From Mobula hypostoma (Eukaryota), in the NCBI RefSeq assembly GCF_963921235.1, contig NC_086097.1:123692001-123756000 (forward strand): a DNA stretch of 64,000 nt, written 5' to 3'. Under the pieces are notes generated by a model. That model made no database searches, was not told where the DNA came from, and saw only the letters and a program-made list of their open reading frames with translations. Of the stretch, positions 1 through 64,000 are shown piece after piece (within the stretch, counting starts at the first letter, position 1; every line of letters begins with the position of its first letter). The translations under genes and the position numbers were made by a program.

Positions 1-878
1 CCTAAATGGATATTGAACCCATGAACAGTACCGCACTTTTAATACATATTATTTCTGTTTTTTGGACAATTTTTAATCTATTCAATATAGGTATACGGTA
101 ATGGATTTACTTATCATTATTATTTTTTTTCTATATTCTGTATTGCATTGAACTGCTGCTGCTAAGTTAAATTTCATGACTCATGCCAGTGCTAATAAAC
201 CTGATTCTGATTCTGAAGCTCCTTTTGATAGTAGCAGCAAGAAGAGAGCACGGCCTGGATGGTGAGGGTCATTGATGATGATGAATCTTGTCTATTAATG
301 TGATTTTTCTTTAAAGTGCCTCATTACCATTCCCTTCATAGTTTTCTAGCAGTTTTCTAGGATATAGAAGAGCTTTCATTCAGAAAGTACCAGCTTTACA
401 TAGAGTATTCACACTGGTTATCAAGCACCTATCTATCATGTGCTTCCACCATCCCTATCAACTCTCAAAATCACTGCAATACTTCTGCTATCTTCCCTAC
501 TCCACAGGCAATTTACAGTAGATGTAAACTGGAGCACCTGGGGGAAACCCACCTGGTCACAATCAAAGCACACAGGCTCCACCAAGTCAGCATGTTAAAG
601 TTGGAATTGAACCTCAGTCTATGGAGCTGTGAGACAGCAGTGTTAACTACTGTACTCTGTGATCCCAGTCTCTGAGGCCAACATGAGGTAATCCTCAATG
701 AGAGTGAATCCACAGAAGGCGTTTGGCCCAGATGGCCTACCTGGCTGAATACTGAAGACCTGTGCTAACTAAGCAGCTGCAGAGTCACTTCGGTAGTCTG
801 AGGTACCCACCTGATTCAAGCAGGCGTCAGTCATACCAGTGCCCTAGAAGAACATGATAACCTGCTTCAATGACTATC

Positions 879-1240
879 AACACACACAAAATGCTGGGGG
901 AACTCAGCAGGCCAAGCAGCATCTGTGGAAAAGAGTACAGTCAGTGTTTCAGGCTGAGACCCTTCGACAGGACTGGAACAAAAAGATGAGTAGTGTAAAA
1001 AGGTGGGGAAAGGGGAAGGAGAAACTCAAGATCATAGGTGAAACCGGGAGGGGGAGGGGTGCAGTCAAAAAGCTAGGAAGTTGTTTGGTGAAAGAGATGG
1101 AGGGGTGGAGAAGTAGTAATCCAATCGAAGCAGACAAAAGGTCATGGAAGCAAGAAAAGGGGGAGGAGCACCAGAAGGAGGCGATAGGCAGGCAAGGCGG
1201 TAAGGTGAGAGAGGGAAAAGACACAAAATGCTGGAGGTAC
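879..1240 (-). mobile_element. Old, diverged Penelope-like terminal-repeat fragment
   Basis: caacacacacaaaatgctgg...tttcaggctgagacccttcgacaggact matches the reverse complement of the PLE 3' repeat seen elsewhere in the window. Confidence 0.7.
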
Positions 1241-1619
1241 TCTCTCACCTGACTAGTCACCGAACTAGCTCTTCCTGGATTCCATGGGACTGAACCTTCT
1301 AGACCAGCCTACCACGCGGGACCTCATTGAAGGCCTTGCTAATGTCCAAAGAGAGAACATGCACTGGCCTTTTCGGTCATTTCTTCAAAAACTCTAAAAT
1401 ATTTGCTAAGCACAACTTTCCATTCACAAAGCTATGCTGACTCCTTGTAATCAGACTCTGTCTCTCCAAATGCCTGTAGATCCCCTCCCTCAGAATTTCC
1501 TCCAGTAACTTCCCCACTACTAATATCAGGTAGACTGGCCTGTAGTCCTTGCTTTTTTTTAAACATTAGGTACTTTACAGTCTTCAGGGCTTTCACCTAT
1601 GATTAATGATGAAATGAAT

Positions 1620-2250
1620 TGAATTGATTTATTTCTTAATCCTTCATGTAAATGAGGAGTAAAAATCTTTATGTTGCGTCTCTGTCTGAATGTGCAATGT
1701 GCAAATTATAGTAATTTGGAATAAATAGTATGTACAGTAAGATATATAACAGAACAGTCAATATAGCTTAGAAATACAATTGTGTCAGTATGAATTAATG
1801 AGTCTGATAGCCTGGTGGAAGAAGCTGTCCCAGAGCCTGTTGGCCCTGGCTTTAATGCTGTGGTACCATTTCCTGGTTGGTACCAGCTGGAACAGTTTGT
1901 GGTTGGGGTGACTCGGGTCCCCATTGATCCTTTGAGCCCTTTTTATGCACCTGTCCCTGTAAATATCCTGAATAGTGGGAAGTTCACATCCACAGATGCA
2001 CTGGACTGTCCGCACCACTCTCTGCAGAGTCCTGCAATTGAGGGAACTACAGTTCCCATACCAGGCAGTGATACAGCCAGTCAGGATGCTCTCAGTTGTA
2101 CCCCTGTGGAAAGTCCTTAGGATCTGGGGACTCATGCCGAATTTCTTCAACTGTCTGCGGTGAAAGAGGCGCTGTTGTGCTTTTTTCACCACAGCCGGTA
2201 TGTACAGACCAGGTGAAGTCCTCAGTGATGTGTATACTGAGGAACTTAAA
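1620..2250 (-). mobile_element. L2/Rex1-like non-LTR retrotransposon 3' fragment
   Basis: ORF 1785..2192(-) KKAQQRLF..ESILTGCITAWYGNC..SFF.QAIRL is the typical C-terminal region of these LINEs. Confidence 0.8.
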
Positions 2251-2369
2251 GTTGGCTATCTTACATGGATATCTACACAAGGGCTTCTGCAACTTCCTAC
2301 AAAGTCCAAGGTGAACTAAGTAACTGAGAGTGGAATTGGCTACTAACCTTTGCTTTGTTTTTATTTCAG

Positions 2370-2493
2370 TTCTATGCACCTTGGTGCGGCCACTGCAAGA
2401 AATTGGAACCAATATGGGATGAGGTAGCTGCTGAAATGCATTCCATAGGGTCTCCTGTGAAAGTTGGGAAGATGGATGCAACAATTTATGCAG
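2370..2493 (+). CDS. TMX3: TMX3 internal coding exon with thioredoxin active site ([41 protein letters not shown])
   Basis: Polypyrimidine tract and ttttatttcAG acceptor at 2368-2369, GTgaac donor at 2494; 124 nt, phase 0 to 1; peptide has the CGHC motif and closely resembles vertebrate TMX3 as I recall it. Confidence 0.95.
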
Positions 2494-3134
2494 GTGAACA
2501 ATGCTTTTGGGTTTTGCATTGAATAATTGGTCCACATTTTTAAGGAAAAATAATGAATGTGACTGTCTATGGAACTAGAGGGACTAAAACCAGAGTTCCA
2601 CCATGTTACAGTTACTGAAGTCCCTTCACAAGAGAATTCCCTGAGAATCTGTGGTGATTAGTTTCTATTGTAATTTTAAAAATTATTTAGCTTTTTATTG
2701 TATGATAACATGGGAGCTTTAGAGACAAACTTGTATAATCATTTTCCAGATAATATTGAACAAAATCAATTCCGTTCTTTTCGGTAAAGGAAATGTATCA
2801 GATCTTGGAAATGTAAAATTAACCTGGAAATGTTCAGGTCAGCATCTTTGGAGGGAAGTGGTTATCTATTTAGATTTGCCTTTCATTAGAATTGAGGATC
2901 AGATGACAAGCTTAAAGATAAGATTGTGGTAAGGAGAGTCAGAAAGAGAAGATCTGTGGACGGATAGGAAGTTAAGAAACAAAAAGGGCAATATAGATTG
3001 AAAGAGAGTAGTTGACAGGTTACTGAACACCCTCTGGTGCCTCTCTTCCTTCCCTTTCTCCTATGGTCGACTTTCCTCTCCTGTCAGATTCCTCCTTCAA
3101 CCCTTATCTCTCCTATTACCTATTACCACCTAAC

Positions 3135-3366
3135 TGAAACTGGAGAGGGTTCAAAGGAGATTCACGAAAATTATTCCAGGATTGGATGGTTTGTCATATG
3201 AAGAGCGTTTGATGTCTCTGAGCATGTAGTCACTAGATTTCAGAAAATAAGGGGTGACCTCATTGAAACCTATCAAATGATGAAAGGCCTTGATAAAATG
3301 GATGTGGAGAGGTTGTTTCCTATGGTGGCAAAGTCTAAGACCAGAGGACACAGCCTCAGAACAGAT
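3135..3366 (+). mobile_element. CR1 LINE 3' fragment
   Basis: MKGLDKMDVERLFPMV..KTRGHSLR; highly similar to 8050-8295. Confidence 0.8.
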
Positions 3367-5384
3367 GGGCCTTTATCTGTTTTCTCCACAACCACTCAGC
3401 TAGCAGTGCGGGCAGTCTGGTTCTTACCCTCCTGCAACTCTAGTAGATTGGCACCAATGCCAGGCAGACAAAATGGGGTTCCAAAGAGAGATTTTAGGGA
3501 GTGGGGTAGAAAGCTGAGAAACAGACCCTGCACGTTAGCAGTGTTCCCTCTAATTTGTAATGAGCAGTGTGCTCAAAAATCTTCTGCAGTGCAGCTTTTT
3601 GCCCAGTGACAACAAGTTGTGTACATTGAATAATTTTGTCAATAAAAACAATATAAATAAGCCAATTCTAAAATCTGCAGACAGATCATCGCAAACTCCA
3701 CGTTGTGAACACTGTCCAAATCAGAAACCCGAAAAGGAAGTGCAATTGTGTACAATCATGAAATATATTGAACATACCAACGAGGTAGAGAATGACATCC
3801 TTTTGTGTACAAGTAGCAAAAGATGTGTACTCACCTTAAAAGGGAGCATTGCAGGGTAGTAATCTCTGGATTGCTGCCTGTGCCACGTGCCAGTGAGGGT
3901 AGGAATAAGATGATGTAGCTGGTGAATGTGTGACAGAGGAACTGGTACAGGAGGCAGGGGTTCAGACTTGTGGCTCATTGGGATCTCCTCTGAGGAAGGT
4001 ACAACCTGTACAAAAGGGACGGGTTACACCTGAACCAGATGAGGTCCAATATCCTTGCGGGCAGATTGGCTAGAGTTGTTTGGGAGGGCTTAAACTAATT
4101 TGGCAGGGGGCTGGGAACTGGAGTGATTCTGCTGAAGTTTAGGTTGCTGGTTTACAAATAGAGGCAATGTGTAGTGAGGAGACTGTGGAGAGGGCAAAAT
4201 TGCAGTCAACAGGATGAGACAGAATTGAAAAGGCTACATGACTGAAGGTGTTATATTTGAATGTGCACAGTATACGGAATAAGGTAGTTGAACTTGTAGC
4301 CCAGTTACAGATTGGCATGTATAATGGAGGCATCAGCAAATTATAGCTGGGAGCTTAATATCCAAGGATACACACTGTATTGAAAGGACAGGCAGGAAGG
4401 CAGAGGGGTGGTATTGCTCTGTTGGTAAAAAAAAACCAAATCATTAGAAAGAGGGTTGGAAGGGTTGAATCATTGTGGACAGAGCCAAGGAACTGCAAGA
4501 CTAAAAAGACCCTAATTGGAGTTGTATACAGACCCCCAAACAGTAGTAAGGATGTGGTCTACAAATTACAACGGGAGATAGAAAATGCATGCCTAAAGGG
4601 CAATGTTACAATAGTCACGGGGGATTTCAGTGTGCAGTTAGATTGGGAAAATAAGGTTAGTGCTGGATTCCAAGAGCAGGAATTTCTCAAATGCCTGTAA
4701 GATGTTTTAGAGCAGGCTCGTGTTTGAGCCTACCAGGGGATCAGCTATTAGACTGGGTGTTGTGCAATGGACTGGAATTGATTAGAGAGTTTAAGGTTAA
4801 AAAAAAACACCTTAGGGGAAATTGATCATTATATGATTAAATTCGCCCTGAAATTTGAGAAGGAGAAGCTATAGTCAGATGCATCAATATTTCAGTGAAG
4901 TAAAGGGAATTACAGATGCATGAGAGAGGAGTTGGCCAGAAATGTTTGGATAAGAACATGGCAGGGATGACTGCAGAGCAGCAATGGCTGGAATTTCTGG
5001 AAACCATTTAGAAGGCACAGAATATATACATCCTAAAGAGGAAGTAGCATTCTAAAGGCAAGATGACACAACCGTGGCTAACAAGAGAAGTCAAAGGCAA
5101 CATAAAAGCCAAAGATAGGGCATATAATGGAGCAAAAATTAGAAGTTAGAGGATTGGGAAGTTTTTAAAAACCAACAGAAGGCAACTAAAAAAGTCATTG
5201 AGAAGATAAAGATGGAATACGAAAGTAAGCTAGCCAATAATATTAAAGAGGATACCAAAAGTTTATTCAAATACATAAAGTGTAAAAGAGAGGTGAGAGT
5301 GGATATCGGACCACTGCATAACCATGCTGGAGAGGTAGTAATGGGGACAAGGAAATGATGGTCAAACTGAATAAGTATTTTGCA

Positions 5385-6918
5385 ACGCACACAAAAAATG
5401 CTGGTGGAACACAGCAGGCCAGGCAGCATCTCTAGGAAGAGGTACAGTTGACGTTTCAGGCCGAGACCCTTCGTCAAGACTAACTAAAAGAAGAGATAGT
5501 AAGAGATTTGAGAGGGGGAGGGGGAGATCCGAAATCATAGGAGAAGACAGGAGGGGGAGGGATGGAGCTGAGAGCTGGAAAGTTGATTGGCAAAAGGGAT
5601 ACAAGGCTGGGGAAGGGAGAGGATCATGAGACGGGAAGCCTAGGGAGAAAGAAAGGGGGAGGGGAGCTCAGAGGATGGAGAGCAGGCAAGGAGTGATAGA
5701 GGGACAGAGGGAGAAAAAAGAGAGAAAAGGGGGGGAATAATAAATAAATACATAAGGGATGGGGAACCAAGGGGAGGAGGGGGCATTAACAGAAATTAGA
5801 GAAGTCAATGTTCATGCCATCAGGTTGGAGGCTACCCAGACAGAATATAGGTGTTTTTCCTCCAACCTGAGTGTGGCTTCATCTTTACAGTAGAGGAGGC
5901 CGTGGATAGACATGTCAGAATGGGAATGGGATGTGGAATTAAAATGTGTGGCCGCTGGGAGATCCTGCTTTCTCTGGCGGACAGAGCGTAGGTGTTCAGC
6001 GAAACGGTCTCCCAGCCTGCATCGGGTCTCACCAATATATAGAAAGCTACACACTGGGAGCACCGGATGCAGTATACCACCCCAGCCGACTCACAGGTGA
6101 AGTGTCGCCCCACCTGGAAGGACTGTCTGGGACCCTGAATGGTGATGAGGGAGGAAATGTAAGGGCATGTTTAGCACTTGTTCCGCTTACAAGGATAAGT
6201 GCCGGGAGGGAGATTGGTGGGAAGGGATGGCGGGGGACGAATGGACAAGGAAGTCGCGTAGGGAGCGATCCCTGCAGAAAGCAGAGGGGGGGAGGGAAAG
6301 ATGTGCTTGGTGGTGGGATCTCATTGGGGGTGGCGGAAGTTACAGAGAATTATATTTTGGACCCGGAGGCTGGTGGTGTGGTAGGTGAGGACAAGGGGAG
6401 TCCTATTCCTAGTGGGGTGGCAGGAGGATGGAGTGAGAGCAGATGTGCGTGAAATAGGAGAGATGCGTCTGAGAGCAGAGTTGATTGTGGAGGAAGGGAA
6501 GCCCCTTTCTTTAAAAAAGGAAGACGTCTCCTTCGTCCTGGAATGAAAAGCCTCATCCTGAGAGCAGATGCGGTGGAGACGGAGGAATTGCGAGAAGGGG
6601 ATGGCATTTTTGCAAGAGATAGGGTGGAAGCGGAATAATCCAGGTAGCTGTGAGAGTCCGTAGGCTTATAGTAGACATCAGTAGATAAGCTGTCTCCAGA
6701 GATAGAAGCAGAAAGTTCAAGAAAGGGAAGGGAGGTGTCAGAAATGGACCAGGTAAACTTGAGGGCAGGGTGAAAATTGGAGGCAGAGTTAATGAAGTCA
6801 ACTAGCTCAGCATGTGTGCAGAAAGCAGAGCCAATGCAGTCGTCGATGTAGCAAAGGAAAAGTGGGGGACAGATACCAGAATAGGCTTGGAACATGGATT
6901 GTTCCACAAAGCCAACAG
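5385..6918 (-). mobile_element. Penelope-like retroelement, 5'-truncated (RT C-terminal part, GIY-YIG endonuclease, terminal repeat)
   Basis: RT motif YIDD and LPFLE..DVYYKPTDSHSYL (ORF 6350-); [23 protein letters not shown] (ORF 5812-); 12-bp TSD aagtattttgca at 5373-5384 and 6919-6930. Confidence 0.92.
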
Positions 6919-8360
6919 AAGTATTTTGCATCAGTCTTCACTTGGGAAGACACAAGTAGTTTGGTGAAAGTTCCAGGTGTCGGGGGCATGAAGTATATGA
7001 AGTTACCATTACTACAGAGGATCTTGAGAAACTGAAAGTGGTGGCTGAAGAGATTGTGGAGGCATTAGTTATGATCTTTCAATAATCACTAGATTCCGGA
7101 ATGGCTCTGGAAAACTGGAAAATTGCAAATGTCACTCCGCTCTTCAAGAAGGGAGAGAGGCAGAAGAAAGGAAACTATAGGCCAGTTAGTCTGACCTCAG
7201 TGGTTGGGAAGATGTTGGAATCAATTATTATGGATAAGGTCTCTGGGTACTCGGAGGCACATGATAAAATAGACATGGTTTCCTCAAGGGAAAATCATGC
7301 CTGACAAATTTGTTGAAATTCTTTGAAGAAATGACTAGCAGGATAGACAAAGGAGAATTGGTTGATGTTAACTGGATTTTCAGAAGGCCTTTGGCAAGGT
7401 GCCACACCTGGGGCTGCTCAACAGGCTACAAGCCCATGATATTACAGGAAAGATTCTAGCATGGATAAAGCTGTAAAAATTTGGCAGGAAGCTAAGAGTA
7501 GGAATACAGGGAGCTTTTTTTTTGTTGGCTGCTGGTGACTCGTGGTGTTCCACAGTGGTCTGTGTTGAGATTGATTCTTTTTACATTATATTTCAGTGAT
7601 TTGGATGATAGAATTGATGGCTTGGTTAAAGTTTGCGGATGACATAAAGATAGGTAGAGTAGTAGGGTGTTTTGACAAAGTAGAAAGGCTACAGAATACT
7701 TAGATTAAGAGAATAGGCAAAGAAATAGCAGATAGAATACAGTCGAGAAGTGTATGGTTGTGCGCGTTAAAGAAGAATTGAAAGGGTTGGCTATCTTCTA
7801 AATGGAAAGAAAATAGAAAAAAAACTCAGGTGCCAAGGGACTTGGGATTCTTTGTGCAGGATTCCCTAAAGGTTAATTTGCAGGTTGAGTCTGTGGTGAG
7901 GAAGCCAAATGCGATGTTTGCATTCATTTCAGGAGGTCTAGTATATAAAAGCAAAGATGTAATGTTGAGACTTTATAAAGCACTGGTGAGGCCTCAGTTG
8001 GAGTATTGTGAACAGTTTTGGGCCCTTTTTCTTAGAAAGGATGTGCTGAAACTGGAGAGGATTCAAAAGAGGTTCAAGAAAATTATTCCAATTCAGGAAA
8101 ATTATTCCAGGATTGGATGGTTTGTCATATGAAGAGCATTTGATGTCTCTGGGCTTGTATTCACTAGATTTCAGAAGAATGAGGGGTGACCTCGTTGAAA
8201 CCTTATGAAATGATGAAAGGCCTTGATAGGATAGATGTGGAGAGGATGTTTTCTATGGTGGCAGAGTCTAAGACCAGAGGACACAGCTTCAGAATAGAGG
8301 GGTGTCCTTTTAGAATGGAGACGAGGAGGAATTTCTTCAGCCAGAGAGTGGTGTATCTGT

Positions 8361-9190
8361 TGTTACGTACCCCGTAACTGGGTTGCCAAACCAGCAGAAA
8401 TGGATCACTCAGTTGGAGTCTGGAGTACTAGAACTAAGAAAGTTTTATTAAAGAAACAAGCAACACAGTAATCGAAAGGATAATAAATGCAACAGTTCAG
8501 TGATGATAAACACACATGTGCACAGAATTAAGATAACAGCATCAATCAAGCTCTATCGTTGTCTAGGGGTTAAATGACCAATTTCAAAATGACTCAAAGT
8601 TCAGTCCAGTTTGTAGTTCAGTTCGCAGTAATCGTTGCCATGGCGATGGACAAGGTGGGGGAAGAGAGACAGAGAGAACAACTCATCATTCAGCACAGCT
8701 TCACTCACAGACCAGCGGGATGGCTCACAACCAGCTTTTGGGCAGGTCCTTGGTGATGTCACCTGAGGTCACCGACTGTGACCCCTCCTCCAGATGCGGT
8801 CGATCCTCTGCAGTGAACCCGGCACCCAGGCAAGGGCGGACACACACCGGGTTCCCGCTGATCGTACCTTTCCACCCACTCGTGAGAAGCGTACCGCTTC
8901 CAGGGTCTCGTTACCTCGGGTGGCGTGTGTGTCTGTCTTAGCGAACCTGTCCCTTTTTATCCCCCTGCTGGGGTATCGCCTGTCCATCACTTCAAACAGT
9001 TCAGGGCTCAAAGGGGGGAGCCGCTCCAGACAGCTCTTCCTCCCACATCCCTTCATTACACATCTCCAGACGCTGCTCCATTGTTCCTTATCTCTCCTTC
9101 CCCTGAGGGCAGGTGGCAGACCAACTGCTGATGCCACCGATGCTAGCCCAGGCCAGCAAACATCTTAATTTTATGTGTATTCTCGTAACA
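8361..9190. mobile_element. Solo LTR (830 bp)
   Basis: Ends TGTTACG...CGTAACA; 4-bp TSD ctgt at 8357-8360 and 9191-9194; empty site preserved in the duplicated copy at 19376-19379. Confidence 0.92.
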
Positions 9191-9239
9191 CTGTGGAATT
9201 CTTCGCTGCAGGCAGCTGTGGAGGTCAAGTCTTTATGTA

Positions 9240-10811
9240 CAGTGCCTTTAAAAAGAATTCACCCCCTTTGGAGGTTTCCATGTTTTATTATTTACAACAA
9301 TGAATCACAGTGTATTTAATTTGGCTTTCTTTGACACTGATCAACAGAAAAAGACTCTTTCATGTCAAAGTGAAAACAGATCTCGAGAAAGTGATCTAAA
9401 TTAGTTAGAAATATAAAACACAAAATAATTGATTGCTTAAGTTTTCACTCCCTTCAACTCAGTATTTAGTAGATGCGCATTTGGCAGCAATTACAGCCTT
9501 AAGTCTGTGGATAGATCTGTATCAGCTTTGCACATCTGAACACTGCAACCTTTCCCCGTTCTTCTTTACAAAATTGTTCAAGCTCTGTCAGATTGCATGG
9601 GGATTGTGAGTGAGCAGCCCTTTTCAAGTCCAGCCACAAAATCTCAATTGGATTGAGGTTTGGACTCTGACTTAGCCTCTCCAGGACATTAACTTTGTTG
9701 TTTTTAGGCCATTCCTGTGTAGCTTTGGCTTTACACTTGGGGTTATTCTCTTGCTGGAAAACAAAACTTCTCCCTAGTCGCAGTTCTCTTGCAGACTGCA
9801 TCAGGTTTTCCTCCAGGATTTCTCTGTATTTTGCTGGATTCGTATTACCCTCTACCTTCTCAAGCCTTCCAGGGCCTGCTGCAGTGGAGCATCCCCACAG
9901 CGTGATGCGTTCACCACCATGCTTCACGGTAGGGATGGGTGTTTATGATGTTCAGTGTCTGGCTTAAGTCAAACATAGGATTTAGTCTGATGGCCGAAAA
10001 GCTCAATTCTGGTTTCATCAGACCATAGAACCATCTTCCAGCTGACTTCAGAGTCTCCCACATGCCTTCTGACAAATCATAGCCAAGATTTCATGTGTGT
10101 TTTTTTTTCCAACAGTGACTTTCTCTTTGCCATTTTCCCGTAAACTTGTGACTGGTGAAGCACCTGGGCAACGATTGTTGTATGCCCAGTCTCTCCCATC
10201 TCAGTCACTGAAGCTTATAACTCCTTCAGAGTTGTTTTAGGTATATTGATGGCCTCCCTCACTAGTTCCCTTCTGCACGGTCACTAAGTTTTTGAGGACT
10301 GCCTGCTCTAGGTAGACTACAGTTGTGCGATATTCTTTCCATTTCTTGATGATTGACTTAACTGTACACCGGGGATATTCAGTGACTTGGAAATTTTCTT
10401 GTATCCAACTCCTGACTTGTGCTTTTCAATAACCTTTTTGTGGAGTTACTTTGTCTTCATGATGTAGTTTTGCCAGGATACTGACTCACCAGCAGCTGGA
10501 CTTTCCAGATACAGGTGTATTTTTACTACAATCATTTGAAACACCTTGACTGAACTCAGATCTCCATTTAACTAATTACGTGACTTCTAAAACCAGTTAG
10601 CTGTACCAGTGATGATTTGGGGTGTCATATTAAAGGGGATGAATACTTGTGCAATGAGTTATTTTATGTTTTATATTTGTAATTCATTTAGATTACTTTG
10701 ATACGAAAGAAAGCCAAATTAAATCTACTGTGATTCAATGTTGTAAAATTATAAAAAATGAAAATTTCCAAGGGGGAGGGGGCAGTGTGTGAATACTTTT
10801 TATGGGCACTG
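9240..10811 (-). mobile_element. Tc1-like DNA transposon with decayed transposase
   Basis: TA-cagtgcc...ggcactg-TA termini with long inverted repeats; ORF 9499..9927(-) KHGG..ITLWGC..FQQENNPK..SQSPNLNPIE.LW, with the second and third catalytic Asp positions altered. Confidence 0.92.
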
Positions 10812-10975
10812 TATATTTAAGGCAGAGGTTGATGGATTCTTGAGTGGTTAGGGAATGAAGGGATATGGGGAAAAGGCAGGAGTTAGGAGAGGAAAATTGG
10901 ATCAACCATGATGAAATGGTGGAGGAACCTCATTGGGCCAAATAGCCTAATTCTGCTCCTATATCTTATGGTCTT

Positions 10976-11760
10976 CCTCCTGGGATATTGGTCTCCCTTC
11001 AGTTCAGGTATACAACATCCTATTTGTACAGGACTCTTTTGGAAGAGAGCCCAATGATTCAAAAATCTGCAGCCCTCCCTTCTGCGCCATCTCCTTAGCC
11101 GCATGTTAGACTTTAGCACTTAACTCGCTGAACTTATTCTCGAGGACCTCATCACCTTTTCTGCCTTTGTCATTGGTTCTAACGTAGGCCACACATCTAG
11201 CTGCTTATCTTTCCACTTAAGATTGCTATGGACTCAGTCCAAGATGTCAATCACCCTCGCACCTAGGAGGCAACATATCATTCATGAATCTGTATCTCGT
11301 CTACAGAACTTCGTGTCTGTCGCCCTAACCAATCAATCCCCTATGACCACTGCTGGTTTCTTTTCACCCCGCCCTTCTTCTGAGTACAGAGCCAGATTTG
11401 GTGCCAGACCTAACTGTTGTGACTTTCCTCTTGCTAGGTCCCCCCCCTCCCCTGGAAACATTATCTAAAACATTATACTTTTTATTAAAGGGAACAGCCA
11501 CAGGTGTACCCTGCACTTGCTGTCTATACCCTTTCCCTGTCCTGAGAGTCACCCTGGGTCCTACAGCTTATGTGTAACTACTTCCCCGTATGCTATCAAT
11601 CAACCCTTAGCCTCCTGAATGATCTTGAGTTCATCCAACTCCAGATCCCTATCACGATCTGTAAAGAAGCTTTAGCTGCAGATGTAGTTGTCAGGGACAC
11701 TGGAGGTCACCCTGCCTTTCCACATCCCACAAAAGGAGCACTCCACTATCCTTACTGTCA
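10976..11760 (-). mobile_element. Decayed CR1 ORF1-region fragment
   Basis: W.RREGCRFLNHWALF and PVAVPFNKKYNVL peptides resemble CR1 ORF1; boundaries approximate. Confidence 0.55.
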
Positions 11761-12598
11761 TTCCCACTGCTCCTACTGTGTAATAACAAAGAAAGAAATT
11801 TCCCAAAAGCTTACTTTACCCCATGCATCTTCTCAGCAAAACCTCAAGCTCCCCATTCTAACCCTGTCCACTCTCACGATGGCCACTCCACTTGAAACTA
11901 GCATCTTTATTACGGGCCTTAACAGTTGGACAAACGTTCTCAAGTCTGCTGAAAGACCTGACAGGCCCCACTCCTTTTTTATTTGTAGAAGTTTGCACTC
12001 ACTCTGCAGGATGTTCTCTGCAGTTTGAATATGGTTTTTATTCAGAGTGCAATAAAAATGTACATTACGGCCTCAGCATCTACCGTGGGTTTTGTGAAAT
12101 ACATTTGCTGTTCAATGCAATGTTATCTACAATGTTAGATTTGAAAGTTTAGTTTCAAATAATTGTTCAAATCTATAATTTTCAAATGTTAGCACCAAAT
12201 CCACAAAAGTTTGACCATGTAGCAAAGAATGATGTCACACAAGGAAAGCTTAAGGTATAGGTAGACAATATGCACCTCCTCAGGAATAGTTAATTTCTCC
12301 AAAAAAGCAGAAAAAAATCATATTTACTGCCTGATGGTACAGACATTCTGCCCTTGATTTTGGTGAAAGCTTTGATTTGTATTTGACTGCTGTTAGCATT
12401 TAACATATTTAGAGATATAGCGACCAACTCCCTATATTTAGATGAATAAGAAATAAATCATCCAATAACAGATTGCATCAGCCACCATCTCTTTGGTTTG
12501 ACGAATGTCATTAGAATTGTAGCTGAGAGTATGACATAAACATTGAAGTTTCTTCATGTGTTTCTTTTGGTTGTATTAAAATAATTTACTTAAAAATA

Positions 12599-13273
12599 CA
12601 CTCACTGGCAATTTTATTTAGGCATATTGGTACACCTGTTTATTAATGCAAATATCTAATCAGCCTATCATGTGGCAGCAACTCAATGTATAAAAGTCAC
12701 TTAAGATTCAGTTGTTCCGACCAAATATCGGAATGGGGAAGAAATGTGATCTAAGTGACTTTGACTGTGGAATGACTTTTGGTTCCAGATGTGGGTTTCC
12801 TCCCACAGTCCAAAGAAGTACCGGTCAGTAGGTTAAATGGTCATTGTAAATTTTCCCTTGATTAGGCTAGGGTTAAGCTGGGAGTTGCTGTGCAGCGCAG
12901 TTCAAAAGGCTGGAGGGCCTATTCCATGCTGTATCTCAATAAATAAATGGGGTGGTTTGAGTATCTCAGAACCTGCTGATCTCCTGGGATTTTCACACAC
13001 AACAGTCTCTAGAGTTTACAGAGGATGGTGTGAAAAACAAAAACATTCAGTGAGTGACAGTTCTGTGGGTGAAAAAGCCTTGTTAATGAGAAACGTCAGA
13101 GGAGAACTTCCAGACTGGTTCAAGCTGACAGAAAAGCGGCAGTAACTCAAATAACCACATATTACAACATTGGTATGCCGAAGAGCATTTCTGAATGCAC
13201 AACCTGTTGAAACTTGAAATGGATGGACTCCAGGTTCCACTCCTGCACCTAATAATAAAATGTCTATTGAGTG
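12599..13273. mobile_element. Non-autonomous Tc1-like element (old), same family as 44898-45432
   Basis: TA-cactcactggcaattttattagg start; internal sequence is the reverse complement of 44898-45432; residual HTH-like peptide LSISEPADLLGFSHTTVSRVY. Confidence 0.7.
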
Positions 13274-13402
13274 AAGCACCATTCCAATCAATTCCAAGCT
13301 GAGTAGTGCTGTTGTATTGTTGAATGAATATTAACTCATGTAAACTAATACATATATTTAGAAATACATAATTTTTAAGTCTATTTTAAACTTTGCCCCC
13401 AG

Positions 13403-13448
13403 GTATTGCCTCTGAATTTGGTGTCCGAGGTTATCCAACTATCAAATT
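13403..13448 (+). CDS. TMX3: TMX3 coding exon (GIASEFGVRGYPTIKL)
   Basis: ccccAG acceptor, GTaagt donor; 46 nt, phase 1 to 2, in frame with previous exon; contains the GYPT cis-proline motif of thioredoxin folds. Confidence 0.95.
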
Positions 13449-15140
13449 GTAAGTTAAGATTTGTTGTATGTTTGTTATTGTATTGTGCCTTTGGTGTGAC
13501 AGAATATTGTTGAAGGTTTCCATTATGAATTGATTTGAATTGGAAATTGACTGAGTTACATGTAGAAAATTCCTGCAGCTATAAAGTATATTCTATTCAA
13601 ATTTAATTTACTTACATAGTTAAGAGAGGTCATAAATATAGGCTTTGTACATCGATTCAGTTAATCAGCATTAACTTCTTCTCCAAAGGGCATAGTTCAT
13701 GTTAAATTTGTCATTACTGCAGACATTAGTGGGATATAGAAAGCAATTACACAACTATTTGTTCACGTTTTTTATTAAAGGTCAACAAGGCTGAGATTAA
13801 TTACCTTGTTAATTGAGTTTTTGTGAAGCTGTGTGCTAGTTTGCCTGTTCATTTGTATGTTAAGATCTTAAACTTATTTTACTGTTTCACAGTTTCTTTT
13901 GTTAATCGTCAGTGGATGACTTAATATTTTTACATTTTTTTAAAACTCTATTTGCCTAGTTATTTAAATTGTCTGTGGTCTTTATGTAACTAGTTCCATT
14001 TCTTCTATGACTTACCATGCCACTATTGGAGAAACCTAGACGTACAATTTTATTGTTTCATTAAATAGAGTGGAAAATGTGAGGCTTGATGCAGGTGTTA
14101 AAGAGCACTGCCTATCACGTCGGCTTTTCAGAGAATACATATGTTTTCCATACTCTGCTTCTCTGGCCCATGCTGTATTTTGAGATTAGCTCTGATTGTT
14201 GTGGGTTCACTTTTTTATCATTTGTGCCAAACTTTATGGAAGGTACACATGACCAGTGTTCATGGTCACACTTCTAGCCTCCATACATACAATGCCAACC
14301 CAAAATGTCAACAGTTCCTTTCCTTTTTGCCCACAGATACACTTGATACACTGAGGTCCTGCAGCACATTGTCTGTTGCTCCACAATCATGATTGGTTCA
14401 TAACTTTCCAGAAGTGAAGTTGGGGGGGTGGGGGGGGTAACTAAATTATCTAGTATTACCTTTTCTTGAATGTGATTTTTTAATTAGTACATGTTCCAGT
14501 GAATTCTCATGTACAATGAAGCACTCATGTGAGAAGTACGATGATGGACTAAAGGTTGTGCTTCTAATGTGTAATATGTAATAAGCTTGGTTCAATCTAT
14601 TTTTAATCTCGCTTACACTTTGAAGCCAGCAACAATTTTAATATGAGAGCATCAGTGACTCAAATTTTAGTTCAGTTTCAAAATGATATGGATACAAGTT
14701 GTGGTTAATTTATCAGAAGGACTTGGTATCATGTAATTATTTATTTATTGTTATTTTTTCTTCTATTTCTGTATTTGCACAGACCGTCTTCTTTTGCACA
14801 TTAGTTGTCAGTCCTTGTGTGTAGTTTTCGTTGATTCTGTTATTTTTTTTGTTCTACTGTGAATGCCTGCAAGAAAATGAATCGCAAGGTAGTATATGGT
14901 GACATATAAGCATTTTGACAATAAAATTGCTTTGAACCTTCATAATTATGAAGAAGATTTACCAGGATGAAACTTGGATTAAAAAACATAAAGGTGGGTT
15001 GAGTGAGCTAGGGTTTTTCTCTCTGGAGAGAAAGAACATGAGAGGTAACTTGATAGAGGTGTACAAGATGATAAGAGATATTGATCGAATGGACAGCCCA
15101 AGATTTTTTCCCAGGATGAAAGTGACTAATACAAGGGACA

Positions 15141-15273
15141 AACAACAGGAATTCTGCAGATGCTGGAAATTCAAGCAACATACATCAAAGTTGCTGGTGA
15201 ACGCAGCAGGCCAAGCAGCATCTATAGGAAGAGGCGCAGTCGACGTTTCAGGCCGAGACCCTTCGTCAGGACA
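15141..15273 (-). mobile_element. Minimal PLE 3'-end insertion (hammerhead plus tail only) inside a CR1 3' fragment (~14950-15520)
   Basis: 14-bp TSD taatacaagggaca at 15127-15140 and 15274-15287; the insert stops just past the hammerhead core. Confidence 0.88.
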
Positions 15274-18200
15274 TAATACAAGGGACATGTCTTTAAGGCG
15301 ATTGGAGGAAAGTATAGCAGAATGTTAGAGGCAGATTTTTTACACAGAGAATGGTAGCTGCACAGAATGTGCTGCTACAAGTGGTGATAAAGGCAGATAT
15401 GTGAGGGACATTTAAGAGACTCTTAGATAGGCAGATAGATGAAAGAAAAATGGAAGGCTATGTGAGAGAGAAGGGATAGATTGATCTTCGAGTAGGTTAA
15501 AAGCCTTTCCTGCGCCATACTCTAATTAACTTTGAGCAAATTAAATCATTCTAAGCAATATTAGAAAGAAGCAGAAGATCATGGGTATCTCGCACGGTGT
15601 ATCTTTTCTACTATTCAATAATACCATGGTATGACTTGAGTTGGAAAAGTAAGACAATTAATCTATTTTATTGTAACCTAATAGCAGTACAGATCTAATG
15701 AAAAGAATGAGTTCAGTATATATTATTGATACAGGTTTCCCCTGCCATCCGAAGGTAAAGCGTTCCTATGTTCCTATGAAACGGTTCGTAAGCCGGAATG
15801 TCGTAAAGCGAAGAAGCAATTACCATTAATTTATATGGGAAAAATTTGTGAGCGTTCACAGACCCAAAAATAACCTACCAAATCATGCCAAATAACACAT
15901 AAAACCTAAAATAACAGTAACATATAGTAAAAGCAGGAATGATATGATGAATACACAGTCTATATAAAGTAGAAATAATCCCACTTTTCCACAATCATTG
16001 CCTGCACTGTTCAGTAACCTTTAAGCGATGAAGCTGCCAAATCATACCAAATAACACATAAAAATACACAGCCTATATAAAGTAGAAATAATGTATGTAC
16101 AGTGTAGTATCACTTACCAGAATCGAGAAGTCAGCTTGCCGAGCAAACTGATGATGGTGTGTTAGGCTGAGTCATCGGAGTCTGGGTGGTGCAGTGGCCC
16201 CCACCCTCTGGACAGCGAACCGATACCGATCCGCGAAGCACGCAGAGGTACAGCGGTGGCCGGGACGCACTCAGCACATCTTTAAGAAAAAAGCCAAAAT
16301 AAACAAGCTAATTAATTAGGTGCCGCCCGGCATGTACATGTCAGCCCAGATCAGAGGCGATGCAATCGGCAATTGCCTCTGATCTGGGCCGACATTTATG
16401 TGCCGGGCGGCACCAAATTAATTAAAGTTGCTGGTGAACGTAGCAGGCCAGACAGCATCTCTAGGAAGAGGTACAGTCAACGTTTCAGGCCGAGACCCTT
16501 CGTCAGGACTAACTGAAGGAAGAGTTAGTAAGAGATTTGAGAGGGGGAGGGGGAGATCTAAAATGATAGGAGAAGACAGGAGGGGGAGGGATGGAGCCAA
16601 GAGCTGGACAGGTGATTGGCAAAGGGGATATGAGAGGATCAGGGGACAGGAGGCCCAAGGAGAAAGAAAAGGGGGAGGGGGGAAAACACAGACAATGGGC
16701 AAGGGGTATAATGAGAGGGACAGAGGGAGGAAAAAGGAGAGAGAGAAAAAGAATGTGTGTATATAAATAAATAATGGATGGGGTACGAGGGGGAGGTGGG
16801 GCATTAGCGGAAGTTAGGGAAGTCGATGTTCATGCCATCAGGTTGGAGGCTACCCAGACGGAATATAAGTTGTTCCTCCAACCTGAGTGTGGCTTCAGCT
16901 TTACAGTAGAGCAGGCCATGGATAGACATGTCAGAATGGGAATGGGATGTGGAATTAAAATGTGTGGCCACTGGCAGATCCTGCTTTCTCTGGCGAACAG
17001 AGCGTAGGTGTTCAGCGAAACAGTCTCCCAGCCTGCATCGGGTCTCACCAATATATAGAAAGCTACACACTGGGAGCACCGGATGCAGTATACCACCCCA
17101 GCCGACTCACGGGTGAAGTGTCGCCCCACCTGGAAGGACTGTCTGGGACCCTGAATGGTGATGAGGGAGGAAATGTAAGGGCATGTGTAGCACTTGTTCC
17201 GCCTACAAGGATAAGTGCCGGGAGGGAGATTGGTGGGAAGGGATGGCGGGGGACGAATGGACAAGGAAGTCGCGTAGGGAGTGATCCCTGCAGAAAGCAG
17301 GGGGGGGGAGGGAAAGATGTGCTTGGTGGTGGGATCTCATTGGGGGTGGCGGAAGTTACGGAGAATTATATTTTGGACCCGGAGGCTGGTGGGGTGGTAG
17401 GTGAGGACAAGGGGAGTCCTATTCCTAGTGGGGTGGCAGGAGGATGGACTGAGAGCAGATGTGCGTGAAATAGGAGAGATGCGTCTGAGAGCAGAGTTGA
17501 TTGTGGAGGAAGGGAAGCCCCTTTCTTTAAAAAAGGAAGACGTCTCCTTCGTCCTGGAATGAAAAGCCTCATCCTGAGAGCAGATGCGGTGGAGACGGAG
17601 GAATTGCGAGAAGGGGATGGCAGTTTTGCAAGAGATAGGGTGGAAGCGGAATAATCCAGGTAGCTGTGAGAGTCCGTAGGCTTATAGTAGACATCAGTAG
17701 ATAAGCTGTCTCCAGAGATAGAAGCAGAAAGTTCAAGAAAGGGGAGGGAGGTGTCAGAAATGGACCAGGTAAACTTGAGGGCAGGGTGAAAATTGGAGGC
17801 AGAGTTAATGAAGTCAACTAGCTCAGCATGCGTGCAGAAAGCAGTGCCAATGCAGTCGTCGATGCAGCAAAAGAAAAGTGGGGGACAGATACCAGTATAG
17901 GCTTGGAACATGGATTGTTCCACAAAGCCAACAGAAGTATTTTGCATCAGTCTTCACTTGGGAAGACAGTAGTAGTTTGGTGAAAGTTCCAGGTGTCGGG
18001 GGCATGAAGTATATGAAGTTACCATTACTACAGAGGATCTTGAGAAACTGAAAGTGGTGGCTGAAGAGATTGTGGAGGCATTATTTATGATCTTTCAATA
18101 ATCACTAGATTCCGGAATGGCTCTGGAAAACTGGAAAATTGCAAATGTCACTCCACTCTTCAAGAAGGGAGAGAGGCAGAAGAAAGGAAACTATAGGCCA

Positions 18201-19504
18201 GTTAGTCTGACCTCAGTGGTTGGGAAGATGTTGGAATCAATTATTATGGATAAGGTCTCTGGGTACTCGGAGGCACATGATAAAATAGACATGGTTTCCT
18301 CAAGGGAAAATCATGCCTGCCAAATTTGTTGGAATTCTTTGAAGAAATAACTAGCAGGATAGACAAAGGAGAATTGGTTGATGTTAACTGGATTTTCAGA
18401 AGGCCTTTGGCAAGGTGCCACACCTGGGGCTGCTCAACAGGCTACAAGCCCATGATATTACAGGAAAGATTCTAGCATGGATAAAGCTGTAAAAATTTGG
18501 CAGGAAGCTAAGAGTAGGAATACAGGGAGCCTTTTCTTTTTGTTGGCTGCTGGTGACTCGTGGTGTTCCACAGTGGTCTGTGTTGAGATTGATGCTTTTT
18601 ACATTATATTTCAATGATTTGGATGATAGAATTGATGGCTTGGTTAAAGTTTGCGGATGACATAAAGATAGGTAGAGTAGTAGGGTGTTTTGACGAAGTA
18701 GAAAGGCTACAGAATACTTAGATTAAGAGAATAGGCAAAGAAATAGCAGATAGAATACAGTCGAGAAGTGTATGGTTGTGCCCGTTAAAGAAGAATTGAA
18801 AGGGTTGGCTATCTTCTAAATGGAAAGAAAATAGAAAAAAAAACTCAGGTGCCAAGGGACTTGGGATTCTTTGTGCAGGATTCCCTAAAGGTTAATTTGC
18901 AGGTTGAGTCTGTGGTGAGGAAGCCAAATGCGATGTTAGCATTCATTTCAGGAGGTCTAGTATATAAAAGCAAAGATGTAATGTTGAGACTTTATAAAGC
19001 ACTGGTGAGGCCTCAGTTGGAGTATTGTGAACAGTTTTGGGCCCCTTTTCTTAGAAAGGATGTGCTGAAACTGGAGAGGATTCAAAAGAGGTTCAAGAAA
19101 ATTATTCCAATTCAGGAAAATTATTCCAGGATTGGATGGTTTGTCATATGAAGAGCATTTGATGTCTCTGGGCTTGTATTCACTAGATTTCAGAAGAATG
19201 AGGGGTGACCTCGTTGAAACCTTATGAAATGATGAAAGGCCTTGATAGGATAGATGTGGAGAGGATGTTTTCTATGGTGGCAGAGTCTAAGACCAGAGGA
19301 CACAGCTTCAGAATAGAGGGGTGTCCTTTTAGAATGGAGACGAGGAGGAATTTCTTCAGCCAGAGAGTGGTGTATCTGTGGAATTCTTCGCTGCAGGCAG
19401 CTGTGAAGGTCAAGTCTTTATGTACAGTGCCTTTAAAAAGAATTCACCCCCTTTGGAGGTTTCCATGTTTTATTATTTACAACAATGAATCACAGTGTAT
19501 TTAA

Positions 19505-19742
19505 GCAACATACATCAAAGTTGCTGGTGAATGCAGCAGGCCAAGCAGCATCTATAGGAAGAGGCGCAGTCGACGTTTCAGGCCGAGACCCTTCGTCAGG
19601 ACTCAGTTAGTCCTGACGAAGGGTCTCGGCCTGAAACGTCGACTGCGCCTCTTTCTATAGATGCTGCTTGGCCTGCTGCGTTCACCAGCAACTTTGATGT
19701 ATGTTGCTTGAATTTCCAGCATCTGCAGAATTCCTGTTGTTT
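19505..19742. mobile_element. 238-bp hairpin mini-PLE
   Basis: Perfect 13-bp TSD acagtgtatttaa (19492-19504, 19743-19755); ~99-bp inverted arms around a 5-nt loop; empty site at 9307-9319 in the donor. Confidence 0.93.
19609..19645 (+). ncRNA. Minimal type-I hammerhead ribozyme motif
   Basis: agtc-CTGACGA-agg gtctcgg cct-GAAA-C-GTC-gact: conserved core, 3-bp stem II, palindromic ACGT stem III, stem I agtc/gact. Confidence 0.8.
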
Positions 19743-20558
19743 ACAGTGTATTTAATTTGGCTTTCTTTGACACTGATCAACAGAAAAAGACTCTTTCATG
19801 TCAAAGTGAAAACAGATCTCTAGAAAGTGATCTAAATTGGTTAGAAATATAAAACACAAAATAATTGATTGCTTAAGTTTTCACTCCCTTCAACTCAGTA
19901 TTTAGTAGATGCGCATTTGGCAGCAATTACAGCTTTAAGTCTGTGGATCTCGCCAATATATAGAAGGCCACATCGGGAGCACCGGACGCAGTATATCACC
20001 CCAGCCGACTCACAGGTGAAGTGTCGCCTCACCTGGAAGGACTGTCTGGGGCCCTGAATGGTCCCAGTCTGCGTCGGGTTTGAAAGCAGGATCTCCCAGT
20101 GGCCACACATTTTAATTCCACATCCCATTCCCATTCTGACATGTCTATCCACGGCCTCCTCTACTGTAAAGATGAAGCCACACTCAGGTTGGAGGAACAA
20201 CACCTTATATTCCGTCTGGGTAGCCTCCAACCTGATGGCATGATCATTGACTTCTCTCACTTCCACTAATGCCCCACCTCCCCCTCGTACCCCATCCGTT
20301 ATTTATTTTTATACACACATTCTTTCTCTCACTCTCCTTTTTCTCCCCCTGTCCCTCTGACTATACCCCTTGCCCATCCTCTGGTTCCCCCCCCCGCCCC
20401 GTCTTTCTCCCCGGACCTCCTGTCCCATGATCCTCTCATATCCCCTTTGCCAATCACCTGTCCAGCTCTTGGCTCCATCCCTCCCCCTCCTGTCTTCTCC
20501 TATCATTTTGGATCTCCCCTTCCCACTTTCAAATCTCTTACTAACTCTTCCTTCAGTT

Positions 20559-20595
20559 AGTCCTGACGAAGGGTCTCGGCCTGAAACGTCGACTG
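20559..20595 (+). ncRNA. Minimal type-I hammerhead ribozyme motif
   Basis: CTGACGA 20563-20569, GAAA 20583-20586, GTC triplet 20588-20590, stem I agtc/gact. Confidence 0.8.
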
Positions 20596-21716
20596 TACCT
20601 CTTCCTAGAGATGCTGCCTGGCCTGCTGCATTCACCAGCAACTTTGATGTGTGTTGCTTGAATTTCCAGCATCTGCAGAATTCCTGTTGTTTACCTAATT
20701 AATTAGCTTGTTTATTTCGGCTTTTTTTCTTAAAGGTATGCTGAGTGCGTTCCAGCTACTGCTGCATTCTCCGCGAATCGGTATCTGTCCGCAGCCTGGG
20801 GGTTGGGGTGGTGGGACACTGGGGTGTCATCTCATCGTCAATCAGGGCTGGCAGGTCATCTTCTTCTATGTCTGCCTGCCTCAATGTCGAAGATCGAGGT
20901 TCGTCGTCTGCTGTGGCTGATGTGGAAGGCTTGCTTGACTACTTAGCCTTGCGCATTTTTCTATCACACAGTTCTTTGTAAGCACTCAAACCATCTTACA
21001 GATATGCCCTAAACCGACGTACCCTTTCAAAATTAAAGTCGTACTTTATCATTGCAGCGAAAATCTCACGCAGTTGCTTCACGTTCAGTTCCTGGATGAC
21101 TTCACTTTCGCACTGCATTCGCTTTCATTTGTTATCCTTTCCTCTTCCAATTGCATCAGCTCTTCATCTATCAGTTCTTGGTCATGGGATGCCAAAACTT
21201 ATTCAACATCATCTTCATCAACTTCCACAAGCCAAACTCACTTTGTCCTTACTTCGTTCACCACGATCAAAACGCTTAATTACGTCTAGTTTTACGCTAA
21301 CTGTAACACCCTTACGAGCTCTTTCAGGCTTTTCCAATACCTTAGAACTTGCTAACGGCTGCTCACAGGCACGTGTTTAAGCAATGCCAGCGAGAATGCC
21401 ATTCCGAATCCGGGGGAGAGCGGCTGCTCGGGGTGCGCGCTGATTTTTTTATCGCATGCTGATTTTTTTCGCGCGCTGATTTTTTCCGTAATGGTGAAAG
21501 CACCTTCTGTTAGCGAGAACAGGTAACTAAAGTAGGTCTTTCGTAACAGTGAGGTTTCATAAAGCGAACGTTCGAAAAGTGGGGGGACACCTGTAATCTT
21601 GTACTTTTGAATTCATCTAGAATTTGTCCTTTGAAGTTACTCACCTGCATCAAGAGGTGATGCTTGATAAGTTGTGGCGTTTGCATTTGATCAGAATGTG
21701 TCTTTTGTATTGACAG

Positions 21717-21797
21717 ATTAAAGGGAGATCTTGCCTATAATTACAGAGGACCTCGTACGAAAGAAGATATAATTGAATTTGCTAACAGGGTGTCAGG
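21717..21797 (+). CDS. TMX3: TMX3 coding exon (LKGDLAYNYRGPRTKEDIIEFANRVSG)
   Basis: tgacAG acceptor, GTgagt donor; 81 nt, phase 2 to 2, in frame. Confidence 0.95.
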
Positions 21798-23225
21798 GTG
21801 AGTAAAATGGCCAGTTTTCTTTTAAAATCTTGGGTCAGTTGAGTTGGAAGCACTCTGGCCTTTGATGTCCCACACAGGGAAATGAGGACAAAAATCTAAG
21901 TTGTATTCTGCTAAAGGTTTGAGTGAGTACTGGATTATCAAAAGGTCATAACTTTTGGATGACACATTAGGTGCCCATTTTTCCCCCATAACTCCCCTGG
22001 GGTGGATGTAAAGATCATGCAAAGCAGAAAAAGCAGGAGAATTTGAAGTTGAAGTGTCTGTGTCAGCTGTATTTAATGAATTACATGCAAAGCTATGAAA
22101 AAGGGTTAAACATTCCTCATTTCGTCATCCTAATTTGAACATTTTGAATTAAAATTTGAGAACAGGCCAAAGCTGTTTCAAAGCAAATCAGAATTTGGGT
22201 CAGATGATGAGGAGCCTTCAGACCCAACAGTCCTTGAGATTGAATGGAAAGTGAATAGAGGTAGTTTAGTGAAGGGTGGATGTTTGTAAAGGTATGGCAC
22301 TTTCCTAGGTATGTCATTCAGAATCAGATTTATTATTATTGACATATGTCATAAAATATTTTGCAGCAGTACAGTGCAATTTATAAAATATACTATAAAC
22401 TACAATAAAAATGTATATAAAACATTAAATAAGTAAGCAAATATAGTGAGGTAATGTTCATTAGTCCATTATCCTTTCAGAAATCTGAAGGAGGAGGAGA
22501 AAAAGCTGTTCCTAAAATGTTGGCTGTGAATCTTCTTGCTCCTATACTGCCTGTCTGATGGTAGTTATGAAAAGAGGGTATGTCCTGACTAGTTGGGGGT
22601 CCTTTTTGAGGCATTGGCTTTTGAAGATGTCCTCAGTGCTGGCGAGGCTAATGTCCATGACTAATTTCTGCCGGATCTTTCAATCTGATTCCACTTAATT
22701 TGCAGCAATGCTCAAATAATACTCTATCTACTTGTTCAGAAGTCCTTGTGTTTTGGCATCTGGCTCACTGGGTATTAATTTCCACCCTCCCTCTCTTGCC
22801 AAGGTCCCTGTTCCTGTATTCTCTTGTGAAACTTTTGAAGTTGACTGGAAAATATACTCCTGAGTAACATCCAAAAAAAAGTGTTGTGTTAATTGGAATA
22901 ATTTCCAGTAGTCGACTCTGTTCCAAGCTTGCCTGAGTAATGAAGTTTCACTGTATTTTAGTTTTGCATATAATCTAATTGAATCTATGTGTTAAATTTG
23001 CAGGTCTGTCCTTTAGAATAGACATGTTTTTGGTGTTTGTTAAATAGAAGCAAGGAAATGTAAGTCATACGAACAGTGGCTGCATCGGGAAAGGTTGAAG
23101 AGTTTAATTTATTGTGCACCCAAGTTAATCGCATTTAAGTGTGGCATGTGAAACCAGCAATAAATGTTTACTTGAACTTTGACAAGTTATTATTTTGATA
23201 CTTTTTTCATTCGTTTTATTAATAG

Positions 23226-23325
23226 GCCGCTGGTGCGATCACTTACCACTCCTCAACTTTTTGACCATTGGCAAAAGAGGCATCCGGTTTTCTATGTTTA
23301 TGTTGGAGGTGAATCTCCACTGAAG
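23226..23325 (+). CDS. TMX3: TMX3 coding exon (PLVRSLTTPQLFDHWQKRHPVFYVYVGGESPLK)
   Basis: aatAG acceptor, GTatga donor; 100 nt, phase 2 to 0, in frame. Confidence 0.93.
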
Positions 23326-23789
23326 GTATGAAAATAGTATTTATTTTAAACATAGAGCTGCTTTGATCACCTTTTCCTAATTGCATGCAATAACTTTAGA
23401 AACTTTGAGGAATATAAATGTAAATAAAACTTTTGCTCAAGGTCTATCCTGTTTACACTGACCAATCCAGAGAAATCAATGATTTCTATCATGTGTGACT
23501 GAAAGGATACAAGTGTCTCTTGTCTCATGGACATTGTGCTGCTCAAGAGAATATCAAACCTTGCTGTTTTCTTTCAAGCATGCTGGTTTTAGGACTGAAT
23601 GCTAGACCAACCAATGCTGTACAAACATGTGCTTGGAAATGATAACACATTGGAACAGAATTGGTCCTCTGAGTGTACTCGCCATTCCATCATGACTGAT
23701 TTATTATCCCTATCATCCCTATTTTCCTGCCTTCACTCTGTACCTTTAATAAGTTATTGCTTTGATACATTTTTCACTCTCTAATTGAA

Positions 23790-26378
23790 AAGCTTTTAAA
23801 AAAAACAACAGAAGACAAAGAAAAAAGCCATAAGGAGGGAAAAGATGAAATACTAAGGTAAGCTAGCTAATAATATCAAAGAAGATACCAAAAGTTTTTT
23901 GAGATATAGAAAGAGTAACAGAGAGGTGAGATTAGATGTCGGACTGCTGGAAAATTACGCTGGAGAGATAGTAATGGGGTTCAAAGAATGAGAATCAGGT
24001 TTAATATCACCGGTGTATGTCGTGAAATGCCGGGCGACCTTAGTAAGTATTTTGCGCTAGTCTTCACTGTGGAAGGCAGTAGCAGCTTGCTGGAAATTTG
24101 AGAGTGTCAATGGGGAGAAGTGAGCTTAGTTGCAATTACTAAGGACAAAGTGCTTGAAAAGCCAAAAGATCTGAAGGTAGATCAGTCACATGAACCAGAT
24201 AGACTACAGGTTTCTTTAAGAGGTGGCTGGGGAGATTGTGGAGGCATTAGTAATGATCTTTCAAGAATCTCTAGATTCTGGAATTGTACCGGAGGATTGG
24301 AAAATTGCAAATGTCACTCCACTCTTTAAGAAGGGAGGGAGGCAGAGGAAAGGAAATCTTAGGCCAGTTGGCCTGATTTCACTGGTTGGGAAGATGTTGG
24401 AGTCTATTAAGGATGAGGTCTCATGGTACTTGAGGTACATGATAAAGTAGGCCGCCAAAGTCAGCATGGTTTCCTCAAGGGAAAATCTTGCCTGATGAAT
24501 CTTTAGATTTAGATTGGATTATGAGGACACGCGGTCCTCTTTTATTGTCATTTACTAATGCATGCATTAAGAAATGATACAATGTTCCTCCAGAATGATA
24601 TCACAGAAACACAAGATAAACCAAGACTTGAAAAACTGACAAAAACCACATAATTGTAACATATAGTTACAACAGTGCAAAGCAATACCATAATTTGATA
24701 AAGAACAGACCATGGGCATTGTAAAAAAAAAAGTCCCATCATCTCACACAGATGGTAGAAGGAAGAAAAAACTCTCCCTGCCATGAGCTTCCAGCGCCGC
24801 AAACTTGCCGATGCAGCCAACTCTTGAGTCCGTCCAAAAACTTCGAGCCTCCGATCAGCCCTCCGACACCAAGCACCATCTCTGCCGAGCACTTCGACCC
24901 CGGCCCCGGCCGCTAAACAATAGGCAAAGCCGAGGATTTGGGGCCTTCCCCTCCGGAGATTCTCGATCGCACAGTAGCAGCGGCAGCGAAGCGGCATTTC
25001 AGAAGTTACTCCAGGTGTTCCTCCGTGCTTCTCACATCTGTCCCCATCAAATCAGGATTGTGCATGGTGCCTACTTACAAATACGATATCATTTCTGAGC
25101 GGCCGTGCGCGCTGCGTTGCGCTGCCATCTTCTTCTCCCCTCTTTTGGAATTTTTTAAAGCAATAATGAACAGGATAGTCAAAGGAGAATCTGGATGTTG
25201 TGAACTTGAAATTTCAGAAGGCCTTTGACAAGGTACCAAACAGGAAGCTGCTAACAAGTTAAGAGCCCATGTTATCACAGGAAAGTTACTAGCATGGATA
25301 GAGCATTGGCTGATTGGCAGGATGCAAAGAGTGCAACCTTTTCTGGTTGGCTGCCAGTGACTAGTGGTATTCTGCAGGGGTTGATGTTGCGATTGCATCT
25401 TTTTATGTTATATGTCAATGGTTTGGATGATGGAATTGATGTCTTTGTGGCCAAGTTTGTGGACGTCACAAAGATAGGTGGAGGGGCAGGTAGTGTTCAG
25501 GAAGTAGGGAGGCTGCAGAAAGACTGAGACAGTTCAGGAGAATGGGCAAAGATGTGGCAAATGGAGTATAGTGTCGGGACATGTATGGTCTCGCACTTTG
25601 GTAAAAGAAACAAAAATGCAGACTATTTTCTAAATGGACAGAAAATTCAAAAATCCAAGGTACAAAGGGACTTGGAAGTCCTCGTGCAGGATTCCCTAAA
25701 TGTTAACTTGCAGGTTGAGTTGGTGGTGAGGGAGGCAAATACAACTTTAGCATTCATTTCAAGAGGACTAGAATATAAAAGTGAGAATGTAATGCTGAGG
25801 CTTTATAAGGCACTGGTGGGGCCTCACTTGGAGTATTGTGAGCTGTTTTCGACCCCTTATCTAAGAAAGGAGGTGCTGACATTGGAGAGGATTCAGTGGA
25901 GGCCCTTGAGAATGATTCCAGGAATGAAAGGGTTATCGTATGAGGAACGTTCGATGGCGCTGGGCGTGTACTTGCTGGAATTTAGAACAATAGGGGTGGA
26001 ATCTCATTGAATCTATTGAATGTTGAAAGGCCTAAATAGAGTTTATGTGGAGAGGATATTTCCTATAGAGGGGGAAGTCTAGGACCAGAGGGCTCATTCG
26101 TAGAGGGACGTCCATTTGGAATGGAAATGAGGAATTTCTTCAGCAAGAGGGTGGTGAATCTGTGGAATTTGTTGCCACAGGTGGCTGTGGAGGCCAGGTC
26201 ATTGGGTGTATTTAAGGTGGAGGTTGATAAAGTTCTTGATTAGTCAGGATGTGAATGGTTACGGGGATAGGCAGGAGAATGGGGTTGAGAGAGAAAATGG
26301 ATCAGCCTTGATGAAATGGCGGAGCAGATTCAATGGGCCAAATGGCCAAATTCTGCTCCTATTTTTTATGGTCTTATG
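23790..26378 (+). mobile_element. CR1 LINE fragment (RT to 3' end)
   Basis: ORFs 24223, 25294 and 25552 carry CR1 RT motifs; 3' end ctcctattttttatggtcttatgg. Confidence 0.85.
24505..25141 (-). mobile_element. Young GC-rich SINE/L2-tailed non-autonomous retroelement inserted in CR1
   Basis: Interrupts CR1 between aatcttt and ttggaatt; short-repeat tail agatttagatt and tttatt at the left end; CpG-rich head at the right end. Confidence 0.65.
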
Positions 26379-28625
26379 GTAACCTTTGATGCCTTGACTA
26401 ATCAAGAACCTATTAAACTCCACCTTAAATATAATCAATGACTTGGCCTCCACAGCCATCTGTGGCAATGAATTCCACAGATTCACTCCCCTCTGGCTAA
26501 AAGAAATTCCTCCTCATCTCTGTTCTAAATGGATGTCCCTCTATTCTGAGGCTGTGCCCTCTGGTCCTAGACTCACCTACTTAGGAAGCGTCCTCCCCCC
26601 ATATCCACTGTTTTCAGACCTCTCAATATTCGATAGGTTGCAATGAAATACAGCCTTGTTCTTCTAAACTCCAGCGATTACAGACTCGGAGCCATCAAAT
26701 GCTCTGTATACGTTATCTCTTTCATTCTTGGACTCATTCTCATGAACCTCCTCTGGACCCTCTCCAATACCAACACCTCTTTTCTTCGATATGGAGCACA
26801 CAATTGCTCGCAATACTCCATGTAGTCTGACCAATGTCTTGTAGAGCCTCAGTATCACACCCTTGCTCTAATATTCTAGTCCTCTCAAAATGAATGCTAG
26901 CGTTGCATTTGCCTTCCTTACCCTGACTCAACCTGCAAGTTAATCTTTAGGGAATCTTGCACAAAGTCTCCCAAGTCCCTTTGCAAATATTGTCCCTAGT
27001 AAATATTGTATGCGTTTATTCCTTCTACCAAAGTGCATGACCATACACTTCCCAATGCTATATTCCATCTGCCGCTCCTTTTTCCATTCTCCCAATCTGA
27101 CTAAGTCCTTCTGCAGACTCCTTGCTTCCTCAACACTATCTGCCCCTCCACCTGTCTTTGTCTTGTCTGCAAACTTGGCCACAAAGCCATCAAATCCGTC
27201 ATCCCAACCGTCGATTTGTAATGTGAAAAGAATCCCAATACAGAGTTCTACAGAACACCACTAGTCACCAGCAGCCAACCAGAAAAGACCCCCTCTATTC
27301 TCACTTCTTCCCTCCTGCCAGTCAACCAATCTTTTATCTATGCTAGTATTTTTCCTGTAATACCATGGGCTCTTATCTTGTTAAGCAAACTCATGGAGGC
27401 ACCTTGTCAAAAGCCTTATGAAAATCCAAGTAAACAGCATCCACTGACTCTCCCATGTCTATCCTGCCTGTTATTTCCTCAAATAATCGCGACAGATTTG
27501 CCAGGCAAGATTTTCCCTTAAGGAAACCATGTTGGTTCAGGTGAATCTGGCCTACTTTATCATGTACTTCAAGTACCCTGAGACCTCATCCTTAATAGAC
27601 TCCAACATCTTCCCGACCAGTGAAATCAGGCTAACTGGCTTGAAATTTCCTTTCCTCTGCCTCCCTCCCTCCCTTAAAGAGTGGAGTGACATTTGGAATT
27701 TTCCAGTCCTCCGGAACCATTCCAGAATCTAGTGATTCCAAGATCATTACTAATACCTCCACAATCTCCCCAACCACCTCTTAAAGCAACCTGTAGTCTA
27801 CCTGGTTCATGTGACTGATCTACCTTCATACCTTTCAGCTTCTCAAGCACCTTGTTCTTAGAAATAGCAACTATGCTCACTCCTGCCCATGGACACACTT
27901 GAATTTCCGGCATACTGCTAGTGCCTTCCACATGAAGTCTGACGCAAAATACTTATTAAGTTCGACCACCATTTCTTTGTTCCCTAGTACTATCTCTCCA
28001 GCGTAATTTTCTTGTGGTTGGATATCTACTCTCGCCTCTCTTCTACTCTTTATATATCTGAACAATCTTTTGGTATCCTCTTTTATATTACTGGCTAGCT
28101 TATCTTCTCATTTCAACTCTTCTCTCCTTGTAACACAAAAATACTTGAGGAACTCAACAGGCTAGGCAGAATCTTTGGAAAAGAGTACAGTCAAAGTTTC
28201 AGGTCAGGACCCTTCATTAGGATTGTGTGTTTTTGCATGTGTTGCTTAGATTTCCAGCATCTGCAGATTTTCTCTTGTTTTCTCTTCTTGTGTTTTTTTT
28301 AGTTGCCTTCTGTTGGTTTCTAAAAACTTCTAAATTCCCATTATTTTTCTGACATGTTATATGCCCTCTATTTTGCTTTTTTTTGTGCTTGACTTCCATT
28401 GTCATCCATGGTTGTCTTATCCTCCCTTTAGAATAATACTTCATCTTTGGGATATATCTATCCTGCACCTTCGAATTACCCCCAGAAACTCCAGTCATTG
28501 CTGTTCTATTGTCATCCCTGCTAGTGTCCCTTTCCAATCAATTTTGGACAGCTTCTCTCTCATGCCTCTGCAAACCGCTTTACTCTACTGTAGTACTGAT
28601 ACATCTGACTTTAGCTTCTCTCTCT
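26379..28625 (-). mobile_element. CR1 LINE fragment; its extreme 3' end appears displaced to ~23640-23752
   Basis: ORFs 26259, 26664, 26940 and 27877 (-) carry CR1 motifs. Confidence 0.85.
28132..28279. mobile_element. Old mini-PLE with inverted structure
   Basis: Minus-strand PLE repeat followed by plus-strand tail atttccagcatctgcagattttctcttgttt; imperfect TSD ttctctccttgt/ttctcttcttgt. Confidence 0.7.
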
Positions 28626-29875
28626 CATACTGCATCACTGCTCATGTCATACCTGCCAATCTCAAACTGTGCTACAACATCACCTACCATGTTCTGTATT
28701 CTTCATACATTCAATTATAACACCTCCAGTCCTTTAAACTGAGTAATTTTAGGACAGTGAGTCTGGTCTTGTTACATGCTCTTAGAATTCAAAATCATGC
28801 TATAAAATGAATGAGCTTCTTAGAAATGTTCAGGTTAATTTAGGCAGCTGGATCATTTGATAAAAGGCTAAAAGTTCACAGATACAGAAGTTTTGATAAA
28901 ATTGGCAATGAGATACTGTTGGTAAGGAGCTCATCCAGATCAGGGATGAGTTTAGATAAATTGGTATTGCTGAAAGGAATTGGAATGATTGAACCCAAAG
29001 GTCAGTGCTAACAAATTTAGACATTGAAAAATGATAAAAGGATCTTTAGCTTTTAAATGGGAAGAATGGATAACAAATATAAAGTAACTATAAATTTGTA
29101 CAGATCAATTTGTTAAAGGAGCAAAAGGCATCATAGAAGTTTACCAGATTGATTGCTAGATGTAGGAAATAATAGTTGAACGAAATTCACTGGAACAATT
29201 TCCATTGGAGTAGAGAAGACCAAGTGGAGATTTATTAATGGAAAAATAAGATTTTGGTAACAAATTGGTGAAAAACATTCCTCAAGTACTAAATCTGTGC
29301 AGAGGTGTTGCGATGGGAGTGGGGGAAGGTCGACCATTTTGCTAAAGGAAGAATTCAAACGCTATTGTTTTAAATATTTTTGTTTGCAGTATGGAAGCTA
29401 AGTTGTAGCAAGAACTTACTGAGGTACAGACAGTTGAAGTATTGCAAAAAAAAAAATGGGGGAAGACAGTTGACATCATTTTCAGCTGTTCCAGTAAAGC
29501 TAATACCAACATTCTGGGCTAAATGGCCTCGTGCTGTAAACTTGTATGGTTCAGTGTGTTAGCGTAGCAGAATGTTGATCAGTTCCTCTAGTGTTTTAAC
29601 ATTACATTGCATCGTTGAATGAAATAGCAAGGAAATAACTTGATGCACAGACTTTCCTGAGTTTAGGCCTTGTGCTTTCACTCATTGATCATTCAACAAG
29701 TATAATAAAGATCTGAAATTAATTATTCTAGAGATTAAAGGGATTAGCGTTACTTGTCACATTTACATCGAAACATACAGTGAACTGCATCGTTTGCGTC
29801 AAATCAAATCAGCAAGGATTATGCTGGGAACCACAAATGTTGCTATGCTTCCAGCACCAACATAGTATGTCCACT

Positions 29876-30526
29876 TAAAAACGCAGATGCAGATGCTGGA
29901 AATTCAAGCAACACACATCAAAGTTGCTGGTGAATGCAGCGGGCCAGGCAGCATCTCTAGGAAGAGGTACAGTCGACGTTTCGGGCTGAGACCCTTCGTC
30001 AGGACTAACTGAAAGAAGAGCTAGTAAGAGATTTGAAAGCGGGAGGGGGAGGGGGAGATCCAAAATGATAGGAGAAGACAGGAAGGGGAGGGATGGAGTC
30101 AAGAGCCGGACAGTTGATTGGCAAAATCAACTCCCCGCCTCCCCCTCGTACCCCATCCGTTATTTATTTATATACACACATTCTTTTTCTCTCTCTCCTT
30201 TTTCTCCCTCTGTCCCTCTCACTATACCCCTTGCCCATCCTCTGGGTTTCCCCCCCTCCCCCTTTTCTTTCTCCCTGGGCATCCTGTCCCATGATCCTCT
30301 AATATCCCTTTTGCCAATCACCTGTCCAGCTCTTGGCTCCATCCCTCCCCCTCCTGTCTTCTCCTATCATTTTGGATCTCTCCCTCCCCCTCCCACTTTC
30401 AAATCTCTTACTAGCTGTTCTTTCAGTTAGTCCTGACGAAGGGTCTCGGCCCGGAACATCGACTGTACCTCTTCCTAGAGATACTGCCTGGCCTGCTGCG
30501 TTCACCAGCAACTTTGATGTGTATTG
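29876..30526. mobile_element. Inverted (hairpin) PLE made only of terminal repeats
   Basis: Minus arm 29876-30126, plus arm to 30526; 14-bp TSD atagtatgtccact/atagtatatccact (29862-29875, 30527-30540). Confidence 0.9.
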
Positions 30527-31032
30527 ATAGTATATCCACTACTTACAAACCAAAAACGTATTCCTTTGGAATGTGGGAGGAAACCAGAGCAACCAGAGGA
30601 AACCCACATGGTCATGGGGAGAACACAGAAACTTTGTACAGACGTAGGCAGGAATGGAATCCCGATTGGTGATTATTGCTCTTTAGAGTGATTGTGCTAA
30701 CTGCTACATTATTGTGCTACCCTTAAGTGCTGGAACTCCCAGCAAGTAGCTCTCTGCCACTTGATACCAGCTACCAATCTTGCTCTGTTAATTCATCACT
30801 CTGTGTACGCACACAATTCCAGAAACTTGTCAGCATTTGCACTGAAAAGTGCTAGTGGTCCTATGTCTCTGAATCATGAATGTATTTAACAATTATTAAT
30901 CAGTAAACAATGAGTGAATCTGGGGAAACATGTTAATTATTTTTATGAAATTGCTAAGATTTTTTTTGTTTAATGGAAAGGGAAAATGGAGAATTATTTG
31001 GCATTAATCATTTGGCATTCTGCTCCCTTCAG

Positions 31033-31110
31033 GAGAAGTTCTTTGAAGTGGCCTCAGAAATGATTGTGTACACCTACTTCTTTTCTGCTTCAGAGGATGC
31101 TTTGCCGCAG
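31033..31110 (+). CDS. TMX3: TMX3 coding exon (EKFFEVASEMIVYTYFFSASEDALPQ)
   Basis: cccttcAG acceptor, GTaaac donor; 78 nt, phase 0 to 0; lies inside ORF 30973..31164. Confidence 0.93.
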
Positions 31111-31769
31111 GTAAACTTCTCAAATTACTTAAGGAAGCCCAGTGATAGTTGTTCCGTGATGTAAATGCCATTATGCGGGAGATAGCTAGAAGGACCTCAA
31201 AGCAGCATCATTGTGGCCCTTTTTCCCCTTCTCAAAATGGTTTCAATTATGCTACAGGTGAACAGTTTTTATTTTTATAAAGTTTCTCACCTTTCATGTT
31301 TGAGTCATAGAATTATTCATATTGTAGTTTAATTCTTTATATACATTATTTATTACATTTCATTACCGCTAAGTTAACACTTAAAGAGAATTGCATGAAT
31401 GAATTGAAATCTGACCACTGTGGAAGAAATAAGTTTCCTGCAATGCGAGTTCAAGATACTTCAGGGAGCTTGGGATGTATAATTTGGTTCCTGAAATATT
31501 GATTTACCTAGTCAATACCTTACATTATAGCTACTTGTGGAAGTTCTGGGGGAAAAATCAATCAAAGTAAATAGTGATATCAAAGTTGATCTTTTTGGTG
31601 AACGGTGACTTGTTATATAAAAATATATAAATAAGGCACTTCTATCAGTGAAATTATAGTCAAAGACAGCAAAAAAAACAAGCTAAAAATAACTGTAGTC
31701 ATAATTCATGAGCTTACCTTTCATTTTAGTTAACTCAAATTTAACACGATGAGTTAAGGCAATGCAAAA

Positions 31770-32645
31770 CACTACAGCACAGTACAGTCCTTTTGGCCCA
31801 CGATGTTGTGACAACATGATAACCTACTCAAAAATCAATTTGATACCTCCCTCCTACAGTAGCCCTTAGTTTTTCTTTCATCCATGTACCTACGTGTCGA
31901 AGATTCTCTTAAATGTGCCTAATGTATCTGCCTCCACCACCATGCCTGATGGCCTGTTCCATGCACCCACCACTCTATATATTTAAAAGAAACTTTCCTT
32001 TAACATCCCCCTTCTATACTTTCCTCCCAACACCTTAAAGTTATGCCCCCTTGTGTTAGCCATTTCTGGCCTGGGAAAATGTATCTTGCTTTCCACTCAA
32101 TCTATGTCTGTTATAATCTTGTTCACCTCTGTCAGTTCAGCTCTCATCCTCCTCCCCTCCAAGGAGAAAAGCCCTAGCTGCTCAACCTATCGTGGAAACG
32201 TATGCTTTCTAATTCAGTCATCATCCTAGTAAATCTCCTCTGAACTCGATGCTCCAAGTGTGGTATAGAGTTGTAAGGTTACCTTGCAACTGTTGAACTC
32301 AATTCCCCAACTAATGAAGGGCAACACACCATATACCTTCTTAACCACACTATCAACTTGCATGGCATCTTCTAGCGATCTATCAACACAAACCCCAAGA
32401 TCACTCCATTCCTCCACAGTGTTAAGACTGCTGCCGTTAACCTTGTATTCTGCCTTGAAGTTCGACCTTCCAAAGTGAACTACTTCATACTTTACTGGAT
32501 TTAACTCCATCTGCCACTTCTCAGCCAAGTTCTTCATCCTATCTGATACTTGTTGTAACCTACAACAACCATCTACACTGTCCACGCTACCAACAACTTT
32601 TGTGTCATCTGCAAACTTAGTAACACACTCTTCTGCTTCCTCATC
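31770..32645 (-). mobile_element. CR1 LINE 3' fragment (older subfamily)
   Basis: ORF 32226..32585(-) KWQMELNPVKYEVVHFGRSN. Confidence 0.8.
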
Positions 32646-32646
32646 T

Positions 32647-33025
32647 GAGGGTGGTGGGGTGGTGATACCTCTCTACCAAAGGAGGTGTAAGGCGATCCTT
32701 CCCTCTGCTAGCCTGCAGGTCACCCTTGGCAAGGTGTAGCACCTACTTAGACCCCCTGATCAGAGTCACGTGAAGCCATGGGAGCAGGTTGAGATGTTCG
32801 CATGAGCAGCTGGTGCATATCACATGTCCTGGTTATGCGAACACTGATGCCAGGTAGAAATCTCTGAAGAGCATTGGTAATGGCTTGGGTCACCTACCTG
32901 GTAAAGACACTGCCCAGAAGAAGGCAATGGCTAACTGATTCTGTAGAAAAATTTTTCAGGAACAGACATGGTCATGGAAAGAACATGATCACCCACGTCA
33001 TACGAAATGGCACATAACGAACGAA
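32647..33025 (+). mobile_element. RTE/BovB-related SINE-like element
   Basis: Contains gaagaaggcaatggc, similar to the BovB/RTE 5' motif, and ends in an (ACGA)n tail. Confidence 0.6.
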
Positions 33026-33489
33026 TGGCTCAAATTCAACATTGTTACATAACTAGCCTTTCCTGTTTATGTCACAACTAGCTAGATTAGCTATGTAGAT
33101 TTGATGCAAGTTCATCAACGTCTAACGTAGGTGTTTCTAACCTGTCGGGAATTTCCAGCATCCTCATTGGTTTCATATTTCCAACATCAACAGTGTTTTG
33201 ACTCTGAATTCCGGTAATGCACGAAATGCTGAAATACTTCACATTTCAAAAGTTTGAAGTAATTTTATTACCAAAGTACACGTATGTCACCGTAAACAAC
33301 TTTGACATTCGTTTTCTTGCGGACATACTCAGTAAATCCAAGGACCATAATAGAATCAATGAAAAACCGCACCCAACGGGGCAGACAAACAATCAATGAG
33401 CAAACAACAACAAACTGTGCAAAGACAAAAGGAAAAAGAAATAATAAATAAATATTGGGAACATGAGATGAACAGCCCTAGAAAGATAC

Positions 33490-36270
33490 AAGACATTGGA
33501 GCAGAATTAGGCTATTTGGTCCATTAAGCCTGCTCTGGCATTTCATCATGGCTGATTTATTTTTCCTCTGAGCCCCAATCTCCAGCCTTCTCCCCCTATC
33601 CCTTCATACCATGACTAATCAAGAACCTATCAACCTCTGCCTTAAATATACTTAAAGACTTGACCTCCACAGCTGCTTGTTGCAAAGAATTCCACAGATT
33701 CACTGCTCTCTGGCTAAAGAAGTTCCTCCTCATCTCAGTTCTAAAACAACGCCCCCCTATTCTGAGGTTGTGTCCTCTGGTCTGAGACTTTCTCACCATA
33801 AGAAACATCCTCTCCATATCCACTCTATTAAGGCCTTTCACCATTTGATAGGTTTCAATAAGGTCACCATTCATTTTTTGAATTCTGGTGAATACAGGCC
33901 CCAAGCCATCAAATGCTCTTCATATGACAAACCATTCAATCATGGAATCATTTTTATGAGCCTTCTTTGAACTCTCCGCAGTTTCAACATATCCTTTTTA
34001 AGATGAGGTGTCCAACTCTGCCCACAATACTCTGTGAAGCCTCACCAGTGCTTTGTAAAGTCTCAACATTACATCCTTTCTTTTGTATTCTAGTCCTCTT
34101 GGGTGTATGGGGTGTCAGGGAGGGGTAGCACCTCTGGTGGGGGAACATGTCGCGTCCTTTTCAGGGCGGTTAGTCCACCTTTGGTCCCCACCTGGCACTC
34201 AGCTCTCACCTGTGGCTCCCCGTAGCTGCTTGCATGCGACAGCGACCACACCCTGGGCAACGGCTTCGACAAGCCGGCTAAACCAGGTGAGGGTAGCCGA
34301 CGGGTCTCAAACCCTCGGTGAGATAGGGAGTTGTCTATCCCAGCATGTGAAGACAGACTCCGGCGGATTGAGCGGACGAGACCAATGGAAGGTCCAACAG
34401 TCAAGAAGGCGGTCTCTGCAAGCGTCGTGGAACGTATAGAGCAGGACAAGACACAGAAGACGTCCTGGTCATCCACTGTGCACCTAGTCCCATCTCCAGC
34501 TGTCTAGACTCTGTCTTGCCACTGGATCCAGATGGGAATTGGGAAGAGAGAGTGAGGCTGACGCTGCACAACTCTCCCTCACTTAAATCCAAATCACGCG
34601 CTAGTCTCGACACCATCTTAATGGTGTCGAGGTCCTCATCGACGTTAACGATGGACGAACAACCAACCAACCAGTCCTCTTGAATGCTAACATCGCACCT
34701 GCCTTTCTCACCATAGACACAACCTGCAAATTGACCTTTTAGGGAATCCTGCACAAAGACTCCCAAGTCCCTTTGCGCCTCAGTTTTCTTTTGTATTTTC
34801 TCTCCATTTAGAAAATAGTCAAACCTTTCATTTTTTCTAAGACCTTCTGTAGCCTCTCTATTTCATTAAAACTACCTGCCCCTCCACCTATCTTCATATC
34901 ATCTGCAAACTTTGCAAAAAAGCCATTAATTCCATCATTCAAATCATTGACATAAGAATTGGTCCCAACACAGACCCCTGTGGAACACCACTGGTCACCG
35001 GCAGCCAACCAGAAAAGACTCCCTTTATTCCCACTCTGCCTCTTGCCAATCAGCCACTACTTTATCCATGCTAGAATCTTTCCTGCAATACAATAGGCTC
35101 GTAGCTTATTAGGTGGCCTCATGTTTGGCACCTTGTCAAAGGCTTTCTGAAAATCCAAGTACAAAACATGAACTGATTCTCCTTTGTCTATCCTGTTTGC
35201 TATTTCTTCAAAGATTTCCAACAGATCTGTCAGGCAAGATTTTCCCTTGAGGAAACCATGCTATGGCCTGTTTTGTCATGTGCCTCCAAGTACCCCAAAA
35301 CAACATCCTTACCAATCAATTCCAACAGCTTCCCACTGCTGAGGTCAGACTAACTGGCCTATAATTTCCTTTCTTCTGCCTCTCTCTCTTCTTTTACCTT
35401 AAAAAAAAATCTGCAATTTTCCAGTCTTCCAGAACCTTTCCAGAATCTAGTGATTCTTGAAAGATCATTACTAATACCCCAACAATCTCTTTAGCCACAT
35501 CTTTCAGAATGCTGGGGTGTACACCATCTGGTCCAGGTGACTTATCTACCTTCAGACCTTTCAGATTCCCAAGAACCATCTCCCTAATAATAGTAACCGT
35601 CTTAATGACTTTTTTAGTTTTAGTTTTTAAAAACTTCCCAAACCTCTAACTTCCCACTAGTTTTTGCTCTGTTATATGCTCTCTCTTTGGCTTTTATGTT
35701 GGTCTTGACTTCTCTTGTTAGCCACGGTTGTGTCATCTTTCCTGTAGAATACTTCTTCCTCTTTGGGATGTATATATCCTGTGTTTTCTGAATTGCTTCC
35801 AGTAATAATAGCCATTACTTTTCTGCCATCATCCCTTCCAGTGTTCTTTTCCGGTCACTTCTGGCCAGCTGTTCTTCTCATGCCTCTGTAATTCCCTTTA
35901 CTCTACTGTAATACTGATACATCTAACTTTAGCTTCTTTTCAAAATTCAAGGTGAATTCGACCATATTGTGATCACTTTCCTTTAAGGGTTCTTTTACCT
36001 TAAGCTCTCTAGTCAATTCCGGTTGATTGCACAATACCCAATCCAGAATAGCTGATCCTCTAGGGGCTCAGCCATGAGCTGCTCTAAAAAGCCATCTCAT
36101 AGGCATTCTAGAAATCCCCCTCTCGGAATCCAGCTCCAGCCTGATTTTCCGAATCTACCTGCATATTTAAATCCCCCATGACTATTATAACATTGCCCTT
36201 TTAGCATGCACTTTGTATCTCCCATTGTAATTTGTAGACCACAAGCTTACTACTGTTTGGAGGTCTGTAT
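33490..36270 (-). mobile_element. CR1 LINE fragment (endonuclease to 3' end)
   Basis: ORFs 33596(-), 34808(-, FADD) and 35394(-, KSPGPDGVHP). Confidence 0.85.
34102..34672 (+). mobile_element. Young SINE-like non-autonomous retroelement, probably RTE-mobilised
   Basis: Perfect 10-bp TSD agtcctcttg (34092-34101, 34673-34682); (CAAC)n tail; CpG-rich. Confidence 0.85.
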
Positions 36271-36309
36271 GTCCATTCAGTCAATGATGGAGCACATGAA
36301 GTTGAATGA

Positions 36310-37610
36310 AGTTATCCCCACTGGTTCAAGAGCCTGATGGTTGAGGGATAATAGGAGTTGCTGAACCAGGTGGCGAGAGTCCTGAGGCTCCTCTGCCTCC
36401 TTCCTGATGGCATCAGCAACAAGAGAGTATGACCTGGATATTGACAGACCCTGATGATGAATGCTGCTCCTCTATGACAAAACTCCCTGTAGATGTGCTC
36501 AGTGGTGGGGAGGGTTTTTCCTGTGATGAACTGGGCTGTCTACTGCTTTTTGTGGTATTTTCCATTCATGGTCACTGGTGTTTCTATGCCAGGCAGTGAT
36601 GAACCAGTCAATATACTTTCCACCACACATCTATAGAAGTTCTTCAGTTTTAGATGTCAGTCCAAATCTTCGCACACTCCTGAGGGAGTAGAGGTTTTGC
36701 CATGCTTTCTTCCTAATTGCATTTAAGTGCTGGATTCAGGACAGGTCTGCTGAAATTTCAACATGTTGCTGACCCTTGCCACCTCTGAACCCCGATGATA
36801 ACTGGCTTATAAGTTTCCATTTTCCTGCTTTTGAAGTCAATAAGCAGCTCCCTGGTCTTGCTGACATTGAGAGAGAGGTTGTTATAGTGGCACCAGTCAG
36901 TCCAATTTTTCAGTCTCCCTCCTATATGCTGATTTATCACTACCTTTGATTCGGCCATTGACTGTGGTGTCGTCAGCAAACTTAAGTATGGCATGAGGAG
37001 TCATAAGTGTAAAGTGAGTAGAACGGAGCTAAATTCAAAGCCTTGTGTTCTACTGTGCCGATGGAGTTCGTGGAGATGTTGTTGCCAATCCTGAACTTAC
37101 GGGGTCAGTGAGTGAGAAAATCGAGGATCCAATTACACAAGGATCTGTTGAGGCCAAGGACTTGAAGCTTATTGATTAGTTTTGAGGGCAAGATAGTACT
37201 GACTGCCGAGCTGTAGTTGATAAAGAGCATCCTGATGTATGCATCTTTGCTGTCCAAATGTTCCAGGGTTGAGTGAAGAGCCAATGCAATGGCATCTGCT
37301 GTGACCTGTTGTGCCGGTAGGCAAATTGGAGTGGATCCAAGTCGCTTCTCAGACAGGAGTTAATGTGTTTTATCGCCAACCTCTCAAAACACTTCATCAT
37401 AGTGGATGTAAGTGCAACCAGATGATACACATTGAGGCAGGTTACCCCATTATTCTTAGGCACTGGTATAATTGAAGGCTGCTTGAAGCGGGTAGGTACT
37501 TCAGACTGCCAAAGTGAAGGGTTAAAGATGTCAGTGAACACTCCAGCCAGTTGATCAGCACAGGTCTTCTGTACTCGGCCAGGTATCCCATATGGACCAG
37601 GTGCTCCCAT
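36310..37610 (-). mobile_element. L2/Rex1-like LINE RT fragment
   Basis: ORF 37176..37631(-) [41 protein letters not shown]. Confidence 0.85.
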
Positions 37611-37879
37611 TGTGCTCCTTTCTGTTCTCATCCTGTGGGTCTGTTCCGTATTGACAGTCTAGTCCAAGTCCAATCCATTTCTGCCATCTTTGTGCCAACA
37701 CTATCACCTTCCATTTACAATCAGATACAGGGGAGTGTGTGATTGGTTACTTCTGACCATTAATGTTGGATGCTCAATTCATACAAGGACACCATTGTTC
37801 TCAAGGGCCTGGTGTTTCATGATTAGACCTCTTACTTAACTATTTCACTCTTCAGCATAGTCTTTGGTTTTTCTCATAA

Positions 37880-38452
37880 CCATAAGACAGGCCATTCAGG
37901 TCCGTGAGTTTGCACCACCATTGCATCATGACTGATTTATTATCCCTCTCAACCCTATTCTCCTGCCTTCGCCCCATTATCTTTGACACTCTTACTGATC
38001 AAGAACCTACTAATTTCCACTTTAAATATACCCAATGATTTGGTCTCTGCAGCCGTCAGTGACAGTAAATTTCATGGATTCACCGCCCTCTGGTTAAAGA
38101 AATTCCTCCTCATCTCTATTTAAAGGACATCCTTCTATTCTGAATCTGTGCCCTCTGGCCCTAGCCTTCCCCCTATAGGAATCATCCTCTTCATGTCTAC
38201 TCTATCTAGGCCTTACAGTATTCAATAGGTTTCAATGAAATCTCCCCTCATTATTCTAAACTCCAGTGAATATGGGACCAGAGCCATCAAATGCTTCTCA
38301 TCTGTTAACCTTTTCGTTCCTGAGATCATTCTCATGAACCACCTCTGGACCCTCTACAATGCCAGCACATCCTTTCCCAGATAATAGGCCTAAAACTGCT
38401 CACAATACTCCAGTCTGACTAATGCCTTATAAAGCCTCAGCATTACATCCTT
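37880..38452 (-). mobile_element. CR1 LINE 3' fragment
   Basis: Similar to other CR1 3' ends in the window (aagaaattcctcctcatctc, ccttataaagcctcagcattacatcc). Confidence 0.75.
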
Positions 38453-40102
38453 AACCATGGCTGGTTTCATAACCATGGAAACAGCACATAGCACAATGAG
38501 ACTTTGATTTTTAACAGAAATGTCTTCGAAGTAACCGCTCTGGTTCTAATCCTGATGTGGCTACTCCAGTTTTAATTTTCTCACATTCCTCTTCAAAACA
38601 GTTAATTGACTACTTTAAATTGCCCCTAGCATGAGTGGGTTACAGGAGAAATGCTGATGTTAAGGGGCGGGGGGATAGGTGTGAATTGGTATTTGATGCT
38701 CTGTACTGATGTGATGGGCTAAAGACCTGTTTTCGTGCTGTACAATTTTATGATGTTAGTGATGTATTGTGCATTAGCATAGGTCAAGAATGCATTGACA
38801 TGTTTTGCAGCTAACAGTCACTTCTTAACAGACACACCAGCTGGCAATCAGCACGCTGAAGACTATTATTTAAGCTAAAAAGAGTATTCAGTTTGTTAAC
38901 ACATCTGGACAGGAGAAGAAAATGGTATTAGTCTTCCTCATACACCTCTGTTTCAATATCCATCTTGGTTGATTTGCCTAAGCTTGTTTCAGACTGTGCA
39001 GAATGATATTTAGGGAAGAATTTAATATGTTCTTGCTGACTTTCTTACCCCCTTAAACCAATAATTTTGGAATATAGATCAGTAATGAACAATACAGGCC
39101 CATCAGCCCACAATATTGTGCTGACCTTTTAACCTGCTCTTAGATTAACCTAATCTTACCCTCCTATATAGACCTGATATTTCTTTCATCCATGTGCCTA
39201 GCTAAGAGTTTCCTAAACGTCCCTAATGTATCTGCCTTTGTCATCACCACTCACAGGGTATTCCACACACTTTCCTGTGAGTGAGTGTGTGTATGTGTAA
39301 AAACCCTTACTTCTGACATTCCCACCTATACTTTCTTCCAATCGCCTTAAAATTATGCACTTTATATTTGCCATTTTCTCCCTGGGGGAAAAAGTCTCTG
39401 GTACTTTTAATGTAGTACAAATATCCAAAGGCATATTTTAATATTTTATAAATGAATAATTCACTCAGTCATCTATTATTATCTGATTCTGCAAAAAAGA
39501 AAGAAATCTGAAACAAAATCTTTAAAAAATAGACTTCTGAGCATGCATTTAACTGCTGTATTTTCTACATATGACTATAATGCCTATGTTTAATAGTGAG
39601 GTAAACAGGTATACTGGTGGTGTGATAGATGCATGAGACTGAATTTAAATTGACCTTCTATAGCTATTTGATACACGAATTGGGAGGACCAAACAAATGC
39701 AAACCAGTTTCTGGAAGGTGCATTTCTTACTCTGATCTAACGAATATTGTAAGCATTTGGAGAAGCTGGGCTTTAGCCATAACATTGCAGTGTGTTTCAG
39801 TTACTTAAATTTGGGTATTCCTAACCTATATCTGGTGCTCTCCCTCTCCAGAAACTTTAAATATTTGTATGGACTTCTCAGTATGGCAGATTGAATACTT
39901 GTTATTACTGGTGACAAATAATTAGTTTTTAGTTGCGGAGAGGCAATTAGTTTTGTTTCTTCCCATCCCATGCCGCATTCTTCTCAGATGCTGACAGTGA
40001 GGACTTTATAAAAGAGATAGATAGTTACTCTCCCTCTGCTGGAGATGATCTTTGCTTGATAATTCTATGATGCAAATGCTGCTTCTGAACTATGAATCAT
40101 GA

Positions 40103-40237
40103 GCAAGAGAAAATCTGCGGATGCTGGAAATACAAGCATCATCAACAAAATGCTAGAAGCGCGAAACGTTGACTGTACTTTTTTCCATAGATGCTGCCTG
40201 GCCTGCTGATTTCCTCCAGCATTTTTTGTGTGTTGCT
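40103..40237. mobile_element. Old mini-PLE remnant with inverted structure
   Basis: Minus-strand tail followed by plus-strand gaaacgttgactg...ccagcattttttgtgtgttgct. Confidence 0.65.
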
Positions 40238-41065
40238 CTCAACCATGAATGTTGCTTTCCTTTTGCATGGCGATGATGTTCTCTTAATTTACTGAAGAGA
40301 ATTGTATGTTTGTGCAAACATCTGTGAACATGCCCTCTTAAGAACTTGTGATGGAAGGACATTCATTATTGAAGAAACTGAAGGTGTTTGGATCTTGGAT
40401 TCTGCCCTAAACTTCTCCTCCAGTAAATTTATTATTGAAGTATGTTTATGTCACCATCTACTGCTCTGAGATTCATTTTCTTGCAGATATTCACAGTAAA
40501 ACAAAAAAAATGGAATTAGTGAAAAATAACAAACAAAGACTGACAATCTCCAAAAGAAGACAAGCAAGCAAGGAAGCACATAGATAGATAATAACAAAAT
40601 TTTAAAAGAAATAGAAAAATAAATAAAAATAAAACATAATTTAAATAAAATAGCCAAAAAAACAAACTCACTAAGAACATGAGTTGCAGAGTTCTTGAAA
40701 GTGAATCCATAGGTTGTGGAATCAGTTCGGAGTTCAGTTGAGTCAAGTTCTCCATGCTAATTCAGGAGCCTGATGGTTGTAGGATAATAACCAGAGCTTC
40801 TTCATGCCATACGTGATCAAATCCTTTCTCACTGTACTTCAGCACTTTGGTCCATGTTTGAATCATTCACCAATACTGTGCTTAGCAACACCTAGTTTGG
40901 ATTTCAAGAGGGTGATTAGATATAGAGCCTAATCATCCTGCTGAAACCCAAACTGGCTAAGCAGACTATTAGTTAGTGAATGCCATTTTATTGCCCGTGT
41001 TAATGACATCACCGTCACATTGCTGCTGAGTGAAAATAGTCTGGGTGGTTATTAGCAAAATTGGA

Positions 41066-41165
41066 ACAAACACAAAATGCTGGAGGAAATCAGCAAGCTA
41101 GGCAATACACATGGAAAGGAATGAACAGTCGACAATTTGGGCCAAGACCCTTCATTAGGACTCCC
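41066..41165 (-). mobile_element. 100-bp PLE terminal fragment
   Basis: 12-bp TSD agcaaaattgga at 41054-41065 and 41166-41177. Confidence 0.8.
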
Positions 41166-42185
41166 AGCAAAATTGGATTGGATTTCATTTCATGAACAGG
41201 GCATACTGTGCCTGTCTTCCACATGGTTGAATAATTTCTATAGTTGTAACTTCACTACAACAGCTTAGCCAGACGTTCAACTTGTTCAGGACCACAGGTC
41301 TACGGTGCTACAGCTGGAGAGTTATTTCCACCCATATTTTTTGTGGTGTCCAGTACTGATTGGCTACTTCTTGATAACATGGAGTGAATACAAATAGCTG
41401 GTCTAGATGACTTGATGGCATGAATTCCTGAAGAAAGCTCTGTTATAATAAGAGGAATAGATTAAGGAGAAAGACAGAGAGACTTTTTTTTCGCCAGGGC
41501 GGAAATGGCTAATACATAGGGGCATGATTTTAAGGTGACTGGGGAAAAATATGGTGGGTGGATTTCAGTGGTAAGTATATTATACAGAGAGTGGTGGTGT
41601 TGGGCAGCTACATTAGGAGCGATTAAGAAATTCTTAGCAGGCTCATGGATGATAGAAAAATGGAGAGCTATGTAGGAGGGAAGCTTTAGATTGATCTTAG
41701 AGTAGGTTAAAAGGTTTGCACAACATCGTGGGCTAAAAAATCTGTAATGCTGTATGTTCTCTGTTAGTTCATTGGCATGGTTGAACCTAGTTGCAGCTGC
41801 TTCAGCCAGGCCTTTAGCACTTTCACCCTGGGCCCTGCTGTCACTGAGGATGCAGGAGTTTTGGAACTGGCTTTTCCTGTTAATGATTTTAATTATCCAC
41901 CATTCTATTCCATTAGATTTTGGAAACTCTGCAGAATTTTTGATTGGATCTGTTTGTTAGATTATTTAGCTCTATGTCATGCATGATGGAGACAGTAAAG
42001 TACCTGTGGCATGAGACTACCAACTTCCATGCTGAACATTGTTCCTGTTGTTGGCTCACTAATACCCAGTTCTGAGCTGCCTGAACTACAATGAATCTGT
42101 CCCAATTTACACAGCTGGAAGCAATACAACATAATGAAAGATGTCTTTGATGTTAGGACAGACTACCTCTGCAGAACTGAATAGT

Positions 42186-42436
42186 TGTGGCGGCCGGCCC
42201 ATGGGGGACTCGACCCGCCATCAGGAGCCACGGGCAGACATGTGGTAGCACGTTTGGAACTACCCGCTCGGGGTGGACCTTCTGGGGATAGTCTGACGTC
42301 ACGTCCGCCCCACGGGTCGCAGGAGTCCATGGGAGGGGAGATTTAAGCACGCGATTTTGAATCAGTAAAGGCATTCTGAGTTCAGCTGTCTCTGCCTCCG
42401 AGTGTTTCTTTAGTAGTGCGTTTGCGCGTGACTACA
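42186..42436 (+). mobile_element. Short GC-rich solo LTR (251 bp)
   Basis: TGT...ACA ends; 4-bp TSD tagt (42182-42185, 42437-42440). Confidence 0.8.
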
Positions 42437-43790
42437 TAGTATTCATTTCTACTGATGTTATCCTGGATAGATTCTGCCATGAATGAACTGTTGAGGATGA
42501 GGACAAATAGGTCTATCTCTTCTGTTGGTTTAAGATTCTTCCAAACCAATTTGATGAACAGTGAAGTTCACCACCCAAAATGCATGCTATATACTACTAC
42601 CACAATTTCTTCCAGGAGTTTTTCAACACTGAGCTGTTGAGATGCATTGATTCATCAGCTGAGAGGAAGTGATAGGTGATAATCAGGAGAGGCTTTCCTT
42701 GCATGTGTTTGGCATAACAAACAAATCAAGAACAGGTGATTACTTAGGGTGAGAAAGCTAATGGGGTTAAGATAGGAGAATGGGGTTCAGAGGGATAATA
42801 AATCAGCCATGATGGAATGGTGGAGCAGATTAAATGGGCTGAATGCCCTAATTCTGCTCCTATGTCTTATGTTGCTCTCACTCAATGTGCCACAACACAA
42901 TCGCAGTTGAATTCAGCAAGACCAATGTGCTGATTATTGACTGCAGGAGAAGAAAGCCAGAGGTGATCAGAAGTGGAGAGGGTCATCAAATTTTAATTCC
43001 TTCGTGCTATCATTCCAGAGGACCCGTCCTGGGACCAGCACCTAAGTGCAAGTACGAAGAAAGCAAGACATATGTTTTTTTTTATGTCTGTGAAGATGGA
43101 TGCAAAGAATTTTTATGCCGTTTGCTTTTTCAGCATCATTAGTTATTCCATCCATACTTATAAAGGACTTTTTCCCCTTCACTAGTCTTTCATAATTTGT
43201 TCTTGCTTGCCATCAGTTTACTCTCATTCTGCCTTTTCTTTTCCAATCTCTTAGGACTCCTTCTTGGGCCTACTGTTACTTCTGGCATTTTTAGGAGCCT
43301 TTTCCTGATTCTAGACTTCAAAGTCAATACTAGAGACTGTCAGGGCTACTTGTGCCTGTATATGGTTGTGCAGACTTTTCTGTAGCTCTGCCTAGCTAGA
43401 GGAATGGAACATTCCCAGGGACTATGCTTATGGCCATGTATGTTTATGTGAAGATTACCATGCCAGTCTGTTGCATCATGATTTTTATAGAATATTGTCC
43501 TAGTTTAGACATCAGTGCCCAGCTGAGTTGCAACTTTCCCCAGTGAGGAAGGTTCTGCAAGGTTAACTTGGTTGAGAGTATCCTTGTTAAATGCCCACCA
43601 TCCAAAAAGATGACGTACGTATTCTATCAGAATTGCTTCTAAAAATCTTTGGTTTTTTTGTTTTCACAAAATTCATTGATTACTTCCCTCCCTTTTAAAA
43701 ACGGCTCTTACTTCAGGTTTGCAGAAGTGCTATTACTTCACTACAGAATATTCAAACCCTTCTGAGTTTACTGTGATACTTTTCCACCAG

Positions 43791-43857
43791 GATATCACTG
43801 TCCAGGAGCTTCCCGCTGTGTTGGTGTTCAAAGATGGAACCTACTACACGTATGATG
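43791..43857 (+). CDS. TMX3: TMX3 coding exon (DITVQELPAVLVFKDGTYYTYD)
   Basis: ttttccaccAG acceptor, GTgagt donor; 67 nt, phase 0 to 1; PAVLVFKD motif. No further exon found before the window end. Confidence 0.93.
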
Positions 43858-44897
43858 GTGAGTAAAGAAGAGATGGTTTTTTCTTTCTTCAAAGCTGTGT
43901 GAATGCTATTTATATGGAAAAGACCACGCAGAAGATGCAAGTAGAGCAAATAAGTGAAATTAAGCTTTGTTACATTTTTCTTAGTACTTTCAGACAAAGC
44001 ACCAATGTCCGTTACTTTAATGAAATTATGAGTGTTAAGAATAATGTGATTTTTTGCAATTGCTTCTGAATTCTTGTAAATAACATGATTGAATGGTTTT
44101 GGTATTGCACTTGAGATTTGCTTTCAGTGGTGAATTTCCGCTATACTGATTGAATTTAATGCACATTTCCAATAAGTCTTTTGTGTAGGTTCAGTTCATA
44201 AGTGGTATGAATTCTTTGATTCTCTTTGGTGTATGCTTTTGCTTTTACTATTGTATGCCAAAATTGCTAGTTTTGGTACCTGTTTAAAAAGTTCCATAGA
44301 ATTAAAATTCATCAACTTCCAGTCTCCAAGAGAAACTAACCTACAAATCAATCTAGCATATTCAGAATAATTGATCCGGATGTCTCCTTAACTGGTGGCA
44401 TTCATCAAAAGTAATGCTTACTTATTTTGTTCACCCTGCTTGCAATTTCAAGAACCTTTGGAAAAAGCTTGACGTAAAGTTAGTGTTCATTTGCTTATTC
44501 ATTGTAAAGTGTCGAGTTCCGTGTATTTGTAATAATCACTTACAGGTGTCTTGAGGGGAAAAAAAACTACTGAAATCACCATGCCCTTTCTTACTTTTGA
44601 AACTACTATATATGCTAGATTCAGAAGCAGAGTAGAGAACAATTTCAGTGTTATCTCCAGTGCTGAACCTACACAAAAGACTTACGGGAAATGTGCAACA
44701 AATTCAAACTTCGTTGTGAATTCCAATCTGCTGAAAGTATCTTGTTTTGATGATTGTTTCAAATATCCTGTTGAAGCATCCCATTCTTCTTAGTTGCTTG
44801 GTTTGATCCATGCTGCCTAACAGCTACTTGTCAATAATTTCAGTAATACCGCACATTCAACAAATTGTCTACCATATCTTTCTCAAATATGATCATA

Positions 44898-45432
44898 CAC
44901 TCATTGTCCACTTTATTAGGTACAGGAGTCGAACCCATGTGTGGTCTTCTGCTACAGGCACCCATCCACTTCAAATTTCAACATGTTGTGCGTTCAGAGA
45001 TGCTCTTCTGCACACTGCATGGTTATTTGAGTTACTGTCACCTTCTTGTCAGCTTTCACGAGTCTGGCCATTCTCCTTTAACCTCTCTCATTAGCAAGAC
45101 AATTGTGTCCATAAAACAGCCATTCACAGGATGTAGTTTGTTTCTTGCACCTTCTTTGTATTCCTTAGAGATTGTTGTGTCTGAAAAACCCGGAAGATCA
45201 GCGGTTTCTAAGATAATCAAACCACCCTATTTGGCAGCAATAATCATTCCATTGTCAAAGTCACTTAGATCATATCCCTTCCCCACTCGGATGTTTGGAC
45301 TGAACAACAGCTGAACCTCTTGACCGTGTCTGTGTACTTTATGCATTGAGTTGCTGCCACATGATCGGCTGATTAGATATTTGCATTAATGAGCAGGTGT
45401 ATAGGAGTACCTAATAAAGTGGACACTGACTG
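44898..45432. mobile_element. Non-autonomous Tc1-like element
   Basis: TA-flanked TIRs cactcattgtccactttattaggtac / gtacctaataaagtggacactgactg. Confidence 0.85.
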
Positions 45433-46923
45433 TATACTGCTTCATTATTTTTGACATTGAGCTGAGAAACCAGTTGGTCAAGCTGTGTAGGATGTGAATT
45501 CTTAAACTGCTTTGTTAGGCGAAATAACTTTCCCTTTTGCATAATGTACAAAATAATGAGCTCATCCTACATGGCAATCATTTAGACCAAACTGTATTGC
45601 TGAGCTAACAGCAGAAATCCCTGGGGGGAAAAAAATCCCTCGGGTCAGGTAGCATCTACATAATATGACACAGACAACATTTCAGTTCTACAATCCACCA
45701 ATAAAACTGCTGAGCTCCTGGGACCAAGGAGAGAAGTTTATTTTTTATCTCATTGGGACTATGCACATTGATGGATGTAACCTAATTGCATTTTTACGAC
45801 AGTTTACATTTGTGCAGTGCCATTCATCAAGTAAATTACTGAAGATATTTCACAGCAATACTGCATAAAATATGATGCTGATTTAGATTCATTTACTATC
45901 TGTACATAAAAATGTAGAGTGAAATGTACCATTTGTATTAACAACACACCAAGGATATGCTAAGGGCAGCCCGCAAGAGTCACCACACATTCTAGCATCA
46001 ACACAATGAGTGGCAGGACCGTAAAGAACACAACAAAACAACATCAGTGAAACAAGCCCTATTTCTCCATCCCTCCCGCACAGCCACCCATGCACATACA
46101 GTCCTCTAACCTCAGGGCAGGCCGAGTTCTTCGACCTCCAGTAGACTTGTAGTTTTACTGGCACTGAGCCCTGTCTTCCCAGTGATCTCACAGACCCAAG
46201 CTCCAGTCATCAGGCCTCGACTTCTGTACTTCCGATCAACCTTCAGGCTTTGATTCCAAATCAGATGGAAACCTTAGGACATGTGGTGTTAGAGTTTTAA
46301 AGGTATAGGGACGTGGAGAGGCTCTTGGAGAGAGATCTAGAACTTGGAATCTAACCACCAAGATGACAACACAAACCCGAAATTGGAGAAATACCGCCTC
46401 CAAGGAAAATTGATAACAAGTTTATTAACTGATAGGAGACCATAACATAGAATATAGAACAATATTGCACAGGAATAGGTCCTTTGGTCCACAATGTTGT
46501 ATCAAACCAACTAAATTAGTTATCAAATGGCTAATTAAATTAGTCTCTCTGCCTACGCAATGTCCATATTAGTACACTTTCCTCATGAGCATATGCTTAT
46601 CTAAGCATCTTTTAAAAGTCCCTAGGTATCTGCCTCTATTACCACCCCAGGCAGTGCATTCCAGGTACCCACTATACTCTATGTTTAAAAAAAACTTGTT
46701 GTCCTTGACATCTCCCTCTCACCTTAAATGCATGCCCTCTGGTATCAGGCATTTCAACCAAGGGAAAAAGATCCTGTCTGTCTACTCTATCTATGCATCT
46801 CTTAATCTTATAAACCTTTATCAGATCTTCTCTCAACCTCTGCAGCTCCAGAGAAATCAACCCAAATTTAACCAACTTCTTGTTATAGCACATGCCCTCT
46901 AATCCAGGCAACATCCTGGGTAA

Positions 46924-47499
46924 CACACATAAAAAATGCTGGTGAACACAGCAGGCCAGGCAGCATCTATAGGAAGAGGTACAGTCGACGTTTCGGGCTG
47001 AAACCCTTCGTCAGGACTAACTGAAAGAAGAGATAGTAAGAGATTTGAGAGGGGGAGGGGGAGATCTGAAATGATAGGAGAAGACAGGAGGGGGAGGGAT
47101 GGAGCCAAGAGCTGGAAAGTGATTGGCAAAAGGGATATCAGAGGATCATGGGACGGGAAGCCTAGGGAGAAAGAAAGGGGGAGGGGGGAAGCCCAGAGGA
47201 TGGGCAAGGAGTATAGTGAGAGGGACAGAGGGAGAAAAAGGAGAGAGTAAATAAATAAATAATGATAATAAATAAATAAATGACTCTGGAGGGGAGGTGG
47301 GGCATTAACAGAAGGTAGAGAAGTCAATGTTCATGTCATCGGGTTGGAGGCTACCCAGACGGAATAGAAGATGTTGTTCCTCCAACCTGAGTGTGGCTTC
47401 AGAATGGGAATGGGACGTGGAATTAAAATGTGTGGCCACTGGGAGATCCTTTTTTCTCTGGCGGACAGAGCGTAGGTGTTCAGCAAAACAGTCTCCCAG
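46924..47499 (-). mobile_element. PLE terminal repeat plus GIY-YIG end
   Basis: [13 protein letters not shown]; imperfect TSD cctgggtaa/cctggtaa. Confidence 0.85.
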
Positions 47500-48222
47500 C
47501 CTGGTAAACCTCTTCTGCACTCTCTCCAAAACCTTGACATCCTTTCTATAATGGTATGACCAGAACTGTATGCAATACTCCAGATGCGGCCTACTAGAGT
47601 TTTATAAAGCTGCTGTATAACTCCTGACTTTTGAACTCAATGACTTGACTAATAAAGGCAAGCGTGCCACATGCCTTCTTAATTAGTGTAGCCACCTTCA
47701 GAAAGTGATGAACTTAGACTCCAAGATCCCTCTGCTCATCAATACTAAGGGTCTTGTCTTAAAAGTGCACTGTTTCTTTGCATTTGACCTATCAAGGTGC
47801 AACACTTCACAATTGGTTTGGTGAAACAACATCTGTTATTTCCCCACACATATCTGCAACTGATCTATATCTCACTCTATTCTTTGCCAGTCTTCTATGG
47901 TATCCACAACACCACCAATCTTCACACCATCTGCAAACTTACTCACCCATCTACATTTTCATCTAGGTCATTTGTATACATCAGAAACAGCAGAGATCCC
48001 AGTACAGTTCCCTGCAGAACATCAGTAAACACAAACCTTCAGCTAGAGTAAGTCCCTTCTATCACTACCTTCTGTTTTCTATGGGCAAACAATCTCTAAA
48101 TCCAAACGACCAATTCACCATGAATCCCTCCCATGCATCTTAATCTTCTGGATGAGCTTCCCATGAGGTACCTTGTCAAGTGCCTTACTAAAATCCATGT
48201 TGACAACATCCATGGCTCTACC

Positions 48223-48592
48223 TTGGTAACAACAGATGGTGCAGTCTGGGTCATATTACGATCGAGGAACGTGTTTGTAGACCGGATATTGAACTTTTTA
48301 CTGTTGGACTTCGGCCATATTCCACCAAGATACAACACTGGGCGGCGCGGGAGGTCGTTCCTGCCTGTGGCCATTGAACTTGCTGCTCCTCCCGTGGAGG
48401 GTCAGACACCCTGAGCCAATAGACTGGTCCTGGACCTATTTTTCATCTGGCAAAGTTTGCATTTGTTGTTTGATTGTTTGTGGTTTTTGTATTGCTATAT
48501 TTATACTCTATTCTTGGTTGGTGTGGCTGTAACGAAACTCAATTTCCCTCGGAATCAATGAAGTATATCTATCTATCTATCTATCTATCTAT
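48223..48592 (+). mobile_element. Rex1-like 3' fragment with (TATC)n tail
   Basis: PPRYNTGRRGRSFLPVAI peptide; 3' UTR similar to 53830-53945; microsatellite tail. Confidence 0.7.
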
Positions 48593-49172
48593 CAATCGCA
48601 CTCATCACCTTGTCAAAAAAAATTATATCTAATTAGTAAGACAGGACTTACCCTGCACAAAGCCATGCTAGCTCTTCCTAATTAGGCCATGGTTTTCCAA
48701 ATGCTCATAAATTCTATCCCTAAGAATTCTCTCTAGTACCCTTCCTACCACTGACGTGAGACTCCCTGGTCTATAGTTTCCAGGATTATCCCTGATTACC
48801 TCCTTGAACAATTGAACAACAATAGCTACTCGTCCTCTGACACCTCACCAGTGGCTTGAGAGGATACGAAGATATTGGTCAAGGTCTGAGCAGTCTCTTC
48901 TTCAACTTCTCAATAAGCTGGGGTATGACCCATTAAGCCTTACGGACTTATCCACTTTCCTCTTTAAGAGACCCAACACAGCCTCCTGCTTTACCTTGAA
49001 AAGCCCTAGCATATCAATAAGCTCAGCATTGATCTCCCTATCCTCCAAGTCCTTCTCCTCGGTAAGTACTGATGCACTACTCATTAAGGACCTCTGCTTT
49101 CAAGCAACTGTTCCCACCTTTGTCTTTGAGTGGTCCTACCCTCTCCCTAGTTATCCTCTTACTCTTAATGTA

Positions 49173-50301
49173 CAGTTGTAAGAAAAAGTTTGTAAACCCA
49201 TTGCAATTACTGGTAGTTCTGCTTTAATTACTCATAAAATGTGGTCTGATCTTCATCTAGGTAATAATAGTAGACAAACACAATCTGCCTAAACTAATAA
49301 TACACAAGCAATTGTACTTTTCATGTCTTTATTGAACACATTGTCTAATCACAGTCCAGGCTGGGAAAAGTATGTGAATCCTTGTACTTAATAACTGGTA
49401 AAATCTCCTTTAGCAGCAATAACCTCCACCAGATGTTTCCTATAGCTGTTGATCAGATTTGAACAACAGTGAGGATGAATTTTAGACCATTCCTCCATAC
49501 AAAACCGTTTCAGTTCATCAATATTTCTAGGATACCTTGCATGACCAGCCCTCTTCAGGCTATGTCACCACATCTCAATTTGTTTAAGATCTGGACTCTG
49601 GCTTGGCCATTCCAAAATGCAAATTTTCTTCTTTTTAAACCATTCTGTTGTTGATTTACTCATGTGTTTCAGATTATTGTCCATGTTTCACAGTTGGGAT
49701 GAGGTTTTGATGCTGGTGTGCAGTACCCTTTTTCCTTCAAACATGGTGGTTTGCCATTTCTGCCAAAAAGTTCAACTTCTGTCTCATTTGTCCACAGAAC
49801 ATTGTCTCAGAAGCATTGTGGAACATCCAGGTGGACTTTTGCAAATTTGAGACGTGCAGTAATTTTTTTTTTTGGAGAACAATGGTTTCAACCATGGTGT
49901 CTTTCCATGTACATCATTCTTGTTCAGTGTTTTTCATATAGTGGACACATGAACAGAGACTCGAGCAGGTTCTAGAGATTTCAACAGGTCTTTTGCTATT
50001 ACCCTTGGGTTCTTTGAGAGGATCCTTCAGCATTCATTGATTGAAACACCTGACTCTATATAGCTTTTGTAGAAGGCATTACCCCAGAGGTACACATACT
50101 ACTTTGAACCTAGACTGTGATTGTTTAAATGGTGTACTCAGTATTGACCAGAAGGAATACAATTGTTTGTGTGTTAGTAGTTTAGGCAGACTGTTTTTGT
50201 CTATTATTGTGACTTAGATGAAGGTCAAACCACATTTTATGAGTAATTAATGCAGAAAACCAGGTAATTGTAAAGGGTTCACAAACTTTTTCTTACAACT
50301 G
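49173..50301 (-). mobile_element. Internally deleted Tc1-like transposon
   Basis: TA-cagttgtaagaaaaagtttgt...acaaactttttcttacaactg-TA with long inverted repeats. Confidence 0.9.
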
Positions 50302-51432
50302 TATGTATAGAATGCCTTGGGATTCTCTTTAATCCTACTTGCCAAGGCCCTTTCTGGCTTCCCTAATTCCCTCCTTGAGTTCTCTTCTGGCTTCTTCATA
50401 ATTCTCAAAGGCTCTGTTTGATCCTCACTTCCTAACCTTTACATACTTTTGTTTTTCTTCTTGACTAAAGTCATCATCTGTCTCAATATACAAGGTCCTT
50501 TGCTTTGCTATCCTTGTCCTTCCTTCCTGACTGGAACAAGCCTGTCCTGTGTCAGTGCAGTTGGCCTTTAAACACCCTCCATATGTCGGATGTGGACGTC
50601 AAAAACAGCTGTTCCAATTAATTCCCGCTAGTTTCTGCCTAATGCTCTCATAATTTTCCTTGCTCCAATTTAATACTCTCTCGCAAGGTTCATACTTAGT
50701 TATAGCTAACTTAAAACTTAGGAGTCGTGAGCACTGTTCCCTAATTGCTCACCCACTGGAAGGCTGGTTACCTGGCCAGGCTCATTACCTAACACTGAGT
50801 CCAGTACAGCCCCTCTTCTTGTTGGATAATCTAGATATTGATTTTTAAAAAACCCTCCTGGATGCACCTAAAAATTCTGCCCCATCTACCCCATCTAAAT
50901 CTCTTGCACTAAGAAGATCCTGGTTTATATTAAGGAAGTGGAAGTCCCCCATGGCAACCCTATTATTTTTACACCTCTCTTTAATCTGCCTGCATATCTG
51001 TCCCGGTGAACATTTTGAAGTGGACCTAAGTAAAGCTCATGTATGGGGTAAAGACATTGCCCATGAAGGAAGTTCATGGAAGGAAATTGGACATGACAGT
51101 GGGCAAGCTCTGAAAATGTATGGAGTGATGAGGATGGACAGTGAGATGGATTACATCAGCAGGTATCAAGAATCTGGCTTGCTTTCAGATGACAACCCCA
51201 GGGCAGAAGTAAATGAAAAGTACCCAGGATCCTTTGGTAACTCCATATATAGTAGCTTCTTTTTGTTATATATTTGTATGAGAACACAAATTAATTAAAA
51301 CCAAAGCCTTACATGCAAATTTGTATTCATGAAAGCCTTTCTGTGGATGCAGGGTCAAACCTCCAGAGAACTACATGGTGCATAACTAACAAGGAAATTC
51401 AGTTATGTTCCTAAACTGCCAGTAGATGCAAT

Positions 51433-52077
51433 TGAAACCCTGCTGGTTTCCTTGGCTGCGTGAGTCTAGGAAAGACGCACTCTGTTCCTGTCAAACCCGT
51501 GAGATTAAAACGGCTCTCCTACCCCAAACCCCGGTTTGTGTGGATGCTGTGTAATTTGCTACCCTGTTACAACTCACTGCTAAAAAATCACAGACAGCAT
51601 GCTGCATAAGACTAAAAGAATTGTATTTTTTAATCGTACTTAACTGAAGGGTTAGTAAAGGAAAAAAAAACAAAAAGGGCCCATTATATTTAAAGAGTAA
51701 AACGTGCACTAGTTGGAGCTCATCTTGAACTTCTTTGTCACTCTCACACTGGGCCCTCGGTCTGCCTGAAAACACATACCACCTTCTGAACATTGCTCCC
51801 AATCCTTCTCGAACAAATGGGTCTCCCACCAGTATCCTACAACCGGTTCTCCCCAGGGTCTTCTCTCTTCATCTCCCACCAAAAAAAAACGATCCAAGAC
51901 CCTCACCAAAAAACCTTCCCCCAGTTCCACCATCCTAATTGGATGGCGCACATTCCTCATCATCCCTTATCTTCAACCATAACCCAAACAGGCTGCAGGC
52001 AGAACAGACTGCTCTTACAGAACTGCTAAATGAAATACCTACAGCATAACAGTAAAGCTGTGAACCAGGCCATTACA
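51433..52077. mobile_element. Probable solo LTR (645 bp)
   Basis: TG...CA ends (tgaaac / cattaca); 4-bp TSD with one mismatch (caat/caac). Confidence 0.6.
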
Positions 52078-53089
52078 CAACCTTGGCACAGAATTCACTA
52101 GTAAATGCATAAGTTTCAGCCAAAACTATTGGCATTCACTAATTTAAAATCTAGAGGTTTAATCCCACCTTGCAGTTTAGTCCCAAATGTAACTTTGAAC
52201 TGGATCTTCCCTCTGTCCTCTCCCTAAGAATTCTTGAGAAGAAGCAGTGTGTATCTAATTGTACTATATGTTGCTCTGCTTGGGTGACATGAATGCAGAT
52301 CAACAAACATTCATCCCCAAAAGTTTCTATTTGTTTGACATTCTGTTTAAAGAAAGACTTGGAGTTTGAGAGGCAAACAATTTAGAAGACCCAGGCCAAG
52401 CATAACCTCTCTTTTCTGCTCTATACCTATCGCAATGCAGAGGTGCCCTGTTTATTTTACAAATCTAATCAACACAGTAGCACAGAGCCAAAACAAGATT
52501 TGCCATTGCCAAATAATTTTTGGGTTAGAAGTTGAGGAAAATATTGAACTAGATCATGTATTAGATGAATATTGGCCTAGAATTTACAGTCAGTCATAAA
52601 TCAGTGGATCTGACCTTGGAGAGAGCTATCCATGAAGATAAAACAATGAAGATTCAAGATTGTTTAATGTCATTTGCTGTACACAAGTGTAAGGATGTGA
52701 CAGAACAAGTCTGCCACGAGCAATTTCTTCCTCCCCTGGGCCCCCCCCCCCCCACCGCCCCCGTAGCCTCTTAATTCTCAGTATCCCCGTCTGGCTGTGC
52801 TGACATTATGCTTATTGGGTGTACATGCTTGGCTAATGCGCAGCATGGATATTTTTGTTTGCACTTGCAAACAACAGCAAATTGTGGGAGTGATCTGACT
52901 TTCTAAACAGCAGGTGGAGGAGTGCTTTGTAAGTGTTGCGGAAAGGAGAGTAGTAGTGGTCGAATATGCTATCTCCCTGTATGCTCACCTGAATGTGTTG
53001 ACAAAACTTCAGAGAGACTTTAGACAGCGTTGCTCGATTAAAGTCACTGGCAACAATGAAGGCAGCCTCTGGATGTACAATCTCTAGGG

Positions 53090-54076
53090 TGTTGTGTCCG
53101 ACAGAGTGATCAGCAGCACTGGGGCTCCACAGGGGACTGTCTTGTCTCCCTTTCTCTTCACCATTTACACCTCGGACTTCAACTACTGCACAGAGTCTTG
53201 TCATCTTTAGAAGTTTTCGGATGACTCTGCCATAGTTGGATGCATCAGCAAGGGAGATGATGCTGAGTACAGGGCTACGGTAGGAAACTTTGTCTCATGG
53301 TGTGAGCAGAATTATCTGCAGCTTAATGTGAAAAAGACAAAGGAGCTGGTGGTAGACCTGAGGAGAGCTAAGGTACCAGTGACCCCTGTTTCCATCCAGG
53401 GGGTCAGTGTGGACATGGTGGAGGATTACAAATACCTGGGGTTACGAATCGACAATAAACTGGACTGGTCAAAGAACACTGAGGCTGTCTACAAGAAGGT
53501 TCAGAGCTGTCTGTATTTCCTGAGGAGACTGAGGTCCTTTAACCATCTGCTGGACAATGCCGAGGATGTTCTACGAGTCTGTGGTGGCCAGTGGTATCAT
53601 GTTTGCTGTTGTGTGCTGGGGCAGCAGGCTGAGGGTAGCAGACACCAACAGAATCAACAAATTCATTTGTAAGGCCAGTGATGTTGTGATGATGGAACTG
53701 GACTCTCTCACGGTGGTGTCTGAAAAGAGGATGCTGTCTAAGTTGCATGCCATCCTGGTCAATGTCTCCTATCCACTACATAATGTACTGGGTGGACACA
53801 GGAGTACATTCAGCCAGAGACTCATTCCACCGAGATGCAGCACAGAGCATCATAGGAAGTCATTCCTGCCTGTGGCCATCAAACTTTACAACTCCTCCCT
53901 TGGAGGGTCAGACACCCTGAGCCAATAGGCTGGTCCTGGACTTATTTCATAATTTACTGGCATAATTTACATATTACTATTTAACTATTTATGGTTCTAT
54001 TACTATTTATTATTTATGGTGCAACTGTAACAAAAACCAATTTCCCCCAGGATCAATAAAGTATGACTATGACTAT
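53090..54076 (+). mobile_element. Rex1/Babar-like LINE 3' part, inserted in an opposite-strand LINE endonuclease fragment
   Basis: GAPQGTVLSPFLF, KFSDD, LNVKKTKELVVD, YKYLG motifs; aataaa then (TATGAC)n tail. Confidence 0.85.
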
Positions 54077-54489
54077 GGTGATAGTCTCGTACAGTTCCGT
54101 GAGAGCCAGGCCAGTATCAGCCTGAGACAGACTGTACACCACTGTGATAATAACAACCGTGAACTCCCTAGGCAGACAGAAAGGTCTGCATAGTAGCACA
54201 AGGTGCTCCAGATCCAGAGAACGAAAGGACTTGAGGACATGCACATTCCGGGGGTTATTATTGATCGAGAAGCATACCCCACCTCCTTTACTCTTCCCAG
54301 AGAGGTTTTTTGACCTGTTTTGGTTTTTATGTAATTTTTCAGGCTCATGGTAGCAACTCCCCCATCATTCCAAAGAATGGACTATTCCTTTTCTCCTAGA
54401 GTAAGGAGATCCTTACCTAAAGGCTCATTTTGATGTAGGTGAAGAAGGAGAGAGGGTGTGGTAAGGTGAGGTGTATTACCTTACCATTT

Positions 54490-55290
54490 AGATGGAATAG
54501 ATGGCTTTGTTGCCACGTTTGCAGATGATACAAAGATTGGTGGAGGGGCAGGTAGTGTTGCATAAACAGGTAGGATGCAGAGGACTTAGACAGATTGGGA
54601 AAATGGGCAAGAAAGTGGCAAATGAAATACAATGTTGGAAAATGCATGGTCATGCACTTTGGTAGTAGGAATAAATGTGTGGACTATTTCCTAAACAGGG
54701 AGAAAACTTAGGAATCTGAGATGCAGAAGGACTTGGGAGTCCTTGTGCAGAACACCCTGAAGGTTAACTTGCAGGTTGAGTCACTGGTGAGGAAGGCAAA
54801 TGCCATGCTAGCATTCATTTCAAGAGGTCTAGAACACAAGAACAAGGATGTGATGCTGAGGCTTTATAAGGCACTGGTGAGGCCTCACCCTGAGTATTGT
54901 GAACAGTTTTGGGCCCCTCATCTTCGAAAAGATGTGCTGGCATTGGAGAGGCTCCAGAGGAGGTTCACAAGGATGATTCCAGGAATGAAAGGATTATCAT
55001 ACGAGGAACATTTGATGGCGCTGGAATTCAGAAGGATGAGGGAGGAATCTTATTGAAATCTTTTGAATGTTGAAAGGCCTAGACAGAATAGATGTGGAAA
55101 GGATATTACCCATGGTGGGAGAGTCCAGGACAAGAGTGCACAGCCTCAGAATAGAGGGGTGTCTTTCAAAACAGAGATGCAGAGAAATTTCTTTAGCCAA
55201 AGGGTGGTGAACTTGTTGCCACATGCAGCTGTGGAGGCCAGGTTGCTGGGTGTATTTAAGGCAGACTCGATGGGTCAGATGGCCTATTAC
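54490..55290 (+). mobile_element. CR1 LINE 3' fragment
   Basis: FADDTKIGG; ORF 54721 LYKALVRPHPEYC. Confidence 0.85.
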
Positions 55291-55996
55291 TTCAGACTGA
55301 TGTTTTGGAACTGTAGTCTTAAAGGTGTGATGGTGTATATTTGCATTTTCTCTTTTTGTTATTTTGCCATTTTTGCGCTGTAAATATTTTTGAACTTGTT
55401 CTAAAAGTTTTTCACCTCTGGCTCACCATAAATACCTTTGCACTGAATGTGCTATCCAGACCTGCTGTCCATTTTTTAAAGTCCACACCTTCTTAAGGGC
55501 ATGGGACCCTTTCCAAAACCCACAGTGTGACAAAGGAGAACAAAATAATTGTTACTCCAGATCCAATACAGTGCAAAAAAAAGACAAAAATAAGGAACAC
55601 AATAATAATTTTAAAACACAATAAATTCCAGGCAGTTTCTACAGCAGGTTACATGGTCAGCATAGCATTGTGGGCTGAAGGGCCTGTAATGTGCTATAGA
55701 TTTTCTGTGTTTCTATATAAATATATAAGATGGCTTAAATACATAGATTAGTTGTCCATAAAGTGACACTAGACTGTACATAAAGTGATTGATGGGAAAT
55801 AATAAAATGGTGGTGGAGTTAGTGGGTGGAGATGTAGATCAGTTTTACTGCTTGGGGAAAGTAACTGTTTTTGGTGTTCCTGGTGTGGATGCTACATAGC
55901 CTCCACCCCGATGGGAGAAACAGTGCGTGAGCAGGGTGTGTGGGATCCTTCAAAATTTTACTGACCTTTCGGTGTGTATGTCCTTGATGGTGGGTA

Positions 55997-56475
55997 AACC
56001 TAACCAGAGGGCTTAAAAAGAGGATTTTCATAGCAGTCATAGAGTCCATTCTCACGTACGGATGTGAGGCGTGGACACTCACCAAGACTATGCGAAAGTC
56101 TCTAGATGGTTGCTATACACGAATGCTCCGGATGGCTCTTGATGTGAGTTGGCAACAGCACATGACGAACGTTGAGCTCTATAATGACCTACCGATGCTC
56201 ACCACTAAAATCGAGGCGAGAAGACTGCAACTAGCGGGGCACTGTCTATGCCACCCCAAGCTACCTGCCAGCCTAGTCATCATATGGGAGCCCAAGCACG
56301 GGAGGATGAACCCTGGGCACCCTCCCAAGACTATGGTCAACATGCTCCTAGAAGACAGCGGCGCGGCTAATGTAGATGAACTGAACACACTGATGAGGGA
56401 GGGGGAGAAGTGGAGAGTCCGTCATTGTGCCTGACGCCGGCCCCCTCGGCCAGGGTCAACGTAGTAGTAGTAGTA
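55997..56475 (+). mobile_element. RTE/RTE-X-like LINE 3' fragment with (TAG)n tail
   Basis: ESILTYGCEAWTLTK..LDGCYTRMLRMAL..RLQLAGH; 7-bp TSD gtgggta (55990-55996, 56476-56482). Confidence 0.85.
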
Positions 56476-56830
56476 GTGGGTAGGCGGGTGTCAGTGATGC
56501 ACTGGGCAGTTTTGACTAACAGGTTGTTGTTGTAATGTGAGCATAATTAAAAGTAAGTTAATACTAATTAGGATAATGGGGGGTTTTTACTTCCAGTTTG
56601 TTTGTATATAGTGTTCCTGCCATGCCATACAGGTTGTAAAAGTATCTGTATATAGATTAGGATTTTGACGTTCGAGATAAAGTTGTTTCTTTGGGCATGA
56701 AGTTATTGAGTGGGGCTTTTTCAAAGTAGAAGTTACCACATATTTTTGGCGACAAAGTAAACTGGTTTTGTGGACGTGTCGGCACGTCTTGAACGGGAGC
56801 AGCAGCGCCGATAAGGGGCCTCACGTTCAG

Positions 56831-58917
56831 ATGGCTACGTTTGGGACTATCATTGAATTTGTGGAGGTTACGGAGGACTGGTCGGAGTATGAGGAAAGGT
56901 TGGGACACTTTTTCTGTGCTAATGGAATTACTGAGGAGGCTAAGAAGCGCTCTATTCTCCTGAGTGTGTGTGGGGCAAAGACTTACAAGCTAATGAGGAA
57001 TTTAGCCACACCGTGGAAACCAGGGGACATTCCATATAACGAACTGGTCAAGTTCGTGGGGAACCACTACAATCTGAAACCTTCTGTGATAGTCCAACGG
57101 TGTAAGTTTCATAGCCGTTTCAGGAAGCCAGGTTGGTCTGTGGCCGAGCTTCAGCAGCATAATGACGGCATACAACTCCGCCTGTTACGGGAAACCCCAC
57201 CGCTGACTCTCAAGAAAGCCTTAGAGATTGCCCAAGGCATGGATATGGCTGCTAATAATGTCAAGGATATCCAGAAAGGACAGGGGGGGTTGCAGTCTGT
57301 GGCCATGCACCAAGTCAGGAGGGAGACTGGTAAACAGGCAAAGCGGGTGGAATGTTTCCAGTGTGGAGGGATGCACTATGCAAATAATTGCAAATTCAAA
57401 GACACTGTCTACCATGCTTGTAGCAAAAAGGGACATTTAGCTAAAAAGTGCAGAAGTTCAAAGGGTAAGATTAAGCCTGGGCAGGGGAAACCTCAACAGG
57501 CTCAGGCAGCCACACACCATCTAGAAGAAGCAGATGAAGAGGCAGCATGTGCCTACAACATGTTTGCAGTGGAAACAGATGAAGAACCACCTGACCATAT
57601 TATGCCAGTCACTGTCAGGGGAAAGGACATTAAGTTTGAGATTGATTCCAGGGCTACTGCATCAGTCATTAGTGAGGAGACCTACAGGAGGACATAGGGG
57701 TAAGCTTTTCACAAAGCTGGACATGAGCCACGCCTATCAACAGCTGCTGCTTGACGAGGATTCAAAGGAGTATGTCACAATTAATACACACAAGGGATTA
57801 TTCAAGTACAATCGCCTGGTGTTTGGAGTGGCATCCAGCTCTGCCGTTTTCCAAAGGACAATGGACTCTTTGCTGCAGGGGATTCCGCACGGAGCAGTGT
57901 ACCTTGATGATACTTTGATCTCTGGGGCTACGGAGGTGGAGCATCTGGCTAATTTAGGACGGGTGCTGTAGAGGCTCTCAGACGCAGGGCTGCAGTTGAA
58001 ATGCGGAAAATGTGTGTTCCTGGCATCGAGTGTGACTTACCTGGGACACAAGATCACCGCCCCCCAACCATAGACAAACTTAGGCAAGTGGTTGCAGTCC
58101 GCGGGTTGCCTGACACTCTGGTCACTGATAATGGCCCAATGTTCACCAGTGAGCTGTTCAGTGAGTTCATGCAGCAGAATGGCATTCATCACACTCAGAC
58201 GGCCCCTTTCCACCCAGCCTCCAATGGTTTGGCTGAGCGGCTGTTCAGACAGTGAAGGAAAGCCTGAAGCGGATGACAATGGGACTCTTAGCATTCAGCT
58301 TTCACATTTCCTGTTTCAATACCGCCTCACACCACAGACTATGACTGCCCGCACTCCCGCAGAGATGCTGATGGGGCGTAGGCCCAAGTCAAGATTGGAC
58401 CTGCTGCGCGGGACATGAAGGCAAAAGTGGAGAGAAAGCAGGAAAAGCAGAAGGAGGGACATGATCAGCAAGCACGAGAGAGACAGTTAAAACCGGATGG
58501 CAATGACTATTTGAGAAACAATCAGCAATGGCTGCCTGGGGTTATTCTTAAACAGAGTGGTCCCGTCGCCTATGTGGTTAAGCTGACTGATGGGCGTGTT
58601 TTCCGCAGACATCAGGACCATGTGCGCCTGCAACATGATACCGGCTCAGAGGCAGACAGTTCCATGGAGTTTCCATTTGTGAGACAGACTATGGTGGAAG
58701 CATGTCCACCAGTGACTTTGTCAGAGGGGAGATGCTGGCAGAGGGGCCGGGGTCCCCTGAGGAGGATGGACATTCTCACGCAGACACACAGACCCCTCTC
58801 ATGTCCCCAAAACCAGATCCACCCAAAACACCCTCACCAGCAGTGCCTGCTGGATCACCGGGGGTAGTGCACAGATTACAGCGCACTCGTAAACCTCCTG
58901 ACAGACCGAATCTTTGA
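56831..58917 (+). pseudogene. Gypsy gag-pol remnant: gag with two zinc knuckles, protease start, RT fragment, integrase fragments
   Basis: MATFGTIIEF..DWSEYEERL; CFQCGGMHYANNC and HACSKKGHLAKKC; FEIDSRA (mutated DSGA); KLDMSHAYQQL..YLDD; LVTDNGPMF..APFHPASNGLAER; stops, frameshifts and large deletions. Confidence 0.9.
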
Positions 58918-59253
58918 TGGGACAGTTTATTTCGTGTTGTTAGATTGAATGTTGAATCTGTCACATTTTCCAGATGTTTTGTATTGGTAAACTGTTGCTA
59001 AGGTACTAGTATAAGTTTTCAAGGGTACGCAAGTTAATAACACCACTGTTTTTTATTTCCTAATTTTTTTTGTATTTGGGGAATGTTAAATTTTAAAGGG
59101 GGAGAAGTGTTGTAAGCATTATTAAAAGTAAGTTAATACTAATTAGGATAATGGGGAGTTTTACTTCAGTTCTTTTTTTTTTACTTCCGGTGTGTTTGTA
59201 CATAGTGTTCCTGCCATGCCGTACGGGTTGTGAAAGCCTCTGTGTATACATAA

Positions 59254-61032
59254 ACACGAGAAATTCTGCAGATGCTGGAAACTCAAGCAACACACATCAA
59301 AGTTGCTGGTGAACGCAGCAGGCCAGGCAGCATCTCTAGGAAGAGGTACAATCGATGTTTCGGGCCAAGACCCTTTGTCAGGACTAACTGAAGGAAGAGC
59401 TAATAAGAGATTTGAAAGTGAGAGGGGGAGGGCGAGATCCAAAATGATAGGAGAAGACAGGAGGGGGAGGGATGGAGCCAAGAGCTGGACAGGTGATTAG
59501 CAAAAGGGATATGAGAGGATCATGGGACAGGAAGCCTAGGGAGAAGGAAAAGGAGTGGGGGGATCCCAGAGGATGGGCAAGGGGTATAGTCAGAGGGACA
59601 GAGGGAGAAAAAGGAGAGAGACAGAAAGAATGTGTGTATATAAATAAATAATGGATGGGGTACGAGGGGGAGGTGGGGCATTAGCGGAAGTTAGAGAAGT
59701 CAGTGTTCATACCATCAGGTTGGAGGCTATCCAGAAGGTGGTGTTCCTCCAACCTGAGTGTGGCTTCATCCTTACCACCATTCAGGGCCCCAGACAGTCC
59801 TTCCAGGTGAGGCGACACTTCACCTGTGAAAACTTCTCGCAATTCCTCCGTCTCTGCCGCATCTGCTCTTAGGATGAGGCTTTTCATTCCAGGACGAGGG
59901 AGATGTCCTCCTTTTTTAAAGAAAGGGGCCTCCCTTCCTCCACTATCAACTCTGCTCTCAAACGCATCTCACCCATTTCACGCACATCTGCTCTCACTCC
60001 ATCCTCCCACCACCCCACCAGGAATAGGGTTCCCCTGGTCCTCACCTACCACCCCACCAGCCTCCGGGTCCAACATATTATTCTCCATAATTTTCGCCAC
60101 CTCCAACGGGATCCCACTGCTAAGCACATCTTTCCCTCCCCCCTCTGCTTTCCGCAAGGATCACTCCCTAGGCGACTCCCTTGTCCATTCGTCCCCCCCA
60201 TCCCTCCCCACCGATCTCCCTCCTGGCACTTATCCTTGTAAGCGGAACAAGCGCTACACATGCCCTTACACTTCCTCCCTTACCACCATTCAGGGCCCCA
60301 GACAGTCCTTCCAGGTGAGGCGACACTTCACCTGTGAGTCGGCTGGGGTGATATACTGCGTCCGGTTCTCCCGATGTGGCCTTCTATATATTGGCAAGAC
60401 CCGACGCAGACTAGGAGATTGTTTTGCTGAACACCTACGCTCTGTCCGCCAGAGAAAGCAGGATCTCCCAGTGGCTACACATTTTAATTCCACATCCCAT
60501 TCCCATTCTGACATGTCTATCCACGGCCTCCTCTACTGTAAAGATGAAGCCACACTCAGGTTGGAGGAACAACACCTAATATTCCGTCTGGGTAGTCTCC
60601 AACCTGATGGCATGAGCATTGACTTCTCTAACTTCCACTAATGCCCCACCTCCCCCTCGTACCCCATCCGTTATTTATTTATATACACACATTCTTTTTC
60701 TCTCTCTCTCTCCTTTTTCTCCCTCTGTCCCTCTGTCTATACCCTTTGCCCATACTCTTGGTTTTCCCCCCCTCCCCCTTTTTCCTTCTCTCTGGGCCTC
60801 CTGTCCCATGATCCTTTCATATCCCTATGCCAATCACCTGTCCAGCTCTTGGCTCCATCCCTCCCCCTCTTGTCTTCTCCTATCATTTTGGATCTCTCCC
60901 TCCCCCTCCCACTTTCAAATCTCGTACTAACTCTTCCTTGAGTTAGTCCTGACGATGGGTCTTGGCCCGAAACGTCGACTGTACCTCTTCCTAGAGATGC
61001 TGCCTGGCCTGCTGCATTCATCAGCAACTTTG
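59254..61032. mobile_element. Inverted-end PLE inside the Gypsy 3' LTR (plus arm has RT end and GIY-YIG)
   Basis: TSD ctctgtgtatacataa (59238-59253, 61033-61048); ORF 59826..60641 ends [42 protein letters not shown]. Confidence 0.92.
60945..60981 (+). ncRNA. Minimal type-I hammerhead ribozyme motif
   Basis: CTGACGA 60949-60955, stem II gggt/gccc, GAAA 60969-60972, GTC 60974-60976. Confidence 0.75.
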
Positions 61033-61193
61033 CTCTGTGTATACATAACGGTTATGACATTCGAGATAAAGTTGTTTCTTTGGGCATGAAGTTGTCGAGT
61101 GGGCCTTTTTCAAAGTAGAAGTTACCACAGTTGTAGAGCCTTCCTGTCTGCTGCAGTGTACTTTCTGTACCAAGCAGAGGTGCAGCTTGTTAG

Positions 61194-61841
61194 CAACACA
61201 CCCAGAATGCTGGTGAACACAGCAGGCCAGGCAGCATCCATAGGAAGGAGCACAGTTGACGTTTCGGGCTGAGACCCTTCGTCAGGACTAACTGAAAGAA
61301 GGGATAGTAAGAAATTTGAAAGTGGAAGGGGGAGGGGGAGATCCGAAATGATAGGAAAAGACAGGAAGGGGAGAGAGGGAGCTAAGAGCTGGAAAATTGA
61401 TTAGCAAAAGGGATACAAGGCTGGAGAAGGGAGAGGATCATGGGATGGGAGGCCTTGGGAGAAAGAAAGGGGGAGGGGAGCACCAGAGGAAGATGGAGAG
61501 CAGGCAAGGAGTTATTGTGAGAGGGACAGAGAGAAAAAAGAGAGAAAAAAAGGGAAGAAAATAATAAGTAAATAAATAAGGGATGGGGTAAGAAGGGGAG
61601 GAGGGGCATTAATGGAAGTTAGAGGAATCAATGTTCATGCCATCAGGTTGGAGGCTACCCAGTCGAAATATAAGGTGTTGGTTCCTCCAACCTGAGTGTG
61701 GCTTCATTTTGACAGTAGAGGAGGCCATGGATAGACATATCTGAATGGGAATGGGACGTGGAATTAAAATGTGTGGCCACTGGGAGATCCTGCTTTCTCT
61801 GGCGGACAGAGCGTAGGTGTTCAGCGAAACAGTCTCCCAGT
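61194..61841 (-). mobile_element. PLE terminal repeat plus GIY-YIG end
   Basis: 11-bp TSD cagcttgttag (61183-61193, 61842-61852). Confidence 0.9.
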
Positions 61842-64000
61842 CAGCTTGTTAGGATGCTCTCTACTGCGCATTGATAGAATGCCGTGGTTATGGATGTGTA
61901 AAGTCCAGTTCACTTCAGTAAAGGAATAGGTGAACTTTCTTTACTGTGTAGAATGTGTTCTGGGACTAAGAGAGGTTGTGTGTGATGTGCACTCCCAGGA
62001 ATTTGAAACTGCTTGCAGTTTCCAATGCTTTACCAATGTAAAGCGGGGTGTGAGTGGTGTAAGTTCTTCTGAAGTTAATAGCCATCTACTTTGTCTTGTT
62101 GACATTAAGTAAGAAGTTGTTCGACTGGCACCCAGTTCGAGCTCTTCCATCTCCTCTCTGTGGGCCGCCTCATTGTTTGTGATGAGCCCCACCTCTGTCA
62201 TGTCATCACCTTATTCAGCACAGGAAATTTCTATACATGGCATCTTGTAGTTATGATGTTAACATACTAGCATTCAAACAAATTTTTAAAAACATCTCAG
62301 GGAATACACGATCAGAAAGCAAAGAGTTCAAATTTTAATTAACATTTTAAATATTATACCAATCGCTAAGAAGTTAAAGCTAAAAGTACTGCATTTGATT
62401 GTACAAAGTTTCAATAATAAAATAATTAAAAATACATATACATAAATAACAATAAATTTATTAAGTCATAATTTAAAGAAATTATTATTTATATACGTAA
62501 AATTGGGGCAAGGTATTGCTTGCTGAGGACTAATTATAGCTTAATGCATTAACATTTTGATTTCAAGGAACAAAGTGCAAACTTTTCTAGGTTCTTAAAA
62601 GTTGTACTGCATTGTATGTATCTGAAGTTTCTGTCAAGTGATATGCCAGTAAGTCAAGAATAGTGGGGAGTTCTTGCTGTCTTTAAACTCGTATAAACTA
62701 TATGTGGTGAGTCTTTAAAGTAGTATAAACTATCAGTTGAGAGTAAAGCTCTGCTGTCACAAGGATCGTTACAGAAAATCTTTCCTACCAAATGCAATAA
62801 GCATTTCCAACAGTTCATCTCCGTGTGACAGGAGAACACACATCATAGTACAATAGTTTCCACTTTTTTTTTGTACATTAATATTGCACATTGTGTATAT
62901 TATTATTCTGTAAGTTATCATTAGCTAAGTTTGCACACTGCTAAGAGTGTTTTTAAATGTTGCTGCTGTAACAAATGTATTTCCCACGGGATCAATAAAT
63001 TATCGTTAAAGAGAGCAATTTTGATTTTAAAATAATCAGTCTGTGTCAGGAAAGGACAGGTTAATAAGGACAGTATAGTATTATCAATCAAGATTTCTGA
63101 ATGCACAGAACTCCTATCACAAAGTAAATTAATTCACAGTGCAAATAGTTAATCGTTTTATGACAACAGTACAGTGCAGAACATAAAAGTTACTGTAAGT
63201 TCCAAAAATAAATAAATAGTCCAAAAGAGGAATAACAAGTTAGTGTTCAGGGTTCACGGACTGTTCAGAAATCTGATGGCAGAGAGGAAGGTGCTTTCCT
63301 TAAAATTTTTGAGTGTGGGTCTTCATGCTCCTTTACTCCTCCTCATTGATAGTAATGAGAAATGGGTATGTCCAAGATGGTGAGAGTCCTTAATGAAGGA
63401 TGCCGCCTTCTTGAGGCACCGCCTCTGGAATAAGTCCTCAATAGTGGGGACGGTTGTGCCACGATGGAGCTAGCTGAATCCGCAGCTAGCTGCTGCCTCT
63501 TTTGATCTTGCATTTTGGAGCCTCTATATTCCAAGCGATGATCAACCAGTCAGAATCCTCTCCACCATCCATGTGTAGAAATTTGCAACAGTCTTTGACA
63601 TACCAAATTTCCTTAGCATCCTAATGAAACAGAGCCACTAGATGAATGAACTAACGAAAAGCCAGAAGATGAAGGCAAGATTATTTTGTTCATCTCCTAA
63701 CAGAGATCAGTGTTGTACTAAATGCAAATAAAGAAATTGGAGAAGCATGTAACAAGCATAATTTTGTATGGACTGCACAAACCAAATTAATGATGCACCT
63801 TGTAGTACAGGTTCAAAGATATTCAAGCTAAAGACCAATAATTTTAAGGAACTATCTTGGAAATGGGCTATTTTAATTTAGTATTGTGAACTAAACATTC
63901 ATTAGAAATACTAAAATAAGAGATCTTCTGGTAATCATTATAAACTTGAATATTAAGTTTTAGAGTAATATAACCTGAGAAAATTGTATCCATAAATCAG

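Follow-up and report, generated by a model that had tools for sequence, protein, structure and literature searches.

A Penelope-like element insertion in a Mobula hypostoma intron encloses a copy of neighbouring intron DNA

Introduction

How did a copy of one intron's DNA come to lie in the next intron of the same gene, framed by two ends of a Penelope-like element (PLE)? The question is raised by a 64,000-nucleotide stretch of Mobula hypostoma DNA (contig NC_086097.1, hereafter the window), where an insert of 4,268 bp at 16425-20692 lies inside an intron of a PDI-family gene, presumably TMX3. The first-pass annotation of the window had ascribed the insert to one integration of one younger PLE, with nascent pre-mRNA as a possible template. 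The reading that we favour, at a probability of about 0.5, is that a younger PLE re-cut a site already holding an older left arm, and that this arm invaded the donor and was extended by SDSA-like copying. We hold the core of this reading, a DNA template entered by homology at one end and left by microhomology at the other, with high confidence; its two-step timing, an older left arm followed by a later PLE, is an even call.

Boundaries and family of the insert

Sequence comparison confirmed the annotated length of the insert, its 13-bp target site duplication (TSD), the copies of which differ by one base, and its two outward-facing PLE 3' ends (Table 1). The first two bases of the TSD also match the PLE tail. 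Beyond the cargo, the PLE pieces resume in left-arm orientation, which places the cargo within the left arm. The transposon at the target was named Tigger in the annotation, a label that we treat as a candidate. The junction nucleotide was reused by 15 further PLE insertions, with 0 PLE insertions at a shared junction in a control site, and the site is a recurrent PLE target. Genome-wide, 2,465 exact target sites are empty and ~16 filled, so that a second strike at one site is rare.

Table 1 Features of the locus, in window coordinates
Position	Strand	Feature	Detail or basis
2370-2493	+	Neighbouring host exon	
5386-6918	-	Donor PLE, older, inserted in LINE with 12-bp TSD	Sequence comparison
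6001-9512	+	Donor stretch copied	2,682 bases without LTR; alignment
8361-9190	.	Solo LTR, TG..CA, 830 bp, 4-bp TSD, donor only	Sequence comparison
13403-13449	+	Exon of host gene, lying between donor and copy	PDI-family gene
16412-16424	.	Left TSD copy, in palindromic site of high-copy DNA transposon	Sequence comparison
16425-16996	-	Left PLE arm of an earlier subfamily grade; 3' end faces outward, ~49 nt of tail missing	Alignment and tree
16971-17016	.	Switch out of the left arm into the donor PLE (donor ~5955-6000), homologous and in register	Alignment with relatives
17017-17934	-	Cargo: copied thumb/EN region of donor PLE body	16 substitutions in 918
17935-19424	+	Cargo: LINE fragment copy, beginning with the donor PLE's TSD copy	Alignment
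19425-19948	+	Cargo: first part of presumed Tc1-like element, ending at donor 9512	Alignment
~19505-19743	.	Palindromic PLE inside cargo, 13-bp TSD, absent from donor	Alignment
19945-20062	-	Return PLE fragment, left-arm orientation	1-4 bp microhomology to cargo
20063-20081	-	19-bp linker; opening 17 bases duplicate the PLE stretch that directly precedes the return fragment	Sequence comparison
20082-20692	+	Right PLE arm, full 3' tail; later subfamily grade	Alignment and tree
20693-20705	.	Right TSD copy	Sequence comparison
21718-21797	+	Neighbouring host exon	

The broken PLE fragments within the window gave no relevant Pfam match. The family copies L143 and L163 matched RVT_1 (E 2.4e-5) and GIY-YIG (E 1.7e-4), both slightly below the curated cut-offs, and longer homologs carry PF00078 and PF26215, some of them PF01541 as well. 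[quoted passage not shown] The L163 translation has two cysteines between GIY and YIG and a CX2-5CxxC linker of the Neptune/Nematis type, as these motifs are defined in the available text of PMC8557442. This linker motif is the single feature that links the family to Neptune. In the right arm, a hammerhead-like CUGAnGA..GAAA core was read by eye at 20563-20586 (fold z-score -0.65); Rfam gave no hammerhead match, only hairpin-driven miRNA and leader matches below threshold.

Cargo and donor

The ~2.7-kb cargo was copied from a donor 7-11 kb upstream, and its 34 substitutions in 2,682 aligned bases (1.27%) bear out the claim of a near-identical copy of DNA from the previous intron. Carried over with it, as had been annotated, are the doubled aaaattattcca and the donor's junction between PLE and LINE, which we take to be CR1, with its TSD copy. 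Two of the 40 scored genome matches, a lower bound, span the PLE/CR1 junction, and these are the donor and the copy; among those matches the cargo was thus not found at several dispersed loci, as expected of the local capture that had been proposed. The junction between CR1 and the DNA element, presumably Tc1-like, is likewise present in the copy. It is not private to the donor and the copy, since 11 of 40 matches span it at only 79-85%, beside two that are near-identical. A duplicated local template within a TSD-bounded insertion is the sign by which retrotransposition-coupled templated insertions are recognized, and it is found here. Exon shuffling, which had been suggested as a possible outcome, did not occur at this locus, where the exon between donor and copy is uncopied.

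Donor and copy have each gained an insertion of their own. The solo LTR likely entered the donor after the duplication, and its empty site in the copy is 19376-19379. The palindromic PLE in the cargo belongs to the youngest subfamily and differs from the copy at 15140 at 1 of 133 positions.

Entry and exit of the copied tract

Identity to the donor, measured per 100 bp, is not uniform over the left arm and the cargo: it is ~84-95% left of 17000 and 95-100% right of it. The annotated step near 17000 was therefore recovered, and the annotated copy start at ~17031 was moved into the interval of the switch, probably to 16997-17016. When the copy was set against 78 relative segments, donor-only differences extended up to 16970 and private variants shared with the donor began at 17017, an in-register switch that upholds the proposed homology-guided PLE-PLE junction.

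The exit is a patchwork junction. The return fragment has one difference in 111 from the family majority, located at the junction itself, and looks young over these 111 columns. The left arm resumes 24-69 nt beyond the switch, and one PLE stretch of ~70 nt contains the switch, the right-arm end and the point where the return fragment begins. The right end of the cargo joins a rightward-running PLE piece by microhomology, and from this polarity minus-strand DNA was likely the template of the cargo and the + strand its primer.

Grade and age of the arms

The arms had been assigned to the same subfamily on the basis of a short motif. This motif is common to both, and the arms nevertheless belong to different grades: of 39 subfamily-polymorphic columns they disagree at 20, where 16 other arm pairs gave fractions of 0.03-0.34, and starred nodes separate them in a 76-row tree, with end branches of 0.038 (left) and 0.0093 (right), the latter among the two shortest. 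One other arm pair, L036, also spans subfamily grades in the tree. Over all sites the arms differ at 36 of 560, against 34 of 2,682 for the cargo. Private substitutions number 13 in 563 columns (2.3%) in the left arm and five in 611 (0.8%) in the right arm. In comparison with the PLE part of the cargo (16/1836), the left arm has an excess (p=0.013) and the right arm does not (p=1.0). The capture dates to 0.6-0.9% per lineage, an age matched by the right arm and the return fragment, and from these counts the left arm looks older than the capture. The direct comparison of left and right counts gave p=0.055 with grade-specific majorities and p=0.009 with a pooled majority; the majorities are biased in that relatives were picked for their likeness to each arm. 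A systematic mutation excess in short-tailed arms was considered and rejected, as the tree on inspection has no such asymmetry. Gene conversion of the donor by a young PLE was also rejected: donor tract 5857-6000 looked young, yet its haplotype, including G5954, is common to old-lineage copies such as L082 and L091.

These figures bear on two other histories. The first, which we consider unlikely, is a single older two-armed insertion whose spacer broke later; one-sided invasion into the donor PLE plus microhomology joining would have mended the break, with no new PLE activity. Arm haplotypes more different than in any of the 16 other pairs, the short right-arm end branch and the young look of the return fragment, though over so few columns, all speak against this history. 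The divergence of the arms on conserved columns, 3.3%, is on the other hand ordinary for same-insertion pairs, the two arms taken jointly predate the whole cargo (p=0.003), and the cargo is nested in a left arm that resumes shortly past the switch. The break would also fall at the spacer edge of the palindrome, a plausible fragile spot.

The second, the timing of the annotation, which we regard as rather improbable, is a single integration that synthesized the left arm anew on another PLE RNA, the arm then jumping by homology to donor DNA and returning to the PLE template. One TSD surrounds everything, the junctions cluster, patchwork junctions are frequent in this family (e.g. L021, L050, L052, L068), and one two-armed PLE insertion surrounds a 553-bp foreign retroelement fragment. 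The 13 private changes of the left arm, however, exceed the age of the cargo, and the arms of young insertions are near-identical at the start (5 mismatches in 1,082; 8 in 805). A near-identical source of the left arm was not found among the 40 scored of 6,465 candidates (best 93-94%); of its private-variant patterns, one matched itself alone and another matched two copies only 89-90% alike. This original proposal of one integration of one younger PLE is doubtful, given the difference in grade between the arms and the age of the left arm.

RNA template and assembly

Reverse transcription of the cargo from RNA, be it nascent pre-mRNA of the host gene or an antisense transcript reading through the donor, is very improbable. 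The donor sits in an intron of a + strand gene, and its proximity would suit a nascent transcript. The + orientation of the cargo, from which a pre-mRNA template had been argued, is forced by in-register pairing of two same-orientation PLE copies and hence is no evidence for such a template; the polarity of the exit junction would further imply a + strand product, impossible from pre-mRNA, and argues for minus-strand DNA.

In contigs of run X1, depth was 13.6-17 in the cargo against 8.6-11.4 in unique flanks, and one contig carried the donor allele at 18782. Contigs of four runs were swamped by repeats; in runs X5 and X6, which carry 29 substitutions over 1,134 bases of flank, cargo depth was intermediate, the PLE at 15140 was apparently missing and the joints listed included no informative one. 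Run X15 yielded short repeat pieces only. The region is repeat-rich with no run contig across the whole stretch, and the CR1/Tc1 junction recurs elsewhere, but an assembly artefact is unlikely because each copy has its own later insertion and TSD, and the idea of an artefact or an ordinary dispersed composite element is scarcely credible in view of the 34 substitutions, the PLE/CR1 junction in two of 40 scored matches only, and the raised depth and donor allele in run X1.

Discussion

Under the favoured reading of a re-cut site, an earlier PLE would have inserted at the transposon site and left the left arm, its TSD regenerating the target motif. At the regenerated site a later PLE would then have introduced a nick and, through target-primed reverse transcription, produced the right arm. 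The other broken end, in the old arm, may have invaded the same-orientation donor PLE on the same chromatid, the sister or the homolog, with synthesis on the minus strand as template beyond the homology, through the LINE and into the Tc1-like element. The freed 3' end, paired with the young PLE template through a microhomology of 1-4 bp, would have primed there in the manner of twin priming, giving the return fragment and linker, and would then have been joined to the right arm. The inner PLE and the solo LTR would be later arrivals. Included here is a variant with the same product, in which an 11-kb PLE-mediated deletion would have been rescued later by unequal crossover between the left arm and the donor PLE. 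Against two steps we count the clustering of junctions, simpler under a single break or a single event, the L036 arm pair, the rarity of second strikes and the left/right p=0.055.

The insert's combination of homologous entry, synthesis past homology and end-joining exit is also that of double-strand breaks mended by one-sided invasion or by long-tract ectopic gene conversion; its exit differs by joining young PLE pieces, suggesting involvement of PLE machinery. In favour of re-cutting we count that a PLE protein in vitro cuts both strands, favours AT-rich DNA and can cleave its own pLTR, according to the available text of PMC11167929. Outward 3' ends, a tail on one arm only, a 10-14-bp TSD and an AT-rich target are shared with canonical inverted 5'-truncated PLE insertions and their one-sided 30-40-bp tail, as described in parts of PMC8557442 and PMC11167929, from which the insert differs in its arms of different grade and internal host cargo. 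How PLE integration is completed and host DNA picked up is called unresolved in both papers.

Human L1 offers a close likeness. The available text of 10.1101/2024.08.27.596794, which cites Gilbert et al. 2005, explains templated insertions and chimeric L1s by growing cDNA that pairs, SDSA-like, with DNA close by; there, too, local genomic DNA is taken in by an insertion and thereby duplicated, and small deletions or duplications mark the twin-priming-like inversion junctions. The present case differs as a fixed germline event of a PLE with in-register homologous entry into an older copy, and its template measures 2.7 kb at 7-11 kb distance, against typically <250 bp within 15 bp for L1. In Adineta vaga, host DNA was captured between Penelope pLTRs with a TSD (PMC3846280), likewise non-PLE DNA framed by PLE ends in an inverted terminal arrangement within one TSD. 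That cargo moved to a new location, and the available text of PMC3846280 does not mention a neighbouring donor or entry by homology, whereas the present insert has a local donor and one homologous junction. A search of titles and abstract openings, with most subscription papers and bioRxiv supplements outside its scope, found no PLE-linked local duplication in fish. Across 464 kb including the window, 66 pairs at ≥95% were listed and held, judged by coordinates only, no other PLE-framed local copy, and 0 of 13 extended loci had one; both samples are small and give no measure of rarity.

The direct biological effect of the event is probably nil, since it is single and its cargo consists of repeat fragments only. 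Much like human L1, PLEs are likely able to duplicate the host DNA around them. Donor, entry, exit and relative ages can all be read at this locus, and they point to DNA strand invasion over RNA read-through, suggesting a route, open to testing, by which genes could be captured with their introns retained, as in rotifers. It is a tentative and rather doubtful extension that PLEs in this fish lineage cut again at their own regenerated targets and, as a routine, resolve integration through invasion of older copies close by; if true, copies every few kilobases would make this a general engine of kilobase-scale local duplication, with potential for exon shuffling through DNA, not RNA transduction. 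The recurrent target site is itself a natural substrate for PLE endonuclease assays.

Structure of the insert

Self-comparison of the window, part of a 3.48-Gb genome, showed that positions 5399-8360, 9191-9319 and 9307-9512 recur at 16429-19379, 19376-19504 and 19743-19948, respectively. Two insertions that came later account for the gaps between donor and copy; both carry a target-site duplication (TSD), and the counterpart of each retains the empty site. Thirty-four substitutions separate donor and copy over 2,682 common bases, 16 of them within 918 bases derived from a Penelope-like element (PLE). A 13-bp TSD with one mismatch flanks the insert. The cargo was covered at raised depth in sequencing run X1, which is identical to the window across 1,134 bases of flank, and a single donor allele was seen in that run. 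The TSD-bounded PLE insert holding a local copy, as described in the first-pass annotation, is real and unusually legible.

Among 40 scored matches, the PLE/LINE junction was spanned by donor and copy only. Eleven of 40 matches (including loci L003-L010) shared the LINE/Tc1-like junction (19424/19425 and 9239/9240) with 79-85% identity, which would reflect either repeated Tc1 insertion at a hot spot in the LINE 3' region or a composite of long standing. The LINE is presumably CR1; the labels Tc1 and Tigger are likewise assumed. Exon positions in the PDI-family host gene, which we take to be TMX3, place the donor one intron upstream of the insert, and no exon was moved in the capture. Three relatives of the donor solo LTR (91-92%; L137, L138) lie ~50-56 kb upstream of the window.

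Features of the window discussed in the text
Feature	Positions	Strand	Size	Remarks
Exons of PDI-family gene	2370-2493, 13403-13449, 21718-21797	+		
Donor	6001-9512			
Solo LTR	8361-9190		830 bp	donor only; TSD, empty site in copy
Short PLE, youngest subfamily	15140-15272			
Target-site copies	16412-16424, 20693-20705			
Insert	16425-20692			
Left arm	~16425-16996			
Cargo	~17017-19948			
Palindromic PLE	gap between 19504 and 19743			copy only; TSD, empty site in donor
Return fragment	19945-20062			PLE piece after cargo
Right arm	20082-20692			
Gag-like frame	56681-57697		338 aa	

Junctions and template

The insert was read against a PLE family reference, on which the left arm runs from ~49 and the donor-derived body to 1541, followed by the LINE and Tc1 cargo; then come positions 672-789, ~655-672 and the inverted right arm from 620 to 1. 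In a comparison with 78 relative segments, the copy agrees with the young family until window position 16970 and carries the donor's private variants from 17017, so the left junction is an in-register homologous switch. At the right end of the cargo, the joint has 1-4 bp of microhomology. Since the left arm and donor PLE share an orientation, in-register pairing forces that of the cargo, and its + orientation, previously taken as a pointer to a pre-mRNA template, carries no weight. The return fragment runs rightward from the cargo end, the direction of PLE reverse transcription (RNA 3' end inward), which suggests that the cargo + strand, made on a minus-strand template, was likely the primer. 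Such a template would favour local DNA, and pre-mRNA is an unlikely source of the cargo.

A recurrent target site

The palindromic AT-rich site of a high-copy DNA transposon (also at L108-L122, L163 and L164) is a recurrent PLE target. Two exact patterns (reversed controls 0 and 1) yielded 16 junctions of PLE tail and transposon motif, the insert's own included, from several PLE subfamily tails. The other 15 were all PLE ends with varied truncations; a matching left TSD copy was seen in 12, and one lay at the mirror-image site. At a control position elsewhere in this transposon, whose motif may differ in abundance, there were 0 junctions; exact empty sites in the genome numbered 2,465. Re-cutting is possible because the TSD regenerates the target motif, and remains rare, under about 1% per site.

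Age of the arms and history of the insert

The two youngest insertions with paired arms show 0.5% and 1.0% divergence between arms, indicating that arms start alike. Those of the insert differ at 36 of 560 sites and at 20 of 39 polymorphic columns (0.03-0.34 in 16 other arm pairs), and a 76-row tree of segments of at least 470 bases puts them in different grades, as it does one other arm pair. Private changes numbered 13/563 in the left arm and 5/611 in the right (p=0.055), small counts against relatives chosen by similarity to each arm. Per lineage, the left arm exceeded the PLE part of the cargo (p=0.013) and the right arm did not. The return fragment holds one difference in 111, located at the junction. 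No close source copy of the left arm was found among the genome matches scored. In a related species 29 of the 1,134 flank bases are changed, from which the capture likely postdates the divergence of the two species and the left arm may predate it.

We favour, at a probability of about one half, a two-step history, in which an older left arm would already have occupied the site when a younger PLE cut it again; the left end would then have invaded the donor, 2.7 kb would have been synthesised, and microhomology would have primed return onto the young PLE template. Junctions clustered within about 70 nt are more simply accounted for by later break repair within an old two-armed element, which we consider unlikely, or by a single integration with two templates, which is somewhat less likely again. 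DNA-level invasion, common to all three, is highly probable.

Published accounts give inverted arms and tails as standard PLE features (PMC8557442), cleavage of both strands in vitro with an AT preference (PMC11167929), and, in a rotifer, host DNA enclosed by pLTRs and a TSD (PMC3846280). L1 templated insertions are ascribed to SDSA-like pairing, yet typically measure <250 bp and lie within 15 bp, whereas the cargo here is 2.7 kb (10.1101/2024.08.27.596794 for L1). Our literature search found no report of such a combination, and small surveys of 464 kb and 13 extended loci no second local capture.

The PLE family and neighbouring elements

Family copies code for RT and GIY-YIG with a CX2-5CxxC linker. 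Insertions often have two outward arms, one full-tailed and the other beginning ~30-50 nt in, with patchwork junctions and TSDs of 10-14 bp; there are also short-tailed arms that stand alone within a TSD of their own. Arms of the young insertions L163 and L164 are 99% identical, so arm-arm divergence is usable as an LTR-like clock. Inversion junctions of two-armed insertions (L068:1260-1400, L052:2205-2263, L050, L021) hold multiple short PLE pieces, folded back or repeated, which show that the template was switched repeatedly. At L175:4359-4911 (= L022:692-1244), two PLE arms within one TSD enclose a frameshifted 553-bp piece of a different retroelement, which by eye has CCHC-like and restriction-enzyme-like nuclease features. 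This piece had no second copy among the loci compared and may be a capture of foreign RNA.

Just downstream of the window (L143:4116-5953) is a near-intact young PLE RT region with a 504-aa open frame and a frameshift before the endonuclease. The gag-like frame, with a zinc-knuckle-like motif by eye and a weak, unrelated Pfam match only, is likely from an LTR retrotransposon. Runs X5 and X6, from a related species, appear to lack the short youngest-subfamily PLE at 15140-15272.

Follow-up and report, generated by a model that had tools for sequence, protein, structure and literature searches.

Hammerhead ribozyme motifs lie in sense orientation within introns of a TMX3-like gene in a 64-kb stretch of ray DNA (the window: all 64,000 nucleotides that were analysed), and two of them share one intron. 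This arrangement raises the question of whether the two copies could join into an active ribozyme and cut the pre-mRNA of their host. The sense motifs are very probably ordinary minimal hammerheads of a Penelope-like element (PLE), dead-on-arrival passengers of the intron that are masked by antisense arms, and the host intron would not be cut to any meaningful extent. This explanation draws on insertion anatomy, TSDs, an empty site and the orientation of the gene, which are shown, and on predicted folding; from these we infer the function in the element and the lack of an effect on the host.

Hammerhead motifs in the window

A sliding comparison with 19609-19645, accepting at most 14 mismatches, recovered 15 motif copies in the 64-kb window, 4 on the + strand and 11 on the − strand. 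The + copies at 19609-19645, 20559-20595 and 60945-60981 have the layout AGTC-CTGACGA-A-GGGTCTCGGCCY-GAAA-CGTC-GACTG; the first two are identical and the third differs at 3 positions. The sense motifs, together with the twin that lies next to the first of them, are as follows.

19609..19645, + strand: minimal type-I hammerhead motif, H17 = C19640, G10.1.U11.1, in the right arm of an inverted pLTR-only insertion
19567..19603, − strand: antisense twin of the 19609 motif, pairing with 19609-19645 on the + transcript
20559..20595, + strand: minimal type-I hammerhead motif with a G10.1.U11.1 pair; its H17, C20590, is 1128 nt upstream of the following TMX3 exon
30429..30465, + strand: broken sense motif (A13G, G16.2A) in the inverted insertion 29888-30538, with an intact antisense twin at 29970-30006
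60945..60981, + strand: sense motif, H17 = C60976, G10.1-C11.1, within the 5' part of insertion 59251-61040, which is inverted; antisense twin at 59349-59385

In the standard hammerhead numbering, the core CUGACGA is followed by one extra base, stem II, GAAA, C15.2-G16.2, U16.1 and C17. Stem I is formed by AGUC/GACU plus a U.G pair and is 4-5 bp long and open-ended (type I), and stem II has 4 bp with a 4-nt loop and is paired in 100% of cells across the 15 copies. Stem III is a loop-less A15.1-C-G-U16.1 palindrome without helix III, with ACGU present in 11 of the 15 copies. The extra base between positions 9 and 10.1 is A, or T in the 60945 copy. Nine of the 15 copies, including 19609, 20559 and 60945, have an unchanged core (C3 U4 G5 A6 N7 G8 A9 / G12 A13 A14 A15.1 / U16.1 H17). 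The pair next to it is G10.1-C11.1 in seven copies and G10.1.U11.1 in eight, 19609 and 20559 among them; 60945, which carries G10.1-C11.1, is the best-preserved sense motif.

The full minimal-hammerhead descriptor (core, stem II of at least 3 bp, palindromic insert, stem I of at least 4 bp) gave 7 matches in 64 kb, 3 on + (C3 at 19613, 20563 and 60949) and 4 on − (C3 at 16506, 19599, 30002 and 47014), with a mean of 0.005 matches in 200 dinucleotide shuffles, and a plain sequence pattern gave 12 matches against 1.14 expected; the copies form one repeat family, so their occurrences are non-independent in both chance counts. Pattern matches at 13884-13912 and 37814-37855 failed the stem tests and were rejected as hammerheads.

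An earlier note, made from the sequence alone, had listed three intact + copies, a degenerate + copy and eight − copies. All 12 are real. The three + copies pass the descriptor and are sense to the TMX3-like pre-mRNA, their cleavage-site cytosines are the H17 positions that it gave, the degenerate copy is the one at 30429-30465, and the eight − copies were found within 2 nt (5445-5481, 15237-15273, 16474-16510, 19567-19603, 29970-30006, 46982-47018, 59349-59385 and 61253-61289). 'Intact' holds by the descriptor, with the reservation that 19609 and 20559 have G10.1.U11.1 in place of G10.1-C11.1. The list had missed three older − copies (938-974, 28188-28224 and 41126-41162) and a 3' half-copy near 40160, in the sense insertion 40104-40237. 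The model search proposed in the same note succeeded with the structural descriptor and failed with Rfam, which returned no hammerhead family among 5 matches in the window at E<=1, a miss that would be expected for a motif without helix III. Rfam miRNA matches at 19563-19649 and 16336-16397 fell far below gathering scores and reflect long palindromes.

The host gene

All eight protein matches to the host gene were TMX3-like proteins from sharks and rays, the best from Mobula and Hemitrygon. Six + strand exons are collinear with a ray TMX3-like protein over residues 46-210, with 90-100% identity; residues 211-462 were not found in the 64-kb window.

2371..2494, + strand: TMX3-like exon with the WCGHC active site
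13403..13449, + strand: TMX3-like exon preceding intron 13450-21717, in which 19609 and 20559 lie
21718..21797, + strand: TMX3-like exon downstream of intron 13450-21717; a GT..AG skip connects it to the 23226 exon
23226..23326, + strand: TMX3-like exon
31033..31110, + strand: TMX3-like exon
43788..43856, + strand: last TMX3-like exon found

The 19609 and 20559 motifs have intron 13450-21717 in common and lie 950 nt apart in it, and the 60945 motif lies beyond the last exon found. Contigs from 4 of 24 listed sequencing runs were compared with the window; no run is recorded as RNA, and RNA-like status is the tool's guess. The joint from 21796 to 23225 across GT..AG was seen in 3 of 3 RNA-like runs (2 studies) and in 0 of 1 DNA-like run. 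This joint and the TMX3-like exons on + indicate that the gene is read on +, with 19609 and 20559 in one intron; the joint itself belongs to the neighbouring intron rather than the motif-bearing one, and the runs may not carry these insertions. A>G differences in the contigs numbered 25 in the DNA-like run and 28-30 in the RNA-like runs, and these similar counts give no sign that the hairpins are edited. The contigs of the 4 runs, a form of data that does not reveal RNA ends, gave no positions at which many molecules start or stop.

The element that carries the motifs

Judged from sequence, the motifs sit in the pLTRs of a Neptune-like Penelope element, in introns of the + strand TMX3-like gene, and the element context and motif features together bear out their earlier description as PLE pLTR minimal type-I hammerheads with a loop-less palindromic stem III. 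In the long copies, all of which are broken, coding frames upstream of the motif contain a YIDD-like RT motif, a thumb, a CX4CX2C linker and GIY-YIG. Frames with the YIDD-like motif and thumb lie at 17337-17950 and 6321-6934, the linker reads CRRNKCYTC in 16830-17336, and the GVIYC..YIG motif lies at 60345, in a copy that has lost one linker Cys.

60144..60641, + strand: PLE linker and GIY-YIG endonuclease frame, decayed

The order is thus that of EN+ PLEs (RT, C-terminal GIY-YIG endonuclease, then pLTR), as read in decayed copies and with RT recognized by motif. ESM Atlas best matches scored 0.96, with GIY-YIG on 13-22% of their members. In Pfam, the GIY-YIG match stayed below cut-off (13.9 bits versus 22.6, E 0.07) and no RT family matched the element frames. 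A CX2-5CxxC linker between RT and EN is described as defining the Neptune and Nematis clades (PMC8557442), and the zinc-finger linker seen here points to one of these two.

In the 3' pLTR, ~100 nt before the end of the tail, the motif has the same orientation as the PLE ORF. Element copies have two end points, at about 20645-20656 and at 20692; loose contig ends at 20692 numbered 24 in run X1 and 33 in run X6. The family covers 8,694 bp, or 13.6% of the window, with one motif per 4.3 kb, and it is likely to be very abundant in the host cartilaginous-fish genome.

Insertion anatomy

The 15 motifs and the half-motif fall into 12 insertions, 4 of which have pLTR arms in both orientations. At 9 of the 12 boundaries tested there is a candidate TSD of 10-17 bp with at most 1 mismatch, at 1 an 8-bp candidate and at 2 none. 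The motifs 19609 and 20559 belong to separate insertions with their own TSDs, 19505-19742 having nested later into 16425-20692.

19505..19742, unstranded: single PLE pLTR insertion of 238 bp, with an inverted arm (−) at 19505-19603 and a direct arm with tail (+) at 19604-19742
16412..20705, unstranded: composite PLE insertion 16425-20692 (4.3 kb) with its 13-bp TSD copies at 16412-16424 and 20693-20705, one mismatch
16425..18050, − strand: left arm of the composite, consisting of disrupted RT-thumb-EN coding sequence and a pLTR whose hammerhead, at 16474-16510, has U as H17
19945..20062, − strand: inverted piece of endonuclease-coding sequence at the right arm's 5' junction
20082..20692, + strand: right arm of the composite, a PLE 3' end with GIY-YIG C-terminus, pLTR, hammerhead and tail

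The smaller insertion is flanked by a 13-bp TSD at 19492-19504 and 19743-19755. Its empty site is present at 9307-9319, in a paralogous stretch, and the insertion is younger than a 98-99% identical duplication. The composite lies within a palindromic element. Its left arm is about 92% complementary to 20082-20648 (~570 nt), and the arms enclose a copy, 97-99% identical, of the stretch of the preceding intron at about 5.9-9.5 kb of the window. Over its first 200 nt the left arm has 8 mismatches to the right arm versus 19 to the 5.4-kb paralogue, and from about 17000 on it is 99% like that paralogue. The composite may have arisen by priming at both target ends with a template switch onto a nearby older PLE copy.

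Insertions 29888-30538 and 59251-61040 are likewise inverted and have TSD candidates. Each of the four sense motifs arrived in an inverted-arm insertion and so has an antisense twin further upstream within that insertion.

Predicted folding and masking

Folding was computed with ViennaRNA at 37 °C, whose nearest-neighbour predictions leave out tertiary contacts, proteins, hnRNP coating and kinetics. With the antisense arm included, the probability of stem I at 19609 was at most 1e-15, compared with 0.85-0.91 when the arm was removed; stems I and II then formed at a probability of about 0.9. All 37 motif positions were predicted to pair with the upstream arm 19567-19603. This hairpin was the MFE structure in 5 of 5 transcript prefixes tested, from 19625 on, and at ~105 bp it is predicted to be complete before 20559 is transcribed. 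At 20559, stem I had a probability of 2e-4 to 8e-4 in its local context, and no intact unmasked sense partner for this motif lies within 40 kb. Net duplex energies of the four sense arms with their upstream twins were predicted at −169, −827, −328 and −671 kcal/mol, the value of −827 belonging to a 536-bp duplex between the 20559 arm and the left arm of the composite, and 30429 and 60945 were predicted to pair with their twins at 36 of 37 and 35 of 37 positions. At a distance of at least 3.1 kb upstream, the twin of 20559 is less sure to pair in vivo than the arms of the adjacent 19609 hairpin.

When a 19609/20559 double hammerhead was forced, it cost 153 kcal/mol relative to the free ensemble in 19480-20620, which includes the arm; without the arm (19605-20620) the cost was 23 kcal/mol, part of which is the model's multiloop penalty. 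For two free 45-nt strands, an inactive duplex was predicted at −32 kcal/mol and was thereby favoured over the double hammerhead at −11 kcal/mol. The earlier note had suggested that these copies could dimerize and cut the host pre-mRNA unless adjacent inverted arms sequester them. The first half of that statement is unsupported in view of the predicted masking of 19609 at every position as it is transcribed and of the energy of the forced dimer. Its escape clause is favoured by the predictions, the 19609 arm lying directly upstream and 20559, 30429 and 60945 also having upstream antisense arms.

By analogy with other PLEs, two pLTR motifs in a tandem PLE transcript would associate by pairing of their ACGU palindromes, with stem I strands exchanged between them, and would cut after C17; this cleavage of element RNA would be slow, and would probably occur only with bound PLE protein. 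The copies in TMX3 introns would be passengers decaying mainly at CpG. In the pre-mRNA, the antisense arm would be transcribed first and so take the sense motif into a long duplex; the 19609/20559 dimer would not form, and cutting of the host intron would not reach a relevant level.

Conservation among copies

None of the 11 stem pairs had changed on both sides in 15 young, closely related copies, a set with little power, and 500 of 500 shuffles of these copies reached the observed pairing. Changes concentrated at CpG: in the stems they affected 15 of 60 CpG cells versus 4 of 210 non-CpG cells, and in the flank 11 of 30 versus 78 of 675. Non-CpG core cells had changed less often than non-CpG flank cells (7/135 versus 78/675, p=0.03; cells not independent), a comparison that became 2/108 versus 30/540 (p=0.14) without the 3 old copies; counted as distinct changes per column, the core had 6/9 and the flank 33/45. 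The conservation and covariation check that the earlier note had proposed thus goes against the dimer idea at the scale of the window, albeit with little power, as no pair covaries and the core does not stand clearly above the flank.

The catalytic G8 and G12 had changed in 2 of 30 CpG cells, fewer than at other CpG positions, and C11.1 had changed in 8 of 15 copies. Retention of G8 and G12 fits selection, most simply in source elements rather than in these copies. The family consensus keeps five CpGs and all 11 core bases across at least two subfamilies with diverged upstream sequence. Further family copies were sought with a 20-nt anchor downstream of the motif; none of the 28 loci found (1 viral, 27 metagenome) had the family context.

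Alternative explanations

It is highly improbable that a 19609 and 20559 double hammerhead cuts TMX3 pre-mRNA and thereby lowers or regulates its expression, even though the core is complete in each motif, with both stem I and stem II and the ACGU palindrome present, a nested dimer can be drawn within the shared intron without a pseudoknot, and intronic ribozymes are able to tune splicing, as reported for CPEB3 (PMC10919898). Such cleavage is unlikely because of masking, a low intrinsic rate and timing. The 19609 motif would already be in its hairpin when 20559 is transcribed, the energetic cost of the dimer is large and even free strands favour the inactive duplex, both partners carry G10.1.U11.1, and they stem from separate insertions, one nested later. 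The 1128 nt from C20590 to the next exon would be covered in less than 20 s at the mammalian rate of 3.5-4.1 kb/min (PMC10919898), set against slow minimal-hammerhead dimers. In published work, PLE minimal hammerheads had low activity as dimers and none as monomers (PMC4209133), in vitro cleavage was seen for 1 of 9 dimers of Xenopus retrozymes (bioRxiv 10.64898/2026.07.22.740005), and the anole PLE hammerhead cleaved only with protein, with no RNA-seq reads reported to begin or end at its site (PMC11167929); splicing is reported to withstand slow intronic ribozymes and to be aborted by fast ones (Dye 2006, Fong 2009, as cited in PMC2995048 and PMC10919898). Might the motif then be a vestige that has kept the hammerhead letters and lost cleavage even in element RNA? 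This is doubtful, though it carries some weight. The lack of covariation, the missing helix III, a stem II of just 4 bp and G10.1.U11.1 in 8 of 15 copies would fit, as would the independence of anole PLE insertion in vitro from hammerhead cleavage (PMC11167929) and the spread of Naiads without canonical hammerheads (PMC8557442). A vestige is harder to reconcile with a consensus in which 11 of 11 core bases and the five CpGs are kept across the subfamilies, and with related motifs that cleave as dimers (PMC4209133) or with protein (PMC11167929).

The remaining alternatives concern the strand on which copies persist, and one of them involves a signal beside the motif, judged by the splice-acceptor consensus.

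20535..20560, + strand: splice-acceptor-like signal, comprising a branch-point-like sequence, a pyrimidine tract and an AG that overlaps the 5' strand of stem I

None of the seven insertions with a single full-length motif is sense (at 878, 5382, 15140, 28128, 41065, 46922 and 61197; p=0.016), and an upstream twin is present at all four sense motifs. CR1-like loci show no such bias, with 6 sense and 4 antisense (Fisher p=0.035; 12 matches reduced to 10 by merging one split and one duplicated locus). The antisense excess suggests that sense copies could be non-neutral, through cleavage or through the acceptor-like signal. If cleavage were the cause, unmasked hammerheads would be active in host introns (in trans, with another sense copy, perhaps with PLE protein), active enough in pre-mRNAs to be selected against, and unmasked sense copies would be purged so that only antisense or twin-masked sense copies persist. 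The reported depletion of retrozymes from Xenopus introns (bioRxiv 10.64898/2026.07.22.740005) agrees with this account, which we nevertheless consider improbable: the excess is post hoc and comes from one gene; counting the sense half-motif insertion 40104-40237 changes it to 1 of 8 sense (p=0.07; p=0.066 against CR1-like loci); across all motifs it is 4 of 15 sense (p=0.12); 3 of the 7 single-motif insertions are old and broken; and the PLE mechanism itself generates inverted structures, which accounts for a twin without selection. The cryptic acceptor would explain the same strand bias. That sense copies act on the host through this branch-point, pyrimidine and AG signal ending in stem I, as a cryptic 3' splice site rather than by cleavage, is unlikely but not negligible. 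All 10 long copies examined carry the signal before stem I, the older subfamily at 938-974 among them, and in D. virilis the 5' end of helix I marks where the Penelope intron stops (PMC4209133). One contig of run X6 joins 20256 to 20559; this joint, from one contig in 1 of 4 runs and with ends TC..TT, is too weak to show splicing. Among the 15 of 213 joints listed, none connects a TMX3 exon to the motif, and TCAGTT at 20553-20558 resembles an initiator and may instead mark a start site.

The function of PLE hammerheads is called unclear in PMC8557442. At the density of copies seen here, a genome-wide strand-bias test would be well powered, and depletion of unmasked sense copies with intact cores would be population-level evidence for cleavage in vivo. 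Were the purging account true, the family would offer a genome-scale natural test of minimal-hammerhead activity in vivo, legible in a strand bias that varies with whether the core is intact and whether a twin is present.

Relation to known systems

The motifs are of the PLE minimal-hammerhead kind known since 2014; this ray PLE family joins that list and shows why intronic sense copies need not harm the host. As described for the pLTRs of Xena, Poseidon and Neptune (Cervera and de la Peña 2014, PMC4209133), they combine a pLTR position, a full core and a 4-5-bp helix I with an extra base between A9 and 10.1, a palindromic 15.2-16.2 without loop 3, and mostly single scattered copies with some opposite-strand pairs 100-700 bp apart. 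They differ in stem II, which has 4 bp and a 4-nt loop here and 7-8 bp in Schistosoma, and in the G10.1.U11.1 of 8 of 15 ray copies. Cartilaginous fish are not named in the searched parts of that paper's text and supplement. Apart from one preprint that reports retrozymes in a chondrichthyan, our literature searches found no paper on retrotransposon hammerheads of cartilaginous fish, although Repbase or Dfam entries, supplements and subscription papers may list the family, and none on orientation bias of ribozymes in introns.

Poseidon PAc of Anolis carolinensis (Frangieh et al. 2024, PMC11167929) is likewise a vertebrate PLE with a pLTR hammerhead near the 3' insertion end, an optional tail, AT-rich targets and two end points; the ray family differs in its Neptune/Nematis-type zinc-finger linker, and protein-assisted cleavage has been shown for PAc. 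Non-LTR retrozymes also have PLE-derived type-I hammerheads and are reported in one chondrichthyan genome (bioRxiv 10.64898/2026.07.22.740005). The ray copies were rejected as retrozymes: the window holds no head-to-tail tandem units, and copies are solo or inverted with separate TSDs. Domesticated intronic ribozymes (the amniote RECK and CTCL hammerheads and the HDV-like CPEB3 ribozyme; PMC6155905, PMC10919898) similarly place a ribozyme motif sense to the host pre-mRNA in an intron. Those are single, conserved and active as monomers, whereas the ray copies are young repeats with TSDs, partner-dependent and masked; the lack of helix III and the recent origin of insertion 19505-19742 relative to the duplication go against domestication here.

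Inverted pLTRs, TSDs, a tail at one end, host DNA captured between pLTRs and an empty site are also described features of PLE insertions in Adineta vaga (Arkhipova et al. 2013, PMC3846280) and in Craig et al. 2021 (PMC8557442). The composite insertion departs from these in that its captured ~3 kb derive from a site 11 kb away in the same gene, within the preceding intron. The start of the captured segment falls in an older PLE copy, pointing to a template switch guided by homology.

A composite insertion carrying captured intron DNA

The composite PLE insertion (16412-20705) has inverted pLTRs, the terminal repeats of Penelope-like elements, and a 13-bp TSD, and it interrupts a MITE-like element at an AT-rich site. 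Inside it, approximately 3 kb of the preceding intron (5.9-9.5 kb) is duplicated at 97-99% identity. The duplicated segment comprises PLE body, a CR1 piece and unique DNA, contains no exons and stops at 9512/19948, where a short stretch partly matches the PLE fragment. The intron copy apparently arose when the template was switched to an older PLE copy that lies 11 kb upstream. The composite may instead reflect an assembly error, but the donor stretch and its copy are distinguished by later insertions. An 834-bp insertion is present in the donor stretch and missing from the copy at 19375/19376.

Features of the donor stretch and target site
8357-9190, solo-LTR-like insertion, 834 bp, TG..CA ends
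16198-16424 and 20693-20808, the two parts of the split MITE-like element, which is palindromic; hairpin at 16309-16424, outer arms 78% inverted

The TMX3-like pre-mRNA also contains a near-perfect hairpin of around 105 bp (19499-19713; 96% complementary), and inverted arms of around 500 bp lie at 16.4/20.1 kb and likewise at 59.3/60.5 kb; hairpin and arms could form dsRNA open to editing or to processing into small RNAs.

Hammerhead variation and copy ends

Among the 15 hammerhead copies in the window, C11.1 is changed from C to T in 8, whereas G12, which belongs to the same CpG, is changed from G to A in only 1. This imbalance within one CpG suggests that a G.U subfamily variant was propagated from an active source element.

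The 5' ends of five short copies (15272, 19603, 19604, 28224 and 41162) lie about 6 nt or less from the 5' edge of stem I and do not coincide with the cleavage site; these ends could mark a start site or an intron end. Near stem I, TCAGTT is initiator-like. In all 10 long copies examined, stem I is overlapped by a branch-point-like sequence and a pyrimidine tract with AG (20535-20560 and equivalents); the older subfamily copy at 938-974 is among these 10. Of the 15 contig joints displayed, 3 end at 20559-20561. In two short older insertions, the tail piece is opposite in orientation to the hammerhead-bearing piece.

Short older pLTR-only insertions
28128-28283, candidate TSD of 12 bp
40104-40237, candidate TSD of 10 bp

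Other repeats

Additional repeats in the window
25351-27274, inverted pair of CR1-like fragments, about 900 nt with 75% similarity
56681-58867, decayed frames of an LTR retrotransposon, comprising a gag that has a zinc knuckle plus RT and integrase-like pieces

From their motifs, we take the frames at 56681-58867 to be Gypsy-like; Pfam returned only a sub-threshold eIF3g match to their zinc knuckle. A fragment at 55988-56434 (+), with zero matches in a Pfam scan, is presumably an RTE-like LINE and that at 9499-9942 (-) presumably a Tc1-like transposase, both also judged by their motifs.
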